From positions 26,944-90,943 of the forward strand of contig CAZHPR010000001.1 in assembly GCA_964534305.1 (NCBI GenBank): a stretch of 64,000 nt of DNA, read 5' to 3'. The notes under the pieces are model-generated. The model searched no databases. It saw only the letters and a program-made list of their open reading frames with translations, and had not been told where the DNA came from. Origin of the DNA: an uncultured Candidatus Saccharibacteria bacterium (GTDB taxonomy: Bacteria > Patescibacteriota > Minisyncoccia > Phycocordibacterales > WO2-35-19). The position numbers were made by a program, and so were the translations under genes. Shown here piece after piece: positions 1-64,000 of this stretch (position 1 is the stretch's first letter; each line of letters starts with the position of its first letter).

Positions 1-91
1 CGTCCATAACCGAGATAGATCTTTCTATAACTGACTCAAAGAGGAGGTTGCCTATCCTCTCTATATACTTTTCTTGTTCCTCGCTATCCAT
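1..91 (-). CDS. Partial CDS (N-terminal 30 codons, MDSEEQEKYIERIGNLLFESVIERSISVMD...) that runs off the left edge; function unknown
   Basis: ATG at 91 on the minus strand with an open frame to position 1; too short to judge. Confidence 0.2.
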   Translation of the reverse strand, partial: MDSEEQEKYIERIGNLLFESVIERSISVMD

Positions 92-153
92 AGAGGTCAG
101 GCCGAAATCTTCTGCTATTTTGTTTTTTAGATTATTGTCCAATTTTTTGTTTT

Positions 154-3100
154 TTAGGCTACCATTTTCATAGGAGATTTTATATTTGAGACACCTTGGC
201 TGTGCTTCTCCATAACAAACCTACCAAGTCTCTTTGTGAAGTCTGCAACGTTCTCATTTTCATAAGGCTTTACATTGCCGTCTGTCATTTCGATAAGACC
301 CAAGAGTTGATCTCCGAATTCCTTATGCTTTGCTGATTTTGCAAGTTCGGAAACTACGTTTGGTGGCAACTTGGTATCAGCAGAATCATCTGTAAAGTAT
401 TTTATCACCTCATTCGCTGATAGTCCCTTCATTAATCCCCAGTCTTTTGTATTTGCTCCAATAACCTTACGTAGTCCAAGAAATCCCTCACTACCATAAG
501 CCCTCTGGATATCATTATTAAACGCTCTCTCTACTGCTGTATCCAAGCTTGAAAGGTCTCCTCCGTTATTTATGTTTCTTATCAAGTTATTTGTATCCCC
601 TCTCATTGTCCTGAGCGTATCAGGATTTATAATTCCCCTATTTGACGGCTCTACTATTTTTGAATCCCTCTCTAATTGTTCCAATCTCCCTCTCGCATTC
701 CTTATCTCATCTTCTAACACCTCCCTTTGAGGAAAAGCTCTATTATCTTGCAGTGAACCAGTTTTATTTCTAATCTCTTCTTCGATAAGTTTTTCTACTT
801 CACTTTGCAAACCATCAATCTTTTTCGATGTCCCTAGTACATCATCAATAACATCCACCCTACCACCAGGACCTGTATAATTATCTTTTACATAATTTAC
901 AGAATTTTTAAGCTCCAATATTTTATCTTCAAGAACCTTGATTCTATCAATGTCCACACCGAGTTCTCTTAGTTGGTTTATCTTTTCACTTATCCTGTCT
1001 ATTTTTTCTAAAGAACCACTCATAAAGGCGGCTCTCTCAGTTTCAGAAAAAATGCCTTTGTTTGATACAGGCGAATCTTCGATATCAGAAGATAGTGTTT
1101 TTGGTATTTCTGAAGGTTCTGGAGTCACTTTGTAAGAGTTTTCTATCTCTGTAGCTCTCTGTACCTCTTGGGCTTCTAGTTCAGGACTCATTCTCTCTGC
1201 TCTTGATATAACTTTTTCAAATTCAGCCTTGTCGTCAAAAGCCTCTGATAAATCAACTGGTTTGCCAACTTCAAGTTTTACACCATATTTAGGATCGGCT
1301 TCAAAGCCAAATTTCTCTGGAGAATTCAAAATCTTATTAGAATAGTAAGCCAATACGTTATTTTTCTGACCAACAGAAAGGGCAGCAAACCTTTCATTAT
1401 TCAAAAGAGCTTCTCTTGTAATGCCCCAAAGAGACCCCTCTTTTGGCACATTTTGCAACATAGCTTCTTTATAATTTGCACCGAACATTTCTTGCAAATC
1501 TACCGAGTCAGCATTTTCTGTAATCTCCGGCTTTACAGCTTCCACAGGTCTCATTTTTGGAACCTCAGTCGATTCTGAAGGAGCAGTTTTGGGTTTAACT
1601 AAATTTTCTGCAGCCCCTCCACCAGTTCCACTGTAGTAACTATTAAATAGTCCACCAGATACAGCACTGGTAATTCCTCCAGCAAGAGCGGCCATACCAA
1701 TCTTTTTAAGATTTAGATTTCTTAATCTTCTATCGAACTCTTTTTCCAGTTCTTCTATTCTTTTACTTTTTTCTTCAACAGAACCCTCCGAGTCTTTTAT
1801 TTTTTGTTCTTCTTGCGTTTTCCATTCTTGCAACTGCTCAGGCTTTAGTATTTTATTTGAAAGACCCATACCAAAACCGCTACCAACAAAAGCTCCAATA
1901 CCTCTTGCTAATCTATATCCTCCTGCACTAACGGCAGCCCCTAATGTGCCAGTCGGCGCCGCAAAAGCAACTCCAGCTGCAATAAGAGAAAATATGGTTG
2001 TATTTAAAGCAAATCTCTGGCCTCTAGTAAGGCCCGCATACCACTTCATACTCTTAGTACCGAGTAGACCTCTAAAACTCTCTTTGGCTTTGTCTAGAAT
2101 ATTTTCACCTCTTGCTGCTTTTATAGACGCATTATAGGAATCATTCTCAGATTTCAATACCTTATACAGCTCATCATCAAACTTAGATTTGACCAACTTT
2201 TCTTGCTCTGGTGTGAGAGGTCCATATACTTCACTTCCTCTTATCTCTGCCCCTATTTGTTTTAGGAGCTCTTCTTTTTTTGAATTATATTCATCTTTCA
2301 GAACAAAGAAACTTTTACCTGTTTTACCACTATAGTTGTGAGTTAGAGCATCCATCTCAGCAAGCTCTGACCTTATACTAGAAAGTTCCTGCAAAATTCT
2401 TTCCTTTTCAGGATTTTGGACTGCCTGCTCAACGTTATCAGCAACTTCTTCCACATTACCCAACTGAGTAGCCTCGGGGGACTCTTCCACACTTTCAACC
2501 TGCGGTTCAACAGCGGTTTTATCTTTCAAATATGGCAAAACTGTATTCCTAATAGCATTTAAAATATCTTCTCCTGTATTTAAAAAACCAACATCTAGGG
2601 TATTTGCTTCCTCCATATAAACAGGAAACACAACCTCCTCACCTTTTGTAATAATCTTAAAATTAGAGTCTTTTAGGATCCTCCTTTCATTTTCTTCTAA
2701 GTCTTGCAGGGCGCCGTCTATTTCCACCTTAAGATCATATTCTTCGGTAGACTTTTTTGGATCGTAATTGGATAAATCCACTCTTCCAAATTCAATCCCA
2801 TTGTTTTTTGGTTCCCTCAAGCCTTCCCGATCTTGATCCAACTGAGTAGACCCCAGTAATTCTCCCATGTTTTCAGCTTGCGGTTCAACAGCAGGCTTAT
2901 CCAAAATCGGATCTTCTTGAGACACACCCTCTTCTACAACAACATCTTGTTTTTCTTGAGGGGTGCTATTTTTAACTAATAATTTTTCCTCTTTTAAAAT
3001 TGGGATGACTGTATCCGTAACATATTGGTATATGTGTGTAGGCTCAGCATCAGCTCTTATTGTTAGCACCTTCTCAGATTCATCATAAACCGCAGAATTC

Positions 3101-3720
3101 ATCGCCCCCTCAACCAATCTTATTTTTATACCTTGAAAAAAATCTTTGATCTCTTTTTGAGTCTTCATTACTAAAGCCCTAAAAGCACGCGCGATATTGT
3201 CGTATGCTTTTATCTTTTCTTGCTCACTGAGATTTGTAAAATCCTCCCCTCTTATCAGCTCTATATTATTCCCAGTACTAGAAAAAACTCCTGCCAAATT
3301 TCTCACAGCACTAGCCAAACTAGTTGATTCTGGAGATACTGCGTTACTTAAGCTTACTACATCAAAACCCAATACAGGCTTTACTGGTCTCGGAACAGCA
3401 ACCTCACTTTGCTGAGTCCCACCAGGAATTTTGCTCTCTAGAGTTTCTGGTGCCTCTAAACCAATAGTATCTTGCGCTTGTTTAGCTTGTTTAGCTTGTT
3501 CTGCTCTTTCCAAAACTGTATTAGCCCACTTGCCTCTTTTGCTATGAGTTGTTTCTTTTTGATCAGGTACAACCTCGCCTTCATTCTCAGATATCCATTT
3601 CTTTTTATCACCAAGAGACCAGTTTTCAAAATTTTCTGGTCTTGAAGGTGTCTCATTACCATAGGTTTCTCCAAAATTAATCTCGCTAGTTGCCATGTTG
3701 AATTTAATTATAGAACACAA
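154..3720 (-). CDS. Giant hypothetical protein (1188 aa), acidic and coiled-coil rich, with internal repeats and two glycine-zipper-like hydrophobic segments
   Basis: Long uninterrupted ORF. Gly/Ala-rich hydrophobic stretches (AAGVAFAAPTGTLGAAVSAGGY...GAFVGSGFGMGL; GMAALAGGITSAVSGGLF) are flanked by Lys/Glu-rich coiled-coil-like sequence. No recognisable catalytic motif. Confidence 0.5.
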   Translation of the reverse strand: MCSIIKFNMATSEINFGETYGNETPSRPENFENWSLGDKKKWISENEGEVVPDQKETTHSKRGKWANTVLERAEQAKQAKQAQDTIGLEAPETLESKIPGGTQQSEVAVPRPVKPVLGFDVVSLSNAVSPESTSLASAVRNLAGVFSSTGNNIELIRGEDFTNLSEQEKIKAYDNIARAFRALVMKTQKEIKDFFQGIKIRLVEGAMNSAVYDESEKVLTIRADAEPTHIYQYVTDTVIPILKEEKLLVKNSTPQEKQDVVVEEGVSQEDPILDKPAVEPQAENMGELLGSTQLDQDREGLREPKNNGIEFGRVDLSNYDPKKSTEEYDLKVEIDGALQDLEENERRILKDSNFKIITKGEEVVFPVYMEEANTLDVGFLNTGEDILNAIRNTVLPYLKDKTAVEPQVESVEESPEATQLGNVEEVADNVEQAVQNPEKERILQELSSIRSELAEMDALTHNYSGKTGKSFFVLKDEYNSKKEELLKQIGAEIRGSEVYGPLTPEQEKLVKSKFDDELYKVLKSENDSYNASIKAARGENILDKAKESFRGLLGTKSMKWYAGLTRGQRFALNTTIFSLIAAGVAFAAPTGTLGAAVSAGGYRLARGIGAFVGSGFGMGLSNKILKPEQLQEWKTQEEQKIKDSEGSVEEKSKRIEELEKEFDRRLRNLNLKKIGMAALAGGITSAVSGGLFNSYYSGTGGGAAENLVKPKTAPSESTEVPKMRPVEAVKPEITENADSVDLQEMFGANYKEAMLQNVPKEGSLWGITREALLNNERFAALSVGQKNNVLAYYSNKILNSPEKFGFEADPKYGVKLEVGKPVDLSEAFDDKAEFEKVISRAERMSPELEAQEVQRATEIENSYKVTPEPSEIPKTLSSDIEDSPVSNKGIFSETERAAFMSGSLEKIDRISEKINQLRELGVDIDRIKVLEDKILELKNSVNYVKDNYTGPGGRVDVIDDVLGTSKKIDGLQSEVEKLIEEEIRNKTGSLQDNRAFPQREVLEDEIRNARGRLEQLERDSKIVEPSNRGIINPDTLRTMRGDTNNLIRNINNGGDLSSLDTAVERAFNNDIQRAYGSEGFLGLRKVIGANTKDWGLMKGLSANEVIKYFTDDSADTKLPPNVVSELAKSAKHKEFGDQLLGLIEMTDGNVKPYENENVADFTKRLGRFVMEKHSQGVSNIKSPMKMVA

Positions 3721-3896
3721 GACTAAAAGCGCAATTATAAATGTAGAAAGAGGTTCGCTTGACAGCCGAAACTCTCGGGTGTATAATGGTTCTAATACTG
3801 AATGATAGACACTCGCCTACCCGCGAGATTTTTCTTTTCAATTTTTGTATTATTTCGTATTAATTCGTTAATTTATTCATCTAATTTTCTAATAAA

Positions 3897-5051
3897 ATGT
3901 TTGATCTAAAGGTTATAAATTCGGTCCTTGCCCAATTAGAAGAGGAGCGAGGCATCGCCAGAGAAAAGGTCCTTGAGGCAATCGAGGCTGCTTTGGCAAC
4001 AGCTTACAAAAAGGAGTACGGCAAAAAAGGCCAGATAATAAAGGCAAAATTTGATCTAAACACTGGCGCAGTAGAGATGGAACAGGTAAAGATCGTGGTA
4101 GACGAGTCAAAGGTATTTATGGACAAAGAGTCTTACCAAGAGGCAATCCAAACCGCAGAAGAAACTGACGACGAGAGAGTATTGTTCAACCCAGAACACC
4201 ACATACTTTTGGAGGATGCCAAGAGAATAAAGAGAGACGCCGCAATAGGAGATGAAATCGTATTCCCTATTGAATCAAAAGGAGATTATGGCCGCATAGC
4301 ATCGCAGACAGCAAAGCAGGTTATTATGCAAAAAATAAGAGAAGCCGAGAGAGGTTCTGTACTCAAAGAATTTGGTGAGCGAGAAGGAGAAATAGTATCA
4401 GGAACAGTACAAAGAATAGAACGAGGCAATATATTTGTAGACGTTGGTAGAGCTGTCGGTATATTACCTTATGAAGAGCAGATCCCTGGAGAGAGATTTT
4501 CTCAAGGAGAAAGAGTTAGAGCTTATCTATACAAAGTGGAGGACGGCCCAAAGGGAGTCGCTCTGCGTCTATCTCGTTCTCATCCAAAATTCCTTGTAAA
4601 GCTTTTTGAAAACGAAGCTCCAGAACTTGCCGCTGGGACAATAGAGATAAGAGCTGTCGCAAGAGAGGCCGGCTCCAGGTCAAAGGTCGCCGTCTTTAGC
4701 AACGATACTTACATAGATCCAGTAGGATCTTTGGTTGGTCAGAGGGGCGTTAGGGTTGCAACAGTTACAAGCGAGCTTGGCGGAGAAAAGATCGATGTAA
4801 TAGAATGGTCCGACGATATAAAGACATTTATAGAAGACTCTCTCTCTCCTGCAAAGATAATATCTGTTGATATAGATGAAGAAAACAGACAGGCAAAGGT
4901 TGTTGTTTCTGAGGATCAGCAGTCTCTAGCTATCGGTAAAGGAGGCCAAAATGTTCGCCTTGCAGCAAAGCTTACCGGTTGGAGGATTGATATCAGCTCA
5001 ATAGCCGGCAAAGATCTTGGTAGCGCAGAAGGAGAGGTAGAATTATCCTAA
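3897..5051 (+). CDS. nusA: Transcription termination/antitermination factor NusA
   Basis: NusA N-terminal domain followed by S1 and tandem KH regions (…IGKGGQNVRLAAKLTGWRIDI…). Confidence 0.9.
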   Translation: MFDLKVINSVLAQLEEERGIAREKVLEAIEAALATAYKKEYGKKGQIIKAKFDLNTGAVEMEQVKIVVDESKVFMDKESYQEAIQTAEETDDERVLFNPEHHILLEDAKRIKRDAAIGDEIVFPIESKGDYGRIASQTAKQVIMQKIREAERGSVLKEFGEREGEIVSGTVQRIERGNIFVDVGRAVGILPYEEQIPGERFSQGERVRAYLYKVEDGPKGVALRLSRSHPKFLVKLFENEAPELAAGTIEIRAVAREAGSRSKVAVFSNDTYIDPVGSLVGQRGVRVATVTSELGGEKIDVIEWSDDIKTFIEDSLSPAKIISVDIDEENRQAKVVVSEDQQSLAIGKGGQNVRLAAKLTGWRIDISSIAGKDLGSAEGEVELS

Positions 5052-5144
5052 TTATTCTAATTAACCTAATCCCCAAAAATTGAATTTGAAAGATTAGTCA
5101 TTTTTTAGAATAATTAGAGAAATTATAAATTAGAATAATTTAAT

Positions 5145-5672
5145 ATGAACTTATGGCATGAAATAGATCCTGGCAATAAAGAGAGAATGACAGTTATTGT
5201 AGAAATCAACAAAGGATCAAAAAATAAATACGAAATAGACAAAAAGACGGGCCTAATCGCTCTGGACAGAGCTGCGCATACCGCTCAGGACTTCCCTTTT
5301 GACTATGGCTTTGTACCTCAGACACTCTGGCACGACAATGACCCTCTTGATGTGATCCTACTTACTACCTACCCATTACTACCTGGAGTAATGGTACACG
5401 CAAGACCGGTCGCTATTATGAATATGATTGATGGAGGCGACGCGGATGACAAAATAATCGCAGTACCATGTGAAGACCCGAGATGGGACGAGATAAAAGA
5501 TCTTTCTGATCTAAACAAGCATACACTCAAAGAAATAGAGCACTTCTATTCAACTTACAAAAAACTTCAGAACAAAGTAGTTGAGGTGCACGGGTTTAAA
5601 GGCAAGCAAGACGCCGAAAAAGCTTTTGAAGAGAGCCTTGAAATCTACAAAAAGAAGTACAAAAATGCTTAA
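5145..5672 (+). CDS. ppa: Inorganic pyrophosphatase
   Basis: Family I PPase motifs (…DPLDVIL…, DGGDADDKIIAV). Confidence 0.9.
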   Translation: MNLWHEIDPGNKERMTVIVEINKGSKNKYEIDKKTGLIALDRAAHTAQDFPFDYGFVPQTLWHDNDPLDVILLTTYPLLPGVMVHARPVAIMNMIDGGDADDKIIAVPCEDPRWDEIKDLSDLNKHTLKEIEHFYSTYKKLQNKVVEVHGFKGKQDAEKAFEESLEIYKKKYKNA

Positions 5673-5679
5673 ACACAAA

Positions 5680-5710
5680 AACCCCTTCCACAAAAAGGGG
5701 TTTTTGTTTT
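5680..5710 (+). terminator. Rho-independent terminator after ppa
   Basis: CCCCTTccacaaaAAGGGG hairpin followed by TTTTTGTTTT. Confidence 0.7.
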
Positions 5711-5781
5711 CTATATTAGTAGTACAATTCTAGTTGTACGGTTATGATCTTTAGAAATTAATTATTAAAAAAATAAATAAA

Positions 5782-6501
5782 ATGAAAAACTCAAAATTAA
5801 AAATAATTTCAGCTATGGTGCTAGGTGCGTTGATGCTACCGATTGTCTCTAGCGCACAGACAACCACTCCGGTAAAAAACAGAGAGGAAGTAAAGGCTCA
5901 AATAGAGCAGAGGAAGCAGGAGATGGAAGAAAAAAGAGAAGAATTAAAAAACGAGTTTGAACTAAAAAAACAAGAATTTGAGGCGAAGAGAGAACAGATA
6001 AAGCAGGAGATGGAACTAAAAAAGGAGGAGATAAAACAAAAGGTAGAAGAGAGAAAGCAGTTAGTAGATAGCAAAATAGAAGAAAGGCTGTCAAACTTCG
6101 TAGAGAAACTTGAAAAAAGATTTAATTCTGCGATAGAAAGATTGGAAGTATTGGTAACTAGGATAGAGTCTAGAATAGCAAAGATGGATGAAGAAGATAT
6201 AGACACAACAAAGGCTAAGGGATTGCTGGCTGAAGCCAAGACAAAAATAGCAACCGCAAAGACAAGTGTAGCCGCAATAAGCACAAAAGCAGACGAGGTA
6301 CTTGCGGGAGATACAAAAGCTCTATACCCAGAGCTTAAGGAAGCAGTAGAAAAGGCAAAAAATGATATAAAAGAGGCTCATGCTGCTCTAGTAAAGGTAG
6401 TGAGTGAGCTAAAACCTGGATTCTATAAGAGTCGAGATGGTAAAATGTCTACCACCACCCCTTCAACATCAACAACCACTGCTACGACAACATCAAATTA
6501 A
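5782..6501 (+). CDS. Secreted coiled-coil protein with a Thr-rich C-terminus (hypothetical)
   Basis: N-terminal signal peptide (MKNSKLKIISAMVLGALMLPIVSSAQ), heptad-like K/E repeats, C-terminal TTTPSTSTTTATTTSN. Confidence 0.5.
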   Translation: MKNSKLKIISAMVLGALMLPIVSSAQTTTPVKNREEVKAQIEQRKQEMEEKREELKNEFELKKQEFEAKREQIKQEMELKKEEIKQKVEERKQLVDSKIEERLSNFVEKLEKRFNSAIERLEVLVTRIESRIAKMDEEDIDTTKAKGLLAEAKTKIATAKTSVAAISTKADEVLAGDTKALYPELKEAVEKAKNDIKEAHAALVKVVSELKPGFYKSRDGKMSTTTPSTSTTTATTTSN

Positions 6502-6521
6502 CAAAATAATCAAAAAATAAA

Positions 6522-6833
6522 ATGGACACTTTTAACCCAAACCAAATGCCTCCTATGAGCGGGATGGAACCACAGAAAAAATCTTCTGGCCCACTTATAG
6601 CGGTAATAATAATACTTGCTCTAATAGTTATTGGAGGGTTGTACTTCCTAAAAGAGAAGATGGCTAGAGACACTTATGTCCCACCACAGGAAGACTCTGT
6701 CACACAGGAGCTACAGGCGCAAAGCACCTCCGATGATCTAAACAGCATTGAAGCTGATCTAAACGCAACAGATGTGGACAACCTAGATCAAGGAGCTTCT
6801 GTTATCCAAGCAGAGATAGAGTCTCAGATTTAA
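6522..6833 (+). CDS. Small single-pass membrane protein (hypothetical)
   Basis: One hydrophobic helix (LIAVIIILALIVIGGLYFL) followed by an acidic tail. Confidence 0.4.
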   Translation: MDTFNPNQMPPMSGMEPQKKSSGPLIAVIIILALIVIGGLYFLKEKMARDTYVPPQEDSVTQELQAQSTSDDLNSIEADLNATDVDNLDQGASVIQAEIESQI

Positions 6834-6854
6834 AAAATTACCAAAAAGGAAACA

Positions 6855-6886
6855 AAGCCCCGCCTTACGGCGGGGCTTTGTTTGAT
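6855..6886 (+). terminator. Rho-independent terminator
   Basis: AAAGCCCCGCCttacGGCGGGGCTTTGTTTG. Confidence 0.7.
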
Positions 6887-6918
6887 TAGTTTTTGTGTTT
6901 ATTGTAGACTTTGAAGCC

Positions 6919-7986
6919 ATGAGTCAATATAAACTAAAAACAAATAAGCTGCCAAAAGGAGAAATTGAGATAGAGGGAGAGATAGACTCTTCCCTACTTC
7001 TTGAAGCACGAAAAAAAGCATTAAAAAAGATTGGCCAAGATGTTGAGGTTGACGGATTTCGCAAAGGAAATGTGCCAGAGAAAATAATCATAGATAAATT
7101 TGGAGAATCTTTCATCATGGAAGAGGCGGCTGAAATACTTCTTCAAGAACACTACCCTCTTATAGTTAAAGAGATGGACCTAGACACCATAGGTAGACCA
7201 AATATTTCTATAACAAAATTGGCCTTGGGCAATCCGCTCCAGTTCAAAATAAAAACAGCAACCCTACCAGAAATAAAACTCCCTGATTACAAAAAGATTG
7301 CGAAAGAAAAAAACTCAAAAAAAATTGAGATCCCGGAAGTTACCGAAAAGGAAATTGATGAGATACTACTACAGATAAGAAAAAATAAAGCTCATTTTGA
7401 CTGGCATAAATCAAATCCAAAAGAAGATGGCCACAACCATCCTGATTTTGAAAAAGAAGAAAATCTTCCAGTCTTAGATGACCAGCTTGCAAAAGAAGCG
7501 GGAAACTTTAAGGATCTTGCCGAGATGAAAGAAAAGATAAAAGAGAATATAAAAAAAGACAAAGAACTTAGGGAAGTAGAAAAAAGAAGGGGTGAAATAA
7601 TCGACGCCCTTGTAAAAGAAACTGATTTTGAGGTACCAGACATTTTGGTAGAGGCGGAAGTTTCAAAATATATGGCACAAATGCAAGACGATATAGAGAG
7701 AGCTGGGGGCAAGTTTAGCGAGTATCTATCACACATAAAGAAAACTGAAGATGATCTGAGGAAGGAGTGGCGAGAGCCGGCTGAAAATAAAGCAAAGGTA
7801 CAGCTTATATTCAACAAAATTGCCGAGACAGAAAAGTTGGAACCAAACAAAGAAATCCTAGAAAATGAAGTAAAACACTTGCTAGAACATTACCCAAATT
7901 CTAGCGAAGAAAACGCTCGTATCTACGTTTCTACTATTCTCCTCAACAGCGAAGTCCTCAAACTCCTAGAGAACCAAAAGGCTTAA
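6919..7986 (+). CDS. tig: Trigger factor with ribosome-binding N domain and C domain but no recognisable PPIase domain
   Basis: N-terminal GFRKGNVP signature and a tig-clpP neighbourhood. No FKBP-like segment is seen. Start is probably MSQYKL at 6919 rather than the ORF-track start at 6895. Confidence 0.75.
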   Translation: MSQYKLKTNKLPKGEIEIEGEIDSSLLLEARKKALKKIGQDVEVDGFRKGNVPEKIIIDKFGESFIMEEAAEILLQEHYPLIVKEMDLDTIGRPNISITKLALGNPLQFKIKTATLPEIKLPDYKKIAKEKNSKKIEIPEVTEKEIDEILLQIRKNKAHFDWHKSNPKEDGHNHPDFEKEENLPVLDDQLAKEAGNFKDLAEMKEKIKENIKKDKELREVEKRRGEIIDALVKETDFEVPDILVEAEVSKYMAQMQDDIERAGGKFSEYLSHIKKTEDDLRKEWREPAENKAKVQLIFNKIAETEKLEPNKEILENEVKHLLEHYPNSSEENARIYVSTILLNSEVLKLLENQKA

Positions 7987-8679
7987 GGCGGCGATGGCGG
8001 CGGTTTCGGCGCGCAAAACAAGAGAACCCAGAGAATACACTTGGGCTTCTTTTTGTTTAAATAGATCTAACTCCTTTGGAGACCAGCCACCTTCAGGCCC
8101 GATGAATAAGTTTACAGACTCCAGATTATAGTTTTCAGTTCCCCTCTTCTTTGCAAGGAGAGGGGTTAGGGGTGAGGTAGAAGAAGGCTCCAATATAATC
8201 ACCCCTCCTTCTGTTTCCTCAATACTATCTGCTAACTGCTTAATGCTATTTATCTCCGGTACATCAGCTCTGCCGCACTGCTCGCTTGCCTCTATCGCAA
8301 TCCTCTTTGCTCTTTCAAGGTTAAAACCTTTTTTCTCACTTCTTTCTGAAAGGATTGGAATTATTTTTGAGACCCCAAGTTCTGTCGCCTTTTCTATCAC
8401 CAGCTCAAGGTTATCTTTTTTTATCAAAGAAATATAAAGACTAATTTTATTTTTAGGGACCACTCCCCCTCTCTCTTCTAAGAGTCTCACCCAAGCTTCT
8501 CGATTGTTTATTGTTTCTATAACGTATAGGTATTCGCTCCCCCTACCGTCAAAGAGGACAACCTCGCTCCCAACATTGTATCTAAAGACACTTCTCCACT
8601 GGTGCATCAAATCTCTATCCTGCAACAGGGTCCTATCGCTACCTAAATCCTTTTTTATATAAAACCTATGTAGTCGCAT
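7966..8679 (-). CDS. rsmE: 16S rRNA (uracil1498-N3)-methyltransferase RsmE carrying a 15-aa in-frame repeat-element insertion
   Basis: RsmE family motifs (…LFIGPEGGWSPKE…, N-terminal PUA-like domain). The STSPLTPLLAKKRGT segment is encoded by the palindromic element at 8139-8183. Confidence 0.8.
   Translation of the reverse strand: MRLHRFYIKKDLGSDRTLLQDRDLMHQWRSVFRYNVGSEVVLFDGRGSEYLYVIETINNREAWVRLLEERGGVVPKNKISLYISLIKKDNLELVIEKATELGVSKIIPILSERSEKKGFNLERAKRIAIEASEQCGRADVPEINSIKQLADSIEETEGGVIILEPSSTSPLTPLLAKKRGTENYNLESVNLFIGPEGGWSPKELDLFKQKEAQVYSLGSLVLRAETAAIAALSLLVL
8139..8183. repeat. G+C-rich palindromic element (solo copy) inserted in frame within rsmE
   Basis: GTTCCCCTCTTCTTTGCAAGGAGAGGGGTTAGGGGTGAGGTAGAA. 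The same 45-bp unit is also at 11931-11975. Confidence 0.85.
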
Positions 8680-8728
8680 AACTACCCAATACTAGCGCAA
8701 ATTTGAAAATTGTGCTATACTAATTGGT

Positions 8729-9322
8729 ATGAAAAACACAAAAAATTCAATATTGGTCCCTACCGTTATAGAAAAGGTGCCCGGAGGAGAAAGAGCCTTT
8801 GATATATACTCTCGTCTACTTAAAGAGAGGATAATATTCCTAGGTGGTCCGATAGAAGACACAATGGCAAACCTAATAATCGCCCAGCTTCTGTTTCTCC
8901 AGAGTGAGGATCCAAAGAAAGACATTTCTATCTACATAAACTCTCCCGGAGGATCGGTAACTTCAACCCTCGCAATTATAGACACTATGAACTTTATAAA
9001 GCCAGATGTGTCTACTGTTTGCGTCGGTATTGCAGCTTCGGGTGCCGCGATGGTGCTTTCCGCTGGTAAGAAAGGAAAGAGACTTATACTTCCAAACGCA
9101 GAAGTCATGATTCACCAGCCACTTGGTGGAGCCGAGGGACAAGCAACAGATATTGCAATAACCGCAAAACACATACTAAAGACCAAGGACAGGCTAAACA
9201 AAATGCTCGCAGACAACACAGGAAGACCGCTTTCTCAAATAGAGAAGGACGTAGAGAGAGACTTCTTTATGGACAGCGAAGAAGCCAAAAGATACGGAAT
9301 TATAGACAAGGTAATCTCATAA
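8729..9322 (+). CDS. clpP: ATP-dependent Clp protease proteolytic subunit
   Basis: ClpP Ser-His-Asp context (…[14 protein letters not shown]…, HQPLGG). Confidence 0.9.
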
Positions 9323-9336
9323 ATCTATAAAATTTA

Positions 9337-9380
9337 GCAAGACCCGCCTCAAAAAGGCGGGTCTTGCTAAAAAGTGTTAT
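9337..9380 (+). terminator. Rho-independent terminator after clpP
   Basis: GCAAGACCCGCCtcaaaaaGGCGGGTCTTGC followed by an A/T-rich tail. Confidence 0.75.
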
Positions 9381-9543
9381 TCTTTGTATACTTATAGTAT
9401 TAATATTTAATTCAAAGTGATTTTGTTTTCCGAAAGACTTTATCGATAGAAAATCCAAAAACAAATAAAATATGTTTAAAATATACAAAAACAGAAATAC
9501 TGAACAAAAAAGTGTAAAAGAAAACACAGTCACTCGTTAGAAC

Positions 9544-11073
9544 ATGTCATTAAAAATAGTAATACTTCTAGCTGGATTCTCGGCTCTGATCGGGATCGCT
9601 TTTGGGTATTTCCTTAGATGGATAATATCCTTAGGCCAGAGAGGTTCGGTTGAGCTTCGAATAAAGCAGATGGAACTCCATGCAAGAGAGGAGGCAAAGA
9701 AGATAGTTGAAGAGGCTGAGACAAAAGCAGAAGAAACCCAAAAAGAGATCCGGGCGGAAATAAAAGAAAAGGAAGATAAGTTCAAAAAGACTGAAGATAG
9801 GCTTATCAAGAAAGAAGAGTTTTTGGACAAGAGACAGGTAGATATAGATAAGGAAATAGAACAAATAAAAGAAAAGGTTGCTGAAGTAAAGGCAATCAGA
9901 GAAAAGGCAGAGCAAATAGAAAAACAAAAGTACGAAGAACTACAAAAGGTTGCAAATATGTCTGAGGAGGACGCCAAGAGAGAACTCTTAAATCTTGTAG
10001 AGAGAAGATCTGAAGAAGATTTTATGGTTAGGATGCAAAAATTAGAGCAACAAGGCACAGAGAAGATGGAAAAGAGGGCCAAAGAAATACTCACAACCTC
10101 TATACACAGACTAGCAAATGCTGTTTCCTCTGATGTGTTTTCTACCAGCGTAGAGATACCGTCAGATGAGATAAAGGGCAAAATAATCGGAAAAGAAGGT
10201 AGGAATATAAAAGCCTTTGAGAGAGCGAGCGGAGTTGAGGTTATTGTAGATGATACCCCAGGACTTATAACCATATCTTCTTATGACCCAGTAAGGAGGC
10301 AGGTTGCCAGAATGGCCCTCGAAAACCTTATCTCTGATGGAAGGATCCAACCTGCAAAGATAGAAGAGATGGTTGAAAAAGCAAAGCAGGATATAAACAA
10401 AATAATAAAAGAGAAGGGTGAACAAGCGGCATATGAATGTGGAGTTTTCAATTTAGACCCTAGAATCTTGGCGATTCTCGGCAGACTACACTTCCGTACT
10501 TCTTATGGCCAAAATGTGCTCCAACACTCAATTGAGATGTCGCACGTGGCAGGAATGATCGCTGAGGAGATCGGAGCTAATGTACCTATCGCAAAGGCAG
10601 GGGCCCTACTCCATGACATAGGCAAGGCAGTCGATCACGAAATCGCCGGCACTCACGTAGAGATCGGTAGAAGGATCTTGCAAAAATTTGGAGCGGATCC
10701 ACTCATCATAAAAGCAATGGAAGCTCATCACGGTGAATATCCTTATGAGACTCTGGAGTCTTATATTGTCCAAGCAGCCGATGCAATCTCTGGTGCAAGA
10801 CCGGGAGCAAGAAGAGACAGTGTAGAAAATTATTTGAAACGTCTCGGCGAGCTAGAAACAATTGCAACTTCCTTCAAGGGAGTAGACAAGGCTTATGCTC
10901 TACAGGCCGGCAGAGAAGTAAGAGTATTTGTAACCCCATCTGAAGTTACCGACCTCGAAGCAAGGAACATCGCTCGCGACATTGCAACAAGAATAGAAAA
11001 CGAACTCAAATACCCAGGAGAAATCAAAGTCCTCGTCATCCGCGAGTCTAGAAATATCGAATTTGCAAGATAG
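9544..11073 (+). CDS. rny: Ribonuclease Y
   Basis: N-terminal TM segment, coiled coil, KH domain (IGKEGRNIKAFE) and HD domain (LLHDIGKAVDHE). Confidence 0.9.
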   Translation: MSLKIVILLAGFSALIGIAFGYFLRWIISLGQRGSVELRIKQMELHAREEAKKIVEEAETKAEETQKEIRAEIKEKEDKFKKTEDRLIKKEEFLDKRQVDIDKEIEQIKEKVAEVKAIREKAEQIEKQKYEELQKVANMSEEDAKRELLNLVERRSEEDFMVRMQKLEQQGTEKMEKRAKEILTTSIHRLANAVSSDVFSTSVEIPSDEIKGKIIGKEGRNIKAFERASGVEVIVDDTPGLITISSYDPVRRQVARMALENLISDGRIQPAKIEEMVEKAKQDINKIIKEKGEQAAYECGVFNLDPRILAILGRLHFRTSYGQNVLQHSIEMSHVAGMIAEEIGANVPIAKAGALLHDIGKAVDHEIAGTHVEIGRRILQKFGADPLIIKAMEAHHGEYPYETLESYIVQAADAISGARPGARRDSVENYLKRLGELETIATSFKGVDKAYALQAGREVRVFVTPSEVTDLEARNIARDIATRIENELKYPGEIKVLVIRESRNIEFAR

Positions 11074-11109
11074 GATAAAGTGTTGTAGTATCCAACCGGA
11101 GGTTATTCC

Positions 11110-11634
11110 GTGACTAGTGAAGAACGATGTTCCATTTTGGAAGATGCCTACGAGGTGTTTTTCAAGGCAATGATGTCTGGATATGCTGGAAACAGCAATC
11201 GGGCAGTCAAAACAACAACAAACAATGGATGCACCAAAAAGGTGGAATACACCGAGGGTGATTACACCGTCACTGACACTTGGCACACACACCCAGAATC
11301 AGACAAATCGTCTGGGTCAACCCTGATCATCTTCCAAGGTAAGCCAGTTTGGTGGGTGTCATACTTTGGGAGCTACCCAAAGGAAGTGATTCCATTCCTG
11401 AAAGAGACTCTCAGGGAAACATACGGAAAAAACAATTTCATCGGCGGGCGTGGACCGACAGATTTTGTCAAAGATCAGTACTGGTACAAAAACTGTCCGA
11501 GACTATCACCGGGCGGCGATTTTACTGAATTCTGTGATTTCGCTGGTTCGGAAGCGATTTACAGAAACACAAACTTTGAAGGTCCCGGCGAGATGATTGG
11601 TTACCATCATTATCATGGTCATTCTATGATCTGA
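11110..11634 (+). CDS. Hypothetical protein in a G+C-rich island (GTG start, His-rich C-terminus HHYHGHSMI)
   Basis: GGAGG Shine-Dalgarno-like motif 7 nt upstream of the GTG. Codon and G+C usage differ from the surrounding genes. No confident family assignment. Confidence 0.4.
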   Translation: MTSEERCSILEDAYEVFFKAMMSGYAGNSNRAVKTTTNNGCTKKVEYTEGDYTVTDTWHTHPESDKSSGSTLIIFQGKPVWWVSYFGSYPKEVIPFLKETLRETYGKNNFIGGRGPTDFVKDQYWYKNCPRLSPGGDFTEFCDFAGSEAIYRNTNFEGPGEMIGYHHYHGHSMI

Positions 11635-11660
11635 CCACCATCACCGGACACACAATACCT

Positions 11661-11693
11661 AGGCGCGACCGCAGGTCGCGCCTTTGCTTTTTC
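11661..11693 (+). terminator. Rho-independent terminator
   Basis: GGCGCGACCgcaGGTCGCGCC followed by TTTGCTTTTT. Confidence 0.7.
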
Positions 11694-11739
11694 ATACAGA
11701 ACCCCCCCTTAACAAATCTAAAAGTAACCCGTTTTTCTT

Positions 11740-11779
11740 CCCTCCCCTGATCAAGGGGAGGGTTGGGTGGGGTTATTCC
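11740..11779. repeat. Palindromic element variant (solo copy) directly after the stop codon of the MBL ribonuclease gene
   Basis: CCCTCCCCTGATCAAGGGGAGGGTTGGGTGGGGTTATTCC. The hairpin loop resembles the 17609 element and the tail resembles the main family. Confidence 0.7.
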
Positions 11780-11788
11780 AAGATGGGG

Positions 11789-13237
11789 TTAATCCAAAAA
11801 GTATTCCTTACCGGGTTCGGGATAAATTGCTTCTATATCTAAGTACTCACGGATGCGTTGAGAGAGAAAGAGCGAAGAACGCGGTTCACCCATGATAGTA
11901 AAAACTTTTTTGAGAGAGTGTTGTTGTGTGGTTCCCCTCTCCTTTGCAAGGAGAGGGGTTAGGGGTGAGGTAGAACCTTCCGAAGCCTCCTCGACAAACT
12001 CCACCAAATTATCAGAATCTTTGTGTGAAGAGTAACCCTTTATTGTCTCTATCTTTGCTCTTACTTTTATTTTTTGACCATTTATCTTGACCTCACTCTT
12101 GCCGTCCTCAAGAGCCCGGCCCAAGCTACCCAGAGTTTGATACCCAACAAGGAGGAGGGTGTTTTTGTGATCGTCCAAAATATCAGCTTCATGAGCCAAA
12201 ACCCTCCCCCCTTCAGACATACCAGAGCCAGCAATTATTATCTTCGGGCCACCTTTTTTTATAACAGACTTACTTTCTTCAAAACCGTCTACAATATTGA
12301 GGCCAGGAAAATCAAATATGTTATCGCCCCTTTTTATCTCTTCTTGTACTTCCTTTTTAAAATCAGTTGCGTATTTTTTATAGATGTTTGTTACTTTTAT
12401 AGCCAGTGGAGAATCAAGATAGACAGGGACTTTCTCTATCTCCCCATCTTCTATCATGTTGTTTAGTTCGTACAGCATTACCTGAGTCCTTTCTATAGAA
12501 AAAGCTGGTATAACAATGGTTCCACCCCTCTTTATCCCCTCTTGGATCACCCCCTTAAACCTCTCTCTTCTTTCTTCTTTACTCTCATGATTTCTATCTC
12601 CATAAACACTCTCCATAACAATATAATTTGCTCCTTCTGGAATTTCTGTATCCGGTAATAATGGCGAAGGAGAATTGCCCAAATCTCCTGTAAAGGAAAT
12701 CTTGCGTACTTCATTCAAATCGAAAGATCCATAAGAAATATTTATTATGGCAGAACCGAGTATATGGCCAGCATTTTGCATATCTATCTTTATATCTTTA
12801 CCTAGGTTTATTGTTTGATTGTAATCGCAACCCTCCCACAAAGACATCGTTTTTTCTATATCCTTCTCTTCATAGAGATTTTTGTCGCGATGCCTAGACC
12901 TAAAAACTTTAAGAGCATCTAGGAGCATTGGCCTTGCAAGCTCCAGGGTTTCCTTTGTTGAAATTATTTTTCCACCAAAGCCCTCTCTCACAAGCTTTGG
13001 TATTTTGCCAATATGATCCATATGAGCATGAGTCACCAGTAGAAAATCAAAAGAAGACGGGTCGTATTTGAATGGCTCAAAGTTTTTTAGTTCATCATTG
13101 AAACTACCCTGGAGCAGACCACAATCAACCATAATCTTTGTACCAGCATAAAGAAATTCTATGTTTGCACCGGTTGCGGTCCCTACCCCACCCCAAAAAA
13201 TTAGTTTTGCATTTTTATCTTTATTTTGTTGACTCAT
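11789..13237 (-). CDS. MBL-fold beta-CASP ribonuclease (RNase J / CPSF-like) carrying a 15-aa in-frame repeat-element insertion
   Basis: HxHxDH motif (VTHAHMDHIG) and a beta-CASP-like central region. The C-terminal segment STSPLTPLLAKERGT is encoded by the element at 11931-11975. Confidence 0.7.
   Translation of the reverse strand: MSQQNKDKNAKLIFWGGVGTATGANIEFLYAGTKIMVDCGLLQGSFNDELKNFEPFKYDPSSFDFLLVTHAHMDHIGKIPKLVREGFGGKIISTKETLELARPMLLDALKVFRSRHRDKNLYEEKDIEKTMSLWEGCDYNQTINLGKDIKIDMQNAGHILGSAIINISYGSFDLNEVRKISFTGDLGNSPSPLLPDTEIPEGANYIVMESVYGDRNHESKEERRERFKGVIQEGIKRGGTIVIPAFSIERTQVMLYELNNMIEDGEIEKVPVYLDSPLAIKVTNIYKKYATDFKKEVQEEIKRGDNIFDFPGLNIVDGFEESKSVIKKGGPKIIIAGSGMSEGGRVLAHEADILDDHKNTLLLVGYQTLGSLGRALEDGKSEVKINGQKIKVRAKIETIKGYSSHKDSDNLVEFVEEASEGSTSPLTPLLAKERGTTQQHSLKKVFTIMGEPRSSLFLSQRIREYLDIEAIYPEPGKEYFLD
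11931..11975. repeat. G+C-rich palindromic element (solo copy) inserted in frame within the MBL ribonuclease gene
   Basis: GTTCCCCTCTCCTTTGCAAGGAGAGGGGTTAGGGGTGAGGTAGAA. Confidence 0.85.
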
Positions 13238-13664
13238 TTTGAGTTAAAATATTTTTGTCGTCGATGCCAATCTCTTTTATGTAAGCATACAGACAGGCTG
13301 ATATTGCACCTAGAGTATCCATAACAATATCTAGTGAGGTATCAAACGGATATTCCAAATCGTTTACATCTGTTGATCCTACAAGGAGTTCAAACATCTC
13401 CCACAAAACGCCAACAAATATAACCGACAAAATAGAAACAATTAAAAAATCTTTTAGCTTCCTGTTTTTGGGTTCAAAAAAACCTGAATAAAAATATAAC
13501 CAGAGGAAAAGCACAGCAACCCAAGCACCCCCAAGAAAGTGAACCAAGCTATCAAACTCACTCAGCGTCCAGTAAAGATAAAACTTTATTGCGAGCAGAT
13601 TTAGTACAGCAACAACAAACAACAAATAAAACAGTTCTCTAAAAAGTGGTTTTCTTATCATCAT
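13221..13664 (-). CDS. Small polytopic membrane protein (hypothetical)
   Basis: Four hydrophobic helices. Overlaps the 5' end of the MBL gene by 17 nt. Confidence 0.4.
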   Translation of the reverse strand: MMIRKPLFRELFYLLFVVAVLNLLAIKFYLYWTLSEFDSLVHFLGGAWVAVLFLWLYFYSGFFEPKNRKLKDFLIVSILSVIFVGVLWEMFELLVGSTDVNDLEYPFDTSLDIVMDTLGAISACLYAYIKEIGIDDKNILTQNESTK

Positions 13665-13702
13665 TTGATTTTAACATATAAAATTTTGCCAAACTCCCTA
13701 GA

Positions 13703-13734
13703 ATGCAAAAACCTGCAGGAGCAGGTTTTTGCAT
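13703..13734. other. Perfect 14-bp-arm palindrome (ATGCAAAAACCTGC agga GCAGGTTTTTGCAT), bidirectional terminator-like, not next to any gene end
   Basis: Seen directly in the sequence. Lies at the edge of a G+C-rich island. Confidence 0.5.
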
Positions 13735-13940
13735 TAGGACCGCCCGGCATATATTCCCTAATTGAAAAATATTAGGTGGGTGGCCTCGACCATAATTCTT
13801 CTGAACGAATTAACGCTCATCTTATTATGGAAAGTTAGCCTCCCTGAATATGTGCAACTTAGAAAAATATCCGAGTGATCCTCCCTCTATTATACCAAAC
13901 TTCATCATATTGCTTTTATTGACTAAATGTGTAATATGGT

Positions 13941-14570
13941 TTGCAGTTAGCTCTTATCACAATCAGCTTGAAAGGAGGCGGCATGTCCGTCCTAATGCAA
14001 CTCCTGGGCGGGGTATTCTACCTCCTCCAGAAAATATTTCTCTCAGTCGCTGAACGCACAGAGCGAGAAAATCCAACCAACAAGAAATGGCGGATCTGGT
14101 CTTGGGTCGTATACCTCATGGGACTACCGCCGTGGGTCATAATCTTCGTCTTGCACCGTAATTGGATAGCGGCTGCTTTGGAAGCTAGTGGCGCTCCCTC
14201 AATGATTTTAGGTCTTGTAGTGGCCATCCGCGGCAAGGGCAAGAAGCCAAAGTGGCTTGATTACATTTCGCTCGTTGCGATTTTCTTGGGACTCGGATAC
14301 AGTCTCTATGACTTCCGAGGTATCACCACTTGGAACCAGGTCCTTGAGATCGGTATTGTGGTTGGTTTCCTCGTTGGCACATACCAACTTGCTCATGAAA
14401 GACCAGACGGATATCTCTGGTACATCCTAATGTGCGGTTCAAATACTGCACTCATGCACGTCCAACACTATCCGTGGCTAGTTGCCCAACAGATAGTGTC
14501 CCTCGTCTTCATCTTCGATGCGTACTTTGCGCAACGCGCAAAGTCTCAACCCGAAACAAAAGAGGGTTAG
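13941..14570 (+). CDS. Trp-rich polytopic membrane protein in a G+C-rich island. A PnuC-like transporter is a weak possibility. Start is probably the internal Met at 13983
   Basis: Multiple TM helices. G+C is clearly above the flanking DNA. Confidence 0.35.
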   Translation: MQLALITISLKGGGMSVLMQLLGGVFYLLQKIFLSVAERTERENPTNKKWRIWSWVVYLMGLPPWVIIFVLHRNWIAAALEASGAPSMILGLVVAIRGKGKKPKWLDYISLVAIFLGLGYSLYDFRGITTWNQVLEIGIVVGFLVGTYQLAHERPDGYLWYILMCGSNTALMHVQHYPWLVAQQIVSLVFIFDAYFAQRAKSQPETKEG

Positions 14571-14595
14571 CCTCTTCCATATGTTCATCAACACA

Positions 14596-14640
14596 AAAGC
14601 CGCGCTGGCCACAAACCAGCGCGGCTCTTCATTTATTTTT
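14596..14640. terminator. Bidirectional rho-independent terminator between the 13941 gene and ndk
   Basis: AAAGCCGCGCTGGccacaaaCCAGCGCGGCT flanked by A-run and T-run. Confidence 0.75.
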
Positions 14641-14646
14641 AAAAAA

Positions 14647-15252
14647 TTATTCCAAGATTCCGTCGAGGTTTACATCATAAAGAATTTGCTCTTGTACCAG
14701 ACGATAATTAACAATCTCCTTTTCATCAAACCAGAGTTTTACCTCCTTTTCTGCGTCCTCTTTAGTACCAGAAGCGTGTATCAGGTTCCTTACCGACCTG
14801 CCATCAGTATCCGCCATTAAATACGAATCCAGCACAAAGTCACCCCTTATAGTACCAATATCCGAATTCCTCGGTTCTGTACCTCCTGTGATCTTGCGCA
14901 CTACATCCACTGCATGCGCTCCCTGCCAGACCATTGCGACAACCGGCCCGCTTGTCATATATTTTTTGAGTTTCTGCATTACTATCTTTGTTATCTCAAG
15001 CGGATCTCTTGATGGCGGTTCTTCTCCGGCTTCCAGAGCAGCCTTTATCCTCTTCTCACCTGTCTTCCTACCCCACTCTGGGTCAATGTTATAGTGTCTT
15101 TCAACAAAATCTTCAGTTGGTACAACCATCTTGATACCAACCATCTTAAGCCCTACCCTTTCATATCTTTTTATAATTTCTCCGATGAGAGTTCTCTGTA
15201 CCCCATCGGGTTTTATTACAATAAGTGTTTTTTCATTTTTTGGATGAGACAT
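14647..15252 (-). CDS. ndk: Nucleoside diphosphate kinase with a C-terminal extension
   Basis: NDK active-site region (…NLIHASG…) and N-terminal TLIVIKPDGVQR. Confidence 0.9.
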   Translation of the reverse strand: MSHPKNEKTLIVIKPDGVQRTLIGEIIKRYERVGLKMVGIKMVVPTEDFVERHYNIDPEWGRKTGEKRIKAALEAGEEPPSRDPLEITKIVMQKLKKYMTSGPVVAMVWQGAHAVDVVRKITGGTEPRNSDIGTIRGDFVLDSYLMADTDGRSVRNLIHASGTKEDAEKEVKLWFDEKEIVNYRLVQEQILYDVNLDGILE

Positions 15253-15296
15253 AGTTTAAAAGTTAAAAAGGCGCAAGTTGGAAAGTCTAATACAAA

Positions 15297-15641
15297 CTAC
15301 AAAGCACGTATAAACCCCGCTAGCATTTTTGATATATCCACCGATAATAGATACATTCTATCGTAATCTACCTTAGAAATATAACCCAACTCAAGTCCTA
15401 ATTGCAACATAGAACGTACTTCACCACACGATCCTTTGGAAATGTATAGAAACCTGGACAGTTCTTTATTACCCTTTCTTTCAAATCCCTCTGCAATATT
15501 ATTCATCACGGAAACAGCAGCTCTCTGTATTTGGTCTCTAAAACCATAATCCTTACTACTAGAAAAAATCTTATACGTAATGACACTCAATTCTTTTGCT
15601 TTCTGCCAAGCTTTTATTTCTTCAAAAGATTTGATCGTCAT
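15297..15641 (-). CDS. Four-helix-bundle protein (23S rRNA intervening-sequence protein family)
   Basis: Characteristic …NIAEGF.R…EL.RFL.IS.GSC.E… signature. Confidence 0.8.
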   Translation of the reverse strand: MTIKSFEEIKAWQKAKELSVITYKIFSSSKDYGFRDQIQRAAVSVMNNIAEGFERKGNKELSRFLYISKGSCGEVRSMLQLGLELGYISKVDYDRMYLLSVDISKMLAGFIRAL

Positions 15642-15657
15642 ACAATTTTATAGTTTT

Positions 15658-16362
15658 CTAATCTTCATTTCTCACCGCAATAAATACTTTTGGTTCTGTA
15701 TCTATGATTGCATCTCGGATTTCTGGAAACTTATCACCTCTCTGAATCTTTTCTGATAATTCAACGATATCTCCATCGTAGGGATAAACAAATGCATCAC
15801 AAGAAAAATCACCCATGGGCACACGAGTTGTTTGTTCTGGAAGTTCCTCAATTATGTAATCAGCGAGTCTAAAAATCTCACTTTCCGAAAATGTTCTCGG
15901 ACTAGTTTCTTTTGTGATTGCTTTCTTAACAATTGATTGTAGGTAACTCTTAAATTCCTCATTTTTATGGTAGAAATCATATAAGAATTTGACCTTTAAT
16001 TTGAAAGTGTTATTGGCAATTACACTCCATTTAACATAATGGATTCTGGATATTTCCTCTGGAGAAAAAGTCTTCTCAACTTCTTGCCTAACTTGTTCTA
16101 GCAAATCTGTTCCTAACTGCTCGGCCATTTGTAAGGCTTTCTCATATTTAATTCTTTTTCTGACCTCAAGGTTTATTGCATGAATAGAATCTGCAACATA
16201 CACAATTACGTTTTCACGAGTATACAAAAGAGACCACCGAATTAACTCTATTATATTTTCTACTGTAAACCATTTATTACCAAGACTAATACCGACACCG
16301 ATGTTGTATTTCTTGGCTTCTAAATCTTCTACTGTTCCTCCTCTAATTTTATACAGCTGCAT
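15658..16362 (-). CDS. Candidate tRNA-dependent cyclodipeptide synthase (CDPS, AlbC-like)
   Basis: Size is about 234 aa. Motifs line up with the AlbC family: IGVGISLGNKWFT matches IGISAGNSYFS, VIVYVADSIHA matches VVYVDTHID, DYIIEELP matches NYVLAEAP (catalytic Tyr/Glu), and VYPY matches CYH. This comparison is from memory of the family, not a database search. Confidence 0.5.
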   Translation of the reverse strand: MQLYKIRGGTVEDLEAKKYNIGVGISLGNKWFTVENIIELIRWSLLYTRENVIVYVADSIHAINLEVRKRIKYEKALQMAEQLGTDLLEQVRQEVEKTFSPEEISRIHYVKWSVIANNTFKLKVKFLYDFYHKNEEFKSYLQSIVKKAITKETSPRTFSESEIFRLADYIIEELPEQTTRVPMGDFSCDAFVYPYDGDIVELSEKIQRGDKFPEIRDAIIDTEPKVFIAVRNED

Positions 16363-16373
16363 ACATCCACGTA

Positions 16374-17150
16374 CTATTTAGTCAAAATTATTATTTTCCC
16401 ATCATAACCGACGGCGACGGTGTGCTCGAAGTGAGCAGAGAGAGATTTGTCTGCCGTTCGATAGGTATAACCATCAGAGAGCTTTTTTATTTCACGGCTG
16501 CCGAGAGAAAACATCGGCTCGATCGCAATCACAAGCCCCGGACGAAGCTCTGGTCCTTCTCCTCTCTTGGCCCGATTAGGAACAAAAGGTTCTTCATGCA
16601 CACTGTAGCCGACCCCGTGGCCCGAGAGACCTTCTACAACCCCAAAACCATGCCTTATCGCAACTTCCATAACAGCAGCTCCAATATCACCTATATGTCC
16701 CCCGACTCTCATCGCCGCAATCCCTTTGTTTAAAGCTTCTTTGGTTGCACTCACAAGCTCCTCTGATTTTTTATCAACCCTGCCGACAGGCACAGTAATT
16801 GCCGCATCTGTTATAAGGCCCTTGTAAGTAAGGCCGAGATCAAGGGTCACAATATCTCCTTCAAAAAGGATCTTGCCCCCTCCCTCGTTTGGTATCCCGT
16901 GTACAATCTCTTCATTGATGGAGACACAAAGAGAAGCTGGATAAGGTCTCTTTGCATCCATTGGTTGATAACCAAAAAATGATGCGACTCCCCCAGCCTC
17001 GTCTATGAGCTTTTCGGCGTAAGCATTTAGTTCATCTGTTTTGACACCAGGGAACACCTTCTTTGCAACCTCACGCAAAATACGAGCATGGATCGCTCCA
17101 CCCTCTTTCATAATTTCTATTTCTTCTTCTGTTTTGTATCTGATACCCAT
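16374..17150 (-). CDS. map: Methionine aminopeptidase type I
   Basis: MetAP metal-ligand motifs (…HGIPN…, …FEHTVAV…). Confidence 0.9.
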   Translation of the reverse strand: MGIRYKTEEEIEIMKEGGAIHARILREVAKKVFPGVKTDELNAYAEKLIDEAGGVASFFGYQPMDAKRPYPASLCVSINEEIVHGIPNEGGGKILFEGDIVTLDLGLTYKGLITDAAITVPVGRVDKKSEELVSATKEALNKGIAAMRVGGHIGDIGAAVMEVAIRHGFGVVEGLSGHGVGYSVHEEPFVPNRAKRGEGPELRPGLVIAIEPMFSLGSREIKKLSDGYTYRTADKSLSAHFEHTVAVGYDGKIIILTK

Positions 17151-17199
17151 TGGGCTAAATATAGCATTATTATTTTATTTATAAACCCCCTCCGGCTTA

Positions 17200-17635
17200 A
17201 AGCCACCTCCCCCTTAATCAGGGGGAGGAAACACCCCACCCATCACAAATTATTTCTTATTTTTAAAATTACTTCCTCCACCCCATTATCAATCTCTTTA
17301 TTCCAAAACCTTAAAGTCTTATACCCCAAGTCTTCCATAAACAACTGTCTTACCCTGTCATACTCTTTATTTTGATTGTGAATTTCTCCGTCAATTTCGA
17401 TAACTAATTTTTTCTCTGGACAAAAGAAATCAACTACATAACCTCCAATACTATGCTGTCTCCTAAATTTCACCCCCAACTGACTACGTCTCAAATACCA
17501 CCAAATTTTATTCTCTTGCGGAGTTGGGTTTCTTCTAAGTTCCTTTCTATGCTCCCGGAGGCTGTATAGATTATGCAACTTCTTCATAACGATAAGTAGC
17601 AGTTTTTTCTTTCCCCTGATTAAGGGGAAAGTGGC
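17200..17635. mobile_element. Small cassette of one DUF559 endonuclease gene flanked by about 30-bp inverted repeats, inserted between adk and map
   Basis: Left arm AAGCCACCTCCCCCTTAATCAGGGGGAGGAAA (17200-17231). Right arm TTTCTTTCCCCTGATTAAGGGGAAAGTGGCC (17605-17635) is its imperfect reverse complement. Confidence 0.55.
17243..17587 (-). CDS. DUF559 (Vsr-like, PD-(D/E)xK) endonuclease-domain protein
   Basis: …ENKIWWYLRRSQLGVKFRRQHSIGGYVVDFFCPEKKLVIEIDG…LRFWN… The ORF-track start at 17638 reads through the right inverted repeat. The Met at 17587 is the more likely start. Confidence 0.8.
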   Translation of the reverse strand: MKKLHNLYSLREHRKELRRNPTPQENKIWWYLRRSQLGVKFRRQHSIGGYVVDFFCPEKKLVIEIDGEIHNQNKEYDRVRQLFMEDLGYKTLRFWNKEIDNGVEEVILKIRNNL

Positions 17636-17652
17636 CAAAGGCCGATAGGGGT

Positions 17653-18243
17653 TTACAGGTTTATTTTTTCTAATATCTCCCTATGCACATCTTCTATTGG
17701 TTGTTCACCATTTATTTCTACAAATTTGTAGTAAGGATTTGATTTAAAATGTTCTAGCGCAGGCTTTACACTCTTTTCGTACCATTCCATTCTTCTTTTT
17801 ATCTCTTCTGATTTATCATCCACCCTCCCCCTCTCCTCAAGCCTTTCAGTTGCCCATTCTGGGGAAACAAGAATTGAGATTATAGTAGGATTCTCTCTCT
17901 TATAAAACTGGAGCGCCGTATCCAAGATCCAAGCCTCATGCACCTTCCTTGATATACCATCTATTACCAAATGCTCACTCCCCGTCATATTATCAACAAA
18001 GAATTGTGACCAAAGCCATATCGGAAGAAATTCTGGCATAAGCCCGCCCGAATCAATAACCTCCTTGGTTTTCTTTGCAGAAAAAGAATCCTGTTTTGCA
18101 AATTCTCGTAGTTTGCCTCCAGTTTCTAGGTACAAAACTTTCTTTTCTGGATCAACTTGCTCTAACTTTTCTATAAGCAATTTTGCCTGTGTACCCTTAC
18201 CAGAACCAGAAGGACCAAAAAATATAAATGTTTGAGGATTCAT
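17653..18243 (-). CDS. adk: Adenylate kinase
   Basis: P-loop GPSGSGKGTQ. Confidence 0.9.
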   Translation of the reverse strand: MNPQTFIFFGPSGSGKGTQAKLLIEKLEQVDPEKKVLYLETGGKLREFAKQDSFSAKKTKEVIDSGGLMPEFLPIWLWSQFFVDNMTGSEHLVIDGISRKVHEAWILDTALQFYKRENPTIISILVSPEWATERLEERGRVDDKSEEIKRRMEWYEKSVKPALEHFKSNPYYKFVEINGEQPIEDVHREILEKINL

Positions 18244-18338
18244 AATTTTAGATTTAAGATTTATAAAGTAAGAATAATAGGAAAGGTAGTTGATAGCAAG
18301 CCCAGAATTTTCTTAAATCTAGATTCTTGAATCTGCCC

Positions 18339-19610
18339 CTAGTATTCCCTAGCAGAAATCTGAGCGTCCAATTTTTTGAGTAGATCAATGACGACTGAAA
18401 CAACGATCAAGAGACCAGTTCCACCGATGGCCACAGCGTTAATACCGGTGAGCGCTTGTATCACAAGCGGCAAGACAGCAATAAGTCCCAAGAAGAGCGC
18501 CCCGATAAGAGTCAGTCTAAAAAGTATTTTAGCAATATGAGAAGACGTAGAAGGCCCTGGTCTTACACCGGGTATAAAGGCACCACTTCTTTGCAAATTC
18601 TTCGATATAGAATCTGGATCAAATGTAACAGCCGTATAGAAATAAGTGAATACAAACACCAACAGGAAGTAAGCTATCGCATAAAATAGCTGATCAGAAA
18701 GGAAAGACAGTATAGATGAAGAGACCTTTTGTATCAGAGCGTTACTAGAGTTTGCCAAGAATCTTACAATCATTTGTGGGAAAAGTAGGATAGAAAGAGC
18801 AAAGATTATCGGCATCACACCAGCCTGATTTACACGTAGTGGCAAGTATGTTGATACTCCACCATAAACCTTGTTACCCCTTACCTGCTTTGCATAGGTA
18901 ACTGGTATCGGCCTCTCTGCCTCTGTTATAACAACCACACCCCAGATAACCAAAACCGCAGCCGCAATAAATCCAAGATAAGAAGGGAGCATCGAGACAT
19001 CAAACGAAAGGAGTAGCCTACTAACAGCAGACGGTAGCGCAGAGACTATACCAGCAAATATGATGAGCGAAACACCGTTACCGATACCAAACTCAGTTAT
19101 AAGCTCTCCAAGCCACATAAGAAGAAGTGAACCGGCTGATATTACTATTAGGTTTGTAGCAAGTTCAAAAGTAGAAAGTCTTGCAAGTATTCCCTGGTTC
19201 TGAAGAAGGACTATAAAGCTGAAGCCCTGTATCAGAGCAAGTGGTACGGTGAGCAATCTTGAGTACTGAGTAAACTTCCTTCTACCAACCTCCCCGTCTT
19301 CTTGATACATCTCTTTTAGTCTTGGGAACATAACGGTAAGCAGCTGCATTATGATTGAAGCAGTAATATAAGGAGAAACACCGAGCATTATTATGGAAAG
19401 ATTTGATAAGCCACCTCCAGAAAATATGTTTAGCAGACCGAAGAAATCATTACCAGATATAAACTGTTCTAGACGGATTGGATCAATGCCTGGTATAGGT
19501 ATAACAGCCATAACACGAAAGATAGCAAGAACAACCAGAGTAAAGATTATTCTGTTTCTCAAAACACTATCCCCCCAAACGAGCTTTATTTTGTGAAAGA
19601 AAGAATTCAT
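18339..19610 (-). CDS. secY: Preprotein translocase subunit SecY
   Basis: Ten TM helices, SecY signature, and position after rplO. Confidence 0.9.
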   Translation of the reverse strand: MNSFFHKIKLVWGDSVLRNRIIFTLVVLAIFRVMAVIPIPGIDPIRLEQFISGNDFFGLLNIFSGGGLSNLSIIMLGVSPYITASIIMQLLTVMFPRLKEMYQEDGEVGRRKFTQYSRLLTVPLALIQGFSFIVLLQNQGILARLSTFELATNLIVISAGSLLLMWLGELITEFGIGNGVSLIIFAGIVSALPSAVSRLLLSFDVSMLPSYLGFIAAAVLVIWGVVVITEAERPIPVTYAKQVRGNKVYGGVSTYLPLRVNQAGVMPIIFALSILLFPQMIVRFLANSSNALIQKVSSSILSFLSDQLFYAIAYFLLVFVFTYFYTAVTFDPDSISKNLQRSGAFIPGVRPGPSTSSHIAKILFRLTLIGALFLGLIAVLPLVIQALTGINAVAIGGTGLLIVVSVVIDLLKKLDAQISAREY

Positions 19611-19626
19611 TTATTTTTTAAGAGTA

Positions 19627-20067
19627 CTACTCTATATTACCACCTAGGGCAATTATTGCCTTGCTTGCACCCTCAGAAACCAAAACGCCTTTTATAGTAA
19701 GCTTCTTTTTAAGCTCACCACTTGCAAGTATTTTTATAGTAGGGTTCTTGCCACTCACTGTAGTTATAAGACCTTTTTCAGTTAGAGTCTTTGGAGAAAC
19801 AACATCACCCGCCGAAAAATTCTTCTCCAAGAGAGAAAGGTTTATAGCGACATTGTCCTTCTGTATAGATTTTAGAGAATTCTTACCTCTACCTCTTAGC
19901 TTTGGTATTCGCTTTATGATATCTCTGAGTTCTGGTCTCTTTTTTCTTCCGCTTCTTGCGTTTTGTCCCTTTGTCCCTCTACCAGAAGTTTTGCCCTTAA
20001 CACCGCCGCGACCGACTCTCATCTTTTTCTTATTTGCTTTATTCTTTTTTAGATTATTTAACTGCAT
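19627..20067 (-). CDS. rplO: 50S ribosomal protein L15
   Basis: …RVGRGGVKGKTSGRG… signature. Confidence 0.9.
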   Translation of the reverse strand: MQLNNLKKNKANKKKMRVGRGGVKGKTSGRGTKGQNARSGRKKRPELRDIIKRIPKLRGRGKNSLKSIQKDNVAINLSLLEKNFSAGDVVSPKTLTEKGLITTVSGKNPTIKILASGELKKKLTIKGVLVSEGASKAIIALGGNIE

Positions 20068-20076
20068 ATTTTTGTT

Positions 20077-20682
20077 TTATGCTCTTATCTTTGCAAGCGC
20101 TTTTATTGTTGCTCTTGCTATGTTTAGCTTGTTTTTTGATCTAGAAAGTATCTTGGTTGATACCTCTTTCACCCCAGCAAGCTCCAAGACTGTCCTCACA
20201 GAACTTCCAGCAACAACTCCTTTACCTGGAGCTGGCATTATAACAACACTTGAGCTTGAGTACTTTGCTTCCACCTGATGAGGTATAGAAGATTTTTTGT
20301 TTAGGTTTATTTGGACCATGTTCTTCTTTGCATCCCTAACCGCTTTTTCTACTGCGATTGGAGTGTCTCCTGCCTTGCCAAGACCAACTCCGACCCGACC
20401 CTTTCTGTCTCCCACCACGATAGCCGCACTAAAGCTAAACCTTCTTCCTCCTGATACCACTCTGGTCACTCTCCTGATGCTTATAAGTTTGTTGTCAAAC
20501 TCCTGTCTTACTTTTTCTGGTCTCCTAGATGGCTTTCTCTCATTCTTTCTCTTTTCAAATCTTTTTTTGCCAGAAACAGCTGTGTTTTCTGAAACATTTT
20601 CTTCAGATACAGAATCAACAACCGGAGATTCATCGATTACTCCTTCATCAACTTTTATTTCTTTTTCGTTTAGATCTGACAT
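20077..20682 (-). CDS. rpsE: 30S ribosomal protein S5 with an acidic N-terminal extension of about 60 aa
   Basis: …RVTRVVSGGRRFSF… S5 core. Only 9 bp separate it from rplO, leaving no room for an rpmD (L30) gene. Confidence 0.9.
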   Translation of the reverse strand: MSDLNEKEIKVDEGVIDESPVVDSVSEENVSENTAVSGKKRFEKRKNERKPSRRPEKVRQEFDNKLISIRRVTRVVSGGRRFSFSAAIVVGDRKGRVGVGLGKAGDTPIAVEKAVRDAKKNMVQINLNKKSSIPHQVEAKYSSSSVVIMPAPGKGVVAGSSVRTVLELAGVKEVSTKILSRSKNKLNIARATIKALAKIRA

Positions 20683-20694
20683 ATATTATTTTTA

Positions 20695-21042
20695 TTAAAA
20701 CTTAAGACCGGCTTCTCTTGCACCATCTGCCATAGAAGCAATCGATCCAGTATACAAATATCCACCCCTATCAAAGACTGCTACCTCTATACCTTTTGAT
20801 TTTGCAATTTCTGCTATTTTTTTGCCTGCCTCAAAGGCTCTTTCTTTATTTGTTTTTGCTTTACTTCCCTTTGTGGTAGCAAAAGCAAGAGTTTCGCCCT
20901 TTGTATCGTCTACAAGCTGAGCATTTACGTACTTGTTTGATCTAAATACAGAGAATCTAGGTTTAACAGAAGTACCAAAAACCTTAGCTCTGATTCGCTT
21001 CCTTCTCCTGTCTCTTTGATTTTTTTTGATTTTGGTATCCAT
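20695..21042 (-). CDS. rplR: 50S ribosomal protein L18
   Basis: L18 family sequence and conserved order. Confidence 0.9.
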   Translation of the reverse strand: MDTKIKKNQRDRRRKRIRAKVFGTSVKPRFSVFRSNKYVNAQLVDDTKGETLAFATTKGSKAKTNKERAFEAGKKIAEIAKSKGIEVAVFDRGGYLYTGSIASMADGAREAGLKF

Positions 21043-21063
21043 GTTCTTTAGTAATTAGAAATT

Positions 21064-21597
21064 TTATACACTCTTCTTACCTTCCTTTCTTCTGATAACT
21101 TCTCCCTCGTATCTAAATCCTTTGCCTTTGTAAGGTTCTGGCTTCTTGAGGCTTCTTACCTTAGCTGCAAAGCTTCCGACATCCTCCTTATTGATACCTG
21201 TTATTGTTATTATATTCTTTTCAGCGGTAGCGGTTATACCATCAGGGATTGCGACCTCAACAAGATGTGAGAATCCTAGCGCTAATACCAGTTTGTTTGC
21301 CTTGACCTCTGACTTGAAACCAACACCCTCAAGGATAAGTTTTTTCTGAAATGGAGTGTTTACACCCTGTATCATATTTTTGATATGAGAAGCATATGTT
21401 CCCCAGAGAGCGGCGTTTTGCTTGTTTTCTTTTTCTGGCAAGAAAGAGATGTGGCTACCATCAATAGTTATCTTTATTCCCGGTCTAAAAAGTCTCTCTA
21501 GAGACCCCTTTGGCCCCTTTACTGTAACAAAATTATTAGCAACAGTTACTTCTGTGTTTGCTGGTATGTCTATTCCTTTTTTACCAATTCTACTCAT
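21064..21597 (-). CDS. rplF: 50S ribosomal protein L6
   Basis: L6 family sequence and conserved order. Confidence 0.9.
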   Translation of the reverse strand: MSRIGKKGIDIPANTEVTVANNFVTVKGPKGSLERLFRPGIKITIDGSHISFLPEKENKQNAALWGTYASHIKNMIQGVNTPFQKKLILEGVGFKSEVKANKLVLALGFSHLVEVAIPDGITATAEKNIITITGINKEDVGSFAAKVRSLKKPEPYKGKGFRYEGEVIRRKEGKKSV

Positions 21598-21639
21598 TTT
21601 ATTTGTTATGATTTTTGTGTATTCGTGTGATTTGTAGGT

Positions 21640-22035
21640 TTACCATATATTAAACAGAACTTCTCCACCCAGATTTTCTTTCTTTGCATCAGCATCAGCC
21701 ATTATGCCTTTCGGAGTAGAGAGTACGTGCATACCATAACCACCTCTATACTTTTTGAGGTTCTTTGCCTTTTCATAAATCCTCTTTGATGGCTTTGATA
21801 TTCTTTTTACGTCTCTTATCTTTGGGCTTCCGTCCTTTTCGTATAAAAGAGTTATGTTTAAGAATTTCAGTGTTTCTCCTTTTGTCTTTTTTGATATAGC
21901 ACCAACAAAACCCTTATTAGAAAGTATTTCTGCTATTGCAGATTTCATTTTTGAAAAAGGCACCGAAACGCTACCTCTACCAGCAGCTCCGGCATTCTTG
22001 ATTCTTATTAAAAAGTCTCCTATTGGATCAGTCAT
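21640..22035 (-). CDS. rpsH: 30S ribosomal protein S8
   Basis: S8 family sequence and conserved order. Confidence 0.9.
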   Translation of the reverse strand: MTDPIGDFLIRIKNAGAAGRGSVSVPFSKMKSAIAEILSNKGFVGAISKKTKGETLKFLNITLLYEKDGSPKIRDVKRISKPSKRIYEKAKNLKKYRGGYGMHVLSTPKGIMADADAKKENLGGEVLFNIW

Positions 22036-22102
22036 ATTTTTCGAGGCAGTTTCGAGTTTGGCTCTGACCCTTCGCTTTGCTCAGGATCTCGCTTCGCTCG
22101 AC

Positions 22103-22288
22103 TTACCAAGATGATTTTTTAACTCCTGGGATTCTTCCTTCGTTTGCAAGTTCCCTGAAGCAGATTCTGCAAAGACCGAAATCTCTGATATAAGCCCTCT
22201 TTCTGCCACATTTGAAGCAGCGATTAACAGCCCTAGTGCTAAACTTAGGCGTTTTTTGGGATCTTGCGATTACTGATTTCTTTGCCAT
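22103..22288 (-). CDS. rpsZ: 30S ribosomal protein S14 type Z (zinc-binding)
   Basis: 61 aa with a C…C…C…C zinc-ribbon ([20 protein letters not shown]). Confidence 0.9.
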
Positions 22289-22419
22289 CTTTACTTTATA
22301 AAATGCCCATACCAGGGCAACCCTAATAACCTATCAGATATATAAAAAAGAGTCAATGGCGTTAATTAAAAATAGGAAACACTCAAATAATATGTTAGTC
22401 TTGCCGGCAGGAGGCTGGA

Positions 22420-22638
22420 ATGAAAAGGCTGCTCGAAGTGATACAGGAAGAAGTAAAGAGGGACCCACTGGGTTATACGGTCAGCTTAGTGACTCTAATA
22501 GCTTGCTTTGCACTGTACCAAGACGTTAGAGGGCTGATGCCTTGGTACCTGTTCGTAGTAGCTTGTATCATTGGTCTTTCTGTGGGTCTTATTCTTGTTG
22601 TATTTGTCATAAAAAAAATACTCGAGAAGACGGACTAA
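22420..22638 (+). CDS. Small two-TM membrane protein (hypothetical)
   Basis: Hydrophobic profile only. Confidence 0.3.
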   Translation: MKRLLEVIQEEVKRDPLGYTVSLVTLIACFALYQDVRGLMPWYLFVVACIIGLSVGLILVVFVIKKILEKTD

Positions 22639-22671
22639 CCACAAAAAGACTGTTCCGCAAACATGACACCT

Positions 22672-22703
22672 GACCCCGCCACGGCGGGGTCATTCCTTAT
22701 TTA
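22672..22703 (+). terminator. Rho-independent terminator
   Basis: GACCCCGCCacgGCGGGGTC followed by ATTCCTTATTT. Confidence 0.65.
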
Positions 22704-22753
22704 TAAATACTTATATAGAAAAAGGTTTGGCACTGTGATAACCTAATTAAGTT

Positions 22754-22843
22754 GGAGACGTGGCTGAGCTGGTCGAAAGCGCCTCACTGCTAACGAGGTA
22801 GGCCCTTTAAAAGGTCTCGAGGGTTCGAATCCCTCCGTCTCCG
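22754..22843 (+). tRNA. tRNA-Ser (anticodon GCU), class II with a long variable arm
   Basis: Manual fold: acceptor GGAGACG/CGTCTCC, anticodon loop CTGCTAA, long variable arm, T-loop GGTTCGAATCC. No encoded CCA. Confidence 0.8.
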
Positions 22844-23026
22844 CAGGAGCCAAAAAGCTAAGAGCTTTTTGGAGGAGCAAGTGCTTTGAATAGCACTTGC
22901 GTGGGGATTCGAAGACCTTTTGAGACTAAAATTGATTTTAAGAAAATTTTAGCCAAAAGGTGTACTGAAACTGTAAGTTTCGAAATTCCTTACACCTTAC
23001 CCAAATTAGTTTGCTATAATAGCCAT

Positions 23027-23311
23027 ATGAAATCAATAATAGGAAGTAAATATTTTGCGCTAGTTGTTGTTGCAATCGTTTTTGTAGCTGGAGCATTTTT
23101 GTACATAAACAACCCCGATCCAGTAGAATATGAGGGTGAAGAAGAGATTGTCTGTACTCAGGATGTGCTCCTATGTCCTGACGGATCTTATGTCGGGAGA
23201 GAAGGTAAAGACTGCCAGTTCAAAGCCTGCCCTCCCCCTCCGGAAGGTACACAGTTTGAAGACGGCACCATAGAGAGTGGAGATAATAATATTTCTATTC
23301 CTGAAAATTAA
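23027..23311 (+). CDS. Small secreted Cys- and Pro-containing protein (hypothetical). Start is probably the internal Met with a signal-like segment
   Basis: MKSIIGSKYFALVVVAIVFVAGAFL followed by Cys-rich acidic sequence. Confidence 0.3.
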   Translation: MKSIIGSKYFALVVVAIVFVAGAFLYINNPDPVEYEGEEEIVCTQDVLLCPDGSYVGREGKDCQFKACPPPPEGTQFEDGTIESGDNNISIPEN

Positions 23312-23696
23312 TTTCAAAAGGATACATCCCCATACTACAAGTCCCTTTGAGGACAGAGACTTTTGGGATACCCAAATCTATTTCTACAACACCAGTGGGT
23401 GGGAGGCTTTGGCTAATATCCATCTTTGGTATCCTAACAGAAGAAGAACAGTCAAAGGTGTTCTTGGTTTCCATCTTTAATATGGTAGGAATGCCAGCCT
23501 TGGCATAAGTTTTTCTAGGACTAAACCCTCCTTTTGCTTTTATTTCTATAATTTGTTTACCTTGATCAACAAAAACGTTTTGAACAGGCTCATTATATTC
23601 CGATGTTTTGTTATTTGGATCACCCCCAGAACTTAAAATAAAATACGCAAGCAAAGAAAACACAGAAAGCATTATAATTAGAGTAGATATTTTCAT
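23295..23696 (-). CDS. Cupredoxin-like secreted protein, probably copper binding
   Basis: Signal peptide and a C…C.MGM motif (GTCSMGMY). It sits next to a copper ATPase module. Confidence 0.45.
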   Translation of the reverse strand: MKISTLIIMLSVFSLLAYFILSSGGDPNNKTSEYNEPVQNVFVDQGKQIIEIKAKGGFSPRKTYAKAGIPTILKMETKNTFDCSSSVRIPKMDISQSLPPTGVVEIDLGIPKVSVLKGTCSMGMYPFEINFQE

Positions 23697-23717
23697 CTTG
23701 GTATTATAATAATTTGA

Positions 23718-24749
23718 TTAAAAATTAAAAACTGGAGGCAAGAGATCTATAACGACCAGACTATTTATTATATTGAATATAGAAAACAAGATAACAATAA
23801 TCCCAGCGGTCTTGAAAAACACTCCTTTCTTTGAATTGTTTTTTATACTAAAAGAACTAAAGCTTACAAGAGCCAGTATCGGTAAAGTACCCAGAGCAAA
23901 AATAAGCATAGTGAGGCCCCCCTTTAAGAAACTCGCGGTGGTTAGGGTGTAAAATTGCATTGACTGAGTAAAACCGCAGGGCAAGAAGAATGTGGCAATA
24001 CCTAAGATTATAGGAGTCACAGAGTGATTATAATTTGAAATATTGTGCGCATATTTACCTACTGATTTTGGGATAGATAATTGTAGTTTTTTTGCCCAAG
24101 GAAATACCTCAAGAAGATTTATACCGAGAATAAGCATAACTAACCCGACCAATAAGCTGAGTAAAAATGTTGCAAACGGAGAAAGTGTAAAGGCTGAACC
24201 AAGCATACCAATAACCCCACCGAGAAAAAAGAAAGAGACAATTCTACCTATATGGAACATCAACTGTGGTTTTAGGCTGTTTTGTTCTTTTGCAAATGTT
24301 GCTGACACAGAAAGCAGAAGTCCGCCCACAACAGCCATACAAGAAGATAGTGAAGCGACAATACCGATAGCAAATACCGTGCCATAACCAACGTTAGAAG
24401 CATCTACAAAATTTACAATACCCACCTTTTGAAGAAAAATAAAAAGGAAAGCAAAAAGAAGTGCAAACGGAACTGCCAACTTAAACTCTGACCAATTTGC
24501 CTTTTTGAGCTCCTTTTCTACGGATAATTTATAACCATAACCCTCTATAAGAGCAGAGAGTTTTTCTGCAACACTAGATGGCGAGAGGTTACCAAAATCT
24601 CCAGAAACTTCGAGCGTATTTGAGGAAAGATTTGCTTCAGCCCGATTTACAGCCGGAGACTCCTTTGTTTTACTTTCTATAAGTACTACACAAGAAGCAC
24701 AGTGCATCCCATGAACATGAAATATATATTTTTTATTTTTTTCTTGCAT
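23718..24749 (-). CDS. HMA-domain (MxCxxC) protein fused to a polytopic membrane domain (DsbD_2/TauE-like); putative heavy-metal transporter
   Basis: N-terminal GMHCASCVVLIE heavy-metal-associated motif, about 8 TM helices, conserved Cys in the membrane part. Confidence 0.55.
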   Translation of the reverse strand: MQEKNKKYIFHVHGMHCASCVVLIESKTKESPAVNRAEANLSSNTLEVSGDFGNLSPSSVAEKLSALIEGYGYKLSVEKELKKANWSEFKLAVPFALLFAFLFIFLQKVGIVNFVDASNVGYGTVFAIGIVASLSSCMAVVGGLLLSVSATFAKEQNSLKPQLMFHIGRIVSFFFLGGVIGMLGSAFTLSPFATFLLSLLVGLVMLILGINLLEVFPWAKKLQLSIPKSVGKYAHNISNYNHSVTPIILGIATFFLPCGFTQSMQFYTLTTASFLKGGLTMLIFALGTLPILALVSFSSFSIKNNSKKGVFFKTAGIIVILFSIFNIINSLVVIDLLPPVFNF

Positions 24750-24755
24750 ATAATT

Positions 24756-27071
24756 TTAATTTAATTTTTTTGTTTTTATTCTAAGAGAATTGACCACCAC
24801 AGAAACACTTGAAAGAGCCATCGCAAACCCAGCAAATACAGGACTAAGCAACCAACCAAAGATCGGATAGAACACTCCCGCCGCAAGAGGGATCCCTACA
24901 ATATTGTAGATAAAGGCCCAAAAAAGATTTTGTTTTATACCCCGCATCGTTATCTTTGAAAGTTTTATTGATTTTACCAACTTTGATATATCGCCATGCA
25001 AAAGAGTTATCCCTGCTGACTCTATTGCAACATCAGTACCAGTGCCCATAGCAATTCCGATATCAGCCTGAGCCAGGGCCGGTGCATCGTTTACTCCATC
25101 CCCTGCCATGGCAACTATCCTACCCTCAGATTGAAGCTCTTTTATTTTTGATAATTTATCTTGAGGCAAAACGTTTGCAACAACCTGATCAATACCGACA
25201 CTTGAAGCGATATACTCCGCCGTCTTCTTATCATCTCCGGTAAGCATAACCACCTTTATTCCAATTTTGTGGAGATCCTTTATTGCGTCTTTTGATTCTG
25301 GTTTGACCTTGTCTGCAACCATCACAAAACCCAATAATTTCTCTTTGGTAGCAAACAAAACTGGAGTCTTACCTTGCTCTGTAAAAGCTTCCAGATCTGG
25401 TAAGTCAAGGTTTGTGAGTAAACTCTTTACAAACCTGACACTACCAACATAATAATCAACGCCTTCAATATTCGCCTTGACACCCTTTCCTTCAATATTC
25501 TCAAAATTAGATACTTCTTTTACTTCTAAACAAGTCTCTCCTGCATAGTTTACAATTGCATTAGCAATTGGATGTTCTGATTTTTTCTCAATAGAAGCAA
25601 TCAATGATACGAATTTATCATCTTCCAAATCAGATAAATTTTTTGTATCAACAACAACCGGCTTTCCCAAAGTGATTGTCCCTGTTTTATCAACAACAAC
25701 AGTATCAACTTTATGAAGCTTTTGGAGTGTAGTGGCATCTTTGATCAGAATACCCTCCCTAGCTCCCTTACCCACCCCGACAATTATGGCAGTTGGTGTC
25801 GCAAGACCAAGCGCACAAGGACAAGCAATAACAAGGACACTAACAAAAGAAACAACTCCGAAAGAAAAGGCTTGTGAAAAACCAAGATATTGTGTGCCCA
25901 ACAAAATCCAAACCGCCAAAGAAAGAGTAGCGATAACCAACACAGTAGGTACAAAAACGCTAGATATCTTGTCTGCAAGGGCCTGAATCGGTGCCCTACT
26001 ACCCTGGGCATTTTCTACCATCGTTATTATCTGAGAAAGAAGAGTTTCTTTTCCTATCTTTGTTGCTTTAAAAATAAAATGGCCATTAGTATTTAGCGTG
26101 CCGGAGACAACACTGTCTCCAACATTTTTTTCTATTGGTATTGGCTCTCCTGTAACCATTGATTCGTCAACAAAAGAATGGCCCTCCACAATATTTCCAT
26201 CAACTGGTATCTTTGCTCCTGGCTTTACTACGATACTATCACCAAGAATTACTTCGTTTATAGAAACTTCTTTTTCTTGGCCATCACGGACAACAATAGC
26301 GGTTTTTGCTTGAAGATTTAGGAGTTTTTCTATAGCATCTCCAGTTTTTAACTTTGATCTAGCTTCAAGATATTTTCCGAGAGTTATAAAAGTTATAACC
26401 ACAATTGTTATGTCATAATAAGTATATTCAACGTTTAAAAAAGGCCTCAAAGTTTCTTCAAAAGCTGAGACGACAAAACTGTAAACATAAGCTGTTAGTG
26501 TTCCTATGCCAATTAAAGTGTCCATATTCGCCTTGCCATAACGCAAAAAACGGTAAATACCAACAAGATATGGTTTACCGACTACAAAAAGAATATAGGT
26601 AGCTATAACCGGCAATAGATGATGAAAAAATTCACTTAAGACATCCCCCATCATTGGAACAAGTTCGTATTTTGATAGAATCTCCCAAAACATTATAAAA
26701 ACAGCAATAATACTTAGAAAAACTGAGGAAAAAACTTTGGATCTCATTTCTTCTATCTCTTTAATTTTTTCTGCCTTTGATTGGTTTAGTCCGAGGTGTT
26801 TTGCATGCTCTTCTTCGCTCATACCTGCCTGTGCAGACAGGCCCATATCTTCGGCACTCTGCCCATAAAGAGAATAGCCCAGCGGCTCTATTTTTTTAGA
26901 GAGTTGCAAGAGATCTACTTTTTTGTGATCAAAAGAAATTTTTGCACTTTCTGTCGCATAATTAACCTCAGCCGAATTTACACCAGAAGTTTTTTTGAGA
27001 GTATCTTCTATTATGCTTGCACAAGAAGCGCAGTGCATACCTTTTACTTTATAAGTTTTTTGGTTATCCAT
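24756..27071 (-). CDS. copA: Copper-translocating P1B-type ATPase
   Basis: N-terminal HMA domain ([12 protein letters not shown]), CPC motif in TM6 ([11 protein letters not shown]), DKTGTIT phosphorylation site, [10 protein letters not shown]. Confidence 0.9.
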
Positions 27072-27091
27072 TTTAAAAAATTATCTTGTAA

Positions 27092-27358
27092 TTAACTTAC
27101 CTTCTTTAGACGATAGACTTCTAATATCTCTTTTGTTGCCTTAGAGCTATCACCCTTTTTTATCTGTGGAATAACACAAGAATTGAGATGGTTTTCCATA
27201 ATCGCGTCTTCTATCGCAGAGAGAGCTCTTCTGGCAGCGGATGATTGGGTGATTATATCTACACAATAAACACCTTTTTCGGTCATATCTTGGAGACCTC
27301 TTATCTGGCCTTCTATTATCTTTAGTCTGCGCATTATCCTTGATTTTGGTGTGATCAT
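27092..27358 (-). CDS. csoR: CsoR/RcnR-family metal-sensing transcriptional repressor
   Basis: DUF156-type sequence with the conserved C…H…C ligand pattern (…VYCVDIITQ…NHLNSC…). Confidence 0.8.
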   Translation of the reverse strand: MITPKSRIMRRLKIIEGQIRGLQDMTEKGVYCVDIITQSSAARRALSAIEDAIMENHLNSCVIPQIKKGDSSKATKEILEVYRLKKVS

Positions 27359-27375
27359 AATACTTTTTATATTTT

Positions 27376-27424
27376 AATCTTTAATCTTTAATCTTTAATC
27401 TTTAATTTTTAATTTTTAATTTTT
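27376..27424. repeat. Heptanucleotide tandem repeat (AATCTTT)x4 followed by (AATTTTT)x3 in the csoR/recG divergent intergenic region
   Basis: Direct reading. Period 7, seven units. Confidence 0.85.
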
Positions 27425-27457
27425 ATTTCTAATCTCTAATTTCGTATTTTATATATT

Positions 27458-27474
27458 ATACCCCCTGGGGGTAT
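27458..27474. promoter_or_regulatory. Candidate CsoR operator: perfect G+C-rich palindrome ATACCCCC-T-GGGGGTAT
   Basis: Resembles the TACCC…GGGTA pseudo-palindromes bound by CsoR-family repressors. About 100 bp upstream of csoR. Confidence 0.55.
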
Positions 27475-27540
27475 TGTCAACAAGGAGGTGTTTATAAGCC
27501 TGTATCAAACAAATCAATTGTTATACTATTCTTTATACGT

Positions 27541-29712
27541 ATGCCTATCCAAAAAGAAATAAAAATTACCGAACAAACCCCCATAGAAAACTTGTTTAGA
27601 CTCTCCCCTTTTCAAAAAAAGTCTCTCCAGTCAATGGGAATAAAAAACGTACTATCTCTACTCAGATATTTTCCAAGACAATATGAATCACCAAATAGTA
27701 TAAAAGCAATAGAATACATATTGCCTGGAGAAAACGCGGTTATATTTGGAAAGATTAAACACACAAAAGCTAGAAAAACATTTAGGAGTAGAGTGGCAAT
27801 TACAGAAGCAGAAATAGAAGACGCTTCCGGAAAGGTAAAGGCAATTTGGTTCAACCAGCCTTATATATCAAAGATGTACGGGGAAGGAGAGGAAGTAAGA
27901 ATAGAAGGCAAGGTTTCAGAAAAAAATGGAGTTCTCTGCTTTTCAAACCCCAAGATAGAAAAGCTGGGAGAGAAAATGGTGGGCGCTGGAGGGTCGCTCT
28001 TTGGGCCAGAATCTGACCATTTTTTAAATCCAATTTATAGAGAGAGCCGGAATATCTCGTCCAACTGGATACACCACTCGATCCAAAAGATTTTTAAAAG
28101 TGGCATCCTTGAGACATTAGAGGACCCAATACCCGAAGATATTTTAAAAAAATACAACCTACCAAAACTCAAGACAGCACTTATATGGATACACACCCCC
28201 AAAAAACTAGAAGACAGCGAGGTGGCAAAAAAGAGGTTTGCCTTTGAAGAAATCTTTCTGATTCAGCTAGATCGTCAAAGAGAAAGACTGATGGCAAAAA
28301 AAGAAAAATCTTTCAAAATAGAAAAAACAAATACTGATATAGAAAATTTTATAAAATCATTCCCCTTCCCTCTTACTTCTGCGCAAAACAAAACCTTGGA
28401 TACAGTTTTGCAAGATTTTAAAAAGGGAGAACCAATGTCTAGACTCCTCGAAGGAGATGTGGGGAGTGGCAAGACTGCCGTCGCCGCAAGTGCTGCCTAT
28501 GCGGCGATTTCAACCCCACCACCCGAGAGAAAGTATGGAGCGCTACAAGTCGCCTACATGGCACCAACAGAGATACTTGCCGAACAACACTTTGAATCCT
28601 TTATAGAATACTTTGCAAAATACAACATCCAGATAGGGTTGCTCACAAGTAGCGGCGCAAAAAAGTTTCCTTCTAAAATAAATAAGGGTTGGACCAAAAT
28701 ATCCAAACCTCAACTACTCAAATGGGTAGAAACCGGAGAAATACCGATACTTATAGGCACCCACTCACTTATACAGAAAAAGGTGAAGTTCAAAAATCTA
28801 GCTTTTATAATCATAGATGAGCAACACCGCTTTGGAGTAAAGCAAAGAATGGAACTCCGCAAAAAACACGATATAGTACCGCACCTTCTATCGATGACAG
28901 CAACCCCAATCCCCCGCACCTTGGCACTAACCATCTTCGGAGACCTTGACCTCTCAGTCCTAGACGAACTTCCTCCGGGCAGGAAACCAGTAGAGACAAA
29001 AATAGTTTTGCAAAACGAAAGAAAAGCAACTTATGAAAAGGTAAGAGCAGAGTTAAAGACTGGTAGGCAGGCCTATGTAATATGCCCAAGGATAGACCCG
29101 TCTGATCCAAATAACGAATTCGCAATAAATACAAAGTCAGTAAAAGAAGAAGCTGAAAGTCTAAAAAAAATATTCCCAGAATTCAAGGTAGCTCTTCTTA
29201 CCGGCAAAATGAGTCCAAAAGAAAAAGAAGACACAATGCGAGACTTCAAGGACGGCAAGTATAATATTTTGGTTGCTACTTCTGTGATCGAGGTTGGAGT
29301 AAATGTACCAAACGCCACGACAATAATAATAGAAAATGCCGAACGCTTCGGTCTGGCCCAGCTCCATCAGCTCCGCGGTAGAGTCCTAAGAAGCTCCTAC
29401 AAACCATATTGTTATGTCTTTGCAGACACACAATCAAAAACAAGCCTTGATAGACTAAAGTCTTTTGCTTCTTCGAGCAATGGATTTTTGCTAGCAGAAG
29501 CAGATTTGAAACAGAGAGGGGCGGGCAATCTCCTAAGCGGCAAACAATGGGGAGTATCCGACATTGCCATGGAAGCACTAAAAAATATCAAGATGGTAGA
29601 GGCCGCGAGAGAAGAGGCGGTAAGAATAGTAGAAAATGATTTTGATTTAGATAACTATCCCCTCTTACACAACTTGGTTGTAAAAAAAGAAAAACAAATC
29701 CATTTGGAGTAG
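27541..29712 (+). CDS. recG: ATP-dependent DNA helicase RecG
   Basis: Wedge/OB region followed by DEAD-box helicase motifs (GDVGSGKT, DEQHRFG) and RecG C-terminal domain. Confidence 0.9.
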   Translation: MPIQKEIKITEQTPIENLFRLSPFQKKSLQSMGIKNVLSLLRYFPRQYESPNSIKAIEYILPGENAVIFGKIKHTKARKTFRSRVAITEAEIEDASGKVKAIWFNQPYISKMYGEGEEVRIEGKVSEKNGVLCFSNPKIEKLGEKMVGAGGSLFGPESDHFLNPIYRESRNISSNWIHHSIQKIFKSGILETLEDPIPEDILKKYNLPKLKTALIWIHTPKKLEDSEVAKKRFAFEEIFLIQLDRQRERLMAKKEKSFKIEKTNTDIENFIKSFPFPLTSAQNKTLDTVLQDFKKGEPMSRLLEGDVGSGKTAVAASAAYAAISTPPPERKYGALQVAYMAPTEILAEQHFESFIEYFAKYNIQIGLLTSSGAKKFPSKINKGWTKISKPQLLKWVETGEIPILIGTHSLIQKKVKFKNLAFIIIDEQHRFGVKQRMELRKKHDIVPHLLSMTATPIPRTLALTIFGDLDLSVLDELPPGRKPVETKIVLQNERKATYEKVRAELKTGRQAYVICPRIDPSDPNNEFAINTKSVKEEAESLKKIFPEFKVALLTGKMSPKEKEDTMRDFKDGKYNILVATSVIEVGVNVPNATTIIIENAERFGLAQLHQLRGRVLRSSYKPYCYVFADTQSKTSLDRLKSFASSSNGFLLAEADLKQRGAGNLLSGKQWGVSDIAMEALKNIKMVEAAREEAVRIVENDFDLDNYPLLHNLVVKKEKQIHLE

Positions 29713-29755
29713 AATATTGAATCTAGTAAAAAATGAGGTATACTCTATTCTATTA

Positions 29756-29830
29756 ACCGCCCTTAGCTCAGTTGGTTAGAGCACAGAGCTTATACCTCTG
29801 GGGTCCTAGGTTCGAATCCTAGAGGGCGGA
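29756..29830 (+). tRNA. tRNA with anticodon UAU (tRNA-Ile2-type, AUA-reading)
   Basis: Manual fold: acceptor CCGCCCT/AGGGCGG, D-arm GCTC…GAGC, anticodon stem CAGAG/CTCTG with loop CTTATAC, T-arm CTAGG-TTCGAAT-CCTAG. No encoded CCA. Confidence 0.7.
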
Positions 29831-29870
29831 CAAGCGTTAGAAAAAACTCAAATACTTGTGACGACAAACA

Positions 29871-30368
29871 CTATGAGTTTGCGAGAGCGCAAGTTGTATC
29901 GGTTGCACCAAAGTTTGCCCAGGTGATTTGTCTAGAGACGCCAGTACTATCTACACACCATCCTAAAGCTGAGCTGCTTCGAAGCTGCACAGCAATAACA
30001 TAAGCAGAAGCACTTGAAACACACTTTGCCGCAGTAGCGGCATTTTGGCCGCTTTTGGCAACAGCATCGTCTATGTATTGTTGAACAGCAGTATCAGAAA
30101 ACCCGCCAGCAACAGCCCCTCCACAGTTTGCTGTATAAGCCTGGACACCATAACTATTCGGGGTTTGGCTTCCATAATAAAGCTCCATTGCAGCTCTAAG
30201 CCCAGAAATATTAGACTTTATAGCAGAATCAGTTGCTCTCGTTCTTGATTGATTGAGAGAGACGAGAACAATAGAAGAAAGAACACCAATAATAGCAATA
30301 ACTACCAATAACTCTATAAGAGTAAAGCCTTTCTTAGAATTTATCATATATATATGATACCTCCCCAC
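29871..30368 (-). CDS. Type IV pilin / pseudopilin (prepilin-type N-terminal cleavage/methylation domain)
   Basis: KKGFTLIELLVVIAIIGVL prepilin motif and a C-terminal disulfide-type domain (WCVDS…TTC). Confidence 0.8.
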   Translation of the reverse strand: MGRYHIYMINSKKGFTLIELLVVIAIIGVLSSIVLVSLNQSRTRATDSAIKSNISGLRAAMELYYGSQTPNSYGVQAYTANCGGAVAGGFSDTAVQQYIDDAVAKSGQNAATAAKCVSSASAYVIAVQLRSSSALGWCVDSTGVSRQITWANFGATDTTCALANS

Positions 30369-30404
30369 AATAAAACCGCCATCTTTTTATCCACAATAAA
30401 TTAT

Positions 30405-32318
30405 TTATGAAGAAGCCTCCTGAGCCCTTTTGGGTTGGATGCCGTTTGCAATAAGCATACTTTCAAATTCTTCTCTTTCTATAGTTTCCTTTTCTATGAG
30501 TCTCTTTGCGATCGCATCTAGAAGTGGTCTGTGATCATTTATTATTTTGTTTGCCTTTTCAAAAGCATCATTCATTATTTTAGAAACCTGTTGGTCTATC
30601 ATCGCCCCGACTTCTTCTGAATATTCCTTTTCGTTTACGCCCTTTCCAAAAAGTGGCCGGCCCCCAGAAGATTCTAGCGCAATAGGACCGAGGGTCTCAG
30701 ACATTCCATATTTTGTAACCATGTCCCTTGCCATTGCGGTAGATACTTGCAAATCATTTGATGGACCAGTCGTGATATCGCCAAAGACTATTTTTTCTGT
30801 CGCATAACCACCAAGCGACATCGCAATATCATCTAAAAACTCGTTTCTGCTTTGTAGCTTCCTATCTTCTATTGGAAGCTTGAGAGTATACCCCGCTGCC
30901 CTTCCACGAGATATGATAGAAATCTTGTGTACCGGATCAGCGAATGGCAAGACGCTCGCAACCAAAGCGTGCCCAGCTTCATGGTAAGCAGTTATTTCTT
31001 TCTCTTTATTTGAGAGTATATGACTTCTTCTTTCAGGACCAAGCATCACCTTTTCTATTGACCTGATAAGATCGTACTGAGAAATCTTGGTCCGGTTTTC
31101 TCTGGCAGCAAGGATCGCGCCCTCATTCATAAGAGAGTAGAGGTCAGCACCAGAAAATCCTGGTGTTCTCTCTGCAATTACAGAAAGGTTTACATCTTCG
31201 GCAAAAGGTTTCTCTTTTGAATGGATCCTGAGTATCTCTTCTCTGTCTCCCCTATCTGGCAAATCTATAGTGACCCGTCTATCAAACCTACCTGGACGAA
31301 GCAAGGCTGGGTCAAGTACGTCTGGCCTGTTTGTCGCCGCCATTATCACAAGCTTTTCGGTCGGTTCAAAGCCGTCCATCTCTACCAATATTTGATTGAG
31401 GGTTTGCTCTCTCTCATCATTGCCTCCGCCCAAGCCTCCCCCTCGCACTCTACCCACCGCGTCTATCTCATCTATAAAGATTATTGCTGGGCCAGTTTTC
31501 TTTGCCATCTGAAAAAGATCACGCACCCTAGAAGCTCCTACTCCCACAAACATTTCAACAAACTCAGAACCAGAAATAGAGAAGAAAGCAACGTTTGCCT
31601 CTCCTGCCACAGCCCGCGCGAGTAAGGTCTTGCCCGTACCCGGAGCTCCCATAAGGAGTATTCCCTTTGGAATTCTTGCTCCTATTTCAAAAAATTTCTT
31701 TGGATTTTTTAGAAAATCTACGATCTCAAGCAGTTCTTCCTTTGCTTCCTTGCAACCCGCCACATCCTTAAAGGTAACTCGCTTACTAGAATCATCTGGG
31801 CTTGTTATCCTTGCTCTTGATTGCCCAAAGGAGAAGGCTTGCATCCCAGCGCCCTTTATCTGTCTTGTCATCATATAAATAAATACCGCAATAAAGAGTA
31901 TTGGGAAAAGTATCGGAGAAAGGTTTATTATCCAAAACAACACCCCTCCTTCTTCTTTGACATCAACCTTTACTTTGCTCAACTCTTCTGGGGTTACTCC
32001 ATAAGCAAAGAGAGATTCAGAGATGTTTGAGGTGCCTTCTTTTTTGGAAGTTTTTGTACTATCGTCCAGAAACTTTGCTTCTATGCTTCCACCTTTGACC
32101 ACCATCTCCTTTACATTGCCCGCCCTCACCGAAGAAGCCAACTCTGAAATACTAACGACCTCTTTATTTTTGCTACCATCAAAAACTGAATAGAGCGAAA
32201 CTATAATCAGTATTATAAGTATGGTAGATACAAAGGTGCTAAAAAAAGAGTTACTAAACTTTGGACCGGAGGCATTTGAAGACCTCTTTTCTGTTTTTTT
32301 GTTGTGTGTTTTGGCCAT
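30405..32318 (-). CDS. ftsH: ATP-dependent zinc metalloprotease FtsH
   Basis: AAA+ Walker A GPPGTGKT, SRH, HEAGH zinc motif. Confidence 0.9.
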
Positions 32319-32370
32319 ATTTTTACTATTATAACATAAAAAATAACCATTTTGTGCTATTATTCTGGCT

Positions 32371-32814
32371 ATGAACCTAGTTCAAAATAAAAAGGCACAT
32401 TTTAATTATGAAATACTAGAAAAATACGAAGCAGGTATTGAGCTTTTGGGTTTTGAAGTAAAATCTCTAAAAGCTGGCCAGGGCTCACTAGAAGGCTCTT
32501 ATATAAAAATCCGCGGAGGAGAAGCCTTTGTTACCGGTATGAATATCCCGCCCTATCAAGTAAACAACACTCCAAAAGAATACGACCCCGCAAGAAGCCG
32601 CAAATTACTCCTTACAAAAAAAGAAATAGCGGAGCTAGAAAAAACGGAACAAAAGGCTGGATTGACAATAGTACCACTTTCGGTGTATAATAAGGGTAGA
32701 AAAATCAAGATAGAACTTGCTGTAGCTAAAGGCAAAAAGACTCATGACAAAAGAGAGACTACCAAGAAAAGAGAAGCAGATAGAGAGATTAGAAGAACTT
32801 TGAAAAATACATAG
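32371..32814 (+). CDS. smpB: SsrA-binding protein SmpB
   Basis: SmpB family N-terminus (…FNYEILEKYEAGIELLGFEVKSL…). Confidence 0.9.
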   Translation: MNLVQNKKAHFNYEILEKYEAGIELLGFEVKSLKAGQGSLEGSYIKIRGGEAFVTGMNIPPYQVNNTPKEYDPARSRKLLLTKKEIAELEKTEQKAGLTIVPLSVYNKGRKIKIELAVAKGKKTHDKRETTKKREADREIRRTLKNT

Positions 32815-32955
32815 TTGTCTACCAAAAATTCCCGAAAAGGAGTTGCGGAGCGAATAAAAATAAAATTTCAAAAGTCTGGCCGAAGCTTGCCCTCAAGCAA
32901 GCGAGGAGACCCGAGGACTTTTGCAAATTTTGATTTTTATGAGCGACTACTTTTC

Positions 32956-33373
32956 GGGGATGATCGGCCTAGACAATAAGAATATCTTTATAAATGCCAA
33001 AGAGAGCTGTGGTGACTCTTAAATCCGCCATAAATGATAACTGCAAACAAGGTTGTCACAAAAGCTAAGTCCGTTGCTTCTCCATACTTTGGGGTCAACG
33101 ATTTCGCTTTCGCTTACGTTAGAGCTTAATTAAGTTTCTTTCCTAAGCGACGCTATCCTTCTTATGTCTCATACGGAAGATCATGGTGTAATAAATTGAG
33201 GCTCTGGAAAATAGTTCTCCCCTATTTTCCGAAATGTTGGGAGATCGAAACTTTAGAATTTCGTCTGTTTGTATCTAGAGTTTTTAAATGGGCCTAGCCC
33301 AAAAAGCAGTCTATCTCTGGTAGAAATTTATAAAATACCTTATTGCATGCGCGTTCGATTCGCGCCATCTCCA
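32956..33373 (+). ncRNA. ssrA: tmRNA (SsrA)
   Basis: 5' GGGGAUGAUCGG… pairs with 3' …CAUCUCC-A. tRNA-like T-arm GCGCGTTCGATTCGCGC. Lies immediately downstream of smpB. Candidate tag frame ends in …FAFAYVRA-TAA. Confidence 0.7.
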
Positions 33374-33446
33374 CAAAATTAACGAGCGAACAAGGTGAGC
33401 GACTATAATTTTGTAGGACCCTGAGTTTATCGAAGGGTTTTTAATT

Positions 33447-34094
33447 GTGTCCTTACTTTCCAATAATGTTAAAATAAATAAAATGAAATTTATCAAATTT
33501 ATTTTTGTGGGTATTCTTGTAACACTAGCCGGAGAATACCAAATCAATATACTTATACACCAACTACCAGTTGAAAAATACCTGATGGTGTTTGTTGTCT
33601 ATTCTCTACTGGTAAGTATTTTTTACATTTTTGGAAAATTTTTGGATAAAAAATTTTTATCCGCAAAGGCTGACTTGATTTACTATTTTGTAGCAGGATT
33701 TGTAGGTCTTGCGTTTGAATGGTTTGTTATAGGAAATTCTTTATACGAAAACCCAAGTGCAAATCAAGCTGGTATGTTTTGTTGGTGGACAGCTGTATTT
33801 TTGATACCTAGAATATTTACCAAAACTTCTAATCCAGACTTAGAGATAGTAAAGAAAAAAATATACTACGTACTTATTCCCTACTCAATAATTTCATTAA
33901 TAATAGTCTCTCTAATTCCAGCAGACCCTGTTATGGCAAGAATTGCCGTTACTGCACTGGCTATGATATTTAGTTTTGTTTTTGTTAATTATTATTTGAT
34001 ACGTTATCTAATCTCACAAAACCCACACTTAAAGAAAAAGTTGACTTATTTCTATATAATTTTGGTTATACTAGCTCTCGTAAATTTATTTTGA
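33447..34094 (+). CDS. Polytopic membrane protein (hypothetical)
   Basis: Hydrophobic profile with 6 or more helices. Confidence 0.4.
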   Translation: MSLLSNNVKINKMKFIKFIFVGILVTLAGEYQINILIHQLPVEKYLMVFVVYSLLVSIFYIFGKFLDKKFLSAKADLIYYFVAGFVGLAFEWFVIGNSLYENPSANQAGMFCWWTAVFLIPRIFTKTSNPDLEIVKKKIYYVLIPYSIISLIIVSLIPADPVMARIAVTALAMIFSFVFVNYYLIRYLISQNPHLKKKLTYFYIILVILALVNLF

Positions 34095-34106
34095 TAGATT
34101 TAACAA

Positions 34107-35015
34107 ATGAATCTGTTTAAGAAAAAGATAAGAGTGGCGACGCACAATGGAAGCTTCCATGCTGACGAAGTGTTTGCTATCGCTACCCTCTTAATTTGGG
34201 CTGATAAAAAAGGCTTTAAATTAGATATAACAAGAACTAGGGATGAGTCGTTGCTCAGCGAAGCAGATATCGTTTTGGACGTAGGTAGTATTTATGACCC
34301 AGAAAAAAAGAGGTTTGATCATCATCAGAAGGATGGAGCGGGGGCACATGAAAACGGTATCCCCTATGCGTCCTTTGGCTTAATCTGGAAACATTTTGCA
34401 AAAGAAATCTGTAGTGAAGAAGTAGCGGAAGATATCGAAAAGAGACTCGTGCTACCCATAGACGGCAGAGACAACGGTATGAATATTACAAAAGCTTTGA
34501 GAGAAGACCTACTGGAATACACCTTATCAAAGGACATAATATCCGCATTCAGACCAACCTGGAAAAACCCGAACGATAATGACAAAAACTTTTTTGAAGC
34601 AGTTTCTTTTGCAAAGACACTTTTGGAAAAAGAAATAAGGAATTCGGCAGAGACAATAGAAGGAGAAAATATAGTAAGAGCAGAAATTGAAAAACAAAAA
34701 GAGCCGGAGATTCTCCTGCTTGAGCAAGATCTCCCTTGGGATTATGTAGTATCAAAGTTTAAAAATATAAAATGCGTTATCTACCCAGAGTCTGATCAAG
34801 ACGCTTGGTGCGCTGAGTTTACAAAGGACAACCCAAAAGATTTCACAACCAACCGAGGCGAATTTAACCCAGAATGGAAAGGTTTAAGAGATGAGGAGCT
34901 AAGAAGAGTAAGCGGAGTAGCGGGGGCAATCTTCTGTCATCGCGGTGGCTTCTTTGCCGTCGCAAAAACAAAAGAATCCGCTATTGAAATGGCTCTCCTA
35001 TCCCTAAAAAAATAA
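34107..35015 (+). CDS. MYG1/UPF0160-family metal-dependent protein hydrolase
   Basis: N-terminal …ATHNGSFHADEVFA… and …DHHQ… motifs. Confidence 0.7.
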   Translation: MNLFKKKIRVATHNGSFHADEVFAIATLLIWADKKGFKLDITRTRDESLLSEADIVLDVGSIYDPEKKRFDHHQKDGAGAHENGIPYASFGLIWKHFAKEICSEEVAEDIEKRLVLPIDGRDNGMNITKALREDLLEYTLSKDIISAFRPTWKNPNDNDKNFFEAVSFAKTLLEKEIRNSAETIEGENIVRAEIEKQKEPEILLLEQDLPWDYVVSKFKNIKCVIYPESDQDAWCAEFTKDNPKDFTTNRGEFNPEWKGLRDEELRRVSGVAGAIFCHRGGFFAVAKTKESAIEMALLSLKK

Positions 35016-36152
35016 TTAATTACAACTTGTATCTCCAATGGATAGCCCAGCAGAGATTGCTTGTGAGCTGCCATAAGAATCAACGCACCATAATCCTTTT
35101 GTATCTGGTAAAGTAGAATACATCGCATAAGACTGACCGCTTGATCGACACCCGACCATATTTTTAGCGATAAGATCTTTTATATAAGATATTATATTAT
35201 CATCTCCAAACATCCCCCCTGTACAACTATTAGTTACCACACCATAACTTCCTTTTTGGTTGTAGTAAATTTCTGCATACGCCCTGACTCCAGATAATTT
35301 GGACACTACATCATTGTTTGTAATAGAAACAGGAGGAATCTTTTCTTCATTACTACTTAACGACTTTAGAACAACTTTTTCTGTAATTGCACTTTTATCA
35401 AAATCTATAACAATCCTACCGTCCGCATTTTGTATATCAGACAATTTTGAACGATAGGGAGTAAAATCATCCATACCATATATTAGATCAATCCTATTAA
35501 CATCCACAGGTACCCATGTATGTAGAGAAACCTTCCTATCAGAGAGCGGTTCAATATTATAGCTTGAAAAAGGGACCGCCCCCAAAGAAGCGAGCCTTGC
35601 CACAACCTCTCCATTTCTTGATTCGTAATAAAGTATCTTTATTATGTCGCCAGTTACGTTAATTTTACTATTGTTTGAAACGTCTATATCAATACCGATT
35701 AAAGATTTGTTACTGGTTTCTGGATCAGAGGGATCATTGCTATAACACCCGGCAAGACGCACTAGATTTGTTACTTCTTGTGGAAAATTTTGAGAACAAC
35801 CAACAACTTCCAACCCCTCAACTCTAACAATTTTTGAAATAGAGAAATCTACACTAGGAAAAGCTTGCATTTGAAATTTACCCTTCTCAAGATCTTCAAC
35901 ATAACTAATAGAATATTTAGAATTTCTCTGGTCATAACTATTGTAATCAATGTTTTGCCCCTGCTCTACTAAACCTGTTGCTGTTTTATACTGATCCAAC
36001 TCTCTTTGTTTATTTAGAAGTTGAAGTAATAAATAAGCGACAGCCAAAATCACTGCAACAATCAAAATAACTAATAAAATTCTTGTACGTTTTGGATTAT
36101 TTGAAGAAGAGTTGGTCGTATTGATATTTTGAGGAGCTTGATCAGGGTTCAT
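35016..36152 (-). CDS. Membrane-anchored protein with a pilin-like C-terminal domain (hypothetical)
   Basis: N-terminal TM helix. C-terminus …SYAMYSTL…WCVDSYGSSQAIS…DTSC resembles the C-terminus of the 29871 pilin. Confidence 0.4.
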   Translation of the reverse strand: MNPDQAPQNINTTNSSSNNPKRTRILLVILIVAVILAVAYLLLQLLNKQRELDQYKTATGLVEQGQNIDYNSYDQRNSKYSISYVEDLEKGKFQMQAFPSVDFSISKIVRVEGLEVVGCSQNFPQEVTNLVRLAGCYSNDPSDPETSNKSLIGIDIDVSNNSKINVTGDIIKILYYESRNGEVVARLASLGAVPFSSYNIEPLSDRKVSLHTWVPVDVNRIDLIYGMDDFTPYRSKLSDIQNADGRIVIDFDKSAITEKVVLKSLSSNEEKIPPVSITNNDVVSKLSGVRAYAEIYYNQKGSYGVVTNSCTGGMFGDDNIISYIKDLIAKNMVGCRSSGQSYAMYSTLPDTKGLWCVDSYGSSQAISAGLSIGDTSCN

Positions 36153-36231
36153 AAAATATAGTTAGCGGCTAATATTAAAATTATACCAATAATTAAAATT
36201 TTAGCTGTAAGTCTTGGTACCAAAACAAACG

Positions 36232-36268
36232 AAAACCGCCCGGACGCTTGCGCGACCCGGGCGGGTTG
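36232..36268 (-). terminator. Rho-independent terminator for the 36328 gene
   Basis: On the minus strand: CCCGCCCGGGTCGCGCAAGCGTCCGGGCGG followed by TTTTCGTTTG. Confidence 0.6.
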
Positions 36269-36327
36269 TGAGAGACGATAGTTGGCTGCCTCTCAAAAGA
36301 ACATGTCCTGCCAACTCAGGATGAGGA

Positions 36328-36738
36328 TCAGGAGTCCTTCGGAACCCCTTCACCCAAGAAAAGAGCAGCGTACTCGGGGGTCAGGAAGTGATTGATGGCT
36401 TCCATTGGAGTCATCTCCCCCACCTCCTTGTACTTGTAGGGTTCAGCTCGGAATGTTGGATCCTTCGGATCCAACATCGAGCACACCGTCGCCGTACTCG
36501 ACGATTCCATCCTCTCTTCACAGGAGGGAACCCAAGCCCCTCGATCGTCCTTGAGCCACCCCTTCTCACAGAGGTAGGCTTCGGCTTCTTGTTCGGTCCC
36601 AAAGGGACCGACATATGGGGACGTAAATGCCATCCTCTCCTGATCATCGCCCTCCGAGAAGGGAGCGGCATGGTCAAACAGGGGGTCTCCCTTCTTGACC
36701 AACTCGCAAAGCGAACAAAAACTGACGAAGAACAACAT
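36328..36738 (-). CDS. Hypothetical protein in a strongly G+C-rich island
   Basis: Three overlapping ORFs exist here. This is the longest, and the terminator sits on its strand. No family assignment. Confidence 0.3.
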   Translation of the reverse strand: MLFFVSFCSLCELVKKGDPLFDHAAPFSEGDDQERMAFTSPYVGPFGTEQEAEAYLCEKGWLKDDRGAWVPSCEERMESSSTATVCSMLDPKDPTFRAEPYKYKEVGEMTPMEAINHFLTPEYAALFLGEGVPKDS

Positions 36739-36939
36739 GTAGGTTCCTCCCTTTCTTCCTATATTATAGCACCTTTTGGTTTTTGTGTCAAGAAAAATGG
36801 GGTGTTTTTGAGACGAGATTTACCAAAATATGGCTAAAAATAAGGGTATTATTGAAATAGCCGAGATTTTATAATCCCAGGTTTAATCCCATTTTAGGCC
36901 TATTTTTAGCCCTTTTACCTACTTTTGTCCTATTTTTGC

Positions 36940-38472
36940 CTATACCTGCACTTTTGGACGATAAGAGATAGCTTCTAGGATATGGTTTGGTGTTATCTCT
37001 AACGAGGACTCGAGGTCGGCAATGGTACGCGCCAGCTTGATTATACGGTGATAACTCCTCGCTGAGAGGTCTAAAGTTTTCGCAGACTTATTGAGTATTT
37101 CTTTTACTTCATTTGAAAGGCTTAGGATGGTTGCAATATCTCGTGCATTCATTTCTGAATTGGTATTTATATTCCTATTTAATTTAACAAATCTCTCTCG
37201 TTGTATTTCTCTTGCCCTTATTACCCTACTTCTAGCTGGCAAGCTCTCACTCTTCTCTGCCCTCTCGGTAAGCTTGTCATGATCTACTTTTGAGACTTCG
37301 GTCCAAATATCAATACGATCGATGATGGGTCCAGAAATTTTTCTTTTGTATCTCTCTATTTGCATCGCAGAACACCTACAAGACTTGCCTTTGATACCAA
37401 AGTTGCCACAGGGGCATGGGTTCATCGCCGCCACCAAGATAAAGTGTGCAGGGAACTTTACAGTACCTCTCGCTCTTGAGACGGAGACATTTCTTTCTTC
37501 GAGAGGTTCGCGCAAAGCTTCTATTGTTTTATTTTCAAATTCTGGAAACTCATCAAGAAAAAGTACCCCTTTGTGTGAAAGAGTGATTTCTCCCGGTTTT
37601 GGATTTGCTCCTCCACCAACGAGCGCAACATAGGAAGAAGTGTGATGTGGAGAACGAAAAGGTCTCTCGGTAACAAGCAGCCCGTCAAGAGCCCCCGCAA
37701 TAGAATGTATCTCTGTGACCTCCATTATTTCATTGAAAGAAAGTGGGGGTAGGATACTACGCAGAGCCTTCGCGAGCATGGTCTTGCCAGTACCCGGAGG
37801 GCCATAGAGAGCAATATTATGCCCGCCAGCAGCAGCGATCTCGAGGGCTCTCTTGGCAGACTCTTGGCCTTTTATATCGGAGAGATCAAACGATATGGAA
37901 TGATTTACTTTTATTTCTTGTTTTCTTTCTGGTTTTATTTTATCTCTGGATTCGTTGCTTTCTAGATGGGAAATTATTTCTCTTAGCGTCTCTGCTCCGA
38001 ATATAGCTACCCCATCAACCAAAGAGGCTTCTTTGCTATTTATCTTTGGTAAAAATATTTCTTTAAAACCTTCCTCCTTAGCCTTCCTAGCAAAGGCCAG
38101 GGCTCCCTTTATCGGACGAAGCGAACCATCCAAAGAAAGCTCTCCTAGGAAAATCTTTTTGTCTGATACAAAATTTATCTCTCCATCCGCAAGAAGATAA
38201 GCAAGTGCCATCGCAACATCAAGTCCCGAACCTTCTTTTTTGACCTCTGCTGGAGCGAGAGAAACAACAACTTTGTGGTTTTTGGATTTTGGAGATTCAA
38301 ATCCAGAATTTTTTATCGCAGCACTCACCCGATCTCTCGCCTCTTCGACAGCTTTGTCCGGAAGACCAACAATAGAAAACGAATGTAGACCCCGAGAGAG
38401 GTCTACCTCGACATCGACTATGTAAGGTTTGAGTAAAGAAGCTTGTGCACTATAAACCTTTGCGTATGACAT
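36940..38472 (-). CDS. comM: YifB/ComM-family Mg-chelatase-like AAA+ ATPase
   Basis: Lon-like N-terminal domain, Walker A GPPGTGKT, ChlI-type C-terminal domain. Confidence 0.85.
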   Translation of the reverse strand: MSYAKVYSAQASLLKPYIVDVEVDLSRGLHSFSIVGLPDKAVEEARDRVSAAIKNSGFESPKSKNHKVVVSLAPAEVKKEGSGLDVAMALAYLLADGEINFVSDKKIFLGELSLDGSLRPIKGALAFARKAKEEGFKEIFLPKINSKEASLVDGVAIFGAETLREIISHLESNESRDKIKPERKQEIKVNHSISFDLSDIKGQESAKRALEIAAAGGHNIALYGPPGTGKTMLAKALRSILPPLSFNEIMEVTEIHSIAGALDGLLVTERPFRSPHHTSSYVALVGGGANPKPGEITLSHKGVLFLDEFPEFENKTIEALREPLEERNVSVSRARGTVKFPAHFILVAAMNPCPCGNFGIKGKSCRCSAMQIERYKRKISGPIIDRIDIWTEVSKVDHDKLTERAEKSESLPARSRVIRAREIQRERFVKLNRNINTNSEMNARDIATILSLSNEVKEILNKSAKTLDLSARSYHRIIKLARTIADLESSLEITPNHILEAISYRPKVQV

Positions 38473-38476
38473 AGTT

Positions 38477-38839
38477 TTACATATGCTCTTTGCAAGTACG
38501 GGCGGCTGGGTTTGCTTCTAGTCTATCCCTCTCTATTGGCTTTCCATCTACTTCACAGAGACCATATCTCCCTTCTTCGATTTTTTTTAGAGCGTCCTTT
38601 ACTTCGTTGTATCTAATCTCAAGTTCACCGAGAACGGCTGAGTTTTCTTCATATTCTTCTATTTTATCAGCAACCTCACTTTCATCCGCACTGTCGGTGT
38701 CTAGATCAGCTGGCTCTGCTTCCCAATCCGTCTTTACATCAGGATTTTTCCTACCGACAAAGTTGAGTTCTTCTTCCAAACCCCTTAATTCTTCCTCTAA
38801 TTTGGACTTTAGGTCCTGTATGTTTATGTCTTGATTCAT
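38477..38839 (-). CDS. DksA/TraR-family zinc-finger protein
   Basis: Acidic coiled-coil N-terminus plus a C-terminal Cx2[CD]…Cx2[CH]-type finger (CEVDG…TCKEH). Confidence 0.6.
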   Translation of the reverse strand: MNQDINIQDLKSKLEEELRGLEEELNFVGRKNPDVKTDWEAEPADLDTDSADESEVADKIEEYEENSAVLGELEIRYNEVKDALKKIEEGRYGLCEVDGKPIERDRLEANPAARTCKEHM

Positions 38840-38861
38840 AGGAGTATTATATCACATTCTA

Positions 38862-39800
38862 CTATCTTATAACAGATCTGGAGGCAAATATTGAAGATAT
38901 TTCACCTATTGAATTTATACTACTCGATATGAGTACTGTGTTTTTATCCAAAAATGTATACACAATCACAGCTTCACCCCCATCTGTCAAAGCCCTAGTG
39001 TCTTTGTTCCTCACGATTACATCTTTCCAAACTGGATTTGTAATTATTTCCTGATCTTGGTCTAGGTCTGTTAGAACCTCTGCTTCGTTATTTTTTTCCA
39101 AGTCCTTTATTAAAAAGGAAAGATCTTTTTCTAGTGTAGCCTCCCACTCAAGCATCCCCGAAAAAGCTCTGCCAAAATCATTTACAGAGATAATTACAAA
39201 GTAGTCTGTATTGTTTTCATTTTTGATAGAACCAAGAAAAAATTCTTGACCCATAGTTCTTGTGATTGAACTCGGCGGAGTTGCTCCAACAAAAGAAAGA
39301 AAACTGCTTGTATTATCTATCGGAGCGCCGTTTATATCAGAAATCCTTATTGCCGTAACTCCATTACCAGAAGAGATCTTCTTTAGCTCTGAAGACAGCG
39401 TTTCCTTTGTAATATTTGCAAGTGAGAGCTCGCTGTTATAAGGAATTATTTCTTGCTTTATTACTATTGTCTGATCTTCTTTACCAAGAAAGTCAACCAC
39501 AAAGAAAACTGTAAGAGAACCAGCAAGAATGAGTAGGAGGCTCAAAACGATAGCTACAAAATTTATTCTAAAACCTTCACCCTTTTTGCTCTCTACCACC
39601 GCTTCTTCTCTTTCTTCCGCTCTTCTTTTTTCTTTTTCTTTTACGGCGATAGACGTCACTGATTCGTTCTTTTCTTTTATAAATTCAGCAACATCACCTT
39701 GATAGGTGCGCAAAGTCGGCAGAGGGCTCGCTTTGTGAAGCGCTCCGACTATATTGCCTTCTTTGTTCTCTGAGGTATTTGGATTATTTTCCTCATTCAT
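38862..39800 (-). CDS. Membrane-anchored hypothetical protein
   Basis: Single TM helix (FVAIVLSLLLILAGSLTVFFVV) after a charged N-terminus. Confidence 0.4.
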   Translation of the reverse strand: MNEENNPNTSENKEGNIVGALHKASPLPTLRTYQGDVAEFIKEKNESVTSIAVKEKEKRRAEEREEAVVESKKGEGFRINFVAIVLSLLLILAGSLTVFFVVDFLGKEDQTIVIKQEIIPYNSELSLANITKETLSSELKKISSGNGVTAIRISDINGAPIDNTSSFLSFVGATPPSSITRTMGQEFFLGSIKNENNTDYFVIISVNDFGRAFSGMLEWEATLEKDLSFLIKDLEKNNEAEVLTDLDQDQEIITNPVWKDVIVRNKDTRALTDGGEAVIVYTFLDKNTVLISSSINSIGEISSIFASRSVIR

Positions 39801-39812
39801 CTTTTTGATTGT

Positions 39813-41909
39813 TTATTTTTGTTTTATGAAATTTGGATCAGCGTCTTTTATAGAAAGCTTCATCCTCCCCTTTTCATCAACCCCCTTAACCACAACCGGG
39901 ACGACCATACCAACTGACAAATATTTTTCTGTGCGGTCTATCCTAAACGAAGCAATCTCAGATATGTGAACCAGACCATCGCTGTTTTTACCGAGCTTTA
40001 CTATTGCACCAAAATCAGCAACTCTCACCACTTCACCCATAAACTTATCTCCCGTTTTGTACTCTCTCACGATATCTTCTATTGAACTTCTAGCCTTCTC
40101 TGCGCCATCCTTCTCTCCAGTTATAAATATTGTACCATCTTCTTCTATATCTATCTCTACTCCAGTGTTATCTTTTATTTCATTTATAACCTTGCCGCCA
40201 GTACCGATCACCATTCCTATCTTGTCTGGATTTATCTTCATCGAAATTATTCTTGGTGCCCGAGGAGAAAGCTCTGCGCGAGGAGCCTTTATCTCACTTT
40301 CTAACAAATCAAGTATTTTCATTCTAGCCACTTTTGCTTTTTCAAAAGCTTCTTTGAGAACTTCAAGCGGTATACCGTCTACCTTTACATCCATTTGTAC
40401 CGCCGTGACCCCCTCTCTTGTCCCGGCAACTTTGAAGTCCATATCTCCGTGCTCATCTTCTGGGCCTTGGATATCAGTTAGAACTTTATACTTACCACCC
40501 ATAGACATGAGTCCAGAAGCAATACCCGCTACAGGCTTTTTTATCGGTACTCCAGCATCCAAGAGGGCAAGAGTAGAAGCGCATACAGAACCCATGGAAG
40601 TAGAGCCGTTGCTTGCAAGAGCTTCAGAAACAATCCTGATCGTATAAGGAAAATCTTCCTTGTTTGGTATCACCGGCAAAAGAGCCTTTTCTGCAAGAGC
40701 ACCATGCCCAACCATTCTTCTGTTTGTAGAACCGACCCTACCTACTTCTCCGGCAGAAAATGGTGGGAAGTTGTAATGATGCATAAATCTTTTGTTTACT
40801 TGAGTTTCCATACCATCTATCACCTGAGAATCTCCTGGAGCACCGAGAGTCAGAGCAGAAAAAATATGCGTCCCTCCTCGATAAAATATCCCTGAGCCAT
40901 GAAGCACCGAGGAGAGACCTCCAGCTTTTGCATACAAACTCCTAAGTTCATCAAAACCTCTACCATCTACTCGCCTGTTTTGTTCCAAAGAAACTTTATG
41001 TACAAAATCATTTACCGCCTCATGAAAAAGATTTCTGGCTACCCTCTTGTCATGCTCTGGGATCTGTTCACCGAGGAGTGCAAACCAGGCGTCTTCTATT
41101 TCATAAATCTTTGACTTGCCTACCGAACCGAGGATTTCAGGAAACCTTGGTTCAATATATTCTGAAAACAAATTTCTGACACTTTCTGGTACTTCTATAG
41201 GCTTTACTTCCTTCTTATTTTTACCAATTTCAGCTATTATCTTTTTTTGAAAATCTTCTATTTTTTTAAGCTCTTCGTTTGCTCTTTCTAGCGCTTTCAT
41301 CAGAACCTCTTCTCCAGCTTCATTTGCACCCACTTCTATCATATTTATAGCTCCGTTTTTGCCACAAGCAATAAGGTCAAGCTCGTAGTCAGGACTTTCC
41401 CTCTCTTCATAACTTGGGTTTACAATAAAGTCATCATTGCCCTTTAACTTACCAATCCTTACTCCGGATACCGGACCGTTCCAAGGAATATCTGAGACCC
41501 CAAGAGCAAGAGAAGAAGCCACTACTCCCAAAACATCTGGATCATACTTATCCAAAGAAAGTATTGTTATAACAACCTGAACTTCGTTTCGAAGATTGTT
41601 GTCAAAGAGAGGTCTGATCGTCCTATCTACTATTCTGCCAGAAAGTATCGCCTCGTCCGACGGTCTGCCCTCTCTCCTTATAAACCTGCTTCCGAGTATC
41701 TGCCCAGAAGCATAAAATCTTTCTTCGTACTCAACTGTAAGCGGAAAGTAGTCTAACTCTTTCTCCCCCTTGGACATCACAGCTGTTGCAAGCACCACAG
41801 TATCATCGAGGCGAAGCATCACCGAGCCGTGAGCGTTTTCTGCCAAATCACTGAACTCTGCTTCCATTTTTTGACCACCAATCTCAAAAGAATATTTCTT
41901 AGTTTGCAT
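39813..41909 (-). CDS. pnp: Polynucleotide phosphorylase
   Basis: Two RNase PH domains plus KH and S1 domains. Confidence 0.9.
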   Translation of the reverse strand: MQTKKYSFEIGGQKMEAEFSDLAENAHGSVMLRLDDTVVLATAVMSKGEKELDYFPLTVEYEERFYASGQILGSRFIRREGRPSDEAILSGRIVDRTIRPLFDNNLRNEVQVVITILSLDKYDPDVLGVVASSLALGVSDIPWNGPVSGVRIGKLKGNDDFIVNPSYEERESPDYELDLIACGKNGAINMIEVGANEAGEEVLMKALERANEELKKIEDFQKKIIAEIGKNKKEVKPIEVPESVRNLFSEYIEPRFPEILGSVGKSKIYEIEDAWFALLGEQIPEHDKRVARNLFHEAVNDFVHKVSLEQNRRVDGRGFDELRSLYAKAGGLSSVLHGSGIFYRGGTHIFSALTLGAPGDSQVIDGMETQVNKRFMHHYNFPPFSAGEVGRVGSTNRRMVGHGALAEKALLPVIPNKEDFPYTIRIVSEALASNGSTSMGSVCASTLALLDAGVPIKKPVAGIASGLMSMGGKYKVLTDIQGPEDEHGDMDFKVAGTREGVTAVQMDVKVDGIPLEVLKEAFEKAKVARMKILDLLESEIKAPRAELSPRAPRIISMKINPDKIGMVIGTGGKVINEIKDNTGVEIDIEEDGTIFITGEKDGAEKARSSIEDIVREYKTGDKFMGEVVRVADFGAIVKLGKNSDGLVHISEIASFRIDRTEKYLSVGMVVPVVVKGVDEKGRMKLSIKDADPNFIKQK

Positions 41910-42080
41910 AAATATAGACTACTTGTTTAATGAAAACATCTTATCACCAAAACTTCATTTTTTGAATTAAAATCCCTCGCTCTTTACAAACTCTCAAAAT
42001 ACTTGCAAAAGTAGATAAAATTGGTATAGTTTACGAGGAAGCAACAAGTCACAAGCTACTTCAAAACAAGGAGGCAAGAA

Positions 42081-42815
42081 TTGAGTACGATCGATCGTGA
42101 AATTTTGAGGCAACTTTCAATCTTACAATCGGAGCTAGCCCGCTATCTCGGAACATCACGACAAGCTGTGTGCGCTGGAATCAAACAAGGTAAGGATTAC
42201 CTCGACTCACGCCGTCTGCTTCAGCTCTATGATGCGCTTCATGCAAATGGTGACAGACGAGCAACTTTGGTTGCTAACCGCCTGAAGAATATCTACGGGT
42301 TAGAAGCAAATCCACCCACTCTAACTTCGACAATGCACGGTGATCCTGAATCCTTCCCACAAAGGTTTGAGGAGATGTGGGTTTTGGGAGATGAACTACT
42401 TGAACTCACTTCACCTCACTATGCCACCAGAATGCAAAAGCATTACGAGTCACCGAAAAAGACCCTGCTCTACTTTGTTAGTAGACCAGAGATCGGCGAC
42501 AGGCTAACACAACGCATAAAGCTGGAAGTAGGCCGACATAAACGAAGCGGCCAACAAACCGCCAAAATATGTATTCTGCTCTGCAATGCTGTCATGTTCA
42601 TGCCACACTTGATGATCTTTGATCCAATCAGTAATGAAGCTGAAGGGTACGTGAGAACGTCCAGAGGTTTCGTGAAAATGGATCAGGTGCTGACAAGTAT
42701 CATGGTGGCAAACTTCACTGTTGCAGGAGTCAGACCTTTTGGTAAAGAGGGTGCCATCTTGGCAAACGATGCTGGGTTTGGCGGTGTATCATTCAAGATC
42801 CTTCATCAGTTTTGA
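42081..42815 (+). CDS. HTH-domain protein (hypothetical) in a G+C-richer island
   Basis: N-terminal helix-turn-helix (LSILQSELARYLGTSRQAV). G+C above the flanks. Confidence 0.4.
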   Translation: MSTIDREILRQLSILQSELARYLGTSRQAVCAGIKQGKDYLDSRRLLQLYDALHANGDRRATLVANRLKNIYGLEANPPTLTSTMHGDPESFPQRFEEMWVLGDELLELTSPHYATRMQKHYESPKKTLLYFVSRPEIGDRLTQRIKLEVGRHKRSGQQTAKICILLCNAVMFMPHLMIFDPISNEAEGYVRTSRGFVKMDQVLTSIMVANFTVAGVRPFGKEGAILANDAGFGGVSFKILHQF

Positions 42816-42846
42816 CAAATCTTACCGCCCACGACGAGACACAAAA

Positions 42847-42875
42847 GGTCCGTTGGAGGGCGGACTTTTTTATAT
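42847..42875 (+). terminator. Rho-independent terminator
   Basis: GTCCGttggagggCGGAC followed by TTTTTTAT. Confidence 0.6.
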
Positions 42876-42935
42876 AAAAATTTTTAAGATGTAATTTGTT
42901 TTGAAATAGTGTATAAATCTAATAGGAGTAACCTT

Positions 42936-43034
42936 ATGTTTTGGAAACTGTTCGGCTGGGTATCTTACCAGATACTCAAGTTTTTTAACTGGTTAGGTTC
43001 CCGGAAGAAGAAATGGGCGCTGACCAAACAGTAA
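42936..43034 (+). CDS. Unannotated small ORF (32 aa, aromatic-rich then basic: MFWKLFGWVSYQILKFFNWLGSRKKKWALTKQ)
   Basis: AGGAG 8 nt upstream of the ATG. A hairpin plus T-run terminator (43035-43075) follows directly. Confidence 0.4.
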   Translation: MFWKLFGWVSYQILKFFNWLGSRKKKWALTKQ

Positions 43035-43090
43035 GGGCTGATCGCAAGATCAGCCCTTAACCATTTTATTATTTATGTGTTTTTTGTTTT

Positions 43091-43140
43091 CCTCCCCTCT
43101 CCTCTTGCAAGGAGAGGGGTTGGGGGTGAGGTAGATTATT
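43091..43140. repeat. Palindromic element (solo copy) abutting or overlapping the fusA stop codon
   Basis: CCTCCCCTCTCCTCTTGCAAGGAGAGGGGTTGGGGGTGAGGTAGATTATT. Confidence 0.8.
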
Positions 43141-45292
43141 TCCTAGCCTCTGCAATAGAAGCAGCAACGTTTGGAGGCACTATTGCATAGTGATCAAACT
43201 CAATGTTTGCATTACCCCTACCTTCTGTCATAGATCTGAGGCTTGTGACATACCCGAAGAGCTCTGCTAGAGGCACTTTTGCCCTCACAACCTTGAGCCC
43301 AGCCCTATCATCCATACCCTCAATACTACCTCGCTTGGAAGAAAGATAACCGGTAACATCGCCCATGAATTGTTCTGGGACAGTCACTTCAACTTTCATC
43401 ACCGGCTCTAGGATCACAGGTTTTGCTTTCTTGGCAGCTTCCTGAAAGGCTTGAGAAGCAGCAATCTTGTAAGCAATTTCAGAAGAGTCAACATCGTGGT
43501 AAGAACCGAAGGTTAGCTCACAAGAAACATCTGTCATCTTGTAGCCAGCGACAATACCTCTCTCCATTGCCTCCTTTACTCCCTTCTCAACAGCTGGGAT
43601 AAATTCTGCGGGGATAACACCTCCTTTGATAGAATCAATGAATTCAAACCCTTCATCTCGATGGACATTTTTTGGCAACTTAGCATCTGGGTTTTCTAGA
43701 GGTTGTAGCGGTTTTATATTTAGCTTGACGTGACCATACTGACCCTTACCTCCAGTTTGTTTGATATATTTTGTCTCTGCTTCTGCGGTACCGGTAATTG
43801 TCTCTTTATAAGCAACCTGTGGAGCACCAACATTTGCTTCAACATTAAACTCTCTCTTCATACGGTCTACAATAATGTCTAGGTGTAGCTCACCCATACC
43901 TTGTATAACGGTCTCTCCTGTTTCGCTATCCCCTTTTACTCTAAACGTCGGATCCTCATCCGAAAGCCTCCTGAGAGCGGTACCCATTTTCTCTTGGTCT
44001 GCCTTTGTCTTTGGTTCAATACGTAGCGAGATAACAGGCTCTGGGAAAACTATTGATTCCAGAACGATAGGGTTGTTTTCATCAGCAAAGGTGTGAGATG
44101 TTTTTGCATTCTTGAGTCCTACCGCTGCAGCAATTTCTCCAGCAAAAACCTTTTTAACTTCTTCTCTTTGATCAGCCTGGAGACGGACAATTCTTCCAAG
44201 TCTCTCCCTCTCTCCAGTGCTTGCATTGTATATATAAGATCCAGATTCAATTGTTCCAGAGTAAACTCTGAAGAAAGTTAGCTGACCAACAAAAGGGTCT
44301 GCTTGCAACTTGAAAGCAAGTGCTGAGAATGGCTCTTCATCACTAGGATGTCTCTCAATCTCTTCACCTGTCTTTGGATCAGTACCCTTTATAGCAGGGA
44401 TATCAAGCGGAGAAGGCAGGAAATCTACAACCGCATCGAGCACAAGCTGGACACCTTTGTTTTTAAGTGCTGAACCAGTAAAGACTGGGAATATTTTGTT
44501 CTCAACAACCGCCTTTCTGAGTATTTTTTTTAAGGTGCTTACATCTATTTCTTCCCCAGATAGATATTTGTTCATCGCCTCGTCATCATTCTCCACAATC
44601 CTCTCAACGAGTTCTGCTCTATACTTTTCGGCATCAGCTCTTAGGTTTTCAGGAAAAGCGATTTCTACAACATTGTCTCCCAACTTACCCTCAAAGCCAT
44701 AAGCTTTCATCAGCAAAAGGTCTACAACTCCTTCGTGCTTGTCTTCTTCTCCTATAGGTATTTGCATTCTTACTGCCTTTTTTGAAAGCCTTTTTAGAAT
44801 CGAGTCATACGACTTTTCAAAATTCGCCCCTGTTCTGTCTAGTTTGTTTATAAAACAAAGCCTAGGTACGTTTGCTTCTTCTGCGTATCTCCAGTTGGTT
44901 TCGGATTGAGGCTCCACCCCAGCAACACCATCAAAGACGCAGACCGCGCCGTCGAGCACTCTCATTGACCTCTTTACTTCTACAGTAAAGTCTATGTGTC
45001 CAGGAGTATCTATAATATTGAAACGATACTTATTCTCTTTTTTGTTTCTTTCTTCTGGAGAAAGGTAGGTAGGTCCCCAGAAACAGGTTATCGCAGCAGC
45101 TGTGATGGTGATACCTCTTTCTCTCTCCTGTTCCATCCAGTCTGTTGTCGTCTGTCCTTCGTGCACTTCACCTATTTTGTGTTGACTTCCGGTGTAGTAC
45201 AAAATTCTCTCGGAAGTTGTCGTCTTCCCTGCGTCAATATGGGCTATAATCCCAAAATTTCTAACTCTCTCTAGTGGATAATCACGTTGCAT
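43136..45292 (-). CDS. fusA: Elongation factor G
   Basis: G-domain [21 protein letters not shown]. Confidence 0.9.
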
Positions 45293-45411
45293 AATAAATT
45301 ATTAACTACTAACTATTTTAAATTTAACTAAACAAAACCCTGGACCACTCGATAAATAAATTGAACAAACTTATTCCAGACAAGCAGCCAGTAATTTTTG
45401 CTAAGCAAAAA

Positions 45412-45888
45412 TTACCAAGCAAAGTGAGCGAATGCCTTGTTTGCTTCTGCCATCTTGTGGACGTTTTCTCGTTTTTTGATCGCCTCGCTGGTACTGTCGT
45501 TTTTGCTTGCAAGTACAATCTCTTCTGCCAATTTTTGATGCATAGGCTTGCCCTTCTTGTTCCTCGCAGCATCGATAATCCACTTCATAGAAAGATACAT
45601 TCTTCTCTCTGGCCTTACCTCTCTAGGGACCTGATAGTTTGCGCCTCCAACCCTTCTAGACCTTACTTCTACTGTCGGACCAGTGTTCTTTAGGGCGGTA
45701 TCAAAAATTTCTATCGGATTCTCTACTTTTGCATCCTTTTTTATAAGGTCAAAAGCTTCGTAGACTATCTTTCTTGCGGCGTTCTTCTTGCCTCTTTCCA
45801 TACAATAGTTTATAAACTTCTCCACCTTTGTTGAATTGAAGTTTATATCAGGCTTTACGATATTTCTGTTTTTTACTTTTCTTCTCAT
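45412..45888 (-). CDS. rpsG: 30S ribosomal protein S7
   Basis: S7 family sequence; position rpsL-rpsG-fusA. Confidence 0.9.
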   Translation of the reverse strand: MRRKVKNRNIVKPDINFNSTKVEKFINYCMERGKKNAARKIVYEAFDLIKKDAKVENPIEIFDTALKNTGPTVEVRSRRVGGANYQVPREVRPERRMYLSMKWIIDAARNKKGKPMHQKLAEEIVLASKNDSTSEAIKKRENVHKMAEANKAFAHFAW

Positions 45889-45904
45889 GTTTTGTTTTTG
45901 TATT

Positions 45905-45950
45905 TTCCTCCCCTCTCTTAGATTAAGAGAGGGTTAGGGTGAGTTATTTT
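45905..45950. repeat. Palindromic element (solo copy) filling the rpsL-rpsG intergenic spacer
   Basis: CCTCCCCTCTCTTAGATTAAGAGAGGGTTAGGGTGAGTTATTTTTA. Confidence 0.8.
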
Positions 45951-46360
45951 TATGACTTGGGCTTCTTTACTCCATAACTAGATCTTGAGGTTCTTCTCTT
46001 ATCTACTCCAGCTGCATCCAGTCTTCCTCTTACAATTGTGTATCTAACTCCAATATCCTTCACTCTACCACCTCTTAGAGTCACAACTGAGTGCTCTTGC
46101 AAATTGTGCCCAATACCTGGGATATAAGCTGTAACCTCCATACCGTTTGTAAGACGAACCCTGGCTATCTTTCTAATAGCAGAGTTAGGCTTTCTTGGAG
46201 TCTTTGTTGTTACCTTTGTGCAAACCCCCTTCTTAAAAGGAGATGGGTAATATACTGGCTTATTTTTGAGCGTATTAAAACCACGAGCCAAAGCAACAGC
46301 CTTTGACTTCGTCTTTACTATCTTTCTTTTCTTTCTTACTAATTGATTTATTGTAGCCAC
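45948..46360 (-). CDS. rpsL: 30S ribosomal protein S12
   Basis: …[11 protein letters not shown]… S12 signature. Confidence 0.9.
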
Positions 46361-46427
46361 GTTTTTATTAAAAAATTTGCACTAAAAACAGCTCATTCGC
46401 TGCCTCAACAATCTAATATAAAGGCAA

Positions 46428-47039
46428 CTAAAATGCAAGCCCTGTAATAAGAGTAAACGACTTAAACACAATAGGGCTAAAAAATTGCCAAAAGAATGCA
46501 ACAAAAATAAACACCAAGAAAAAGCCGTATTGCTCCATATTTCTCCGCAATGATTCCATCTTTAGTGGCAAAAAGGCGAAAAGTATCTTTGAGCCATCGA
46601 GCGGAGGCACCGGGATCAGATTAAAAAATGCCAAAGTTAGGTTTATAAGGACAACAAAGCTAAGTACCGGAGTAATACTTGATATTTCTAAAGACCTTAT
46701 TATAAACCCAAATACAACTGCAATACCTATATTTGAAAGAGGACCAGCAAAGGCAACTAAAGCTTCCCCAAACCTCGCTGGCAGACCCCACCTTCTAGGG
46801 TCTAGGTTATAAGGATTGAATGGTACCGGTCTTGCCCAACCGACGATAAAGCCTCCAAGAAAATAACCTACAAGTGGCACAAGCACCGAACCAACCGGAT
46901 CAAGATGTTTTATTGGATTTAGAGTTAGCCTGTCTTGATATTTGGCTGTCGGGTCGCCGAGGGCCAAGGCTGCATAGCCATGCGCCACCTCATGGATAAC
47001 TACCGACATTATTAAAATTGCTACTACAAATAAAAACAT
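46428..47039 (-). CDS. Site-2-protease-like membrane zinc metalloprotease (M50-like, HExxH)
   Basis: HEVAHGYAA within a TM helix; several TM segments; …PLDGS…. Confidence 0.55.
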   Translation of the reverse strand: MFLFVVAILIMSVVIHEVAHGYAALALGDPTAKYQDRLTLNPIKHLDPVGSVLVPLVGYFLGGFIVGWARPVPFNPYNLDPRRWGLPARFGEALVAFAGPLSNIGIAVVFGFIIRSLEISSITPVLSFVVLINLTLAFFNLIPVPPLDGSKILFAFLPLKMESLRRNMEQYGFFLVFIFVAFFWQFFSPIVFKSFTLITGLAF

Positions 47040-47077
47040 TGCTTTTGTTATTACTATATGTTAGCATACTCTCCACT

Positions 47078-47320
47078 ATGGCAAGAAGTTGCGCAATAAC
47101 AGGAAAATCATCACAAGTCGGGGGCGGCTATAGCAACCGCACTCGTGCAACCCAGTTCAACCCAACTGGGTCTAGGAGGCGCTATGCCAATCTTCAGAAA
47201 AAGAAGGTTTTTGTGCCTGAACTCGGCAAATCTTTCAACCTTACCCTATCAGCCAAAGCCATCAAAACTATCCAGAAAAAAGGCGCCTTTGCCACTCTCA
47301 AAGACGCAGGGATAATATAG
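47078..47320 (+). CDS. rpmB: 50S ribosomal protein L28
   Basis: MARSCAITGK…NRTRATQFNP… L28 family sequence. The ORF-track start at 47018 overlaps the neighbouring gene, so the internal Met was chosen. Confidence 0.75.
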   Translation: MARSCAITGKSSQVGGGYSNRTRATQFNPTGSRRRYANLQKKKVFVPELGKSFNLTLSAKAIKTIQKKGAFATLKDAGII

Positions 47321-47383
47321 TAGCTAGCATCTAGCATTAAGTATCTAAGTAAAAGTCCTAAACCAAGGTTATTTTTTGTTTGT

Positions 47384-47428
47384 CCCCCTCTCTTAATTTA
47401 AGAGAGGGGTTAGGGGTGAGTTATTTTT
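47384..47428. repeat. Palindromic element (solo copy) that encodes the last 5 codons and the stop codon of the ComEC MBL-domain gene
   Basis: CCCCCTCTCTTAATTTAAGAGAGGGGTTAGGGGTGAGTTATTTTT. Confidence 0.85.
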
Positions 47429-48300
47429 AGATTTACCCCATCACTCTTGAAAATAATGCTACCAGAAGTATCAGTGCGGAGAGTTTTTATATTTAATTTC
47501 TCCAAGAGGGCTAGTACTTCTTGATGCGGATGACCGTAGCGATTGTCCTTACCACTAGAGACAACTGCATACTCCGGATTTACCGCTCTTACAAAATTAT
47601 CAGAACTAGAAGTTCTTGAGCCGTGATGTCCAAGTTTTAATACATCACTTTCTAGTCCCAAGGAGAGTCCTTGGGATCTATATTTGTTTACCAAATAATT
47701 TTCTATTGCACTCGGCGAATCTCCGGTAAGCAAAAATTCATTCTCGCCATAAACAAGACGAGCAACGATTGAGGCAGTATTTGTCTCCCACCCACTTACA
47801 TCTTTTTCTGGAAACAAGATTTCCAAAAATGCTCCCCCACCCAAATTGATTTGCATGCCAGCTCTTGCAAGAATCTTTTTTATTTTTCCTCCACTTTCTA
47901 ACTTGCCAACTTGCGTCTTTAAACTTTCATATATATCTGTATCCGACTCTACCCCGGGTTCCAAAAAAAGATCTACCTCATAATTCTCTAAAATATCAAC
48001 GAGTCCCCCCACATGATCCGCATCTGGATGAGTTGCAACAACAACATCAAGAGACCGATCATAAAACTTCATCACCTTAGAAATTTCTCGAAGTACCCCC
48101 CTCCCCACCCCACCATCAACAAGAACTTGGTTGCCTGAGGGAGACTCTATAAAAATGGCATCCCCTTGCCCAACGTCCAAAAAGGCAACCGTGAGCAGTC
48201 CTCTATTATTTCTGAGATCCAAAAAAACAAAGAGAGAAATTAGGATAGCGAGAATAAACAGGATGCTCACTAAGAGTCTAATTTTTAATTTTGAACTCAT
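47410..48300 (-). CDS. Stand-alone ComEC-type metallo-beta-lactamase domain protein
   Basis: N-terminal TM anchor followed by …VAFLDVGQGDAIFIE… and …ATHPDADHVGG… (the MBL part of ComEC). Confidence 0.7.
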   Translation of the reverse strand: MSSKLKIRLLVSILFILAILISLFVFLDLRNNRGLLTVAFLDVGQGDAIFIESPSGNQVLVDGGVGRGVLREISKVMKFYDRSLDVVVATHPDADHVGGLVDILENYEVDLFLEPGVESDTDIYESLKTQVGKLESGGKIKKILARAGMQINLGGGAFLEILFPEKDVSGWETNTASIVARLVYGENEFLLTGDSPSAIENYLVNKYRSQGLSLGLESDVLKLGHHGSRTSSSDNFVRAVNPEYAVVSSGKDNRYGHPHQEVLALLEKLNIKTLRTDTSGSIIFKSDGVNLKITHP

Positions 48301-48346
48301 ACATATATGATACTATTGTAGTAATTAAGAAACTAACAAAACCAAT

Positions 48347-48943
48347 ATGAAGCAGTTTGAAGCAAAACAATTCAACATAGGAGAACTAAAAGGAATATCA
48401 GCAAAAACAATAGAAGAACATCTGAAGCTTTACCAAGGATATGTAAAACACAGCAATTTAATCTTAGAAAAAATTGAGGAGCTCGCGATAGATGCTGAAA
48501 AAAATGCCTATGCCTTAGGAGAAGTACAGAGAAGATTTGGATTTGAATACAACGGAATGAGAAATCACGAAATTTATTTTGACTCTCTTTCTCTCGGAGC
48601 AAAAGAATTAGAAGAAGGAAGTAGATTCAAGGATCAAATAGAAAAAGATTTTGGGAGCTTCGACGGCTGGCTAAATAAATTTAAATCGATCGCCCTTACT
48701 CGAGGTATCGGTTGGGCAATTCTTTATTGGGACAGGAAAGACAAAAGGTTTCTAAACGCATGGATTGATGAACAACACCTAGGCCAACTTCAAGATTGTA
48801 CCCCAATCCTTGCGCTCGATATGTGGGAGCATTCTTTTGTTGCAGACTATGCGCCGAGCGGAAAGAAAAATTATGTCGAAGATTTCTTCATCAATTTAAA
48901 CTGGCAGAAAGTAGAAGAAAACTTTGCAATGGCTACCGAATAA
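48347..48943 (+). CDS. Fe/Mn superoxide-dismutase-family protein with a divergent N-terminal His cluster
   Basis: …NHEIYF… and …LDMWEHSF… match the SOD His81 and DxWEH regions. The N-terminal HHGKHH region is replaced by EEHLKLYQGY. Confidence 0.55.
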   Translation: MKQFEAKQFNIGELKGISAKTIEEHLKLYQGYVKHSNLILEKIEELAIDAEKNAYALGEVQRRFGFEYNGMRNHEIYFDSLSLGAKELEEGSRFKDQIEKDFGSFDGWLNKFKSIALTRGIGWAILYWDRKDKRFLNAWIDEQHLGQLQDCTPILALDMWEHSFVADYAPSGKKNYVEDFFINLNWQKVEENFAMATE

Positions 48944-48962
48944 AATTTGGTATTGCATAAGA

Positions 48963-48999
48963 AACAAAAACACCCAGAACCTACTGGGTGTTTTTGTTT
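48963..48999. terminator. Bidirectional terminator between the SOD-like gene and the ComEC membrane-domain gene
   Basis: AACACCCAGaacctaCTGGGTGTT flanked by A-run and T-run. Confidence 0.7.
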
Positions 49000-50435
49000 A
49001 GACGGTGAAACAAAAATCCAAAGCCAAAATAACAAAGGATAGCAACATAATACGGAAACACTCCAACTTTGAGTGTTGCAAAGGTAAGAGAGGAAGAATG
49101 CTCAACAACTTTTATGATTATCTCTGTGAGTGTGTACGAGAGTATTCCAAACGGCCAAGAGAGAATGGTAGAAAATATTCCGACAACAGAAGTTGTGAAT
49201 CCAAAAAACATAACCACGGGGATTATTGGTAATACCAAAGGATTAACAAAAAAAGAAATTATTGAAACTTGACCAGATAAATAAAGAAGCATCGGCAACA
49301 AAAATATCTGAACAGAAAAAGTTGTTGAGACAATTTCTCTAATACCAAATTTCTCCACAAAAATATTTTTTAATTTTGAGTTCAAAATAAAATTAGAAAC
49401 GAACGGACTAAAAACTATGAGGCCGAGAGTGGCGAGGAAAGATAATTGAAAAGACGGATCATCAAAGAGGATTGGTGGATTCCAAAGTATCATCAAAAAG
49501 GCAGCAACAAAGAGCGACCGCAGAGCACTCTCTGGTCTACCCAGATACTTTGCAAGTAGTGCAATAAGAGACATTATAATCGACCTTATTACCGTCGCAC
49601 CGAGCCCGACCATAACTCCAAACAAAATTACAAATACAGCACCAACAAAAAATCCTAAATTTCTTCTTCCAAGATAAGAAGCGAGATAGAGTAAAGCTGA
49701 AGCGACAATGGTTATATTGTAGCCAGAGAGAACAACTATATGGACAAGACCCACATCTCTAAATTTGTCGAGCAACTCTGTTCCTAGAGATTGCTTGGCA
49801 CCAAAAAGTAGGCCCGCCGCAAGAGAGGCATTGGGTTCTGGAACAACCTCTTTTATATTAGCAACCAAAAAATTTTTTATAGAAAATATTTTTTTGAAAA
49901 AACTATTACCGCTTTTTTCTAGAGTTATTTTGGGTTGATACAAAATAAAATGTATTTTGTCTTTTGCTAAGTAAGAAACATAATCAAATTCCAAACCTGT
50001 ATCTGTCGTAAAGTTTTTTGGTAGCGACAATTTACCAGAAATATTTACCCTGTCTCCATAGTCAAACTTGAGAGACCGAGAAGATACGACCAACACCCGA
50101 CTCTCCGAGTGATCAGGTTGCACCACATACCGATAGCTATCATCTCTCTCGTCTCTCTCTTCAACTATATTTGCTCCAAAGGATACTTCTTTACCCACAC
50201 TATTATAAAAATATGGATCTACCGTTGCAGCGGCAAAAAACATCCTGAGCAGTCCAACAAAAAACAATACCGAGATTATAAATAAATTTTTTGTTAAGTT
50301 TCTTTTATAAACAATTACAAAAAATAAGGAAACAAAAAATAACAAACCAAGAAACAATAAAAAGTATAAGTCCGGATTAAAATATTTTTGAAAAATTATA
50401 CCAACCAAAAAAGATATTACTGCGTAATATATCAT
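48981..50435 (-). CDS. comEC: ComEC/Rec2 membrane (DUF4131 + competence) domain protein lacking the MBL domain
   Basis: Many TM helices with a periplasmic OB-like insert. The MBL domain is encoded separately at 47410-48300. Confidence 0.7.
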   Translation of the reverse strand: MIYYAVISFLVGIIFQKYFNPDLYFLLFLGLLFFVSLFFVIVYKRNLTKNLFIISVLFFVGLLRMFFAAATVDPYFYNSVGKEVSFGANIVEERDERDDSYRYVVQPDHSESRVLVVSSRSLKFDYGDRVNISGKLSLPKNFTTDTGLEFDYVSYLAKDKIHFILYQPKITLEKSGNSFFKKIFSIKNFLVANIKEVVPEPNASLAAGLLFGAKQSLGTELLDKFRDVGLVHIVVLSGYNITIVASALLYLASYLGRRNLGFFVGAVFVILFGVMVGLGATVIRSIIMSLIALLAKYLGRPESALRSLFVAAFLMILWNPPILFDDPSFQLSFLATLGLIVFSPFVSNFILNSKLKNIFVEKFGIREIVSTTFSVQIFLLPMLLYLSGQVSIISFFVNPLVLPIIPVVMFFGFTTSVVGIFSTILSWPFGILSYTLTEIIIKVVEHSSSLTFATLKVGVFPYYVAILCYFGFGFLFHRLNKNTQ

Positions 50436-50926
50436 TCTTTAAACTTATATCCGGATTCATCTCCTTCGTATAGATCAATATGACTACCATCTGCCATGGT
50501 GGTTGCAATCTCGTCACACCTTTCGTTGAGTTCGTGCCCCGAGTGGCCGGCTACTTTTTTCCATTCTACATTTCTCTTTTGTGTCTCTAGAAGTAGCGTC
50601 TCCCATAAGTCTTGGTTCAAAACTGGATCTTTGCTTTTTGTCCGCCAACCATTTTTTTGCCAAGAATGTACCCACATTGTAATCCCCTTTATCAAATATT
50701 CAGAGTCTGAATAAATTTCTATTTCTGAGTTCTCTCCAGTACTCCTTAGGGATTCTATTGCGGCGATCATCTCCATCCTGTTGTTAGTCGTCCTCTCCTC
50801 CCTCCCCCCAAGTTCTTTGATCTGGATACTAGATGCTTGCTGCTCACTGCTTATTATTATAGCCCCCCATCCTCCCGGCCCCGGATTGCCCTTGGACGAC
50901 CCATCAGTGTAAATTCTAATTTTCAT
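50432..50926 (-). CDS. rnhA: Ribonuclease HI
   Basis: …IYTDGSSKGNPGPGGWG…, …E…D… catalytic residues, …VKGHSGHELNERCDE…. Confidence 0.85.
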   Translation of the reverse strand: MKIRIYTDGSSKGNPGPGGWGAIIISSEQQASSIQIKELGGREERTTNNRMEMIAAIESLRSTGENSEIEIYSDSEYLIKGITMWVHSWQKNGWRTKSKDPVLNQDLWETLLLETQKRNVEWKKVAGHSGHELNERCDEIATTMADGSHIDLYEGDESGYKFKE

Positions 50927-51202
50927 ACAAAAATATTATCACATAAATAATCTTCTTGGTCCCCCGTCCGCTTCGATAAGGCATCCAACAATCCTTATAT
51001 AAAAAATGGTTGCAAAAAATTATATTTGGGTTATAATCTTAAATGGAAAACTCAACAACCTTGATCTCTCGGTTTCCTGATCAAGAGGGGCTCGGAAGAA
51101 GAGCGTTCCATAATATAGAGAGATTCTATAGTATACACTACCCAAGTGGTAGTGACTTGGAAAAGGAAAAAGGCAGGTAGTCTCCAAACGGTGACCCTGC
51201 CT

Positions 51203-51889
51203 TTAATTTTTGCCCGAACCAAACGATCCGGAGAGACGGGAGCTGAACCATCGGCGCTCAGACCATCTGACCCTGATTTCCCTTTTCCACTTTTTGTTAA
51301 ACTCCTTCACTATCTCTTTGTGGACACGGGATTGAAATTCAGGAGAAATCTCTGCTGGTCTGTGAGTGTATCTCACCTCAAGTTCATGACGAACAAAACC
51401 AGAAACTCGGTACATATACCGATGCGGAAGAATCCACTGCCAAGCATCATGCTCAAGCAACTGGCTCAAATCCTGCGCCGGAAAAACAATGAAGTCCAAG
51501 GTCCACTTAAGGTATAGAGACTTGTTGCCCCTTGGAATACAGAGCTTCTCGCAGGCTTCGAGGAGAAATCTTATCCTGCTAAAAAAGTTCTGTTTTGCAA
51601 AACAACTCCTCGAGTCTCTAAAAAGATTGAGCCGAACCTGCTTAAATGTCTCCTGAAATTCGTACTTATCAGCAAACAACGACTCGTTTCCCAAAGAAAG
51701 ATCATGGTAGTGACTCAATGTCTTTTTGAATCGATATAAGGATACAACTATCATCCTCACATCATCATCGTCAAGCGAAAAGTCTGAGACCATCTTGCTT
51801 AGGATACGAGCCTCAGCAGAACTCATGCTGGCAACCATTGCTTCGTGAGAAACATTGGTGCCAACAAGCACATCGATCAATGTCTCCAC
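51203..51889 (-). CDS. Hypothetical protein in a G+C-richer island
   Basis: Long ORF with a terminator hairpin at 51164-51208. No family assignment. Confidence 0.35.
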   Translation of the reverse strand: METLIDVLVGTNVSHEAMVASMSSAEARILSKMVSDFSLDDDDVRMIVVSLYRFKKTLSHYHDLSLGNESLFADKYEFQETFKQVRLNLFRDSRSCFAKQNFFSRIRFLLEACEKLCIPRGNKSLYLKWTLDFIVFPAQDLSQLLEHDAWQWILPHRYMYRVSGFVRHELEVRYTHRPAEISPEFQSRVHKEIVKEFNKKWKREIRVRWSERRWFSSRLSGSFGSGKN

Positions 51890-51922
51890 GAAACACCTCC
51901 ATTTAAAACTATAACATTATTA

Positions 51923-53599
51923 CTAGAAAAAATCAACAATACGAAGGCGGACTTCTGGGTGATCACCACGCCAGAAAGATAACTCAATTTGAGCGCAAAC
52001 GTTGGTAGAAATGCCTTCTTTTAGACTATCCCCCCACGAATCAGGATTGGAGAAAAAGGAAATCGCCTTTACTGTCTTGCTTCCATCTCTAAGGGTAATC
52101 GAGAGGTGGTCTTTGTTCTTGCCAAACCGTTCTACCCTCTCTGGCAAAACGTTATAAAAAACAAACTTCGGCTTTTCGTTGCCGACCCCAAACGGCGCCA
52201 GTCTATTTATCATCTCAGCAGTTTGTATATTTACATCTTTTAGTCTCAGCTCAAGATCAACTATTTCCTCTGTTTCGGATTTTAATATATGAGTACCCGC
52301 CTCAACTAAGTTGCTTTCCAAATTATGAATGGCCTCTTCAGAAATTGAGAACCCACCAGAGAGTTTGTGACCACCAAATTCTATAAAACTTGTCTTTGTC
52401 CTCTCCATAAGGGCAACGAGATCTGTAGAACCATCTGATCGGCAAGAACCTTTTATCACCATACCGCTCTCCCTACCCCAAACAAAAACCGGTCTTTTGT
52501 ATTCTTCTGATATAGAGTTTGCAGCAAGTCCCAAAAGAGAAGGTCTCCAGTCTACATTGCCTACAACTATAACAGACTTCTCACCCTCACTTTCAAACCT
52601 ATTTTTTAAAGTATGTTTTATTTCTTTTACTATAGCAGCGACAATACCCTTTCTCTCATTGTTTAGTTTTTCAAGATGCTTTGCAATACCTTCCGCCTCT
52701 GCTTCATTCTCTACAACCAACAAATCAAAGGCGTCCCGAGGTTTACCCATACGAGAGGCAGCATTTATTCTAGGAGTTATGAGAAAACCGATATCATCTT
52801 CGTTTATATTTTTTGAATTTATATTGAGCGTTTTGTAGAGCTTTCTGAGCCCCGGACGCTTTGTCTTACCAAGTACTTTTAGCCCAAAGTGAGCCAGAGC
52901 TCTGTTTTCACCAAGAAGTGGTACCATATCAGAAAGGGTTGCAATACCAACTAAATCAAGCAACCACTTCTCCTGTCCTTCTTTAAGCAAACCTCTTTTT
53001 TTTATTAAAATTGCCTGAATTAATTTCCAAACAATCCCAGACCCACAAAGAAAATTTTCTGGATACTTTGAATCTGGCATCTTATGGTTCACTATTGCAA
53101 AAGCATCTGGCAATGACTCCCCGGCCTCGTGATGGTCTGTGATTATTACTTCTAGGCCCAACTTATTTACATGGTCTACCTCCTCGACATCTCTTATTCC
53201 GCAATCTACTGTTATCATAAGCTGGACTCCTGAACTTGCGATTTCTGCAACTCCTTCACTGTTTAAACCATAACCTTCTTCGTGCCGGTGAGGGATGTAG
53301 TTTATAAAATTATTAAATCCGATCAACTTAAAAAAATCATGGAGAAGAGCTCCTCCTGGAATACCGTCCGCATCATAATCACTCCAAATACAAATCTTTT
53401 GATTACTATCTATTGCAAAGATTATCCTATCAACCGCTCTTTCCATATCTGGCAAAAGAAACGGATCGTGTAGGTGGTCATCAAAGTCGGGGTTTAGAAA
53501 CTTACTTTTCTGCTCTGCGGTTTCTATCCCTCGGTTATACAGAAGTTGATCCACCAAGTCTGTGTATTTGCTTTCTTTGACTGAGTATTTTTTTGGCAT
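51923..53599 (-). CDS. recJ: Single-stranded-DNA-specific exonuclease RecJ
   Basis: DHH motifs (…ITDHHEAG…) and DHHA1 domain. The ORF-track N-terminal 112 codons look spurious, so the start was set at the Met at 53599. Confidence 0.8.
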   Translation of the reverse strand: MPKKYSVKESKYTDLVDQLLYNRGIETAEQKSKFLNPDFDDHLHDPFLLPDMERAVDRIIFAIDSNQKICIWSDYDADGIPGGALLHDFFKLIGFNNFINYIPHRHEEGYGLNSEGVAEIASSGVQLMITVDCGIRDVEEVDHVNKLGLEVIITDHHEAGESLPDAFAIVNHKMPDSKYPENFLCGSGIVWKLIQAILIKKRGLLKEGQEKWLLDLVGIATLSDMVPLLGENRALAHFGLKVLGKTKRPGLRKLYKTLNINSKNINEDDIGFLITPRINAASRMGKPRDAFDLLVVENEAEAEGIAKHLEKLNNERKGIVAAIVKEIKHTLKNRFESEGEKSVIVVGNVDWRPSLLGLAANSISEEYKRPVFVWGRESGMVIKGSCRSDGSTDLVALMERTKTSFIEFGGHKLSGGFSISEEAIHNLESNLVEAGTHILKSETEEIVDLELRLKDVNIQTAEMINRLAPFGVGNEKPKFVFYNVLPERVERFGKNKDHLSITLRDGSKTVKAISFFSNPDSWGDSLKEGISTNVCAQIELSFWRGDHPEVRLRIVDFF

Positions 53600-53622
53600 A
53601 AAAAAGATGATACCATAATGCC

Positions 53623-54003
53623 ATGAATAACTGCATTTTTTGCAAAATAGTAAAAAAAGAGATACCAGCCCATATTGTCTACGAAGACAATAATTTCTTG
53701 GCCTTTCTTGATATAAACCCAACTTCTCCTGGACATGTACAAGTAATTCCCAAAGAGCATCACAGATGGGTTTGGGACGTTCCAAATATCGGTGAATATT
53801 TCGAAATAGTAAGAAAAATAGCAAAGGCACAACAAAAAGCCTTTGGTACAGATTGGATACTTTCAAAAATAGTCGGTGAGGATGTAGAGCACGCCCACAT
53901 CTGGGTCTTTCCTGGCTCGTCGGCAGGCGGACCAAACAAAGAAATAAAAGCAGATCTCAAAGATTTTGAAACAAACAAAAATAAAATTATAGAGAATTTA
54001 TAG
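53623..54003 (+). CDS. HIT-family (histidine triad) protein
   Basis: …CIFCKI… N-terminus and HxHxHxx motif (HAHIWVF). Confidence 0.85.
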   Translation: MNNCIFCKIVKKEIPAHIVYEDNNFLAFLDINPTSPGHVQVIPKEHHRWVWDVPNIGEYFEIVRKIAKAQQKAFGTDWILSKIVGEDVEHAHIWVFPGSSAGGPNKEIKADLKDFETNKNKIIENL

Positions 54004-54020
54004 TGATTTCTTTTTTATTT

Positions 54021-54983
54021 TTAATCTAACGCTTCGATTCCAGGGAGGGTCCCATTGGCAAGGAAGTCGAGCATGGCGCCGCCAGCAGTCGAGACGAAGG
54101 TAAATTTGTCTTCTATATTAAGTTCTTTGATAGCCGAGAGAGTATCTCCACCGCCCACTATCACCTCCACTTTTTCATGTAATTCTGCTAGTCCTTGGGC
54201 AAGGGCTTTGGTCCCCTCAGTATATCCATTTTCATAATTACCCAAAGGGCCGTTCCACAAAACAAATTTAGAGACTCTCGCCTTTTCTAAAATAAGATCA
54301 ACAGTTGGCAAATCGGCATCGAGAGCTGAGTAATCACAGAGAGGAAAAAATATTTTAGGATTGGAAGAAAGTTTGGGGTCTTTCGAAGCCGGTAGAGCAA
54401 GAGTGCCCCCAACAAACACTACATCCGCAATATCTAAAAACTTTTCTAAAAGTGGAATCTTGGTCTCAAGTTTTGCACCACCAAGTATAAACAGAAATGG
54501 GTGGAGCGGATTAAAGGCTTTTGAAAGATTCTCTACTTCTTTCATAAAATTTATTCCTGCATACTTTTCACTCATAAAATTTGGTACTCCCACTACTGAA
54601 GCATGGCTTCGGTGAGAAACCGAAAACGCTTCATTAACATAAATCTCCCCCTGAGCAGCGAGCTCTTTTGCAAAACTTTCATCGTTTTCTTCTTCTCTAC
54701 TATCTATTCTTAGATTTGGCAAAAATTCTACGTGTGTTTTTAAAATAGGAAATTTGTTTTTTGCATATTCAAAAACCGGATCCATAGATTCTCCTGCCCT
54801 ACCAAAATGGCTCATCAAAACAACCTTGCCATTATTATCCAGTATATATTTTATTGTTTCTAATGAGGCAAAAATCCTTGAATCATCAGAAACCCTACCG
54901 TTTTTATCTACTGGCACATTCCAATCAACTCGGAGTAATACCCTTTTACCATCAAAATTTTTGACTGAAGTTATTGGCTTCAT
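54021..54983 (-). CDS. pgk: Phosphoglycerate kinase (compact, 320 aa)
   Basis: N-terminal …KRVLLRVDWNVPVD…DDSRI…S…TI… PGK signature. Confidence 0.8.
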   Translation of the reverse strand: MKPITSVKNFDGKRVLLRVDWNVPVDKNGRVSDDSRIFASLETIKYILDNNGKVVLMSHFGRAGESMDPVFEYAKNKFPILKTHVEFLPNLRIDSREEENDESFAKELAAQGEIYVNEAFSVSHRSHASVVGVPNFMSEKYAGINFMKEVENLSKAFNPLHPFLFILGGAKLETKIPLLEKFLDIADVVFVGGTLALPASKDPKLSSNPKIFFPLCDYSALDADLPTVDLILEKARVSKFVLWNGPLGNYENGYTEGTKALAQGLAELHEKVEVIVGGGDTLSAIKELNIEDKFTFVSTAGGAMLDFLANGTLPGIEALD

Positions 54984-55063
54984 ACTTTATATTTTAGCAG
55001 ATTAATAACTCACCCCCTATCCCCCTCTCTTACAACAAGAGAGGGGGGACCAAAAAATACAAT

Positions 55064-55624
55064 CTATTTCTGATTAAAATACTCTGGAATCTCATTTGCT
55101 TTAATAATAATCCTGTTTGGGAACATATTTCGTAGCTCATCCACCAAGGGATAAAATTTTGTGTTAACCACTAAAGATCCTACATTAATTTTAAACAAAC
55201 CTGTTTCGTCTGGTCTTTGTGGTTTTCCACCTGGAAATGGGTTGTCTTTTTCTAAAACAACTAAAAAATTACACTGGGTCATAAATCCTCCAAACATACC
55301 GCCTAATTTTCCAACGTCTCCTTTTATTCCACCATTTGAAAGAATGTTCAGAGCTGCTGTTACCCATTCAAGGTCTCTACCCCTAGTAATTCCGTGTGCC
55401 AAATAATTATTTAAAACTTCTGTTGGTATATCTCTCAGATAATAGTCAATGGCATTTTGATACCTTTCGGTTGCAAAAGGAGGATTCCATCCGTTTACAT
55501 CTTGATTAGCTTGAGCTGTTATTTCGGCATCGTATTTTTCAAGTAGCTCCTGAGCCACTTTCTCAGATTCCCCAAAAGGGACGAATTCTTGTTTTGGTTG
55601 TGGGTTTTGTGGTTGATTTTCCAT
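55064..55624 (-). CDS. Hypothetical protein (cargo gene of the cassette)
   Basis: ORF only. Gly-rich central segment. No family assignment. Confidence 0.4.
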   Translation of the reverse strand: MENQPQNPQPKQEFVPFGESEKVAQELLEKYDAEITAQANQDVNGWNPPFATERYQNAIDYYLRDIPTEVLNNYLAHGITRGRDLEWVTAALNILSNGGIKGDVGKLGGMFGGFMTQCNFLVVLEKDNPFPGGKPQRPDETGLFKINVGSLVVNTKFYPLVDELRNMFPNRIIIKANEIPEYFNQK

Positions 55625-55647
55625 ATTATCCAGGCCGCTAATTATTC

Positions 55648-55998
55648 TTATAATTTTAATTCTGTACTTCTTCTGATATTTTCTAAAACTTTATCCAAGT
55701 TGTTTAAAATATCATTATTCCAAAATCTTATAGTTCTTATATCTTTATCTTTTAAAAAGTCCTCGCGTTCTTGGTCGTATTCTACAGCACTTTTATGTTG
55801 TTCACCATCTAGTTCTATCGCAAGTCTTTTTTCTGCACAAAAGAAATCTAGTATATACGGGCCTGCACTATATTGTCTTAAAAATTTTAAATTGTTTACT
55901 TGTCTGTTCCTAATTTTTGACCAAAGGAGTCTTTCTGCTTCAGTTTGATTTGACCTGAGTTCACGTCGTCGCTCTAGTTGGTTTTGGTCGTTATACAT
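55648..55998 (-). CDS. DUF559 (Vsr-like) endonuclease-domain protein
   Basis: …EAERLLWSKIRNRQVNNLKFLRQYSAGPYILDFFCAEKRLAIELDGEQH…IRFWNN… Start set at the ATG at 55998; the ORF-track TTG start reads into the repeat. Confidence 0.85.
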   Translation of the reverse strand: MYNDQNQLERRRELRSNQTEAERLLWSKIRNRQVNNLKFLRQYSAGPYILDFFCAEKRLAIELDGEQHKSAVEYDQEREDFLKDKDIRTIRFWNNDILNNLDKVLENIRRSTELKL

Positions 55999-56171
55999 AT
56001 TTGTATGATTCCGGTTTCCCCCTTGTTGTAAGGGGTGAGAATGCGCAGTATTCGCAAGACTTTTTGAGATATTTTTATGCAATTAAAATATCCAAAAAGT
56101 GTACAGTCCTTGTAAGGGATTAGGGGGGTTATTCCCCCTATCTTGTTGTAAGAGAGGGGTTAGGGGGTGAG

Positions 56172-56939
56172 TTATTTTACATCCACACTTTTCAAAATTT
56201 CTGGAAACTCTTCTTTTTTTAGTGAAGCATGACCAACAAGAAATCCTTCTACATTACCGTAGTCTATTATGGCTCTAGCATTCGGGGCCTCAACAGCAGC
56301 TCCATAGAGGATACGCACAGAAGAAGCAATATCTTTACCAAACAATTCACCCAAAGATTTTCTGATAAAAAGGACTGTCTCGTGTATATCAGTTGGACTC
56401 ATTGCTTCTCTATAAGATTTTCCTATCGTCCAGACCGGCTCATAGGCGATAATAAGTCCCAACATATATTTCTTTTGTAAGCCGGAGATAGAATTTTTAA
56501 GTTGTTCTTTTAAGAACTCGAGATGACTTCCTTCTCTATCTCTAACACTTTCCCCGATACACAGGATTGGAGTAAGACCAGCTTCAAACACTGACTCTAA
56601 TTTTTTGTTTATTATTTTATTATCCTCACCCATTGCCCTCCTCTCAGAGTGCCCGACCAAAACAAACCTAACTCCCAAATCTTTGAGCATTTGATTGCTC
56701 ACTTCCCCAGTAAAGGCGCCCTTTTCTTCAAAATACGAGTTTTGTGCTGTAATAAATAGATTTTTAGGTCTGCTTATTTTTGACAACAGCCCAAGATACA
56801 CAAAAGGAGGAGCGACCAAAACCTCTGTATTTTTGAGTACTGAGGCGGTCTTTTTTGTAAAATTAAATATACTTTTTGCTTCTTCAAGAGAACTCGGGTT
56901 CATCTTCCAATTTGCTATAACTATATTTTTCTTTTTCAT
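56172..56939 (-). CDS. tpiA: Triosephosphate isomerase
   Basis: …IANWKMN… and …VGHSERR… motifs. Its stop codon lies inside the right inverted repeat. Confidence 0.9.
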   Translation of the reverse strand: MKKKNIVIANWKMNPSSLEEAKSIFNFTKKTASVLKNTEVLVAPPFVYLGLLSKISRPKNLFITAQNSYFEEKGAFTGEVSNQMLKDLGVRFVLVGHSERRAMGEDNKIINKKLESVFEAGLTPILCIGESVRDREGSHLEFLKEQLKNSISGLQKKYMLGLIIAYEPVWTIGKSYREAMSPTDIHETVLFIRKSLGELFGKDIASSVRILYGAAVEAPNARAIIDYGNVEGFLVGHASLKKEEFPEILKSVDVK

Positions 56940-56984
56940 AATCGCATTATAACAATAAAAACAAAAAGCGGGGATAGCGGTTTT

Positions 56985-58460
56985 TTACAGGACCTCTTGC
57001 CAAGAAATTATTTCATATTGATCAGAAGTTAGTGGGAATGAAGGAGGTGGACCATATAACAAATTTGCATCATATATAATGTCTCTGTTTTGGTAACCAG
57101 TGCCATCGGTATAAGCAAATCCATATCTTAAGTTTGTCGCAATCATTCCATACAAAGTCAGACTGTTTCGTATGTGATAAGGCGAGCAATCAGATTCATA
57201 ATAATACCTACCCACCCTACCATTCTGAGAAACAAGGGCTGCATCAATACGCAAATTTGTATCAGAAACAAGACCGACGTTTAAATTACCTTGCGATATA
57301 AGAGCAATAACATCGGTACCATCATAGTTTGTATAGGTGAGGTCATTGTTAACTGTAAGTTGTGGTCTTGTGGCCGGATTATCTGGAAATCTTCCTACCG
57401 CAATAGTTACCCTAGCACTATCAATACTTCCTTCTACCCAAAGATTGTCTTCAACAAAAATTAATCCATTCGCAGGAATCGGATAAGTACCAACGTTGAC
57501 AGTGTTGTTTACACTCCAAATACCCCAACCTGTCTGTCCTGCAGTATTATCACAATTATTGTCAGTATACTGAGAGGTTACCCTACGAATATTGAAGGTA
57601 TCATCTGTGTTTAAGGTTATCCTATAACCTTGAGATCCTGAGGCCGCAAAATACCTTCCGTTTGCCTGTGCCTCAGCCTTTATACTAGACAAATTATTTG
57701 TAAGACCGGTAAAATCAACTGCTGGTACCGGAAACTGTCTACCCACCTCGAAGACATCTGTCCTATTTGGTACCGGGTTTGTAGGCGGCGCCTCAAGTGG
57801 CCTAAAAGAATTATTCACCCCAACAGAAGGAGGAGCGTTTATATGAGTGTGAACAGCAAATTCATTGCCTCCGGTATGATCTGGATCGTCGTAAGAAGTT
57901 TGGGCACTAGTTATAAGATTATGAGCAAGCCCATCAAACCTTATGCCCCTATTTGAATGAATCGGACCAAAAACCTCTGTTCCCTCTCCAAACCTCATCA
58001 CATCATTTGCAGCAACAGCGTATTTTGCAAGAGAAGGTATCGCAAGCTCCACCTTTATAGTACGACTTATTGAAGAGTTCGCTGGTGTGCCGGTTGATTC
58101 TATTGTCACCTTTGTAGATCCCGTTATTGGTGGAATTATATTCAGACTATACTCTCCAACCAAGTTACCGTCCTTATCAAAAACCTGATGCACATATGGC
58201 CCCGGAGCACCGGTACCATCCTCATAATCAGTCTTGTCATGAGCGAGATGCCACCTATAATAATCAATCCCCGACTCGGCAAGTTGTATCGCCTTCTCTC
58301 TTGTAAGTAGTTGTCTGTTGGCTTCTACTGTTGTTTTGGTCCAGTTCATCAAACCGCCCATTATAATTATGGCGACCGCAGAAAATATTATTATCGGAAT
58401 AAGCAGCTCCCCTTTCTTATACTTTAGATTTAAGATTTTAGATTTAAGATTATTTTTCAT
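56985..58460 (-). CDS. Type IV pilus minor-pilin-like protein (PilX-like N-terminus)
   Basis: N-terminal hydrophobic anchor (LLIPIIIFSAVAIIIMGGL), large beta-rich C-terminal part, and position in the pilin operon. Confidence 0.45.
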   Translation of the reverse strand: MKNNLKSKILNLKYKKGELLIPIIIFSAVAIIIMGGLMNWTKTTVEANRQLLTREKAIQLAESGIDYYRWHLAHDKTDYEDGTGAPGPYVHQVFDKDGNLVGEYSLNIIPPITGSTKVTIESTGTPANSSISRTIKVELAIPSLAKYAVAANDVMRFGEGTEVFGPIHSNRGIRFDGLAHNLITSAQTSYDDPDHTGGNEFAVHTHINAPPSVGVNNSFRPLEAPPTNPVPNRTDVFEVGRQFPVPAVDFTGLTNNLSSIKAEAQANGRYFAASGSQGYRITLNTDDTFNIRRVTSQYTDNNCDNTAGQTGWGIWSVNNTVNVGTYPIPANGLIFVEDNLWVEGSIDSARVTIAVGRFPDNPATRPQLTVNNDLTYTNYDGTDVIALISQGNLNVGLVSDTNLRIDAALVSQNGRVGRYYYESDCSPYHIRNSLTLYGMIATNLRYGFAYTDGTGYQNRDIIYDANLLYGPPPSFPLTSDQYEIISWQEVL

Positions 58461-59107
58461 AAGTTGTCTTTCAGATTACGCAAAGTTACTTGGCTCACTA
58501 CTATTATAAGGCCTGGCAATTTGTTTATATCTTTTTCTATTGGGACACTTATCCTGATATGCCTCACAGCTGGTATATTTATCGGAAAAGTAAGAGGTGA
58601 ACTTGTGCCAGAATAATTTTGGTCATAGTAATCAAATATCGGAGTAGTTGTTGGTTGAATATCTCTTATCAATGTAGAGACTACTTCGTTTGCTGGGTTG
58701 TAAGTCAAAGGTGATCCAGAGGGTTTTGTAACACCTTTTTTAAAAGTAGTACCTTGCAAGAAGTATCTGATCTGTTCCTTGTTTGCGTCACTGTCTATAT
58801 TGCTAAAGAAGGTAATAGAAGAGGTACTGACAGACGCTATTGGGTAAGCTCCGAGGCTTGATGGAGAAGTGCTTCGAAGCTCTTTGACCATTGTTTTCAA
58901 GACTCTTCTGCCATCAGTCTGCGCGTTTAAGTTGGCACCGGCTGTAGAGTTTATAGAAAATATGTCTTGACCAAATTGCAAAACAACCAAAAATATTCCT
59001 CCGGCAATAGCAACAGTGACAACTACTTCGGCCAAGCTAAATCCCGCGTTATTTTTTAATCCATTCATTTTTCTCAGGATCTCTGATTTGTAATTTATAA
59101 TTTTCAT
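58457..59107 (-). CDS. Prepilin-type N-terminal-domain protein (minor pseudopilin)
   Basis: GFSLAEVVVTVAIAGGIFLVV prepilin cleavage/methylation motif. Confidence 0.65.
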   Translation of the reverse strand: MKIINYKSEILRKMNGLKNNAGFSLAEVVVTVAIAGGIFLVVLQFGQDIFSINSTAGANLNAQTDGRRVLKTMVKELRSTSPSSLGAYPIASVSTSSITFFSNIDSDANKEQIRYFLQGTTFKKGVTKPSGSPLTYNPANEVVSTLIRDIQPTTTPIFDYYDQNYSGTSSPLTFPINIPAVRHIRISVPIEKDINKLPGLIIVVSQVTLRNLKDNL

Positions 59108-59110
59108 TTT

Positions 59111-60901
59111 TTATATTGGCGACATTAAAACATCAACCTCTTGCCAAGCACTATCTATTGTTACCGGTAAACTCTGATTAACAAATCCCGGAGCGGATAC
59201 ATCCAAAGAGTAGCCACCGTTTGATAGTGATCCGAAATTTACTTGACCTGGTGGTATGCAGGAAGAAGAGAAAGAAATAATAAAATCAGAAACATTTGGA
59301 GTGTAGGATTGGTCGGCAGTAGAAAGAAACATTTTGTATCTTATATATCTATCACCGTTATGGACTCCGTTTATATTGTTGTTAGAAATTGTATAAAAAG
59401 TTGAAGCAGTACCATCAGGACCCTTAAAATCCCAAGTTGTAGTTGCGGTATTATCTATAGATGTTGCTATTTGGAATCTAACACTGTTTGGTCCTGATTG
59501 TAGAGGCTGATCTGTTGGAACAATATCGACCCTGCTCCAATTAGAAGAGGTGCCCGTATCAAATATAGAAGAAGTGATCTCACCACTTAAAACATAATTG
59601 CCCAGAGAATTAAGCAGCTTTAGCTCTCCAGCAGGGTTTGATATTTCTATATTTCCATCTTGATTATCAAACCTAGTCGAATCAACAAAGTTTGTTTGAC
59701 CACTACCACCAGACCAATCAGTCTGCCTCAAAAATCCCCTATCGGTCTCTAGTGTACCAACACCAGAAAGAGTGACGGAGGCGCCGGATATAGGTAGACT
59801 AGTTGCTACATCTTTAACCTTTACCAACAAAATATTTGGACTCTTGTCAGAAACTGAGATATCTACACTCTGCACCGAATCGGGCAAAACAGAGAGCGCA
59901 CCAACGGGATTCGTCCCAGCAGAATAAAAACCTCCAGTTAGAGAGAAAGATAAAGAATCCCACTCAACACCAGAAATATTTCTAAGACCAGAGGTGTCGG
60001 TACTGCCACTATAAGACCATTTGTAGATATTTGGACTTGTCCCAATAAGTTTGGTCCCTCTTATACTAAGCGGTACGTTAGGGACGACTTCACAAAAATT
60101 ATTTATCGTTCTTATGTTCAAGCTGCTTGTCTTGTCTATAACAAAAGAATTCTGAGTTACCTGCTGCAACACAACAGTTGAATCAGGGTTGGTTGGGTTT
60201 GGATTTGATACAGAAGAAGCATAGGTACGATCTGAAGTAAACCCGAGTTTACTAACAATAATATTGTAAGCATTTATTCCAGGTACAGCATCAACGATAT
60301 CCAGAGAACCTTGGTTGTTTGTTGTTTCGTCTATATATATCCCCTGACTACTATTTGTAACCTGAACTCTTGCTTGAGGAACCGGGTTACCATTGGCATC
60401 AAATACCTTTATAAAAAGGGCTCCATTGGTTGACGCTGTCTCCAAATTTTTTGGAGCAATGTGACCGGTTGCCACCATCTCTTGTGGGTCTTTACATGAA
60501 GTACAGGCAATGGAGACCTCAAAAAGCTTGTAATCAGCAGGTGAAAGATCATTTGGAGAGCCACCAATAGTACCATCAAAAGGGTCATCAACATTCCTAA
60601 CCGTTCTTGTTATCAAGAATGTTCTCCCATCTCTAACAACCGTCGATGTAGCAGAGAGGACCCCAGACGGAATACCGCCGATTATACCGACTGAACTAAA
60701 CGGCAAATTACGAGCGATTTCAAATTGTTCATTTATAAGATCAGCACTCGTAACCTTCTCTCTAGAAACGGCTATCAATCTATTTAAAGAGAAAAAACCT
60801 TGATAGACAGAAATCGCAATAACAGAAAATATACTAGCGGCAATTATAACCTCTATAAGAGACATCCCGTCTGAATTATATTTTAGATTTTTAAATTTCA
60901 T
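59111..60901 (-). CDS. Large prepilin-type N-terminal-domain protein (minor pilin or tip-adhesin-like)
   Basis: GMSLIEVIIAASIFSVIAISV prepilin motif followed by about 550 aa of beta-rich Ser/Thr/Asn-rich sequence. Confidence 0.55.
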   Translation of the reverse strand: MKFKNLKYNSDGMSLIEVIIAASIFSVIAISVYQGFFSLNRLIAVSREKVTSADLINEQFEIARNLPFSSVGIIGGIPSGVLSATSTVVRDGRTFLITRTVRNVDDPFDGTIGGSPNDLSPADYKLFEVSIACTSCKDPQEMVATGHIAPKNLETASTNGALFIKVFDANGNPVPQARVQVTNSSQGIYIDETTNNQGSLDIVDAVPGINAYNIIVSKLGFTSDRTYASSVSNPNPTNPDSTVVLQQVTQNSFVIDKTSSLNIRTINNFCEVVPNVPLSIRGTKLIGTSPNIYKWSYSGSTDTSGLRNISGVEWDSLSFSLTGGFYSAGTNPVGALSVLPDSVQSVDISVSDKSPNILLVKVKDVATSLPISGASVTLSGVGTLETDRGFLRQTDWSGGSGQTNFVDSTRFDNQDGNIEISNPAGELKLLNSLGNYVLSGEITSSIFDTGTSSNWSRVDIVPTDQPLQSGPNSVRFQIATSIDNTATTTWDFKGPDGTASTFYTISNNNINGVHNGDRYIRYKMFLSTADQSYTPNVSDFIISFSSSCIPPGQVNFGSLSNGGYSLDVSAPGFVNQSLPVTIDSAWQEVDVLMSPI

Positions 60902-60908
60902 CCAAAAA

Positions 60909-62117
60909 TTATTTTATGGCATCAACAAGCGAGTATGTTGGCAAAAGCATTGCAATTGCAAAGAGACCCACTGCGATACCTATAAATATCATAAGTATTG
61001 GTTCTATTATGGTAGAAAGATCCTTGGTCTTTTGATCAACCTCCGCTTCATAAAAATCGGCTATATTGTCTAGCATATCTGTCACCTTTCCGGTCTCCTC
61101 ACCAACTGCAAGCATCTCACTCACAAATATTGGGTATAGATTAAAGGGTTTGGATAAACACTCAGAAAGTAATTCTCCTGTTTGAACTCTTTTGGTAGCT
61201 CCTTGAATAATTGCCTTAAAATAATGGTTTCTTAGAACTCCAGCGGTTATATCAAGGGCTGAAACTATATCCACCCCAGACGATATAAGAGAAGATAGGG
61301 TACGAGATGTTCTAGCAGCGTTGACTTCTCTAGTCATCGTACCAATAACTGGCAGATGAAGAAAAACAAAATCAGCAATATTCTTACCTCTCTTGGTTTT
61401 TAAGAAACTTGTGACACCAAATATAACCGCGACCGCAACCCCGAAGTTTATAAGCAAATTGTTTCTAATAAAATCACTTATCGCAATAATTATCCTTGTT
61501 GGTAAGGGCAGGTTTATATTCAGTCCTCTAAAAGTTTCGGTGAGAGTCGGCACCATATAAATCATAAGCAGGATACCCATTACAATCATAAGACTGATTA
61601 TTATGGAGGGATACATCATTGCCCCCTTTATTTTTTTGGTCAATTGACTTGATTTTTCTAGCTGACTTGCTACAACTCGCAACGAAAAAGAAAGCTTACC
61701 AGATTCTTCGCCTGCCTTAACCATCGAAACAAATATATCAGAGAAAATATCTTTATAGCTCTCCATTGCCTTGGATAGAGTATCTCCTTTGTTTATAGAA
61801 TCATAAAGCCCTTGGAGGACCGAAACAAATTTTTTATTCTTTGACTGTTTCTGCATGATGCTTATCGCCCTTGAAACAGAGAGACCAGCATCTATCATAA
61901 CCGCCAAATTTTTGGCAAAAGATATCACTTCTTGCGCCTTAACCCTTTTTAGAAAAGAGAAATTTAGAGATATTTTTCTACCAGAAACCTCTTCAACCGA
62001 GACAACGGTTGCCAGGTTTTTGCGCACCGCAAGGTAAAGCTCCTGTTTATTCTCAAATTCTCTTGTCTCTTCGTATTCTTTACCGTCCTTTATTGCTTTA
62101 TATTTGTACAACGACAT
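60909..62117 (-). CDS. pilC: Type IV pilus assembly platform protein PilC (GspF family)
   Basis: Two T2SS-F repeats and three TM helices. Confidence 0.85.
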   Translation of the reverse strand: MSLYKYKAIKDGKEYEETREFENKQELYLAVRKNLATVVSVEEVSGRKISLNFSFLKRVKAQEVISFAKNLAVMIDAGLSVSRAISIMQKQSKNKKFVSVLQGLYDSINKGDTLSKAMESYKDIFSDIFVSMVKAGEESGKLSFSLRVVASQLEKSSQLTKKIKGAMMYPSIIISLMIVMGILLMIYMVPTLTETFRGLNINLPLPTRIIIAISDFIRNNLLINFGVAVAVIFGVTSFLKTKRGKNIADFVFLHLPVIGTMTREVNAARTSRTLSSLISSGVDIVSALDITAGVLRNHYFKAIIQGATKRVQTGELLSECLSKPFNLYPIFVSEMLAVGEETGKVTDMLDNIADFYEAEVDQKTKDLSTIIEPILMIFIGIAVGLFAIAMLLPTYSLVDAIK

Positions 62118-62235
62118 AAATAGAAAATTAATTTTCTATTTAATTATATCAGTATAAAAAAATTTTTTTATAGAATATGTAAATAACTCACCCCCTGCCC
62201 CCTCTCTTACAACAAGAGAGGGGGTAAGAAAAAAA

Positions 62236-62610
62236 TTACTCAGGTCTGCAATATATCTCTAATCTAATATCACTCGGATCATCAAACCAGATAAATTCTT
62301 TATCACCATACTTATCAATTTTGATTCCGCTGTTTTTTATACCTACTTTATTTAAAACTCTCTCGAGTTCTCTTAATTCCTCTCCTGTTTTTACTCCAAA
62401 AGCCAAATGGTTCAAACTGGTTTTGTCTTTATCTGATTTTTCGTATTCTCCATAAGGCAGACCAAAAAATATTTTGGTTTCTCCAATTTTGTAAGCAACC
62501 TGATTTTTATCTTGATAGTCTGGTTTACCAAGAAAAGAAGAATAGAATTTTTCTGTCTTCTCAATGTTCTTAACTATCAAAACTATGTGGTCTATATATT
62601 TAGGGTGCAT
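62236..62610 (-). CDS. VOC-family (glyoxalase/bleomycin-resistance/dioxygenase) protein
   Basis: …IDHIVLIVKNIEKTEKFY… N-terminal beta-alpha-beta-beta-beta module. Confidence 0.7.
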   Translation of the reverse strand: MHPKYIDHIVLIVKNIEKTEKFYSSFLGKPDYQDKNQVAYKIGETKIFFGLPYGEYEKSDKDKTSLNHLAFGVKTGEELRELERVLNKVGIKNSGIKIDKYGDKEFIWFDDPSDIRLEIYCRPE

Positions 62611-62614
62611 ATTT

Positions 62615-62968
62615 TTATAGTTTATTTTTTAAAGAATTTTCTATTATAACTTTCAAAACTCCTTCAATATCTTTTACTACTTCATTATTCCAAAATCTTA
62701 TAGTTCTTATATCTTTATCTTTTAAAAAGTCCTCGCGTTCTTGGTCGTATTCTACAGCACTTTTATGTTGTTCACCATCTAGTTCTATCGCAAGTCTTTT
62801 TTCTGCACAAAAGAAATCTAGTATATACGGGCCTGCACTATATTGTCTTAAAAATTTTAAATTGTTTACTTGTCTGTTCCTAATTTTTGACCAAAGGAGT
62901 CTTTCTGCTTCAGTTTGATTTGACCTGAGTTCACGTCGTCGCTCTAGTTGGTTTTGGTCGTTATACAT
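62615..62968 (-). CDS. DUF559 (Vsr-like) endonuclease-domain protein, second near-identical copy
   Basis: Identical to the 55648 copy except for the C-terminal 20-25 residues. Confidence 0.85.
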   Translation of the reverse strand: MYNDQNQLERRRELRSNQTEAERLLWSKIRNRQVNNLKFLRQYSAGPYILDFFCAEKRLAIELDGEQHKSAVEYDQEREDFLKDKDIRTIRFWNNEVVKDIEGVLKVIIENSLKNKL

Positions 62969-63141
62969 ATTTGTATGATTCCGGTTTCCCCCTTGTTGTA
63001 AGGGGTGAGAATGCGCAGTATTCGCAAGACTTTTTGAGATATTTTTATGCAATTAAAATATCCAAAAAGTGTACAGTCCTTGTAAGGGATTAGGGGGGTT
63101 ATTCCCCCTATCTTGTTGTAAGAGAGGGGTTAGGGGGTGAG

Positions 63142-64000
63142 TTATTCCGAAACCACCCTGAGCACTTCCTCAATTGTTGTCAATCCTTGAGCAGCCTTGA
63201 AGATACCATCTTCCATCATGGTGAGCATCCCCTCTTTTTTTGCTTGCAGTTCTATATCTTCAGTTGTTCCGCCTTTGATAATTATATCCTTGATCGCACT
63301 TGAAACGTTGAGCACCTCATAGATACCAACTCTACCCTTAAAACCCTCCTCACCCACATCTTTGTTTGGTTTGTAAAAAGGTACGTTTTTCCATTCGTCT
63401 TTATTTCCTATTATTTTCTCTTCTTTCAAAGCCTTGAGTACTCTGTCCATATCAATAACCTTTGCAATGGAATCAACCTCGGCTTGAGTAAGGTAGTGTT
63501 TCTCACCTCGATCTACCAACTTTCTTACCAATCTCTGACCGATAACAACATCAAGAGTTGAGATCATGAGAAATGGCTCTACCTTCATATCTATAAGTCT
63601 AGGCACAGCACCAGCCGCTGAGTTGGTGTGTAAAGTAGAGAGAACCAGGTGTCCAGTAAGAGAAGCGTTGATAGCAAGAGAGGCGGTCTCATTGTCTCTA
63701 ATCTCTCCAACCATTATGATATCCGGGTCCTGTCTCACAAGAGTACGGAGTCCGGCTGCAAAGGTAAGACCTATTTCAGGCTTAACCTGAGTCTGATTAA
63801 CTCTTTTCATCTGGTATTCAATCGGATCTTCAATAGTAGAAATATTTACGTCTGGAACATTTAAGATATCAAGCATTGTATAGAGGGTGGTGGACTTTCC
63901 GCTTCCAGTAGGACCAGTTGTAAGTACCATACCGGTTGTGTGCTGCAAAGCCTTGTGCAAAACATCAAGACCTTCTCCATGAAAACCAAGGGCTTCTAGA
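63142..64000 (-). CDS. pilB: Type IV pilus assembly ATPase PilB/GspE, C-terminal ATPase domain; the gene continues beyond the window end
   Basis: Walker A GPTGSGKSTT, Asp box, Walker B and His box of GspE-family ATPases. Its stop codon lies inside the right inverted repeat of the cassette. Confidence 0.8.
   Translation of the reverse strand, partial: LEALGFHGEGLDVLHKALQHTTGMVLTTGPTGSGKSTTLYTMLDILNVPDVNISTIEDPIEYQMKRVNQTQVKPEIGLTFAAGLRTLVRQDPDIIMVGEIRDNETASLAINASLTGHLVLSTLHTNSAAGAVPRLIDMKVEPFLMISTLDVVIGQRLVRKLVDRGEKHYLTQAEVDSIAKVIDMDRVLKALKEEKIIGNKDEWKNVPFYKPNKDVGEEGFKGRVGIYEVLNVSSAIKDIIIKGGTTEDIELQAKKEGMLTMMEDGIFKAAQGLTTIEEVLRVVSE

Follow-up and report, generated by a model that had tools for sequence, protein, structure and literature searches.

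A DUF559 nuclease gene between triplex-motif repeats, inserted directly after adk in a Candidatus Saccharibacteria genome

BoxC/PIT/TM repeats have been known since the 1990s; they were reportedly described by Bachellier in that decade and by Hoyne and Maher in 2000. In E. coli they follow the consensus CCCTCNCCC-N3-6-GGGNGAGGG-N3-GGGNGAGGG, i.e., a C-rich block, a short loop, a G-rich block, a loop and a second G-rich block, and occur as dispersed intergenic copies, at times as inverted pairs. For the E. coli motif, triplex formation was demonstrated in vitro, and its loci were found to be prone to rearrangement; mobility functions were never encountered near the motifs, and the same study states that they lack any identified function, origin or mobility gene (Holder et al. 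2015, PMC4666352). Three further systems invite comparison. REP/REPIN repeats, with a GTAG/CGTC head and a hairpin, go with the RAYT (TnpA-REP) nuclease of HUH/Y1 type, whose gene usually occurs once per genome and is passed on vertically. Rickettsia palindromic elements (RPEs) and MITEs such as Correia elements have terminal inverted repeats flanked by TA, encode nothing and rely on unidentified or DDE transposases. EDxHD/Vsr-like homing enzymes (I-Bth0305I) are selfish nuclease genes that occupy conserved genes or operons, where they reside in group I introns or separate the halves of split inteins, and have an added DNA-binding domain; 'fractured genes' with such endonucleases were reportedly described by Dassa in 2009 and Taylor in 2011. 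DUF559 is a very large family with solved structures, for which we know of no assigned role. We found no literature linking DUF559 with BoxC/PIT/TM repeats, and the searchable literature gave neither a role for the DUF559 genes of E. coli (ycjD) and Neisseria gonorrhoeae (product 3hrl) nor a link of these genes to repeats.

The element described here was found in a stretch of 64,000 nucleotides (the window, i.e., the whole DNA analysed) from an uncultured Candidatus Saccharibacteria bacterium. The minus strand encodes secY (18339-19610), adk (17653-18243) and map, the gene for methionine aminopeptidase (16374-17150). Between adk and map we located the gene of a DUF559 (Vsr-like PD-(D/E)XK) endonuclease (17243-17587, minus strand; 114 aa, PF04480), which starts with ATG and, with its stop codon, has the 345 bp given in the preliminary description. 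The whole inserted cassette of 496 bp (17157-17652, minus strand) consists of a 5' triplex-motif arm, the DUF559 gene, a 3' triplex-motif arm and an A+T-rich tail. On the adk side it directly abuts the TAA stop codon (17653-17655). The other end, at 17157, was placed where similarity to a related cassette (L018, see below) stops, and the identical Logan contig L100, which ends exactly at ...TATTTAG, sets the same boundary. The element probably extends about 30 nt past the downstream arm into a promoter-like A+T-rich tail (17157-17184, minus strand), a portion overlooked at first, part of which can be aligned to the L018 tail. A consensus scan placed a sigma-70-like promoter match in it (TTTATA-16-TATATT, 17185 to 17158) directed toward map, with the regional count of such matches not above that of shuffles; the tail may thereby provide a promoter that keeps map expressed. 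The arrangement recurs with identical sequence in two independent Logan contigs (SRR13355621 and SRR13355622) and is therefore not an assembly artefact.

An empty site was identified in the closest relative found (L002; identity of 86% for adk, 79% for map and 80% for secY), where the junction reads adk-TAA-AACAAAACTT-ATG-map and the two genes are only 10 nt apart; this spacer has diverged and is not alignable to the filled site. The earlier statement that adk and map are normally contiguous holds, as the gap is within about 60 nt in 12 of 16 relatives. Comparison of the adk-map regions revealed DUF559 at this position in none of the 16 related genomes, neither with flanking repeats nor conserved without them, which makes the gene an insertion. 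A 66%-identical DUF559 with the same two arms, which can be aligned, is present in L018 in an unrelated context beside a PKD-domain gene. Together with the empty L002 site, it bears out the initial view of a single-gene cassette that was inserted between adk and map with its own inverted repeats. A search of the two source samples for an empty-site allele found none: the exact adk protein occurs on two contigs only, both filled, and the exact map protein gave no record. P0002, considered as a near-identical copy elsewhere, proved to be the same locus in the sister sample. No consistent direct repeat indicative of a target-site duplication was found, and the bases past the third block are merely A/T-rich. 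At those cassette and solo ends in the window that were examined, TA or TAA directly adjoins the repeat and may be part of it.

The arms constitute an inverted repeat of 50 nt each (17182-17231 and 17606-17655; 78% complementary), i.e., terminal inverted repeats as in IS elements and MITEs. Their pair score was 56 (under one scoring scheme), as compared with a maximum of 42 in 114 shifted control positions within related loci. The hairpins quoted in the preliminary description, CCTCCCCCTTAATCAGGGGGAGG (17206-17228) and CTTTCCCCTGATTAAGGGGAAAG (17609-17631), are present, with loops that are reverse complements of each other, and make up the inner portion of this longer repeat. Read along its G-rich strand, each arm comprises a pyrimidine (Y) block, a loop, a purine (R) block, a 12-nt mini-hairpin and a third block mirroring the purine block. 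In the upstream (5') arm (17609-17652, G-rich strand plus), these are the Y block CTTTCCCCT (17609-17617), the first loop GATTA, the R block AGGGGAAAG (17623-17631), the mini-hairpin TGGCCAAAGGCC as second loop (17632-17643) and the third block GATAGGGGT (17644-17652). The downstream (3') arm (17185-17228, G-rich strand minus) has the Y and R blocks CCTCCCCCT and AGGGGGAGG in the hairpin at 17206-17228, the mini-hairpin TGGCTTTAAGCC (17194-17205) and the third block GGAGGGGGT (17185-17193). Compared with the mirror image of the R block, the third block agrees at 9/9 positions in both arms; wrong-side controls gave 5/9 (upstream) and 7/9 (downstream). The arms differ from each other at positions 2 and 4 of the Y block, and the R block and third block change to match.

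Both arms thus have the Y block, complementary R block and mirror third block (G·G:C, A·A:T and T·A:T triads; 6-15 nt each) of class II triplex motifs. As the third block mirrors the purine half of the hairpin, the arms are, by block architecture, BoxC/PIT/TM-type motifs with an enlarged second loop and not simple hairpins. The first loop, with 5 nt, lies within the accepted limits, whereas the second, with 12 nt and its own 4-bp hairpin, is beyond them (1-6 nt in ITxF, 0-10 nt in Hoyne and 3 nt for the second loop of TMECO), so that the arms represent a variant of the motif. Among related loci, the length of the second loop has a second mode at 12-24 nt. Folding of both arms as single-stranded DNA, with programs that model hairpins only, gave two adjacent hairpins (z = -3.5 upstream and -4.15 downstream, versus shuffles).

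Altogether, the window contains 12 purine/pyrimidine hairpins with a mirror third block on one side, most of them full-length (9/9 to 11/11), and one further hairpin at 36505 without such a block. The 12 include motifs of the two further DUF559 cassettes described below and solo copies; the solo copy nearest in sequence to the arms of the adk-map cassette is at 11740-11773 on the plus strand (CCCTCCCCT GATCA AGGGGAGGG TT GGGTGGGGT; third block 9/9). The adk-map arms had been assigned to a second sequence family; they do differ in sequence and have the 12-nt second loop in place of TTA, which the window's other repeats share with E. coli type A, but the architecture is common to all, and both 'families' are versions of one motif.

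G+C-rich intergenic stem-loops located directly after stop codons could also be ordinary terminators, stabilisers of mRNA or insulators, located by chance on either side of a horizontally acquired gene. This we regard as very improbable. The terminator scan called none at either arm, and the hairpins lack a T-tract, with A-rich or G-rich sequence 3' of them on the sense strand; moreover, the mirrored third block is conserved, though an RNA hairpin has no need of it. One copy separates rpsL from rpsG, two genes that are normally transcribed together, and the coding sequences of RsmE and a beta-CASP RNase each contain a solo copy in-frame. PIT elements, according to work of Maher's group as cited in PMC4666352, have neither terminator nor promoter activity. 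Purine-motif triplexes cannot form in RNA (PMC4666352), which points to a role at the DNA level. An Rfam scan of the window at gathering scores returned only tmRNA and two tRNAs, and no intron; Clostridiales-2 RNA, a sub-threshold match in a permissive element scan (22.6 vs 58.6 bits), was dismissed, as its structure does not fit.

The encoded protein is essentially all DUF559 domain, i.e., a catalytic domain with a short N-terminal segment (PF04480, E=5e-34; 116.9 bits against a gathering cut-off of 20.6; profile positions 4-107 of 109), and has the family-invariant residues D53, E64, D66 and H70. The family profile matched PDB 3hrl (2e-24), the I-Bth0305I catalytic domain 3r3p (E=4.6e-4 over 77 residues) and phage homing-endonuclease families. 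With 17.3 bits against a cut-off of 97.85 for the Vsr model TIGR00632, the protein does not belong to the Vsr subfamily, and no dcm-type methyltransferase gene was noticed beside its gene; it scored 91.1 bits with the YcjD equivalog model NF007294 (cut-off 218), which indicates a shared domain in a different orthologous group. No Y1_Tnp match was found in the enclosed gene, which sets it apart from the HUH/Y1 nucleases of REP-RAYT, and no DDE, HUH or serine/tyrosine transposase was found inside the element. Strand-transfer activity is not evident in this 114-aa nuclease, which counts against the proposed mobility. Membership in a defence system was considered and dropped, as PADLOC gave only weak domain-level matches (DpdF and a methyl-directed restriction enzyme). 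Viral contigs yielded 22 weak matches, mostly to partial domains and not informative.

The resemblance of the family profile to I-Bth0305I and phage homing enzymes suggests another origin, in which DUF559 is a free-standing homing endonuclease, TM repeats or inverted doublets are its targets and the flanking repeats are a split landing pad. The enzyme would cut at a pre-existing repeat or doublet, and double-strand-break repair from a filled copy would bring the gene in, with the repeat as homology. Inverted pairs without a gene do exist, in the secY-adk spacer of L004, as a doublet in L030 and as five inverted TM pairs in E. coli (Holder 2015, PMC4666352), and the two arms within an element resemble each other more closely than they do those of other elements. 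We nevertheless consider homing unlikely. The adk-map junction of L002 contains no repeat, so no landing pad is visible there, and the same ends occur on cassettes with different cargo. Moreover, the protein shares the Vsr-like catalytic domain with known EDxHD homing enzymes but lacks their extra N-terminal DNA-binding domain, and its site is neither an intron nor a split intein. To our knowledge, flanking triplex repeats have not been reported for these enzymes.

As stated in the preliminary description, the adk-map cassette is one of three DUF559-plus-repeat units in 64 kb, the two others being likewise bounded by inverted repeats. Cassette A (55004-56176, minus strand), between tpiA and pgk, has triplex-motif ends (TAACTCACCCCC and a hairpin) and encodes DUF559 (55648-55998) and a 186-aa ORF of unknown family (55064-55624). 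Cassette B (62182-63146, minus strand) has the same ends and encodes DUF559 (62615-62968) and a VOC/glyoxalase gene (62236-62610). Their DUF559 proteins are about 45% identical in amino acids to that of the adk-map cassette, and their arms measure 44-49 nt, with 92-93% identity. Cassettes A and B share 465 bp of 100% identity that stops exactly at the outer block, with unrelated flanks and cargo; the duplication within this genome is recent. A whole gene between 50-nt inverted repeats may also call to mind an invertible switch, with the repeats as recombination sites that flip DUF559 on or off, and predictions of programmed inversion include more DUF559 genes than expected (odds ratio 14; PMC9881135). 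Such a switch is extremely improbable here: no recombinase gene was noticed beside any of the three cassettes, DUF559 is co-directional with its neighbours in all three and in both independent contigs, and the arms are merely 78% identical.

The association of motif and gene extends to related loci. Motifs were located with an explicit block-rule finder, the variable second loop not being alignable by MAFFT. Across 97 related loci, motif density was 1.44 per kb within 250 nt of DUF559 genes versus 0.119 elsewhere, a 12-fold difference. At least one motif was found near 52 of the 70 stand-alone DUF559 genes, with third blocks mostly facing outward; the other 18 had none within 250 nt. The mirror block was on the 3' side in 194 of 493 hairpin-strand instances, compared with 21 for the 5' side and 50 when the purine block was shuffled; shuffled loci contained no motifs. 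Inverted-repeat scores of at least 36 were found between the own flanks of 45% of 56 DUF559 loci, compared to 0.9% for shifted positions and 8.5% for mismatched pairs. In other loci the partner arm lies 300-530 nt past the DUF559 stop, with variable cargo in between. The whole cassette is located in-frame inside leuS in nine loci, and the leuS cassettes exhibit three-way covariation among themselves. Extra solo copies of the arms within +/-4 kb were absent from most metagenome loci and very few overall, so dispersed solos are not universal. Similarity of proteins and similarity of repeats were positively but weakly correlated (rho 0.22), a value that does not separate co-inheritance from co-evolution.

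In a small cross-phylum sample of nine taxa picked from tblastn matches, the motif was clearly beside DUF559 in six of eight diverse taxa and weakly in a seventh. It adjoins the gene in E. coli (ycjD; 10/10), Neisseria, Photobacterium, Sphingomonas, Deinococcus and cyanobacteria, and no motif was found at the Azospirillum locus. YcjD and N. gonorrhoeae 3hrl have the same domain as the adk-map protein over its full length. The E. coli repeat beside ycjD is identical in sequence to TMECO entries 19 and 22 in Holder's Table 1 (PMC4666352). N. gonorrhoeae and Photobacterium additionally have large second motif arrays with no DUF559 gene nearby; like the Azospirillum locus and the 18 genes without a motif, these speak against the mobile-cassette reading given below.

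Such co-location could also be expected of a host nuclease for maintenance or repair, acting on damage or stalled replication at triplex-forming repeats or being regulated by them, with no mobilisation; regulation or local seeding of repeats would then account for proximity, and ordinary horizontal transfer or recombination for the arrival at adk-map. Vsr-family enzymes are repair nickases, and E. coli, with a single ycjD and about 20 repeats, has the appearance of a genome with a domesticated gene. The copies within leuS seem to have persisted for long, and in Caulobacter a DUF559 protein acts like a repair enzyme of the Vsr type (PMC12907096). Against this role stand the three copies in 64 kb, the varying cargo within the same ends, the identity of cassettes A and B at two sites up to the exact repeat boundary, the polymorphic insertion in a ribosomal-protein operon and a Vsr model score of 17 bits, far from its cut-off. 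We therefore judge it quite improbable.

The reading we prefer, with slightly better than even odds (roughly 0.55), is that of a small mobile cassette that was inserted directly after the adk stop codon and whose nuclease works on its repeat ends. As the G-rich third block mirrors the purine arm, the G-rich strand could fold back twice, into a predicted purine-motif intrastrand triplex with the 12-nt mini-hairpin as second loop; the outward-facing third blocks would mark the ends of the element. The DUF559 nuclease would recognise the folded or distorted repeat and nick or cut at its ends, and host repair or replication may then copy or move the cassette; both this action and the mode of movement are inferred. 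Single repeats would spread as non-autonomous derivatives. The logic would be that of REP/REPIN and the RAYT nuclease, although neither the enzyme nor the DNA structure is related. The likeness is one of organisation, not of membership: in both, a short structured repeat encloses one nuclease gene with inverted copies, is also dispersed as solos or doublets, mostly just after genes, and varies in sequence with the gene. In contrast to RAYT, DUF559 is a Vsr-like PD-(D/E)XK enzyme, present here in three copies per 64 kb with a polymorphic insertion and cargo genes, and REP repeats lack the triplex-type third block. RPEs and MITEs likewise have neither such a block nor a linked Vsr-like nuclease. 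Compared to BoxC/PIT/TM repeats as known from E. coli, the repeats here bracket a nuclease gene and move with it, and some copies are in-frame inside genes.

The pairing of nuclease and repeat recurs in several phyla, which makes DUF559 a candidate for the enzyme behind BoxC/triplex-motif repeats. We suggest tentatively, at somewhat less than even odds, that DUF559 proteins are the missing enzymes of these repeats across Bacteria, a Vsr-like nickase recognising the triplex or hairpin and spreading both the repeats and TM-DUF559-TM cassettes.

The element connects two long-standing unknowns, in that a nuclease gene is bracketed by the repeats, moves with them and occurs beside them from Patescibacteria to E. 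coli, and reduces them to one testable question, whether YcjD/DUF559 cuts triplex motifs. If so, it would represent a second, independent repeat-plus-nuclease system alongside REP-RAYT, and the known means by which miniature mobile DNA spreads would be extended by a new enzyme class and a non-B DNA structure. Triplex-motif loci as rearrangement hot spots in E. coli would then be accounted for, too. Annotation in candidate-phyla bacteria would be affected as well, since the cassettes interrupt core operons and even coding sequences, and may carry cargo genes or sit in-frame in essential genes such as leuS.

The source genome is of Patescibacteria affiliation (Paceibacteria-like), with a G+C content of 39.6%. 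At the tail of its ribosomal-protein operon, secY (18339-19610), adk (17653-18243) and map (16374-17150) are all encoded on the minus strand, and a DUF559 gene for a 114-aa protein (17243-17587, minus) stands between its upstream neighbour adk and its downstream neighbour map. This arrangement was identical in two independent Logan assemblies. The adk protein was used to scan one genome per species, which yielded 16 related loci, none with DUF559 at this position. In the closest relative, L002 (adk 86%, map 79% and secY 80% identical), the site is empty and reads adk-TAA-AACAAAACTT-ATG-map, with ndk directly following. The spacing between adk and map is at most about 60 nt in 12 of the 16 relatives; the gap measures 100-140 nt in L004 and L011, and other insertions occupy the junction in L005 and L006. 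Comparison of the junctions thus bears out the preliminary description, which had the gene inserted here, and the cassette is an insertion. It is a discrete unit (17157-17652): its left end directly adjoins the adk stop codon, and near 17157 similarity to L018, a related cassette in an unrelated context, continues for about 30 nt beyond the arm and then ends, at the very base where an identical contig (L100) terminates. With both ends placed, the element is about 496 bp long.

Between map and ndk lie genes for a cyclodipeptide-synthase-like protein (15658-16362; Pfam CDPS, 7e-9) and a 23S-rRNA-intervening-sequence protein (15297-15641). Since ndk directly follows map in L002, this pair (15297-16362) also appears to be inserted; it is not bordered by triplex motifs. 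A tRNA-Ile gene (anticodon TAT) was found at 29757-29831.

Both ends of the cassette are formed by inverted repeats of the triplex type, whose three blocks are structurally constrained together. Its arms (17182-17231 and 17606-17655) are 50 nt long and 78% complementary, and the two G+C-rich hairpins first reported at the gene are real, being the inner portions of this repeat. Read on the G-rich strand, each arm consists of a pyrimidine block, a 5-nt loop, a complementary purine block, a 12-nt second loop with its own 4-bp hairpin, and a third block (CTTTCCCCT / AGGGGAAAG / GATAGGGGT upstream; CCTCCCCCT / AGGGGGAGG / GGAGGGGGT downstream). By the triad rules for purine-motif triplexes (G*G:C, A*A:T, T*A:T), the third block mirrors the purine block at 9/9 positions in both arms; the control, placed on the hairpin's wrong side, gave 5/9 and 7/9. 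Two stem positions differ between the arms and all three blocks shift in concert, which is three-way covariation within a single element. Single-stranded DNA folding predicted two adjacent hairpins (z = -3.5 to -4.2), and the arms are best classed as triplex motifs, not plain hairpins. An invertible switch bounded by such arms is very improbable, as no recombinase was noticed nearby and a single orientation was seen.

The block order is that of E. coli BoxC, later named PIT element and TMECO (consensus CCCTCNCCC-N3-6-GGGNGAGGG-N3-GGGNGAGGG; PMC4666352), and the arms depart from the published definition only by the long second loop, whose length falls into two modes among related loci, 3 nt and 12-24 nt. 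Holder et al. 2015 (PMC4666352) demonstrated that TMECO folds into an intrastrand triplex in vitro and that it marks loci prone to rearrangement; purine-motif triplexes, they note, cannot form in RNA, which argues for a role at the DNA level. A match to the Rfam Clostridiales-2 RNA at 17185-17255 (minus) fell below threshold, at 22.6 bits where the gathering score is 58.6; the consensus of that family likewise has a hairpin set within an AGGAGG ... GAAGGGAA pattern, and the family may itself be a repeat of the triplex-motif kind.

Junctions of the secY-adk-map tail are general landing sites; relatives have toxin-antitoxin, NYN-domain or HicAB-like genes there. The secY-adk spacer holds triplex-type repeats in two relatives, namely an inverted pair of such three-part arms with no gene between them in L004 (2620-2950) and a solo motif in L003 (2935-2976); the tail is a recurrent landing site.

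A block-rule finder counted 12 triplex motifs in the 64 kb. Two pairs delimit two cassettes, A (55004-56176), which lies between tpiA and pgk, and B (62182-63146), so that the further DUF559-plus-repeat units claimed earlier are indeed present. The DUF559 gene adjoins the 5' arm in both, and the second gene differs (a 186-aa ORF without family match in A; VOC/glyoxalase in B). The two share 465 bp at 100% identity (55712-56176 = 62682-63146), which stops exactly at the outer block, itself overlapping the upstream gene's TAA stop; at the opposite ends 54 nt align with 91% identity, and the flanks are unrelated. The shared stretch is the signature of very recent copying and shows a recent duplication within this genome.

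Solo derivatives account for 6 of the 12 motifs. Four (43094-43132, 45911-45946, 47385-47423 and 11740-11773) lie immediately after the stop codon of fusA, between rpsL and rpsG, at the 3' end of a gene for a metallo-beta-lactamase, where the TTA loop of the motif supplies the stop codon, and at about 11.7 kb. The other two (8141-8179 and 11934-11972) sit within coding sequences, those of RsmE and a beta-CASP RNase, keep the reading frame and encode the peptide TSPLTPLLAK[KE]RG, and alignments of both proteins to solved homologues break, gap or stop at these points; they resemble the Rickettsia palindromic elements in coding sequences. Such in-frame copies, together with the third block and the missing T-tract, contradict a function of the hairpins as terminators or stabilisers.

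Many genomes carry the same unit, with or without cargo, at unrelated sites, and it also occurs within genes. When metagenomes were scanned with an alignment of close DUF559 relatives, 80 loci were recovered; 45% of the 56 stand-alone DUF559 genes with enough flank had an inverted repeat scoring at least 36 between their own flanks, whereas shifted positions gave 0.9% and mismatched pairs of flanks 8.5%. At many remaining loci the partner arm lies 300-530 nt past the stop codon, and the cargo gene in between varies, examples being an aminoglycoside-2''-adenylyltransferase-like enzyme and an HTH protein. Within 250 nt of a DUF559 gene the motif occurred 1.44 times per kb, compared with 0.119 per kb elsewhere; shuffled sequence contained none. 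At least one motif lay near 52 of the 70 genes, with third blocks mostly facing outward, as in the window. At nine loci (L051, 3053-6412, with a 1119-aa ORF, and L055, L070, L072, L074, L076, L084, L095 and L098) the entire motif-DUF559-motif cassette is in-frame within leuS, immediately ahead of the editing domain. The three blocks co-vary between these loci, which also carry in-frame solo motifs encoding SPLLGRGAGGEA-like peptides; the embedded cassettes may explain why a source labels some stand-alone DUF559 proteins 'leucyl-tRNA synthetase'.

In E. coli K-12 the sole annotated DUF559 gene is ycjD (L099; NC_000913.3, 1351030-1351830), and a canonical BoxC/TMECO copy (10/10) lies 170 nt downstream. 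The ycjD stop codon carries a partial hairpin, and a duplicated fragment of the gene's 3' end also follows the gene; 5,426 E. coli genomes contain a median of 19 copies of the BoxC/TMECO repeat. A perfect 17-bp hairpin was seen just upstream of the start codon. Among eight diverse tblastn hits, a small sample, motifs were found 0-200 nt from DUF559 in N. gonorrhoeae, Photobacterium, Sphingomonas, Deinococcus, Synechocystis and Pseudanabaena (here as 90-nt inverted arms); the signal was weak in Picosynechococcus and no motif was present near the gene in Azospirillum. In 40-kb windows, density was 1.53 per kb near DUF559 and 0.25 per kb elsewhere, the distant motifs falling mostly in two large arrays without DUF559 nearby. 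On a Sphingomonas plasmid (NZ_CP155753.1; L134, 19942-20390) the gene lies between sufB and sufC with triplex motifs on both sides, another case of a single gene inserted into a conserved operon. Tandem arrays of 6-19 motifs in alternating orientation were observed in Photobacterium (L132, 20370-21920 and 38806-39904) and N. gonorrhoeae (L131, 10804-13041 and 20499-21161); in each species one array begins beside DUF559 and the second has none nearby. The association beyond the phylum is thus strong in this small sample, and not exclusive.

The nuclease is the one constant gene of the cassettes. Its DUF559 match covers the full length, with the family-invariant residues D53, E64, D66 and H70 all present. 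A profile of the family matches structure 3hrl from N. gonorrhoeae (2e-24) and, at 4.6e-4, the catalytic domain of I-Bth0305I, a homing endonuclease of the Vsr-like type. Vsr proper (17 bits against 97.85) and the YcjD equivalog (91 bits against 218) were ruled out. At the domain level the protein matches phage homing-endonuclease families. That it is a homing endonuclease aimed at pre-existing repeats is nevertheless unlikely: gene-less inverted pairs do exist, but the empty site shows no landing pad. Slightly less probable still is a host repair nuclease merely co-located with the repeats.

As the most likely mechanism, that of a mobile nuclease cassette, we infer that the enzyme would recognise the folded or distorted repeat and nick at or near the outer block, after which host repair or replication would copy or move the unit; solo motifs would be non-autonomous derivatives or footprints. 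The logic is that of REP/REPIN-RAYT, whereas the enzyme and DNA structure are unrelated. The A+T-rich tail of the element holds a sigma-70-like match oriented towards map, a consensus match only, and this putative promoter may offset the operon interruption for map.

The original observation and its reading both hold, and the element is better named a BoxC-like, triplex-motif-bounded DUF559 nuclease cassette. A full-text search, with subscription-only papers outside its scope and priority therefore not certain, found no DUF559-repeat link. Holder et al. report never having found mobility functions near TM motifs (PMC4666352), and one survey reported DUF559 genes enriched among predicted inversion targets (PMC9881135). 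Repeats of this kind have been described before, as has the protein family; what appears to be novel is the coupling of the two, both physical and evolutionary, and the cassette as a mobile unit.

What the first reader, a model, noticed from the sequence alone, without database searches (positions are those of the whole stretch)
47384..47428. Solo palindromic elements systematically overlap gene 3' ends and supply stop codons
In several copies the element tail GTGAGTTATT, or the internal GGGGTTAGGGG, provides the TAA stop (read on the minus strand) or the last codons of the upstream gene. Examples are the ComEC-MBL gene (last codons KITHP-stop at 47408-47425), fusA (stop within 43136-43138), rpsL (45948-45950), tpiA (56172-56174), pilB (63142-63144) and the MBL ribonuclease (11786-11788 next to the 11740 copy). 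This suggests a target preference for TTA/TAA-containing 3' ends, or selection for elements acting as terminators immediately after stop codons. Comparable behaviour is known for Correia and RUP-type MITEs, but not for this sequence family.
Basis: seen in the sequence. Interest (0 to 1): 0.6.

Follow-up and report, generated by a model that had tools for sequence, protein, structure and literature searches.

The report
BoxC-type triplex repeats with DUF559 nuclease
The "solo palindromes" are Patescibacteria members of the known BoxC/PIT/TMECO family of hairpin-plus-mirror-tail (intrastrand-triplex) repeats; they also flank three inserted DUF559 endonuclease genes, and their overlap with stop codons is mostly a by-product of where they landed.

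Summary
The elements are real: 10 copies in 64 kb, against 0.7 motif matches expected by chance. Each has a C-rich arm, a loop, a G-rich arm, a 3-nt linker and a G-rich tail that mirrors the arm. This is the BoxC/PIT/TMECO intrastrand-triplex architecture described in E. coli.

Syntenic relatives give empty sites. The TAA stops of tpiA, pilB, fusA and rpsL sit at their ancestral positions. Only the ComEC-MBL gene was remodelled (ancestral ...IK*, here ...ITHP*). "Supplying stop codons" therefore holds for one of six cited cases. A landing preference for TAA-containing, tail-like sequence is supported. A terminator role is not.

- Two copies lie in frame inside genes (RsmE and an MBL/beta-CASP RNase).
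- Three DUF559 (Vsr-like nuclease) genes are insertions between housekeeping genes that are adjacent in relatives, each flanked by inverted copies of these elements.
- The same element occurs in many phyla, often in frame in essential genes, sometimes with an embedded DUF559 domain.

A DUF559-first sample (10 taxa) and E. coli ycjD show the same association. Holder et al. 2015 found no mobile-element link for the E. coli motif, and no searched paper reports this one. It suggests a REPtron-like system. The mobilising role of DUF559 is inferred, not shown.

The parts
47385..47422 (+). Solo triplex-motif element, the focus of the finding: CCCCTCTCTT-aattt-AAGAGAGGGG-tta-GGGGTGAGTT. A T-rich inner flank lies at 47370-47384. 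The tail extension ATT runs to 47425.
   Evidence: The DNA hairpin folds at -10.7 kcal/mol, z = -5.2. The element is absent from the ComEC|L28 junction of relatives L124 and L125.
47410..47412 (-). TAA stop of the ComEC-MBL gene (47410..48300, minus strand). It is the element's 3-nt linker. Codons T, H and P (47413-47421) are the element tail.
   Evidence: Relatives end ...IK* rather than ...ITHP*.
43094..43133 (+). Solo element between the fusA stop (43136-43138) and the native fusA terminator.
   Evidence: Relatives L125 and L123 lack the roughly 50-nt core but keep TCTACCTCA(C/T) after the same TAA.
43032..43059 (-). Native intrinsic-terminator-like hairpin of the fusA operon. It is conserved in relatives and lies downstream of the element.
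45911..45945 (+). Solo element with 3/3/3 G-runs, part of a 61-nt insertion between rpsL (stop at 45950-45952) and rpsG (start at 45888).
   Evidence: Relatives have the overlapping TAATG junction.
8141..8179 (+). Element in frame inside the RsmE gene (7966..8679, minus strand). It encodes STSPLTPLLAKKRGT.
   Evidence: An orthologous copy is present in L121. A different variant of the motif sits at the same loop in L122.
11934..11972 (+). Element in frame inside the MBL/beta-CASP RNase gene (11789..13237, minus strand). It encodes STSPLTPLLAKERGT.
11740..11774 (+). Solo variant element: CCCTCCCCT-gatc-AAGGGGAGGG-tt-GGGTGGGGTT. It lies 14 nt from the RNase stop at 11789-11791.
54984..56171 (-). 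A 1.19-kb insertion between tpiA and pgk, which are 9 nt apart in relatives. It holds element 56134-56173 (+), the DUF559 gene 55648-55998 (-), an unknown 186-aa ORF at 55064-55624 (-), and inverted element 55007-55047 (-).
62118..63141 (-). A roughly 1.0-kb insertion between pilB and pilC. It holds element 63104-63143 (+), the DUF559 gene 62615-62968 (-), a glyoxalase-like ORF at 62236-62610 (-), and inverted element 62185-62224 (-).
17151..17652 (-). A roughly 0.5-kb insertion between adk and map, which are 7 nt apart in relative L122. It holds a third DUF559 gene at 17243-17638 (-), flanked by 50-nt inverted repeats at 17182-17231 and 17606-17655 that carry variant C/G hairpins. The adk TAA is the outermost TAA of the repeat.
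   Evidence: (inverted pair I4).
55712..56176 (-). A segment about 466 nt long that is 100% identical to the corresponding part of the pilB-side unit. It starts at the outer element end (AATAACTCAC) and stops abruptly inside DUF559.

Best explanation
**What the elements are.** They are members of the BoxC/PIT/TMECO class of bacterial repeats. Each is a C-rich arm, a loop, a complementary G-rich arm, a 3-nt linker and a G-rich tail that mirrors the purine arm. A single strand with this layout can fold into a hairpin plus third strand, a purine-motif intrastrand triplex.

**How they behave here.** In this Patescibacteria genome they behave as selfish insertions in two forms.
- As inverted terminal repeats of three inserted DUF559 (Vsr-like PD-(D/E)xK endonuclease) genes.
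- As solo, MITE/REP-like copies that survive only where they do little harm. That means the tiny spacer right after a stop codon, or in frame in a tolerant protein loop. Four of the six reading frames through the core element are open.

**Why they overlap stop codons.** The tail ends in ...CTCAC preceded by AATAA or by TCTAC (which follows a TAAT stop context at fusA). Copies sit at AT-rich, TAA-containing gene ends that already resemble that tail, so stop codon and element appear to overlap. The stop is normally the ancestral one. Occasionally, as in ComEC-MBL, the element replaces the last codon and the stop.

**Shown versus inferred.**
- Shown: the architecture, the insertion status relative to relatives, the ancestral stops, the in-frame copies, the DUF559 association and the wide distribution.
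- Inferred: that DUF559 is the cognate enzyme that spreads or homogenises the elements, in a REPtron-like or homing-like way. The 466-nt identical tract is consistent with gene conversion between copies.
For: **Architecture and covariation.**
- Within the window, G-run lengths in arm, arm and tail covary as 3/3/3, 4/4/4 and 5/5/5.
- Stem ...CTCTT goes with tail ...GAGTT, and stem ...CTCCTT goes with tail ...GAGGTA.
- Across 41 unselected variant copies, 16 have a perfect mirror tail against 2.6 in shuffles; 0 of 2000 shuffles reach that.
- The pattern matches TMECO: CCCTCNCCC-N3-6-GGGNGAGGG-N3-GGGNGAGGG. That motif was shown to form a triplex in vitro (PMC4666352).
- A consensus copy hits 4974 of 5426 E. 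coli genomes at 80-95% identity. One example is the inverted pair between ugpB and ugpA.

**Insertion status.** Empty sites exist in syntenic relatives for rpsL|rpsG, tpiA|pgk, ComEC|L28, pilB|pilC, the fusA end and adk|map.

**DUF559 association.**
- All 3 DUF559 genes in the window are flanked by inverted elements.
- 14 of 120 element-selected loci from many phyla carry DUF559, 11 of them within 200 nt. DUF559 was the only recurrent neighbouring family.
- In LeuRS and MetH, DUF559 is bracketed by inverted elements with the tails pointing outward.
- In 10 loci chosen by DUF559 alone, from 10 taxa, C/G hairpins occur at 4.3 per kb in the 220-250 nt beside the ORF. Elsewhere the density is 0.05-0.23 per kb.
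- E. coli K-12 ycjD is followed by BoxC copies.

**Nuclease identity.** Pfam DUF559 matches at E = 1e-33, and PDB 3HRL at E = 2e-18. DUF559 clusters with Vsr and the homing endonuclease I-Bth0305I (PMC3424549).

**Gene conversion.** A 466-nt stretch is 100% identical between the two DUF559 units and ends abruptly.

**In-frame copies elsewhere.** 39 of 131 copies lie in open frames with at least 100 codons on each side. The hosts include LeuRS, AlaRS, glutamate synthase, GatB, DnaE and topoisomerase.
Against: - No activity of DUF559 on these elements is known. Most copies (roughly 90%) have no DUF559 gene nearby. The window covers only part of the genome.
- Holder et al. 2015 reported no association of the E. 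coli motif with mobile elements. They found it only in intergenic DNA.
- No clear target-site duplication was found. AAAATAA on both sides of the ComEC copy is ambiguous in AT-rich DNA.
- Relatives retain 7-10 nt of the tail without the core at three sites. That fits target mimicry, but it fits loss of a former copy equally well.
- The TIRs of the third DUF559 gene do not show a clean mirror tail.
- The shuffle control for covariation does not correct for relatedness among copies.
Confidence: 0.7

Rival explanations
1. The elements are the passive party. They are unstable, structure-forming DNA that arises, decays and homogenises through replication slippage and recombination. DUF559 genes are free-standing homing-endonuclease-like genes that merely land in or next to such sites, so the elements are their targets and not their cargo.
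For: - E. coli TMECO loci are hypervariable, with frequent small deletions attributed to slippage (PMC4666352).
- Relatives keep partial tails without cores.
- The same RsmE loop carries different variants in different lineages.
- The conversion tract is typical of homing.
- DUF559 genes sit between conserved genes, as phage free-standing homing-endonuclease genes do.
Against: - DUF559 is bracketed by two inverted copies with tails outward in CPR, Bacteroidota, Chloroflexota and elsewhere. One landing event into a single solo element would not produce that arrangement.
- Near-identical 19-mers across phyla are hard to explain without co-transfer.
- Solo copies appear at new sites in close relatives.
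Confidence: 0.2
2. The elements are selected as transcription terminators or mRNA 3'-end stabilisers placed immediately after stop codons.
For: - The hairpins are strong, at -10 to -14 kcal/mol with z about -5.
- Most copies lie just downstream of a gene.
- REP-type repeats can stabilise upstream mRNA (general knowledge; PMC3733652).
Against: - No U-tract follows the hairpin in the direction of the upstream gene. An A-rich run follows instead.
- The native fusA terminator is retained downstream.
- One copy lies inside the rpsL-rpsG operon.
- Two copies are in frame within coding sequence.
- Orientation relative to the upstream gene varies.
- PIT elements had no terminator or promoter activity in E. 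coli.
Confidence: 0.05
3. The elements are REP-type repeats or MITEs mobilised by a conventional transposase located elsewhere in the genome, either a RAYT/IS200-type Y1 transposase or an IS transposase. DUF559 would then be unrelated cargo.
For: - The organisation resembles a REPtron, a gene flanked by inverted palindromic repeats.
- Three copies contain GTAG in the tail.
- A 113-nt inverted pair without a gene exists in relative L124.
Against: - No Y1 or IS transposase was found among the ORFs next to any copy in the window.
- GTAG is not adjacent to the stem and is absent from most copies.
- DUF559 is the only recurrent neighbouring family across phyla.
- No regular target-site duplication was seen.
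Confidence: 0.05

Closest known systems
BoxC / PIT (potential intrastrand triplex) / TMECO repeats of E. coli and other bacteria (Bachellier 1990s; Hoyne and Maher 2000; Holder et al. 2015, PMC4666352)
   Same: - The five-part layout is the same: C-rich arm, loop of 3-6 nt, G-rich arm, 3-nt loop, mirrored G-rich arm.
- The core sequence is the same: GAGAGGG-TTA-GGGTGAG.
- Both occur singly or as inverted pairs.
- Both lie between genes, including inside operons.
- Both show presence/absence variation between relatives.
   Different: - These copies are in a roughly 40% GC Patescibacteria genome and carry lineage-specific tail extensions (TTATT or GTAGA) and a T-rich inner flank.
- Two copies are in frame in genes, whereas the E. 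coli copies were reported as always intergenic.
- The copies flank DUF559 nuclease genes, whereas Holder et al. found no link of the E. coli motif to mobile elements.
REP elements and REPtrons (RAYT flanked by REPs)
   Same: - Both are short palindromic repeats at gene ends whose termini can provide stop codons.
- Some copies of both lie inside ORFs (PMC3733652).
- In both, an enzyme gene is flanked by inverted copies of the repeat while most copies are solo.
   Different: - The associated gene is a PD-(D/E)xK (Vsr-like) nuclease and not an HUH Y1 transposase.
- No GTAG or CGTC tag lies next to the stem.
- There is an extra mirrored third segment.
- Almost the same sequence occurs across phyla, whereas REPs are lineage-specific.
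Rickettsia palindromic elements (RPEs) and other in-frame MITEs (for example in Coxiella)
   Same: In both, palindromic repeats inserted in frame in protein-coding genes add a short peptide to proteins that are probably still functional.
   Different: - There is no sequence relationship.
- The taxonomic range is much wider.
- The repeats are associated with a nuclease gene that can itself be embedded in frame (LeuRS, MetH).
Free-standing homing endonuclease genes; EDxHD/Vsr-like homing endonuclease I-Bth0305I
   Same: - The nuclease has a Vsr-like fold.
- The gene sits between conserved genes that are adjacent in relatives.
- Copies share a sharp-edged tract of identity, as expected from gene conversion.
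   Different: - The gene is flanked by structured inverted repeats.
- It occupies many unrelated insertion sites within one genome.
- No intron or intein is involved.
- No cleavage site is known.
   Same: Both are small non-coding repeats next to or overlapping coding regions.
   Different: - Correia and RUP elements have 15-30-bp TIRs, a defined target duplication and cognate IS transposases.
- A solo unit here is a single hairpin plus tail, with no TIR of its own and no clear duplication.

Membership tests
BoxC / PIT / TMECO intrastrand-triplex repeat | C-rich arm, loop of 3-6 nt, complementary G-rich arm, 3-nt loop, and a second G-rich arm that mirrors the first (G opposite G, A or T opposite A) | tested here: met
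   - 6 of the 9 distinct arm/tail layouts in the window (10 copies; two are identical) have a perfect mirror tail, and 3 have one mismatch. G-run lengths covary.
- Among 41 variant copies from other genomes, 16 are perfect against 2.6 in shuffles, and 0 of 2000 shuffles reach that.
BoxC / PIT / TMECO intrastrand-triplex repeat | Sequence similarity to the E. coli consensus (GGGAGAGGG-TTA-GGGTGAGGG) | tested here: met
   - A consensus of the GAGAGGGGTTAGGGGTGAG family matches 4974 of 5426 E. coli genomes at 80-95% identity over about 37 nt.
- The ugpB-ugpA pair was read directly.
- The window copies share the central GAGAGGG(G)-TTA-(G)GGGTGAG.
BoxC / PIT / TMECO intrastrand-triplex repeat | Forms a triplex as single-stranded DNA | not testable with these tools
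   Only the hairpin part can be predicted here. Triplex formation was shown by CD and NMR for the E. coli motif (PMC4666352).
BoxC / PIT / TMECO intrastrand-triplex repeat | Exclusively intergenic, as reported for E. coli MG1655 | tested here: not met
   - Two of the ten window copies are in frame in coding sequence.
- 39 of 131 copies from other phyla lie in long open frames.
- This property was reported for one species and is not a structural definition.
REP / REPtron (RAYT-associated) | GTAG or CGTC tetranucleotide directly next to the palindrome | tested here: not met
   GTAG occurs in only 3 copies. It lies in or after the mirrored tail, about 10 nt from the stem.
REP / REPtron (RAYT-associated) | Y1 (IS200/IS605-like) transposase gene flanked by the repeats | tested here: not met
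   The flanked genes are DUF559 (PF04480). No Y1_Tnp hit was found among the ORFs next to the copies. Not every ORF in the window was scanned.
MITE (Correia/RUP type) | Terminal inverted repeats plus a regular target-site duplication | tested here: inconclusive
   - A solo unit has no TIR.
- Inverted pairs exist, such as L124 5366-5478 at 113 nt.
- AAAATAA lies on both sides of the ComEC copy but is not seen consistently elsewhere.
Intrinsic (Rho-independent) terminator | GC-rich hairpin directly followed by a T/U run in the direction of transcription | tested here: not met
   - The terminator scan over 43000-48000 flags the native fusA terminator but none of the three elements there.
- The T-run lies upstream of the hairpin.
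Free-standing homing endonuclease gene | Nuclease gene present or absent between otherwise adjacent conserved genes | tested here: met
   adk|map, tpiA|pgk and pilB|pilC are adjacent in relatives.
Free-standing homing endonuclease gene | The enzyme cleaves the unoccupied allele near the insertion site | not testable with these tools
   This needs biochemistry.
Rickettsia-type in-frame palindromic element (behaviour only) | Repeat inserted in frame in a conserved protein, adding a peptide at a variable loop | tested here: met
   - The RsmE and RNase alignments with relatives place the element-encoded peptide in a variable loop.
- Pfam hits confirm that the host proteins in other phyla are genuine.

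The most novel reading that the evidence does not exclude
DUF559 (Vsr-like) nucleases may be the long-missing cognate enzymes of BoxC/PIT intrastrand-triplex repeats across bacteria. This would be a REPtron-like selfish system that recognises a folded hairpin-plus-third-strand DNA. It would spread solo copies and itself into gene ends, and in frame into essential genes (LeuRS, AlaRS, MetH, RsmE) without any intron or intein. It would also homogenise copies by gene conversion.
Probability: 0.35. Interest if true: 0.75.

Novelty: new variant of a known kind. Interest (0 to 1): 0.6.

Why it matters
BoxC/PIT repeats have been known in E. coli since the 1990s, but no origin, spreading mechanism or partner protein has been identified. 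The only published functional link is to local genome instability.

This window, its relatives, a DUF559-first sample and E. coli ycjD all point to one candidate partner, the uncharacterised DUF559 nuclease family (about 23,000 representative clusters at 50% identity). That makes the question directly testable in E. coli.

The results also show that these repeats, and sometimes the nuclease domain itself, sit in frame inside essential proteins in many phyla. This matters for three reasons:
- Genome annotation: it produces spurious fusions, odd C-termini and low-complexity PSP/GEG peptides.
- Protein-loop evolution.
- Understanding how streamlined Patescibacteria genomes tolerate selfish DNA.

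For the original claim the lesson is more modest. Apparent donation of a stop codon should be checked against empty sites, because here it was real in only one case.

Tried and rejected
- **Rfam.** A gathering-threshold scan of the whole window found only tmRNA and two tRNAs, and no family for the element.
- **Literature searches on sequence and peptide strings.** Searches for the DNA strings and for the encoded peptides (LTPNPSP, GEGLGVR and others) found nothing relevant.
- **Terminator hypothesis.** Rejected (PMC4666352).
- **REP/RAYT membership.** Rejected. There is no adjacent GTAG tag and no Y1 transposase next to the copies.
- **[quoted passage not shown]**
  - Considered because relatives keep CTCA(C/T) at three empty sites.
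  - Rejected as the full explanation for four reasons:
    - The tail covaries with the stem.
    - The tail is present in every unit of tandem arrays.
    - The tail occurs inverted at the far end of DUF559 units.
    - The tail is absent from the empty rpsL|rpsG and ComEC|L28 sites.
- **Tail pairs with the C-rich arm by Watson-Crick pairing (a two-state switch).** The mirror rule fits better in every window copy: 9-11 of 9-11 positions against 6-8.
- **G-quadruplex.** Some variants are G4 motifs. A G4 would not require the mirrored order or the matching of terminal TT with AA.
- **Target-site duplication.** Not established.
- **A Shine-Dalgarno role for the A-rich inner flank.** 16 of 53 copies are followed by an ORF start within 45 nt. 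The spacing is variable and this was not pursued.
Full report
**1. The observation**

The sequence at 47384-47428 reads GTCCCCCTCTCTTAATTTAAGAGAGGGGTTAGGGGTGAGTTATTT. It belongs to a real repeat family.
- GGGGTTAGGGG with up to one mismatch occurs 9 times in the window against 0.71 expected. None of 100 shuffles reaches 9.
- The repeat finder groups six to nine copies into one family.
- The 10-mer GTGAGTTATT alone is not above chance, at 6 against 5.5 expected.

I located ten copies:
- 8141-8179
- 11934-11972
- 43094-43133
- 45911-45945
- 47385-47422
- 56134-56173
- 63104-63143
- 11740-11774, a variant
- 55007-55047, in the opposite orientation
- 62185-62224, in the opposite orientation

The first eight are in + orientation. 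The window is 39.6% GC. Protein homologues place it in Patescibacteria, in the Paceibacteria/Zambryskibacteria neighbourhood, on an NCBI contig of 105,690 bp.

**2. Anatomy**

Every copy has five parts: a C-rich arm, a loop, the complementary G-rich arm, a 2-3-nt linker (usually TTA), and a G-rich tail. The tail is not arbitrary. Read 5' to 3', it equals the C-rich arm with C replaced by G and T replaced by T or A. In other words, it mirrors the purine arm.

Inside the window the three segments covary.
- G-run lengths are 3/3/3 at 45911, 4/4/4 at 47385 and 5/5/5 at 55007 and 62185.
- Stems ending ...CTCTT carry tails ...GAGTT.
- Stems ending ...CTCCTT carry tails ...GAGGTA.

I also tested 41 non-redundant variant copies. 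These were bystanders in loci fetched for other reasons and were not selected by my search pattern.
- 16 have a perfect mirror tail against 2.6 in shuffles (maximum 8 in 2000 shuffles).
- Total mismatches are 62 against 94.8 +/- 4.8.
- This control does not correct for relatedness. However, about a dozen different arm sequences obey the rule.

Watson-Crick pairing of the tail with the C-rich arm fits worse in every window copy. The hairpins are stable as DNA, at -10 to -14 kcal/mol with z about -5.

**3. The architecture is known**

Holder et al. 2015 (PMC4666352) describe the motif CCCTCNCCC-N3-6-GGGNGAGGG-N3-GGGNGAGGG. They name it TMECO. Earlier names are BoxC and PIT element. Their findings were:
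- It is a purine-motif intrastrand triplex that forms in vitro (CD and NMR).
- It has 23 copies in E. coli MG1655, all intergenic. Some form inverted pairs.
- It has no promoter or terminator activity.
- They found no association of the E. coli motif with mobile elements.
- Its loci are hypervariable between strains.

A consensus copy of the present family matches 4974 of 5426 complete E. coli genomes at 80-95% identity. I read one inverted pair between ugpB and ugpA.

The hits come from Chloroflexota, Bacteroidota, Cyanobacteria, Planctomycetota, Proteobacteria, several CPR lineages and others. All show the same layout, and some form 42-nt tandem arrays.

**4. Stop codons tested against empty sites**

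Syntenic relatives supply unoccupied sites (L122-L128; 63-84% protein identity).
- **rpsL|rpsG.** Relatives have the overlapping junction AAC TAATG. The window has a 61-nt insertion after a TAA at the same position.
- **tpiA|pgk.** Relatives have GTA AAA TAA CTCATCAAT ATG. The window has the same GTA AAA TAA, then CTCAC and a 1.19-kb insertion.
- **pilB|pilC.** Relatives have TCG GAA TAA TACTCAC.... The window has TCG GAA TAA CTCAC and a roughly 1-kb insertion.
- **fusA.** Relatives have AGG AAA TAA TCTACCTCAC followed directly by the A-rich spacer and the native terminator. The window has the identical left part, then a roughly 50-nt core.

In these four genes the stop is at the ancestral position. 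The C-terminus is unchanged for tpiA, pilB and fusA. For rpsL the last residue differs (S here, N in relatives).

Only the ComEC-MBL gene was changed. About 35 relatives end ...VNL(K/R/E)(I/V)K*. The window protein and its two listed ~95%-identical relatives (P0122, P0123) end ...VNLKITHP*, with THP and the stop read from the tail and linker.

In 62 metagenomic copies of the TTATT subtype the picture is similar:
- A long ORF ends in the tail TAA in 12.
- A long ORF ends in the central TAA in 2.
- A stop lies 1-60 nt upstream in 24.
- No long ORF ends there in 23.
- One copy is in frame.

The overlap is therefore common but not systematic. In this window it is mostly not a donation of the stop.

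**5. Target preference**

At tpiA, pilB, fusA and adk the unoccupied sites of relatives already carry 4-10 nt identical to the element's outer tail, directly after the stop. The boundary between shared and inserted sequence falls at CTCAC|CCCC in three loci.

The tail is nevertheless part of the element, for three reasons:
- It covaries with the stem.
- It is repeated in every unit of tandem arrays.
- It is present, inverted, at the far end of DUF559 units.

Either the elements land preferentially at sequences that resemble their own tail, or these relatives retain remnants of lost copies. I could not decide between the two.

**6. Not terminators**

- The T-run lies upstream of the hairpin. 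An A-run follows it in the direction of the abutting genes.
- The scan over 43000-48000 flags the native fusA terminator at 43032-43059 but none of the elements.
- That native terminator is conserved in relatives and lies downstream of the insertion.
- Canonical terminators exist at about 5675-5710 and 9330-9370.
- PIT elements had no terminator activity in E. coli.

**7. In-frame copies**

The copies at 8141 and 11934 lie inside the RsmE gene and an MBL/beta-CASP RNase gene. Both are translated as STSPLTPLLAK(K/E)RGT.

In RsmE the peptide sits in a hypervariable loop between FDPSG and FIGPEGGW.
- A 70% relative (L121) has the orthologous copy.
- L122 has a different variant of the triplex motif at the same place: CCCCACCCCC-TAG-CCCCCTCCCC-CTA-GGGGAGGGGG.
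- Other relatives have other hairpin-like peptides or none.

Four of the six frames through the core element are open.

In other phyla, 39 of 131 copies lie in open frames with at least 100 codons on each side. Pfam confirms that the hosts are genuine. They include LeuRS (4), AlaRS (2), glutamate synthase, an NRPS, topoisomerase, GatB, DnaE and a CN-hydrolase.

**8. DUF559**

The window holds three DUF559 genes (PF04480, E about 1e-33; PDB 3HRL at E = 2e-18). Each is an insertion between housekeeping genes that are adjacent in relatives: adk|map, tpiA|pgk and pilB|pilC. Each is flanked by inverted hairpin repeats with the tails pointing outward.

The two larger units are 100% identical for 466 nt. 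The identity runs from the outer tail to about codon 100 of DUF559 and then becomes unrelated. This suggests recent gene conversion.

The association holds beyond the window.
- Among the 120 element-selected loci, 14 carry DUF559, 11 of them within 200 nt. It was the only recurrent neighbouring family.
- In Bacteroidota LeuRS (four loci, two insertion positions) and an Anaerolinea MetH, a DUF559 domain sits in frame, bracketed by inverted elements. An example is ...EWVD-LTPNPSPKERG-[DUF559]-SPLLGRGVGGEV-KRETSTMPGYAGSSWY....
- Among the best 150 of about 22,800 representative DUF559 proteins, roughly 15 are long proteins with an embedded domain. The ten scanned include HsdS, Eco57I-like enzymes, EPSP synthase-DUF559-NUDIX and lipoyl-DUF559-PriA.
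- In a DUF559-first sample of ten plasmid or chromid loci from ten taxa, C/G hairpins occur at 4.3 per kb within 220-250 nt of the ORF. Inside the ORF the density is 0. In unrelated sequence it is 0.05-0.23 per kb.
- In a 22-kb stretch of E. coli K-12, the single such hairpin is the BoxC next to ycjD, the DUF559 gene. The ycjD stop itself lies in a BoxC-like hairpin.

DUF559 clusters with Vsr and the homing endonuclease I-Bth0305I (PMC3424549). "DUF559 domain-containing protein" is enriched among predicted inversion targets (PMC9881135), which fits flanking inverted repeats.

No paper in the searched library links BoxC/PIT with DUF559 or ycjD. The library lacks most subscription journals.

**9. 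Interpretation**

The best-supported reading has three parts.
- The finding concerns Patescibacteria members of the BoxC/PIT family.
- They are selfish insertions. They persist right after stop codons or in tolerant loops, because a compact genome offers no other harmless place.
- They form a REPtron-like association with DUF559 nuclease genes.

That DUF559 mobilises or homogenises them is an inference. The main rival is that the repeats are only landing sites for a homing-type DUF559 gene.

Repeat termini providing stop codons, and repeats inside ORFs, are already documented for REPs (PMC3733652). The DUF559 link and the widespread in-frame copies are the parts worth following up.

Noticed in passing
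L023:984-4496(-), L050:1608-5423(+), L035:2-2983(-), L007:5725-7998(-), L027:58-4230(+): A DUF559 nuclease domain is embedded in frame in leucyl-tRNA synthetase (Bacteroidota, at two different positions) and in methionine synthase MetH (Anaerolinea). It is bracketed by inverted triplex-motif elements that are translated as LTPNPSP...GEG and SPL..GRGVGGEV linkers. No intein or intron signature is visible.
   Followed up: partly
window 55712-56176 and 62682-63146: The two DUF559 units are 100% identical for about 466 nt. The identity starts exactly at the outer element end and stops abruptly inside the gene. The last roughly 15 codons and everything downstream are unrelated. This looks like a recent gene-conversion tract.
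   Followed up: partly
window 8141-8179; L121:1300-2016; L122:10001-10702: The same surface loop of RsmE carries different triplex-motif variants, or other hairpin-like peptides, in different Patescibacteria lineages (alignment A1). This could be a hotspot or in-situ concerted evolution.
   Followed up: partly
L191 (E. coli K-12 NC_000913.3) about 11200-11450 of the locus, downstream of ycjD: The 3' end of ycjD is partially duplicated (GAGACGGTGCTGGAGAATATTC...CTGAACCG appears twice). Each copy is followed by a BoxC-like hairpin, and the ycjD stop lies in the first hairpin.
   Followed up: no
window 11110-11634: A 174-aa ORF (DUF5680, E = 5e-6) and the variant element at 11740 lie between RNase Y and the MBL RNase. 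These two genes are convergent and only 1 nt apart in relative L122. This is another small insertion.
   Followed up: no
window 55064-55624 and 62236-62610: Two different passenger ORFs lie between DUF559 and the inner inverted element of the two larger units. One is a 186-aa ORF with no Pfam hit, and the other is a glyoxalase-like protein of 124 aa. They may be cargo.
   Followed up: no
window 32956-33376; 29757-29830; 22754-22843: A tmRNA gene (94 bits) and two tRNA genes are the only Rfam gathering-level hits in the window.
   Followed up: no
window 5675-5710, 9330-9370, 43032-43059: Canonical intrinsic-terminator-like hairpins with A and T tracts follow the pyrophosphatase, ClpP and fusA genes. 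The genome therefore has ordinary terminators that are distinct from the elements.
   Followed up: partly
L124:3555-4971: The relative carries a bAvd-like gene next to a reverse transcriptase (RVT_1), which suggests a diversity-generating retroelement. It lies just upstream of a 113-nt inverted pair of elements at 5366-5478.
   Followed up: no
L010:2841-2943, L080:4281-4341, L035:1333-1393: Head-to-tail arrays of the element occur with a 42-nt period. In L035 and L080 they are translated as repeated LTPNPSP...G(E/G)G units.
   Followed up: no
window 54021-54983: The phosphoglycerate kinase ORF is only 320 aa, and relatives have 321-331 aa. It matches the 379-position Pfam PGK profile in three stretches. 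The protein appears shortened in this lineage.
   Followed up: no
metagenome loci L132, L133, L134, L154, L162; window 45889-45910: In the tail-first orientation, the A-rich inner flank (GGGGAAAGGAACAAAC...) often runs straight into the ATG of the next gene: 16 of 53 copies have an ORF start within 45 nt. The element could act as a ready-made stop-spacer-start module inside operons.
   Followed up: partly

Follow-up and report, generated by a model that had tools for sequence, protein, structure and literature searches.

A probable Patescibacteria insertion cassette combining a YcjD-like DUF559 nuclease gene with inverted BoxC/PIT-type repeats

The 64-kb window, i.e. the whole stretch of DNA analysed, contains two compact units, one located between tpiA and pgk and the other between pilB and pilC, which raise the question of what such units are and how they came to lie between conserved genes. 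Each was found to carry an intact DUF559 nuclease gene and a passenger gene that differs between the two, bounded at both ends by inverted repeats (Table 1), and the architecture recognised in the original prediction is therefore confirmed. That prediction also proposed that the units are mobile and transposon- or IS-like, that the repeats are their ends and that DUF559 is a candidate homing or mobility nuclease. It did not include four further features, namely a 465-nt block that is identical in the two units, a third DUF559 unit, six gene-less repeats elsewhere in the window, and the supply of host stop codons by the unit ends.

Table 1. Positions in the window of the DUF559 units, their component parts and the gene-less repeats
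Feature	Position	Strand	Remarks
Unit 1	55004-56176		Inverted repeat at each end; intact DUF559 gene and passenger gene
Unit 1 upstream repeat (tpiA side), type A	56134-56176	-	Triplex motif at 56135-56173
Unit 1 DUF559 5' leader	56018-56133	-	Second triplex unit, type B
Unit 1 DUF559 nuclease gene (YcjD-like PD-(D/E)xK, Vsr-group), 116 aa	55648-55998	-	
Unit 1 cargo gene, 186 aa	55064-55624	-	ORF without Pfam match
Unit 1 downstream repeat (pgk side), type A, inverted	55004-55047	+	
Unit 2	62182-63146		Inverted repeat at each end; intact DUF559 gene and different passenger gene
Unit 2 upstream repeat (pilB side)	63104-63146	-	Identical to unit 1 upstream copy; supplies pilB stop codon
Unit 2 DUF559 gene, 117 aa	62615-62968	-	
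Unit 2 cargo gene, VOC/glyoxalase-family protein, 124 aa	62236-62610	-	
Unit 2 downstream repeat (pilC side)	62182-62224	+	
Third DUF559 unit, cargo-free, between adk and map	about 17181-17655	-	Gene at 17243-17587
Gene-less repeat, same family as focal repeats	45911-45946	+	Tail GGGTGAGTTA; directly after stop codon of upstream gene
Gene-less repeat, same family as focal repeats	47385-47423	+	Supplies final codons and stop of ORF 47410-48300
Gene-less repeat	11740-11774	+	Hairpin CCCTCCCCT-GATCA-AGGGGAGGG; resembles hairpins flanking third DUF559 unit
Gene-less repeat, third sub-family	8141-8179	+	Tail GGGGTGAGGTA
Gene-less repeats, third sub-family, two further copies	11934-11972 and 43094-43133		

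The upstream repeat of unit 1 reads AATAACTCACCCCC-TAA-CCCCTCTCTT-ACAAC-AAGATAGGGG on the sense strand, and the TAA is the stop codon of tpiA. The type-B triplex unit in the leader that follows (tail 56108-56133, hairpin 56018-56035) is split by an 83-nt insert (56036-56118), which is missing from loci L001-L003. The third unit encodes a diverged DUF559 protein, 46% identical to that of unit 1, and ends in a different inverted repeat (TAAACCCC...CCCCTTAATCAGGGG) that supplies the adk stop codon. As read from the sequence, the TAA stop of the upstream host gene (tpiA, pilB or adk) is supplied by the outer end of each unit, and the cassettes lie in sense orientation directly 3' of the stop codon of an operon gene. 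As no promoter-like or terminator-like sites were found in the interval between the host gene and DUF559, the cassettes are probably transcribed together with the host operon.

In syntenic relatives, tpiA adjoins pgk, pilB adjoins pilC and adk adjoins map, and neither a unit nor a repeat is present between them. Unit 1 is present in loci L001 and L002, which share 97-98% nucleotide identity with the window and have only a 72-nt spacer between pilB and pilC, and both units are absent from the fully syntenic L123, L124 and L127 (pilC 84% identical), where no triplex motif was found at either junction. The adk-map gap in L131 (adk 98% identical) is 15 nt. All three sites are thus insertion-polymorphic, and all three DUF559 units are real insertions. 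As each is absent from syntenic relatives, the mobility of the units in the population-genetic sense is supported. Of the proposal of a transposon- or IS-like mobile unit, this part stands, and an IS or transposon mechanism is not supported, as the units include no transposase and no target-site duplication.

Comparison of filled with empty junctions revealed no direct repeat, and a TA or other target-site duplication was rejected, as the flanking AATAA and TTATT are inverted, not direct. The 8-mer AATAACTC occurs once in each of two empty sites, exactly at the end of the future cassette (the tpiA-pgk site of L123 reads GTAAAATAACTCATCAAT and the pilB-pilC site of L001 reads GTAGAGTTATTTAC), and only two occurrences lie outside the repeats in the window. 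As the empty sites hold no repeat, gene and repeats come in as one. For the three events, this also led to rejection of the idea that DUF559 homed into repeat doublets already in place. Simple core-site recombination of a circular intermediate would be expected to leave junctions other than those observed, reasoning from the filled and empty junction data.

What the units share with insertion sequences, MITEs and hairpin-ended elements of the IS200/IS605 type is inverted repeats or hairpins at the termini, multiple copies, derivatives that lack genes and polymorphic insertion. However, no DDE, HUH, serine or tyrosine transposase and no TnpB is encoded in the units, in which Pfam detected only DUF559, VOC or nothing, and the end hairpins are inverted, whereas those of IS200/IS605 are co-oriented. 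A non-autonomous, MITE-like element, with DUF559 and the other gene as cargo and a transposase or recombinase encoded elsewhere acting on the inverted repeats, would fit the gene-less doublets of 85-100 nt (L015, L022, L032 and L037) that share their outer ends with the cassettes, and a tyrosine-recombinase gene is present a few kb from pilB in L001 and L127. As that recombinase is also found in relatives without cassettes, target-site duplications are absent, no gene but DUF559 is shared by every cassette, its flanks being alike across many phyla, and no transposase or integrase lies near the E. coli copies of the repeat (Holder et al., PMC4666352), this explanation is considered quite improbable.

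The sequences adjacent to two of the insertions differ from the corresponding sequences of the empty alleles. In pilB, 11 of 24 mismatches fall within the last ~56 nt before the insertion, all of them synonymous, and in adk 9 of 12 are within the last 60 nt. These clusters are consistent with co-conversion-like tracts. No such cluster was seen beside the insertion in tpiA, where both of the genomes compared carry the unit. Ordinary homologous exchange of alleles between strains, with no nuclease at work, could account for all three polymorphisms.

Another explanation treats the cassette as a mini-island exchanged horizontally, its spread depending entirely on DNA uptake and homologous recombination in the flanks; DUF559 would then be a restriction-like, defence or addiction gene and the hairpins RNA stabilisers or insulators that permit a foreign gene in an operon. 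The diverged, purely synonymous tract beside the pilB insertion agrees with this, as does the constant sense orientation behind a stop codon with no promoter- or terminator-like site before DUF559. The pilB-pilC site is also filled in a different species, where the cassette (L014) has a different cargo, and PADLOC returned weak domain-level matches to restriction-type nucleases. However, no PADLOC system was matched, and units 1 and 2 contain no methyltransferase or other defence partner. An RNA role would not need inverted copies at the two ends that include a non-pairing tail. Movement without flank homology is also required by the 465-nt block, as positions 55712-56176 of unit 1 and 63146-62682 of unit 2, at two non-homologous loci, are 100% identical, starting exactly at the outer repeat end and stopping inside DUF559, and by one metagenomic DUF559 element found in three different, unrelated genomic contexts. 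The mini-island is therefore judged an improbable account, if slightly less so than the MITE-like element.

The focal repeat arms are 43-44 nt long, and 41 of 44 aligned positions match, with one 1-nt indel. A 27-nt core of the repeat occurs four times in the window and was not found in 100 shuffles. Every arm contains an 11-bp hairpin, CCCCCTCTCTT-ACAAC-AAGAGAGGGGG, with DNA folding z-scores of -2.7 to -6.6, and in each repeat a loop separates a pyrimidine arm from the purine arm that follows it, after which a short loop leads to a G-rich tail, the mirror image of the purine arm. Under the rule that the third strand mirrors the purine arm with the triplets G.G, A.A and T.A allowed, the purine arm AAGAGAGGGGG and the tail GGGGGTGAGTT form 11 of 11 allowed triplets, and the repeat is therefore a potential intrastrand triplex. 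A scan of the window with this rule identified 10 motifs, which include all four copies in units 1 and 2 and six that are gene-less, and shuffled sequences gave none; the repeats of the third unit fail the rule. Triplex formation by such repeats has been seen in vitro on single strands, not in vivo (PMC4666352).

On this pattern of letters, the repeats are assigned to the known BoxC/PIT/TMECO class of intrastrand triplex motifs. E. coli copies of this class have been recognised since the 1990s, and hundreds of genomes contain such repeats. They are reported from E. coli, cyanobacteria and other bacteria (Holder et al. 2015, PMC4666352), and share with the focal repeats a C-rich arm, a loop, a G-rich arm, a loop of 2-3 nt (often TTA) and a mirror-image G-rich third strand, as well as being G/C-rich, intergenic, dispersed, often in inverted pairs and at strain-variable loci. 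The focal repeats differ in having arms of 10-11 nt with mixed A and G (AAGAGAGGGG) and an AT-rich outer end, GTTATT, and in bounding a protein-coding cassette. The exact TMECO consensus, CCCTCNCCC N3-6 GGGNGAGGG N3 GGGNGAGGG, is not matched by the focal arms CCCCTCTCTT/AAGAGAGGGG. It is matched by DUF559-flanking repeats at other loci, such as L117, and by the neighbour of E. coli ycjD, and several of the metagenome repeats that flank DUF559 fit the published GGGNGAGGG-N3-GGGNGAGGG exactly.

The notion that the inverted repeats are private transposon ends was not upheld, as they belong to this known class and also occur without genes, singly or as doublets. The Patescibacteria loci, 253 kb in total, contained 70 motifs, doublets included; the repeats are dispersed and mostly intergenic, and some form inverted pairs. 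None of the 33 Patescibacteria loci selected by their repeats carries the flanks of the window. Three other identities for the repeat were rejected. An intrinsic terminator does not fit, as the sense strand has no terminator-like site and the T-run is 5' of the hairpin, not 3'; no significant match to a known RNA family was found in Rfam; and integron attC sites were dismissed because the repeat is present twice per unit, in inverted orientation, and arrays are absent. Integron cassettes also differ in that the units are scattered singly between housekeeping genes, the likeness of the ATAAC/GTTAT unit ends to AAC/GTT cores being a loose one. Taken with the insertion data, the units very probably represent a small Patescibacteria insertion cassette in which a YcjD-like DUF559 gene, with or without one passenger, is located between two inverted BoxC/PIT-type repeats.

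The DUF559 protein of unit 1 matched Pfam PF04480 (E 2e-33; 115 bits against a cutoff of 20.6; profile positions 3-106 of 109) and the YcjD model of NCBIfam, PRK09767 (E 3e-27). Its closest solved structure is PDB 3HRL from N. gonorrhoeae (E 5e-29), which was the only hit in a profile search of PDB, with no detectable sequence similarity to 3r3p or Vsr. A single-sequence AlphaFold model (pLDDT 53) was too poor for a fold search. The family, which includes E. coli YcjD and the solved structure 3HRL, is very large, comprising 22,805 clusters at 50% identity. The DUF559 motif is E-x-D-G-x-x-H, and D51, E62, D64 and H68 of the unit 1 protein are invariant in 8 sequences and are presumably the catalytic residues.

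A homing gene usually has a single cognate site and lacks terminal inverted repeats. The units resemble free-standing homing endonuclease genes, among them the Vsr-like EDxHD family (I-Bth0305I, PDB 3r3p), in that a small nuclease gene is wedged between conserved genes, is present or absent in close strains and is bordered by divergent stretches of the neighbouring host gene that fit co-conversion. The literature places Vsr and DUF559 in one related fold group with 3r3p, the structure of a homing endonuclease (PMC3424549), and a homing role for the wider Vsr/DUF559 group has already been published (PMC3424549, PMC9403480), so that the idea of DUF559 as a candidate homing or mobility nuclease is not new at that level. 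What differs here is that near-identical DUF559 genes occupy different sites and are bounded by dispersed repeats. The DUF559 proteins of units 1 and 2 are identical over their first ~94 residues (also at the codon level) and diverge at the C-terminus, and finding such an N-terminal part at two separate sites in the host speaks against classical site-specific homing. In place of the one cognate site per enzyme of EDxHD homing genes, both tpiA-pgk and pilB-pilC are occupied, and no intron or intein is involved.

The association of DUF559 with the repeats was examined in 58 metagenome loci chosen by protein similarity only, blind to repeats. A triplex motif was present within 200 nt upstream of DUF559 in 78% of these loci and within 200 nt downstream in 62%; motifs lay on both sides in 55%, and 84% of the loci had one on at least one side, over GC contents of 32 to 70%. 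Motif density was 5.25 per kb near DUF559 and 0.165 per kb elsewhere in the same loci, a 32-fold difference, and an inverted-repeat score of at least 16 was obtained for 54% of DUF559 genes, compared with only 1.6% among control ORFs (p = 1e-16). Systematic flanking of DUF559 genes by triplex-motif repeats well beyond the source genome is thus supported. The counter-reading named in the original prediction, that the repeats are generic and REP-like, is correct in that they are REP-like and dispersed, yet they are strongly enriched beside DUF559.

Fragility of the repeats themselves provides another explanation, in which triplex- or hairpin-forming repeats are prone to recombination, generating insertions, deletions and gene conversion, and DUF559 is a passenger or an accumulated host structure-specific repair nuclease that moves nothing. 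TMECO loci are more rearranged among E. coli strains, for which replication stalling and slippage have been proposed (Holder et al., PMC4666352), the junctions show microhomology and not target-site duplication, and DUF559 was not detected in about 25 of the 33 loci selected by their repeats. Fragility would leave unexplained why one gene family lies within 200 nt of the motifs in 84% of loci over so wide a GC range, why the flanking repeats come as an inverted pair and why the empty sites are repeat-free, and it is regarded as unlikely, though less so than a mini-island.

In E. coli, ycjD adjoins a TMECO/BoxC copy and is present in 3378 of 5426 complete genomes. In an evenly spaced genome sample, the 37 genomes with ycjD had a median of 21 BoxC-like places each and the 22 without it a median of 6 (p = 3e-9 by statistics that ignore phylogeny). 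In O157:H7, ycjD is absent, yet 15 BoxC-like places were counted. The gene alternates with the eef operon by phylogroup (PMC12817139). A BoxC pair located at gcvP-ygfF is unrelated to the ycjD-negative locus.

Among known systems, REP/RAYT pairs and free-standing homing endonuclease genes come nearest to the DUF559 cassette. A RAYT gene is usually present as one copy and inherited vertically. As in REP/REPIN-RAYT systems, a single small nuclease gene is located between inverted copies of a short tail-plus-hairpin repeat, which is also dispersed intergenically as singlets and inverted doublets. However, RAYT is an HUH/Y1 enzyme and DUF559 is Vsr-like PD-(D/E)xK, three DUF559 copies, all insertion-polymorphic, are found in 64 kb here, and the DUF559 cassettes carry cargo.

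We infer that DUF559 may recognise the structured repeats and nick or cut at or near the conserved tail (AATAACTCAC/GTGAGTTATT), and that recombinational repair of the break would then copy the repeat-bounded cassette; gene-less singlets and doublets would probably be copied in the same way. Gene conversion would result where other repeat copies are the recipients, and homing-like spread that co-converts the flank where the recipient is the same locus in another strain; occasionally, a copy could land at a new site with a short pre-existing match to the tail. DUF559 would then be to BoxC-like triplex repeats what RAYT transposases are to REP/REPIN, and would additionally lie on a cassette able to gain cargo. 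That DUF559 acts on the repeats and drives the spread of the cassette is a tentative proposal, somewhat short of an even chance, and the explanation as a whole, cassette identity and mechanism combined, lies just below even. Counted against it are that repeats outnumber DUF559 genes and persist without them, that the E. coli correlation is blind to phylogeny, that flanking repeats are found in two opposite configurations, with tails inward or outward, and that the third-unit repeats do not conform to the triplex rule.

The most thorough study of BoxC/PIT/TMECO repeats never found a mobility function beside them (PMC4666352), and no link of BoxC/PIT to a nuclease or to mobility is reported in the literature. 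It is conceivable, but rather doubtful, that YcjD-like DUF559 proteins are the missing mobilising or maintaining enzymes of BoxC/PIT/TM repeats across bacteria, in a RAYT/REPIN-like partnership with a Vsr-type PD-(D/E)xK nuclease that in Patescibacteria is also an actively moving, passenger-capturing cassette. The physical link between DUF559 and the repeats provides a concrete, testable hypothesis for the DUF559 family and for triplex repeats alike. If it holds, a nuclease-repeat partnership of a second and mechanistically different kind would stand beside REP/RAYT, and small genes would have a new route into the operons of reduced Patescibacteria genomes.

The variable cargo that had been predicted was borne out, as depending on the locus the passenger encodes a VOC enzyme, a HIT protein, a peptidase S51, a P-loop kinase or an uncharacterised protein. 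The 186-aa cargo family of unit 1 is rare, and its homologues elsewhere do not adjoin DUF559. An obligate partnership of cargo with DUF559 was rejected, as these homologues stand alone, without DUF559 or repeats.

In a circular or hairpin form of the cassette, the junction would read GAGTTATT joined to AATAACTC.

The original prediction described two units bounded by inverted repeats. These repeats were confirmed, with arms at the positions listed in the table. A 27-nt core of the repeat is present in four copies in the window and in none of 100 shuffles, and every arm includes an 11-bp hairpin (CCCCCTCTCTT-ACAAC-AAGAGAGGGGG). All genes in the region of units 1 and 2 are on the minus strand, and the nuclease-like protein is a member of DUF559. 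TTG-start ORFs of 144–145 aa extend through the repeats in both units; however, as homologues begin at the ATG at 55998 (unit 1) and 62968 (unit 2), we take these to be the true starts. As read from the sequence, tpiA and pilB each take their TAA stop codon from the outermost part of the upstream repeat. The third unit is bounded by a different inverted repeat, again the source of the stop codon, here of adk, and sits within a conserved secY-adk-map cluster.

Features of the DUF559 units and related repeats (window coordinates)
Feature	Coordinates	Strand	Details
Unit 1 repeat arms	55004–55047 and 56134–56176		Inverted pair bounding unit 1
Unit 1 neighbours (left/right)	pgk 54021–54983; tpiA 56172–56939	−	
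Unit 1 DUF559 gene	55648–55998	−	116 aa; Pfam E 2e-33
Unit 1 cargo ORF		−	186 aa; no family match
Unit 2 repeat arms	62182–62224 and 63104–63146		Inverted pair bounding unit 2
Unit 2 neighbours	pilC/T2SSF 60909–62117; pilB/T2SSE 63142–	−	
Unit 2 genes		−	DUF559 and a 124-aa VOC/glyoxalase-family gene
Block shared by units 1 and 2	55712–56176 and 62682–63146		465 nt, 100% identical
Leader inserts	56036–56118 and 63006–63088		83 nt, in DUF559 5' leader
Third DUF559 unit	17181–17655; gene 17243–17587		Between adk and map; no cargo; 46% identical, diverged
Gene-less triplex-motif repeats	8141–8179, 11740–11774, 11934–11972, 43094–43133, 45911–45946, 47385–47423		At least three sub-families

The block common to both units starts precisely where the upstream repeat has its outer end, and stops at about codon 94 of DUF559; past this point, neither the DUF559 C-termini nor the cargo are related between the units. 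The cassettes swap sequence with one another. Two short-read contigs of the source strain (L118 and L119) end within this block, as expected because the sequence is repeated. Such cassettes thus break up assemblies, and their number in metagenome-assembled genomes may be underestimated. A second repeat (type B), related to the outer one, lies between the upstream repeat and DUF559 and is split by the 83-nt insert, which is found in the window and in the comparison contig L004 but is missing from the sister strains L001–L003. The insert is flanked by a CCCTTACAA direct repeat, includes the palindrome GGATATTTTAATTGCATAAAAATATC, and may be either a mini-element nested there or an insert with a regulatory role.

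The corresponding loci were examined in relatives. Contigs L001 and L002, 97–98% identical to the window, carry unit 1 and have a pilB-pilC spacer of only 72 nt. In three more distant relatives (L123, L124/L125 and L127/L128; pilC 84% identical), the gene order S15-NYN-pilB-pilC-...-tpiA-pgk-HIT-recJ is wholly kept, units 1 and 2 are both absent, the tpiA-pgk gap is 9 nt or the two genes overlap, and no repeat was found at either the pilB-pilC or the tpiA-pgk junction. The third unit is absent from L131 (adk 98% identical), where the adk-map gap is 15 nt, and the site is also empty in L132 and L133. Every DUF559 gene of the window is therefore presence/absence polymorphic among close relatives. 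The units are insertions that begin and end where the outer repeats do, which bears out the proposal that they are mobile. In the filled allele, the adk C-terminus lacks three residues relative to the empty one. Between the window and L001 (11016–11981), pgk, which adjoins unit 1 on the downstream side, has 61 differences in 966 positions, compared with 8 in 765 for tpiA and ~98% identity over the whole region, which suggests a recombination tract bordering the cassette. A bAvd gene and a reverse-transcriptase gene, resembling a diversity-generating retroelement, lie between pgk and the HIT gene in L124 (11320–12736) and L125, and are missing from the window's locus.

Comparison of filled and empty junctions revealed no target-site duplication, and the units include no transposase. 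The transposon-type mechanism originally envisaged is thus not evident, whereas mobility, variable cargo and linkage to DUF559 stand, and identity as an IS element was rejected on the same two grounds. Another reading, which we regard as improbable, is that the unit is mobilised in trans by some transposase or recombinase. The terminal 8-mer of the cassette, AATAACTC, pre-exists once in an empty site where a cassette end would lie, in forward orientation at tpiA-pgk of L123 (GTAAAATAACTCATCAATATG) and in reverse at pilB-pilC of L001 (GAGTAGAGTTATTTACAT), and occurs outside the repeats only twice in the window, counting both strands. As the tpiA match is partly forced by Lys-stop codons, this is no more than suggestive; possible causes are a preferred target, joining by microhomology, or a footprint left when the site was occupied earlier.

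Substitutions between filled and empty alleles cluster only at the end of the upstream host gene, in a stretch of ~60 nt that holds 11 of 24 mismatches in pilB, all synonymous, and 9 of 12 in adk. No cluster was seen downstream of the insertions, or in tpiA, where both compared genomes are filled. This is the pattern that co-conversion of the flank by a diverged donor would leave. The cassettes lie in sense orientation behind stop codons, and no terminator-like site was found on the sense strand. That the unit is a mini-island carried by transformation and recombination, with its hairpins acting at the RNA level, appears quite unlikely.

Passenger genes vary between loci, as had been noted. 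Besides the VOC enzyme and the 186-aa protein of the window, they are a HIT protein in L014, a P-loop kinase in L023 and, in L022, a peptidase S51 that has a repeat of its own; DUF559 is the sole constant gene. With 13 clusters, the family of the 186-aa protein is a rare one, and homologues at other loci have neither DUF559 nor repeats beside them. It looks like a captured ordinary gene. In L022 (284–1520), the order is DUF559 unit, gene-less repeat doublet, and peptidase gene with a terminal repeat of its own, a layout resembling a chain of cassettes.

The hairpin core was scanned against 185,579 species genomes and was found at 33 loci in ~13 Patescibacteria genomes, including Zambryskibacteria and Paceibacterota. 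No DUF559 was detectable at ~25 of the 33 loci, therefore the repeat is a dispersed element; the terminal repeats do bound the units as predicted, but belong to a dispersed BoxC-like class. In each, a short linker joins a conserved outer tail (ATAACTCACCCC) to the hairpin, and they occur as singlets, as head-to-head pairs between genes, or as 85–100-nt doublets with cassette-like outer ends. The tail mirrors the purine arm of the hairpin, AAGAGAGGGGG and GGGGGTGAGTT giving 11/11 G.G, A.A or T.A pairs. The same architecture has been published as the BoxC, PIT and TMECO "intrastrand triplex motifs" of E. coli and many other bacteria (PMC4666352; PMC2267715), which the window repeats match in architecture but not in the exact TMECO consensus; no Rfam family matches. 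Holder et al. state that no mobility function was found near such repeats (PMC4666352). A scanner written for the triplex-motif rule identified 10 motifs in the window, namely the four cassette ends and the six gene-less repeats, and none in shuffles. The copy at 47385 encodes the final codons and stop of ORF 47410–48300, and that at 11934 falls within the long ORF 11789–13237.

Where DUF559 is present in Patescibacteria loci, the gene is bracketed by repeats (for example L005, L014, L022 and L032). In L023 (1762–2598) the bracketed DUF559 is cut to 36 codons while the kinase cargo is intact, and this looks like a decaying copy. Against ascertainment bias, 80 metagenome loci were taken by DUF559 protein similarity only (42–78% identity, GC 32–70%). 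The flanks of 54% of DUF559 genes scored at least 16 for inverted repeats, compared with 1.6% for control ORFs of these loci (p = 1e-16). Among the 58 loci having both flanks, a triplex motif lies within 200 nt upstream in 78%, downstream in 62%, on both sides in 55% and on at least one side in 84%, and motif density is 5.25 per kb near DUF559 versus 0.165 per kb elsewhere (32-fold). DUF559 genes in general are thus flanked by triplex-motif repeats, the systematic association that had been anticipated. Arm and tail sequences vary among lineages, yet agree across the two sides of one gene. At most metagenome loci the tails point toward DUF559, at times holding its ATG and stop codon, and in the window's family they point outward. 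Copies of one element family, ~85–90% identical, were found in three contexts unrelated to each other, including a site between tRNA genes.

It is highly probable that the element is a repeat-bounded DUF559 insertion cassette. That DUF559 is also the agent of movement is possible, if slightly short of probable: the nuclease would act on the structured repeats, and break repair would then copy the repeat-bounded unit. The predicted outcomes are gene conversion among copies, a homing-like spread that co-converts the flank and, occasionally, capture of new sites sharing the tail 8-mer. Another reading, which we consider unlikely, is that the repeats recombine readily by themselves, with DUF559 as a mere passenger or an enzyme of repair. 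Most alike in working are REP/REPIN sequences with RAYT, although the nuclease here is not an HUH enzyme, and free-standing homing endonuclease genes, from which the cassettes differ in not being single-site and in having terminal repeats. A literature search, with most subscription journals outside it, found no paper tying DUF559 to these repeats, and an earlier description is possible. The finding joins two long-standing questions, YcjD/DUF559 function and BoxC/PIT origin, in one hypothesis testable in E. coli.

The window DUF559 protein resembles YcjD along its entire length (NCBIfam PRK09767, E 3e-27; PDB 3HRL, E 5e-29). In K-12, ycjD (L122; 1351407–1351760) lies between sapF and fabI, with its stop codon within a C/G-rich hairpin. 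BoxC was reportedly first described beside envM, now fabI. The sequence CCCTCGCCCCTCTGGGGAGAGGGTTAGGGTGAGGGG, 167 nt downstream of ycjD, is TMECO number 9 in the table of Holder et al., where ycjD is given as neighbour without comment (PMC4666352). K-12 ycjD thus adjoins a BoxC/TMECO copy, and also a sequence that duplicates part of the gene's 3' end. Across E. coli genomes, the median number of places with the 56-nt sequence is 19. In an evenly spaced genome sample, BoxC-like places number a median of 21 (16–30, n=37) with ycjD versus 6 (2–23, n=22) without it (p = 3e-9, phylogeny ignored); as some ycjD-negative lineages retain 15–23 copies, the difference is supportive of the DUF559-repeat link, not decisive. 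The ycjD gene is carried by 3378 of 5426 complete E. coli genomes (62%). In the one ycjD-negative strain inspected (U13A, L136), the fabI-sapF slot is occupied by the eef efflux operon, and ycjD has been inferred to have replaced eef independently at least twice (PMC12817139).
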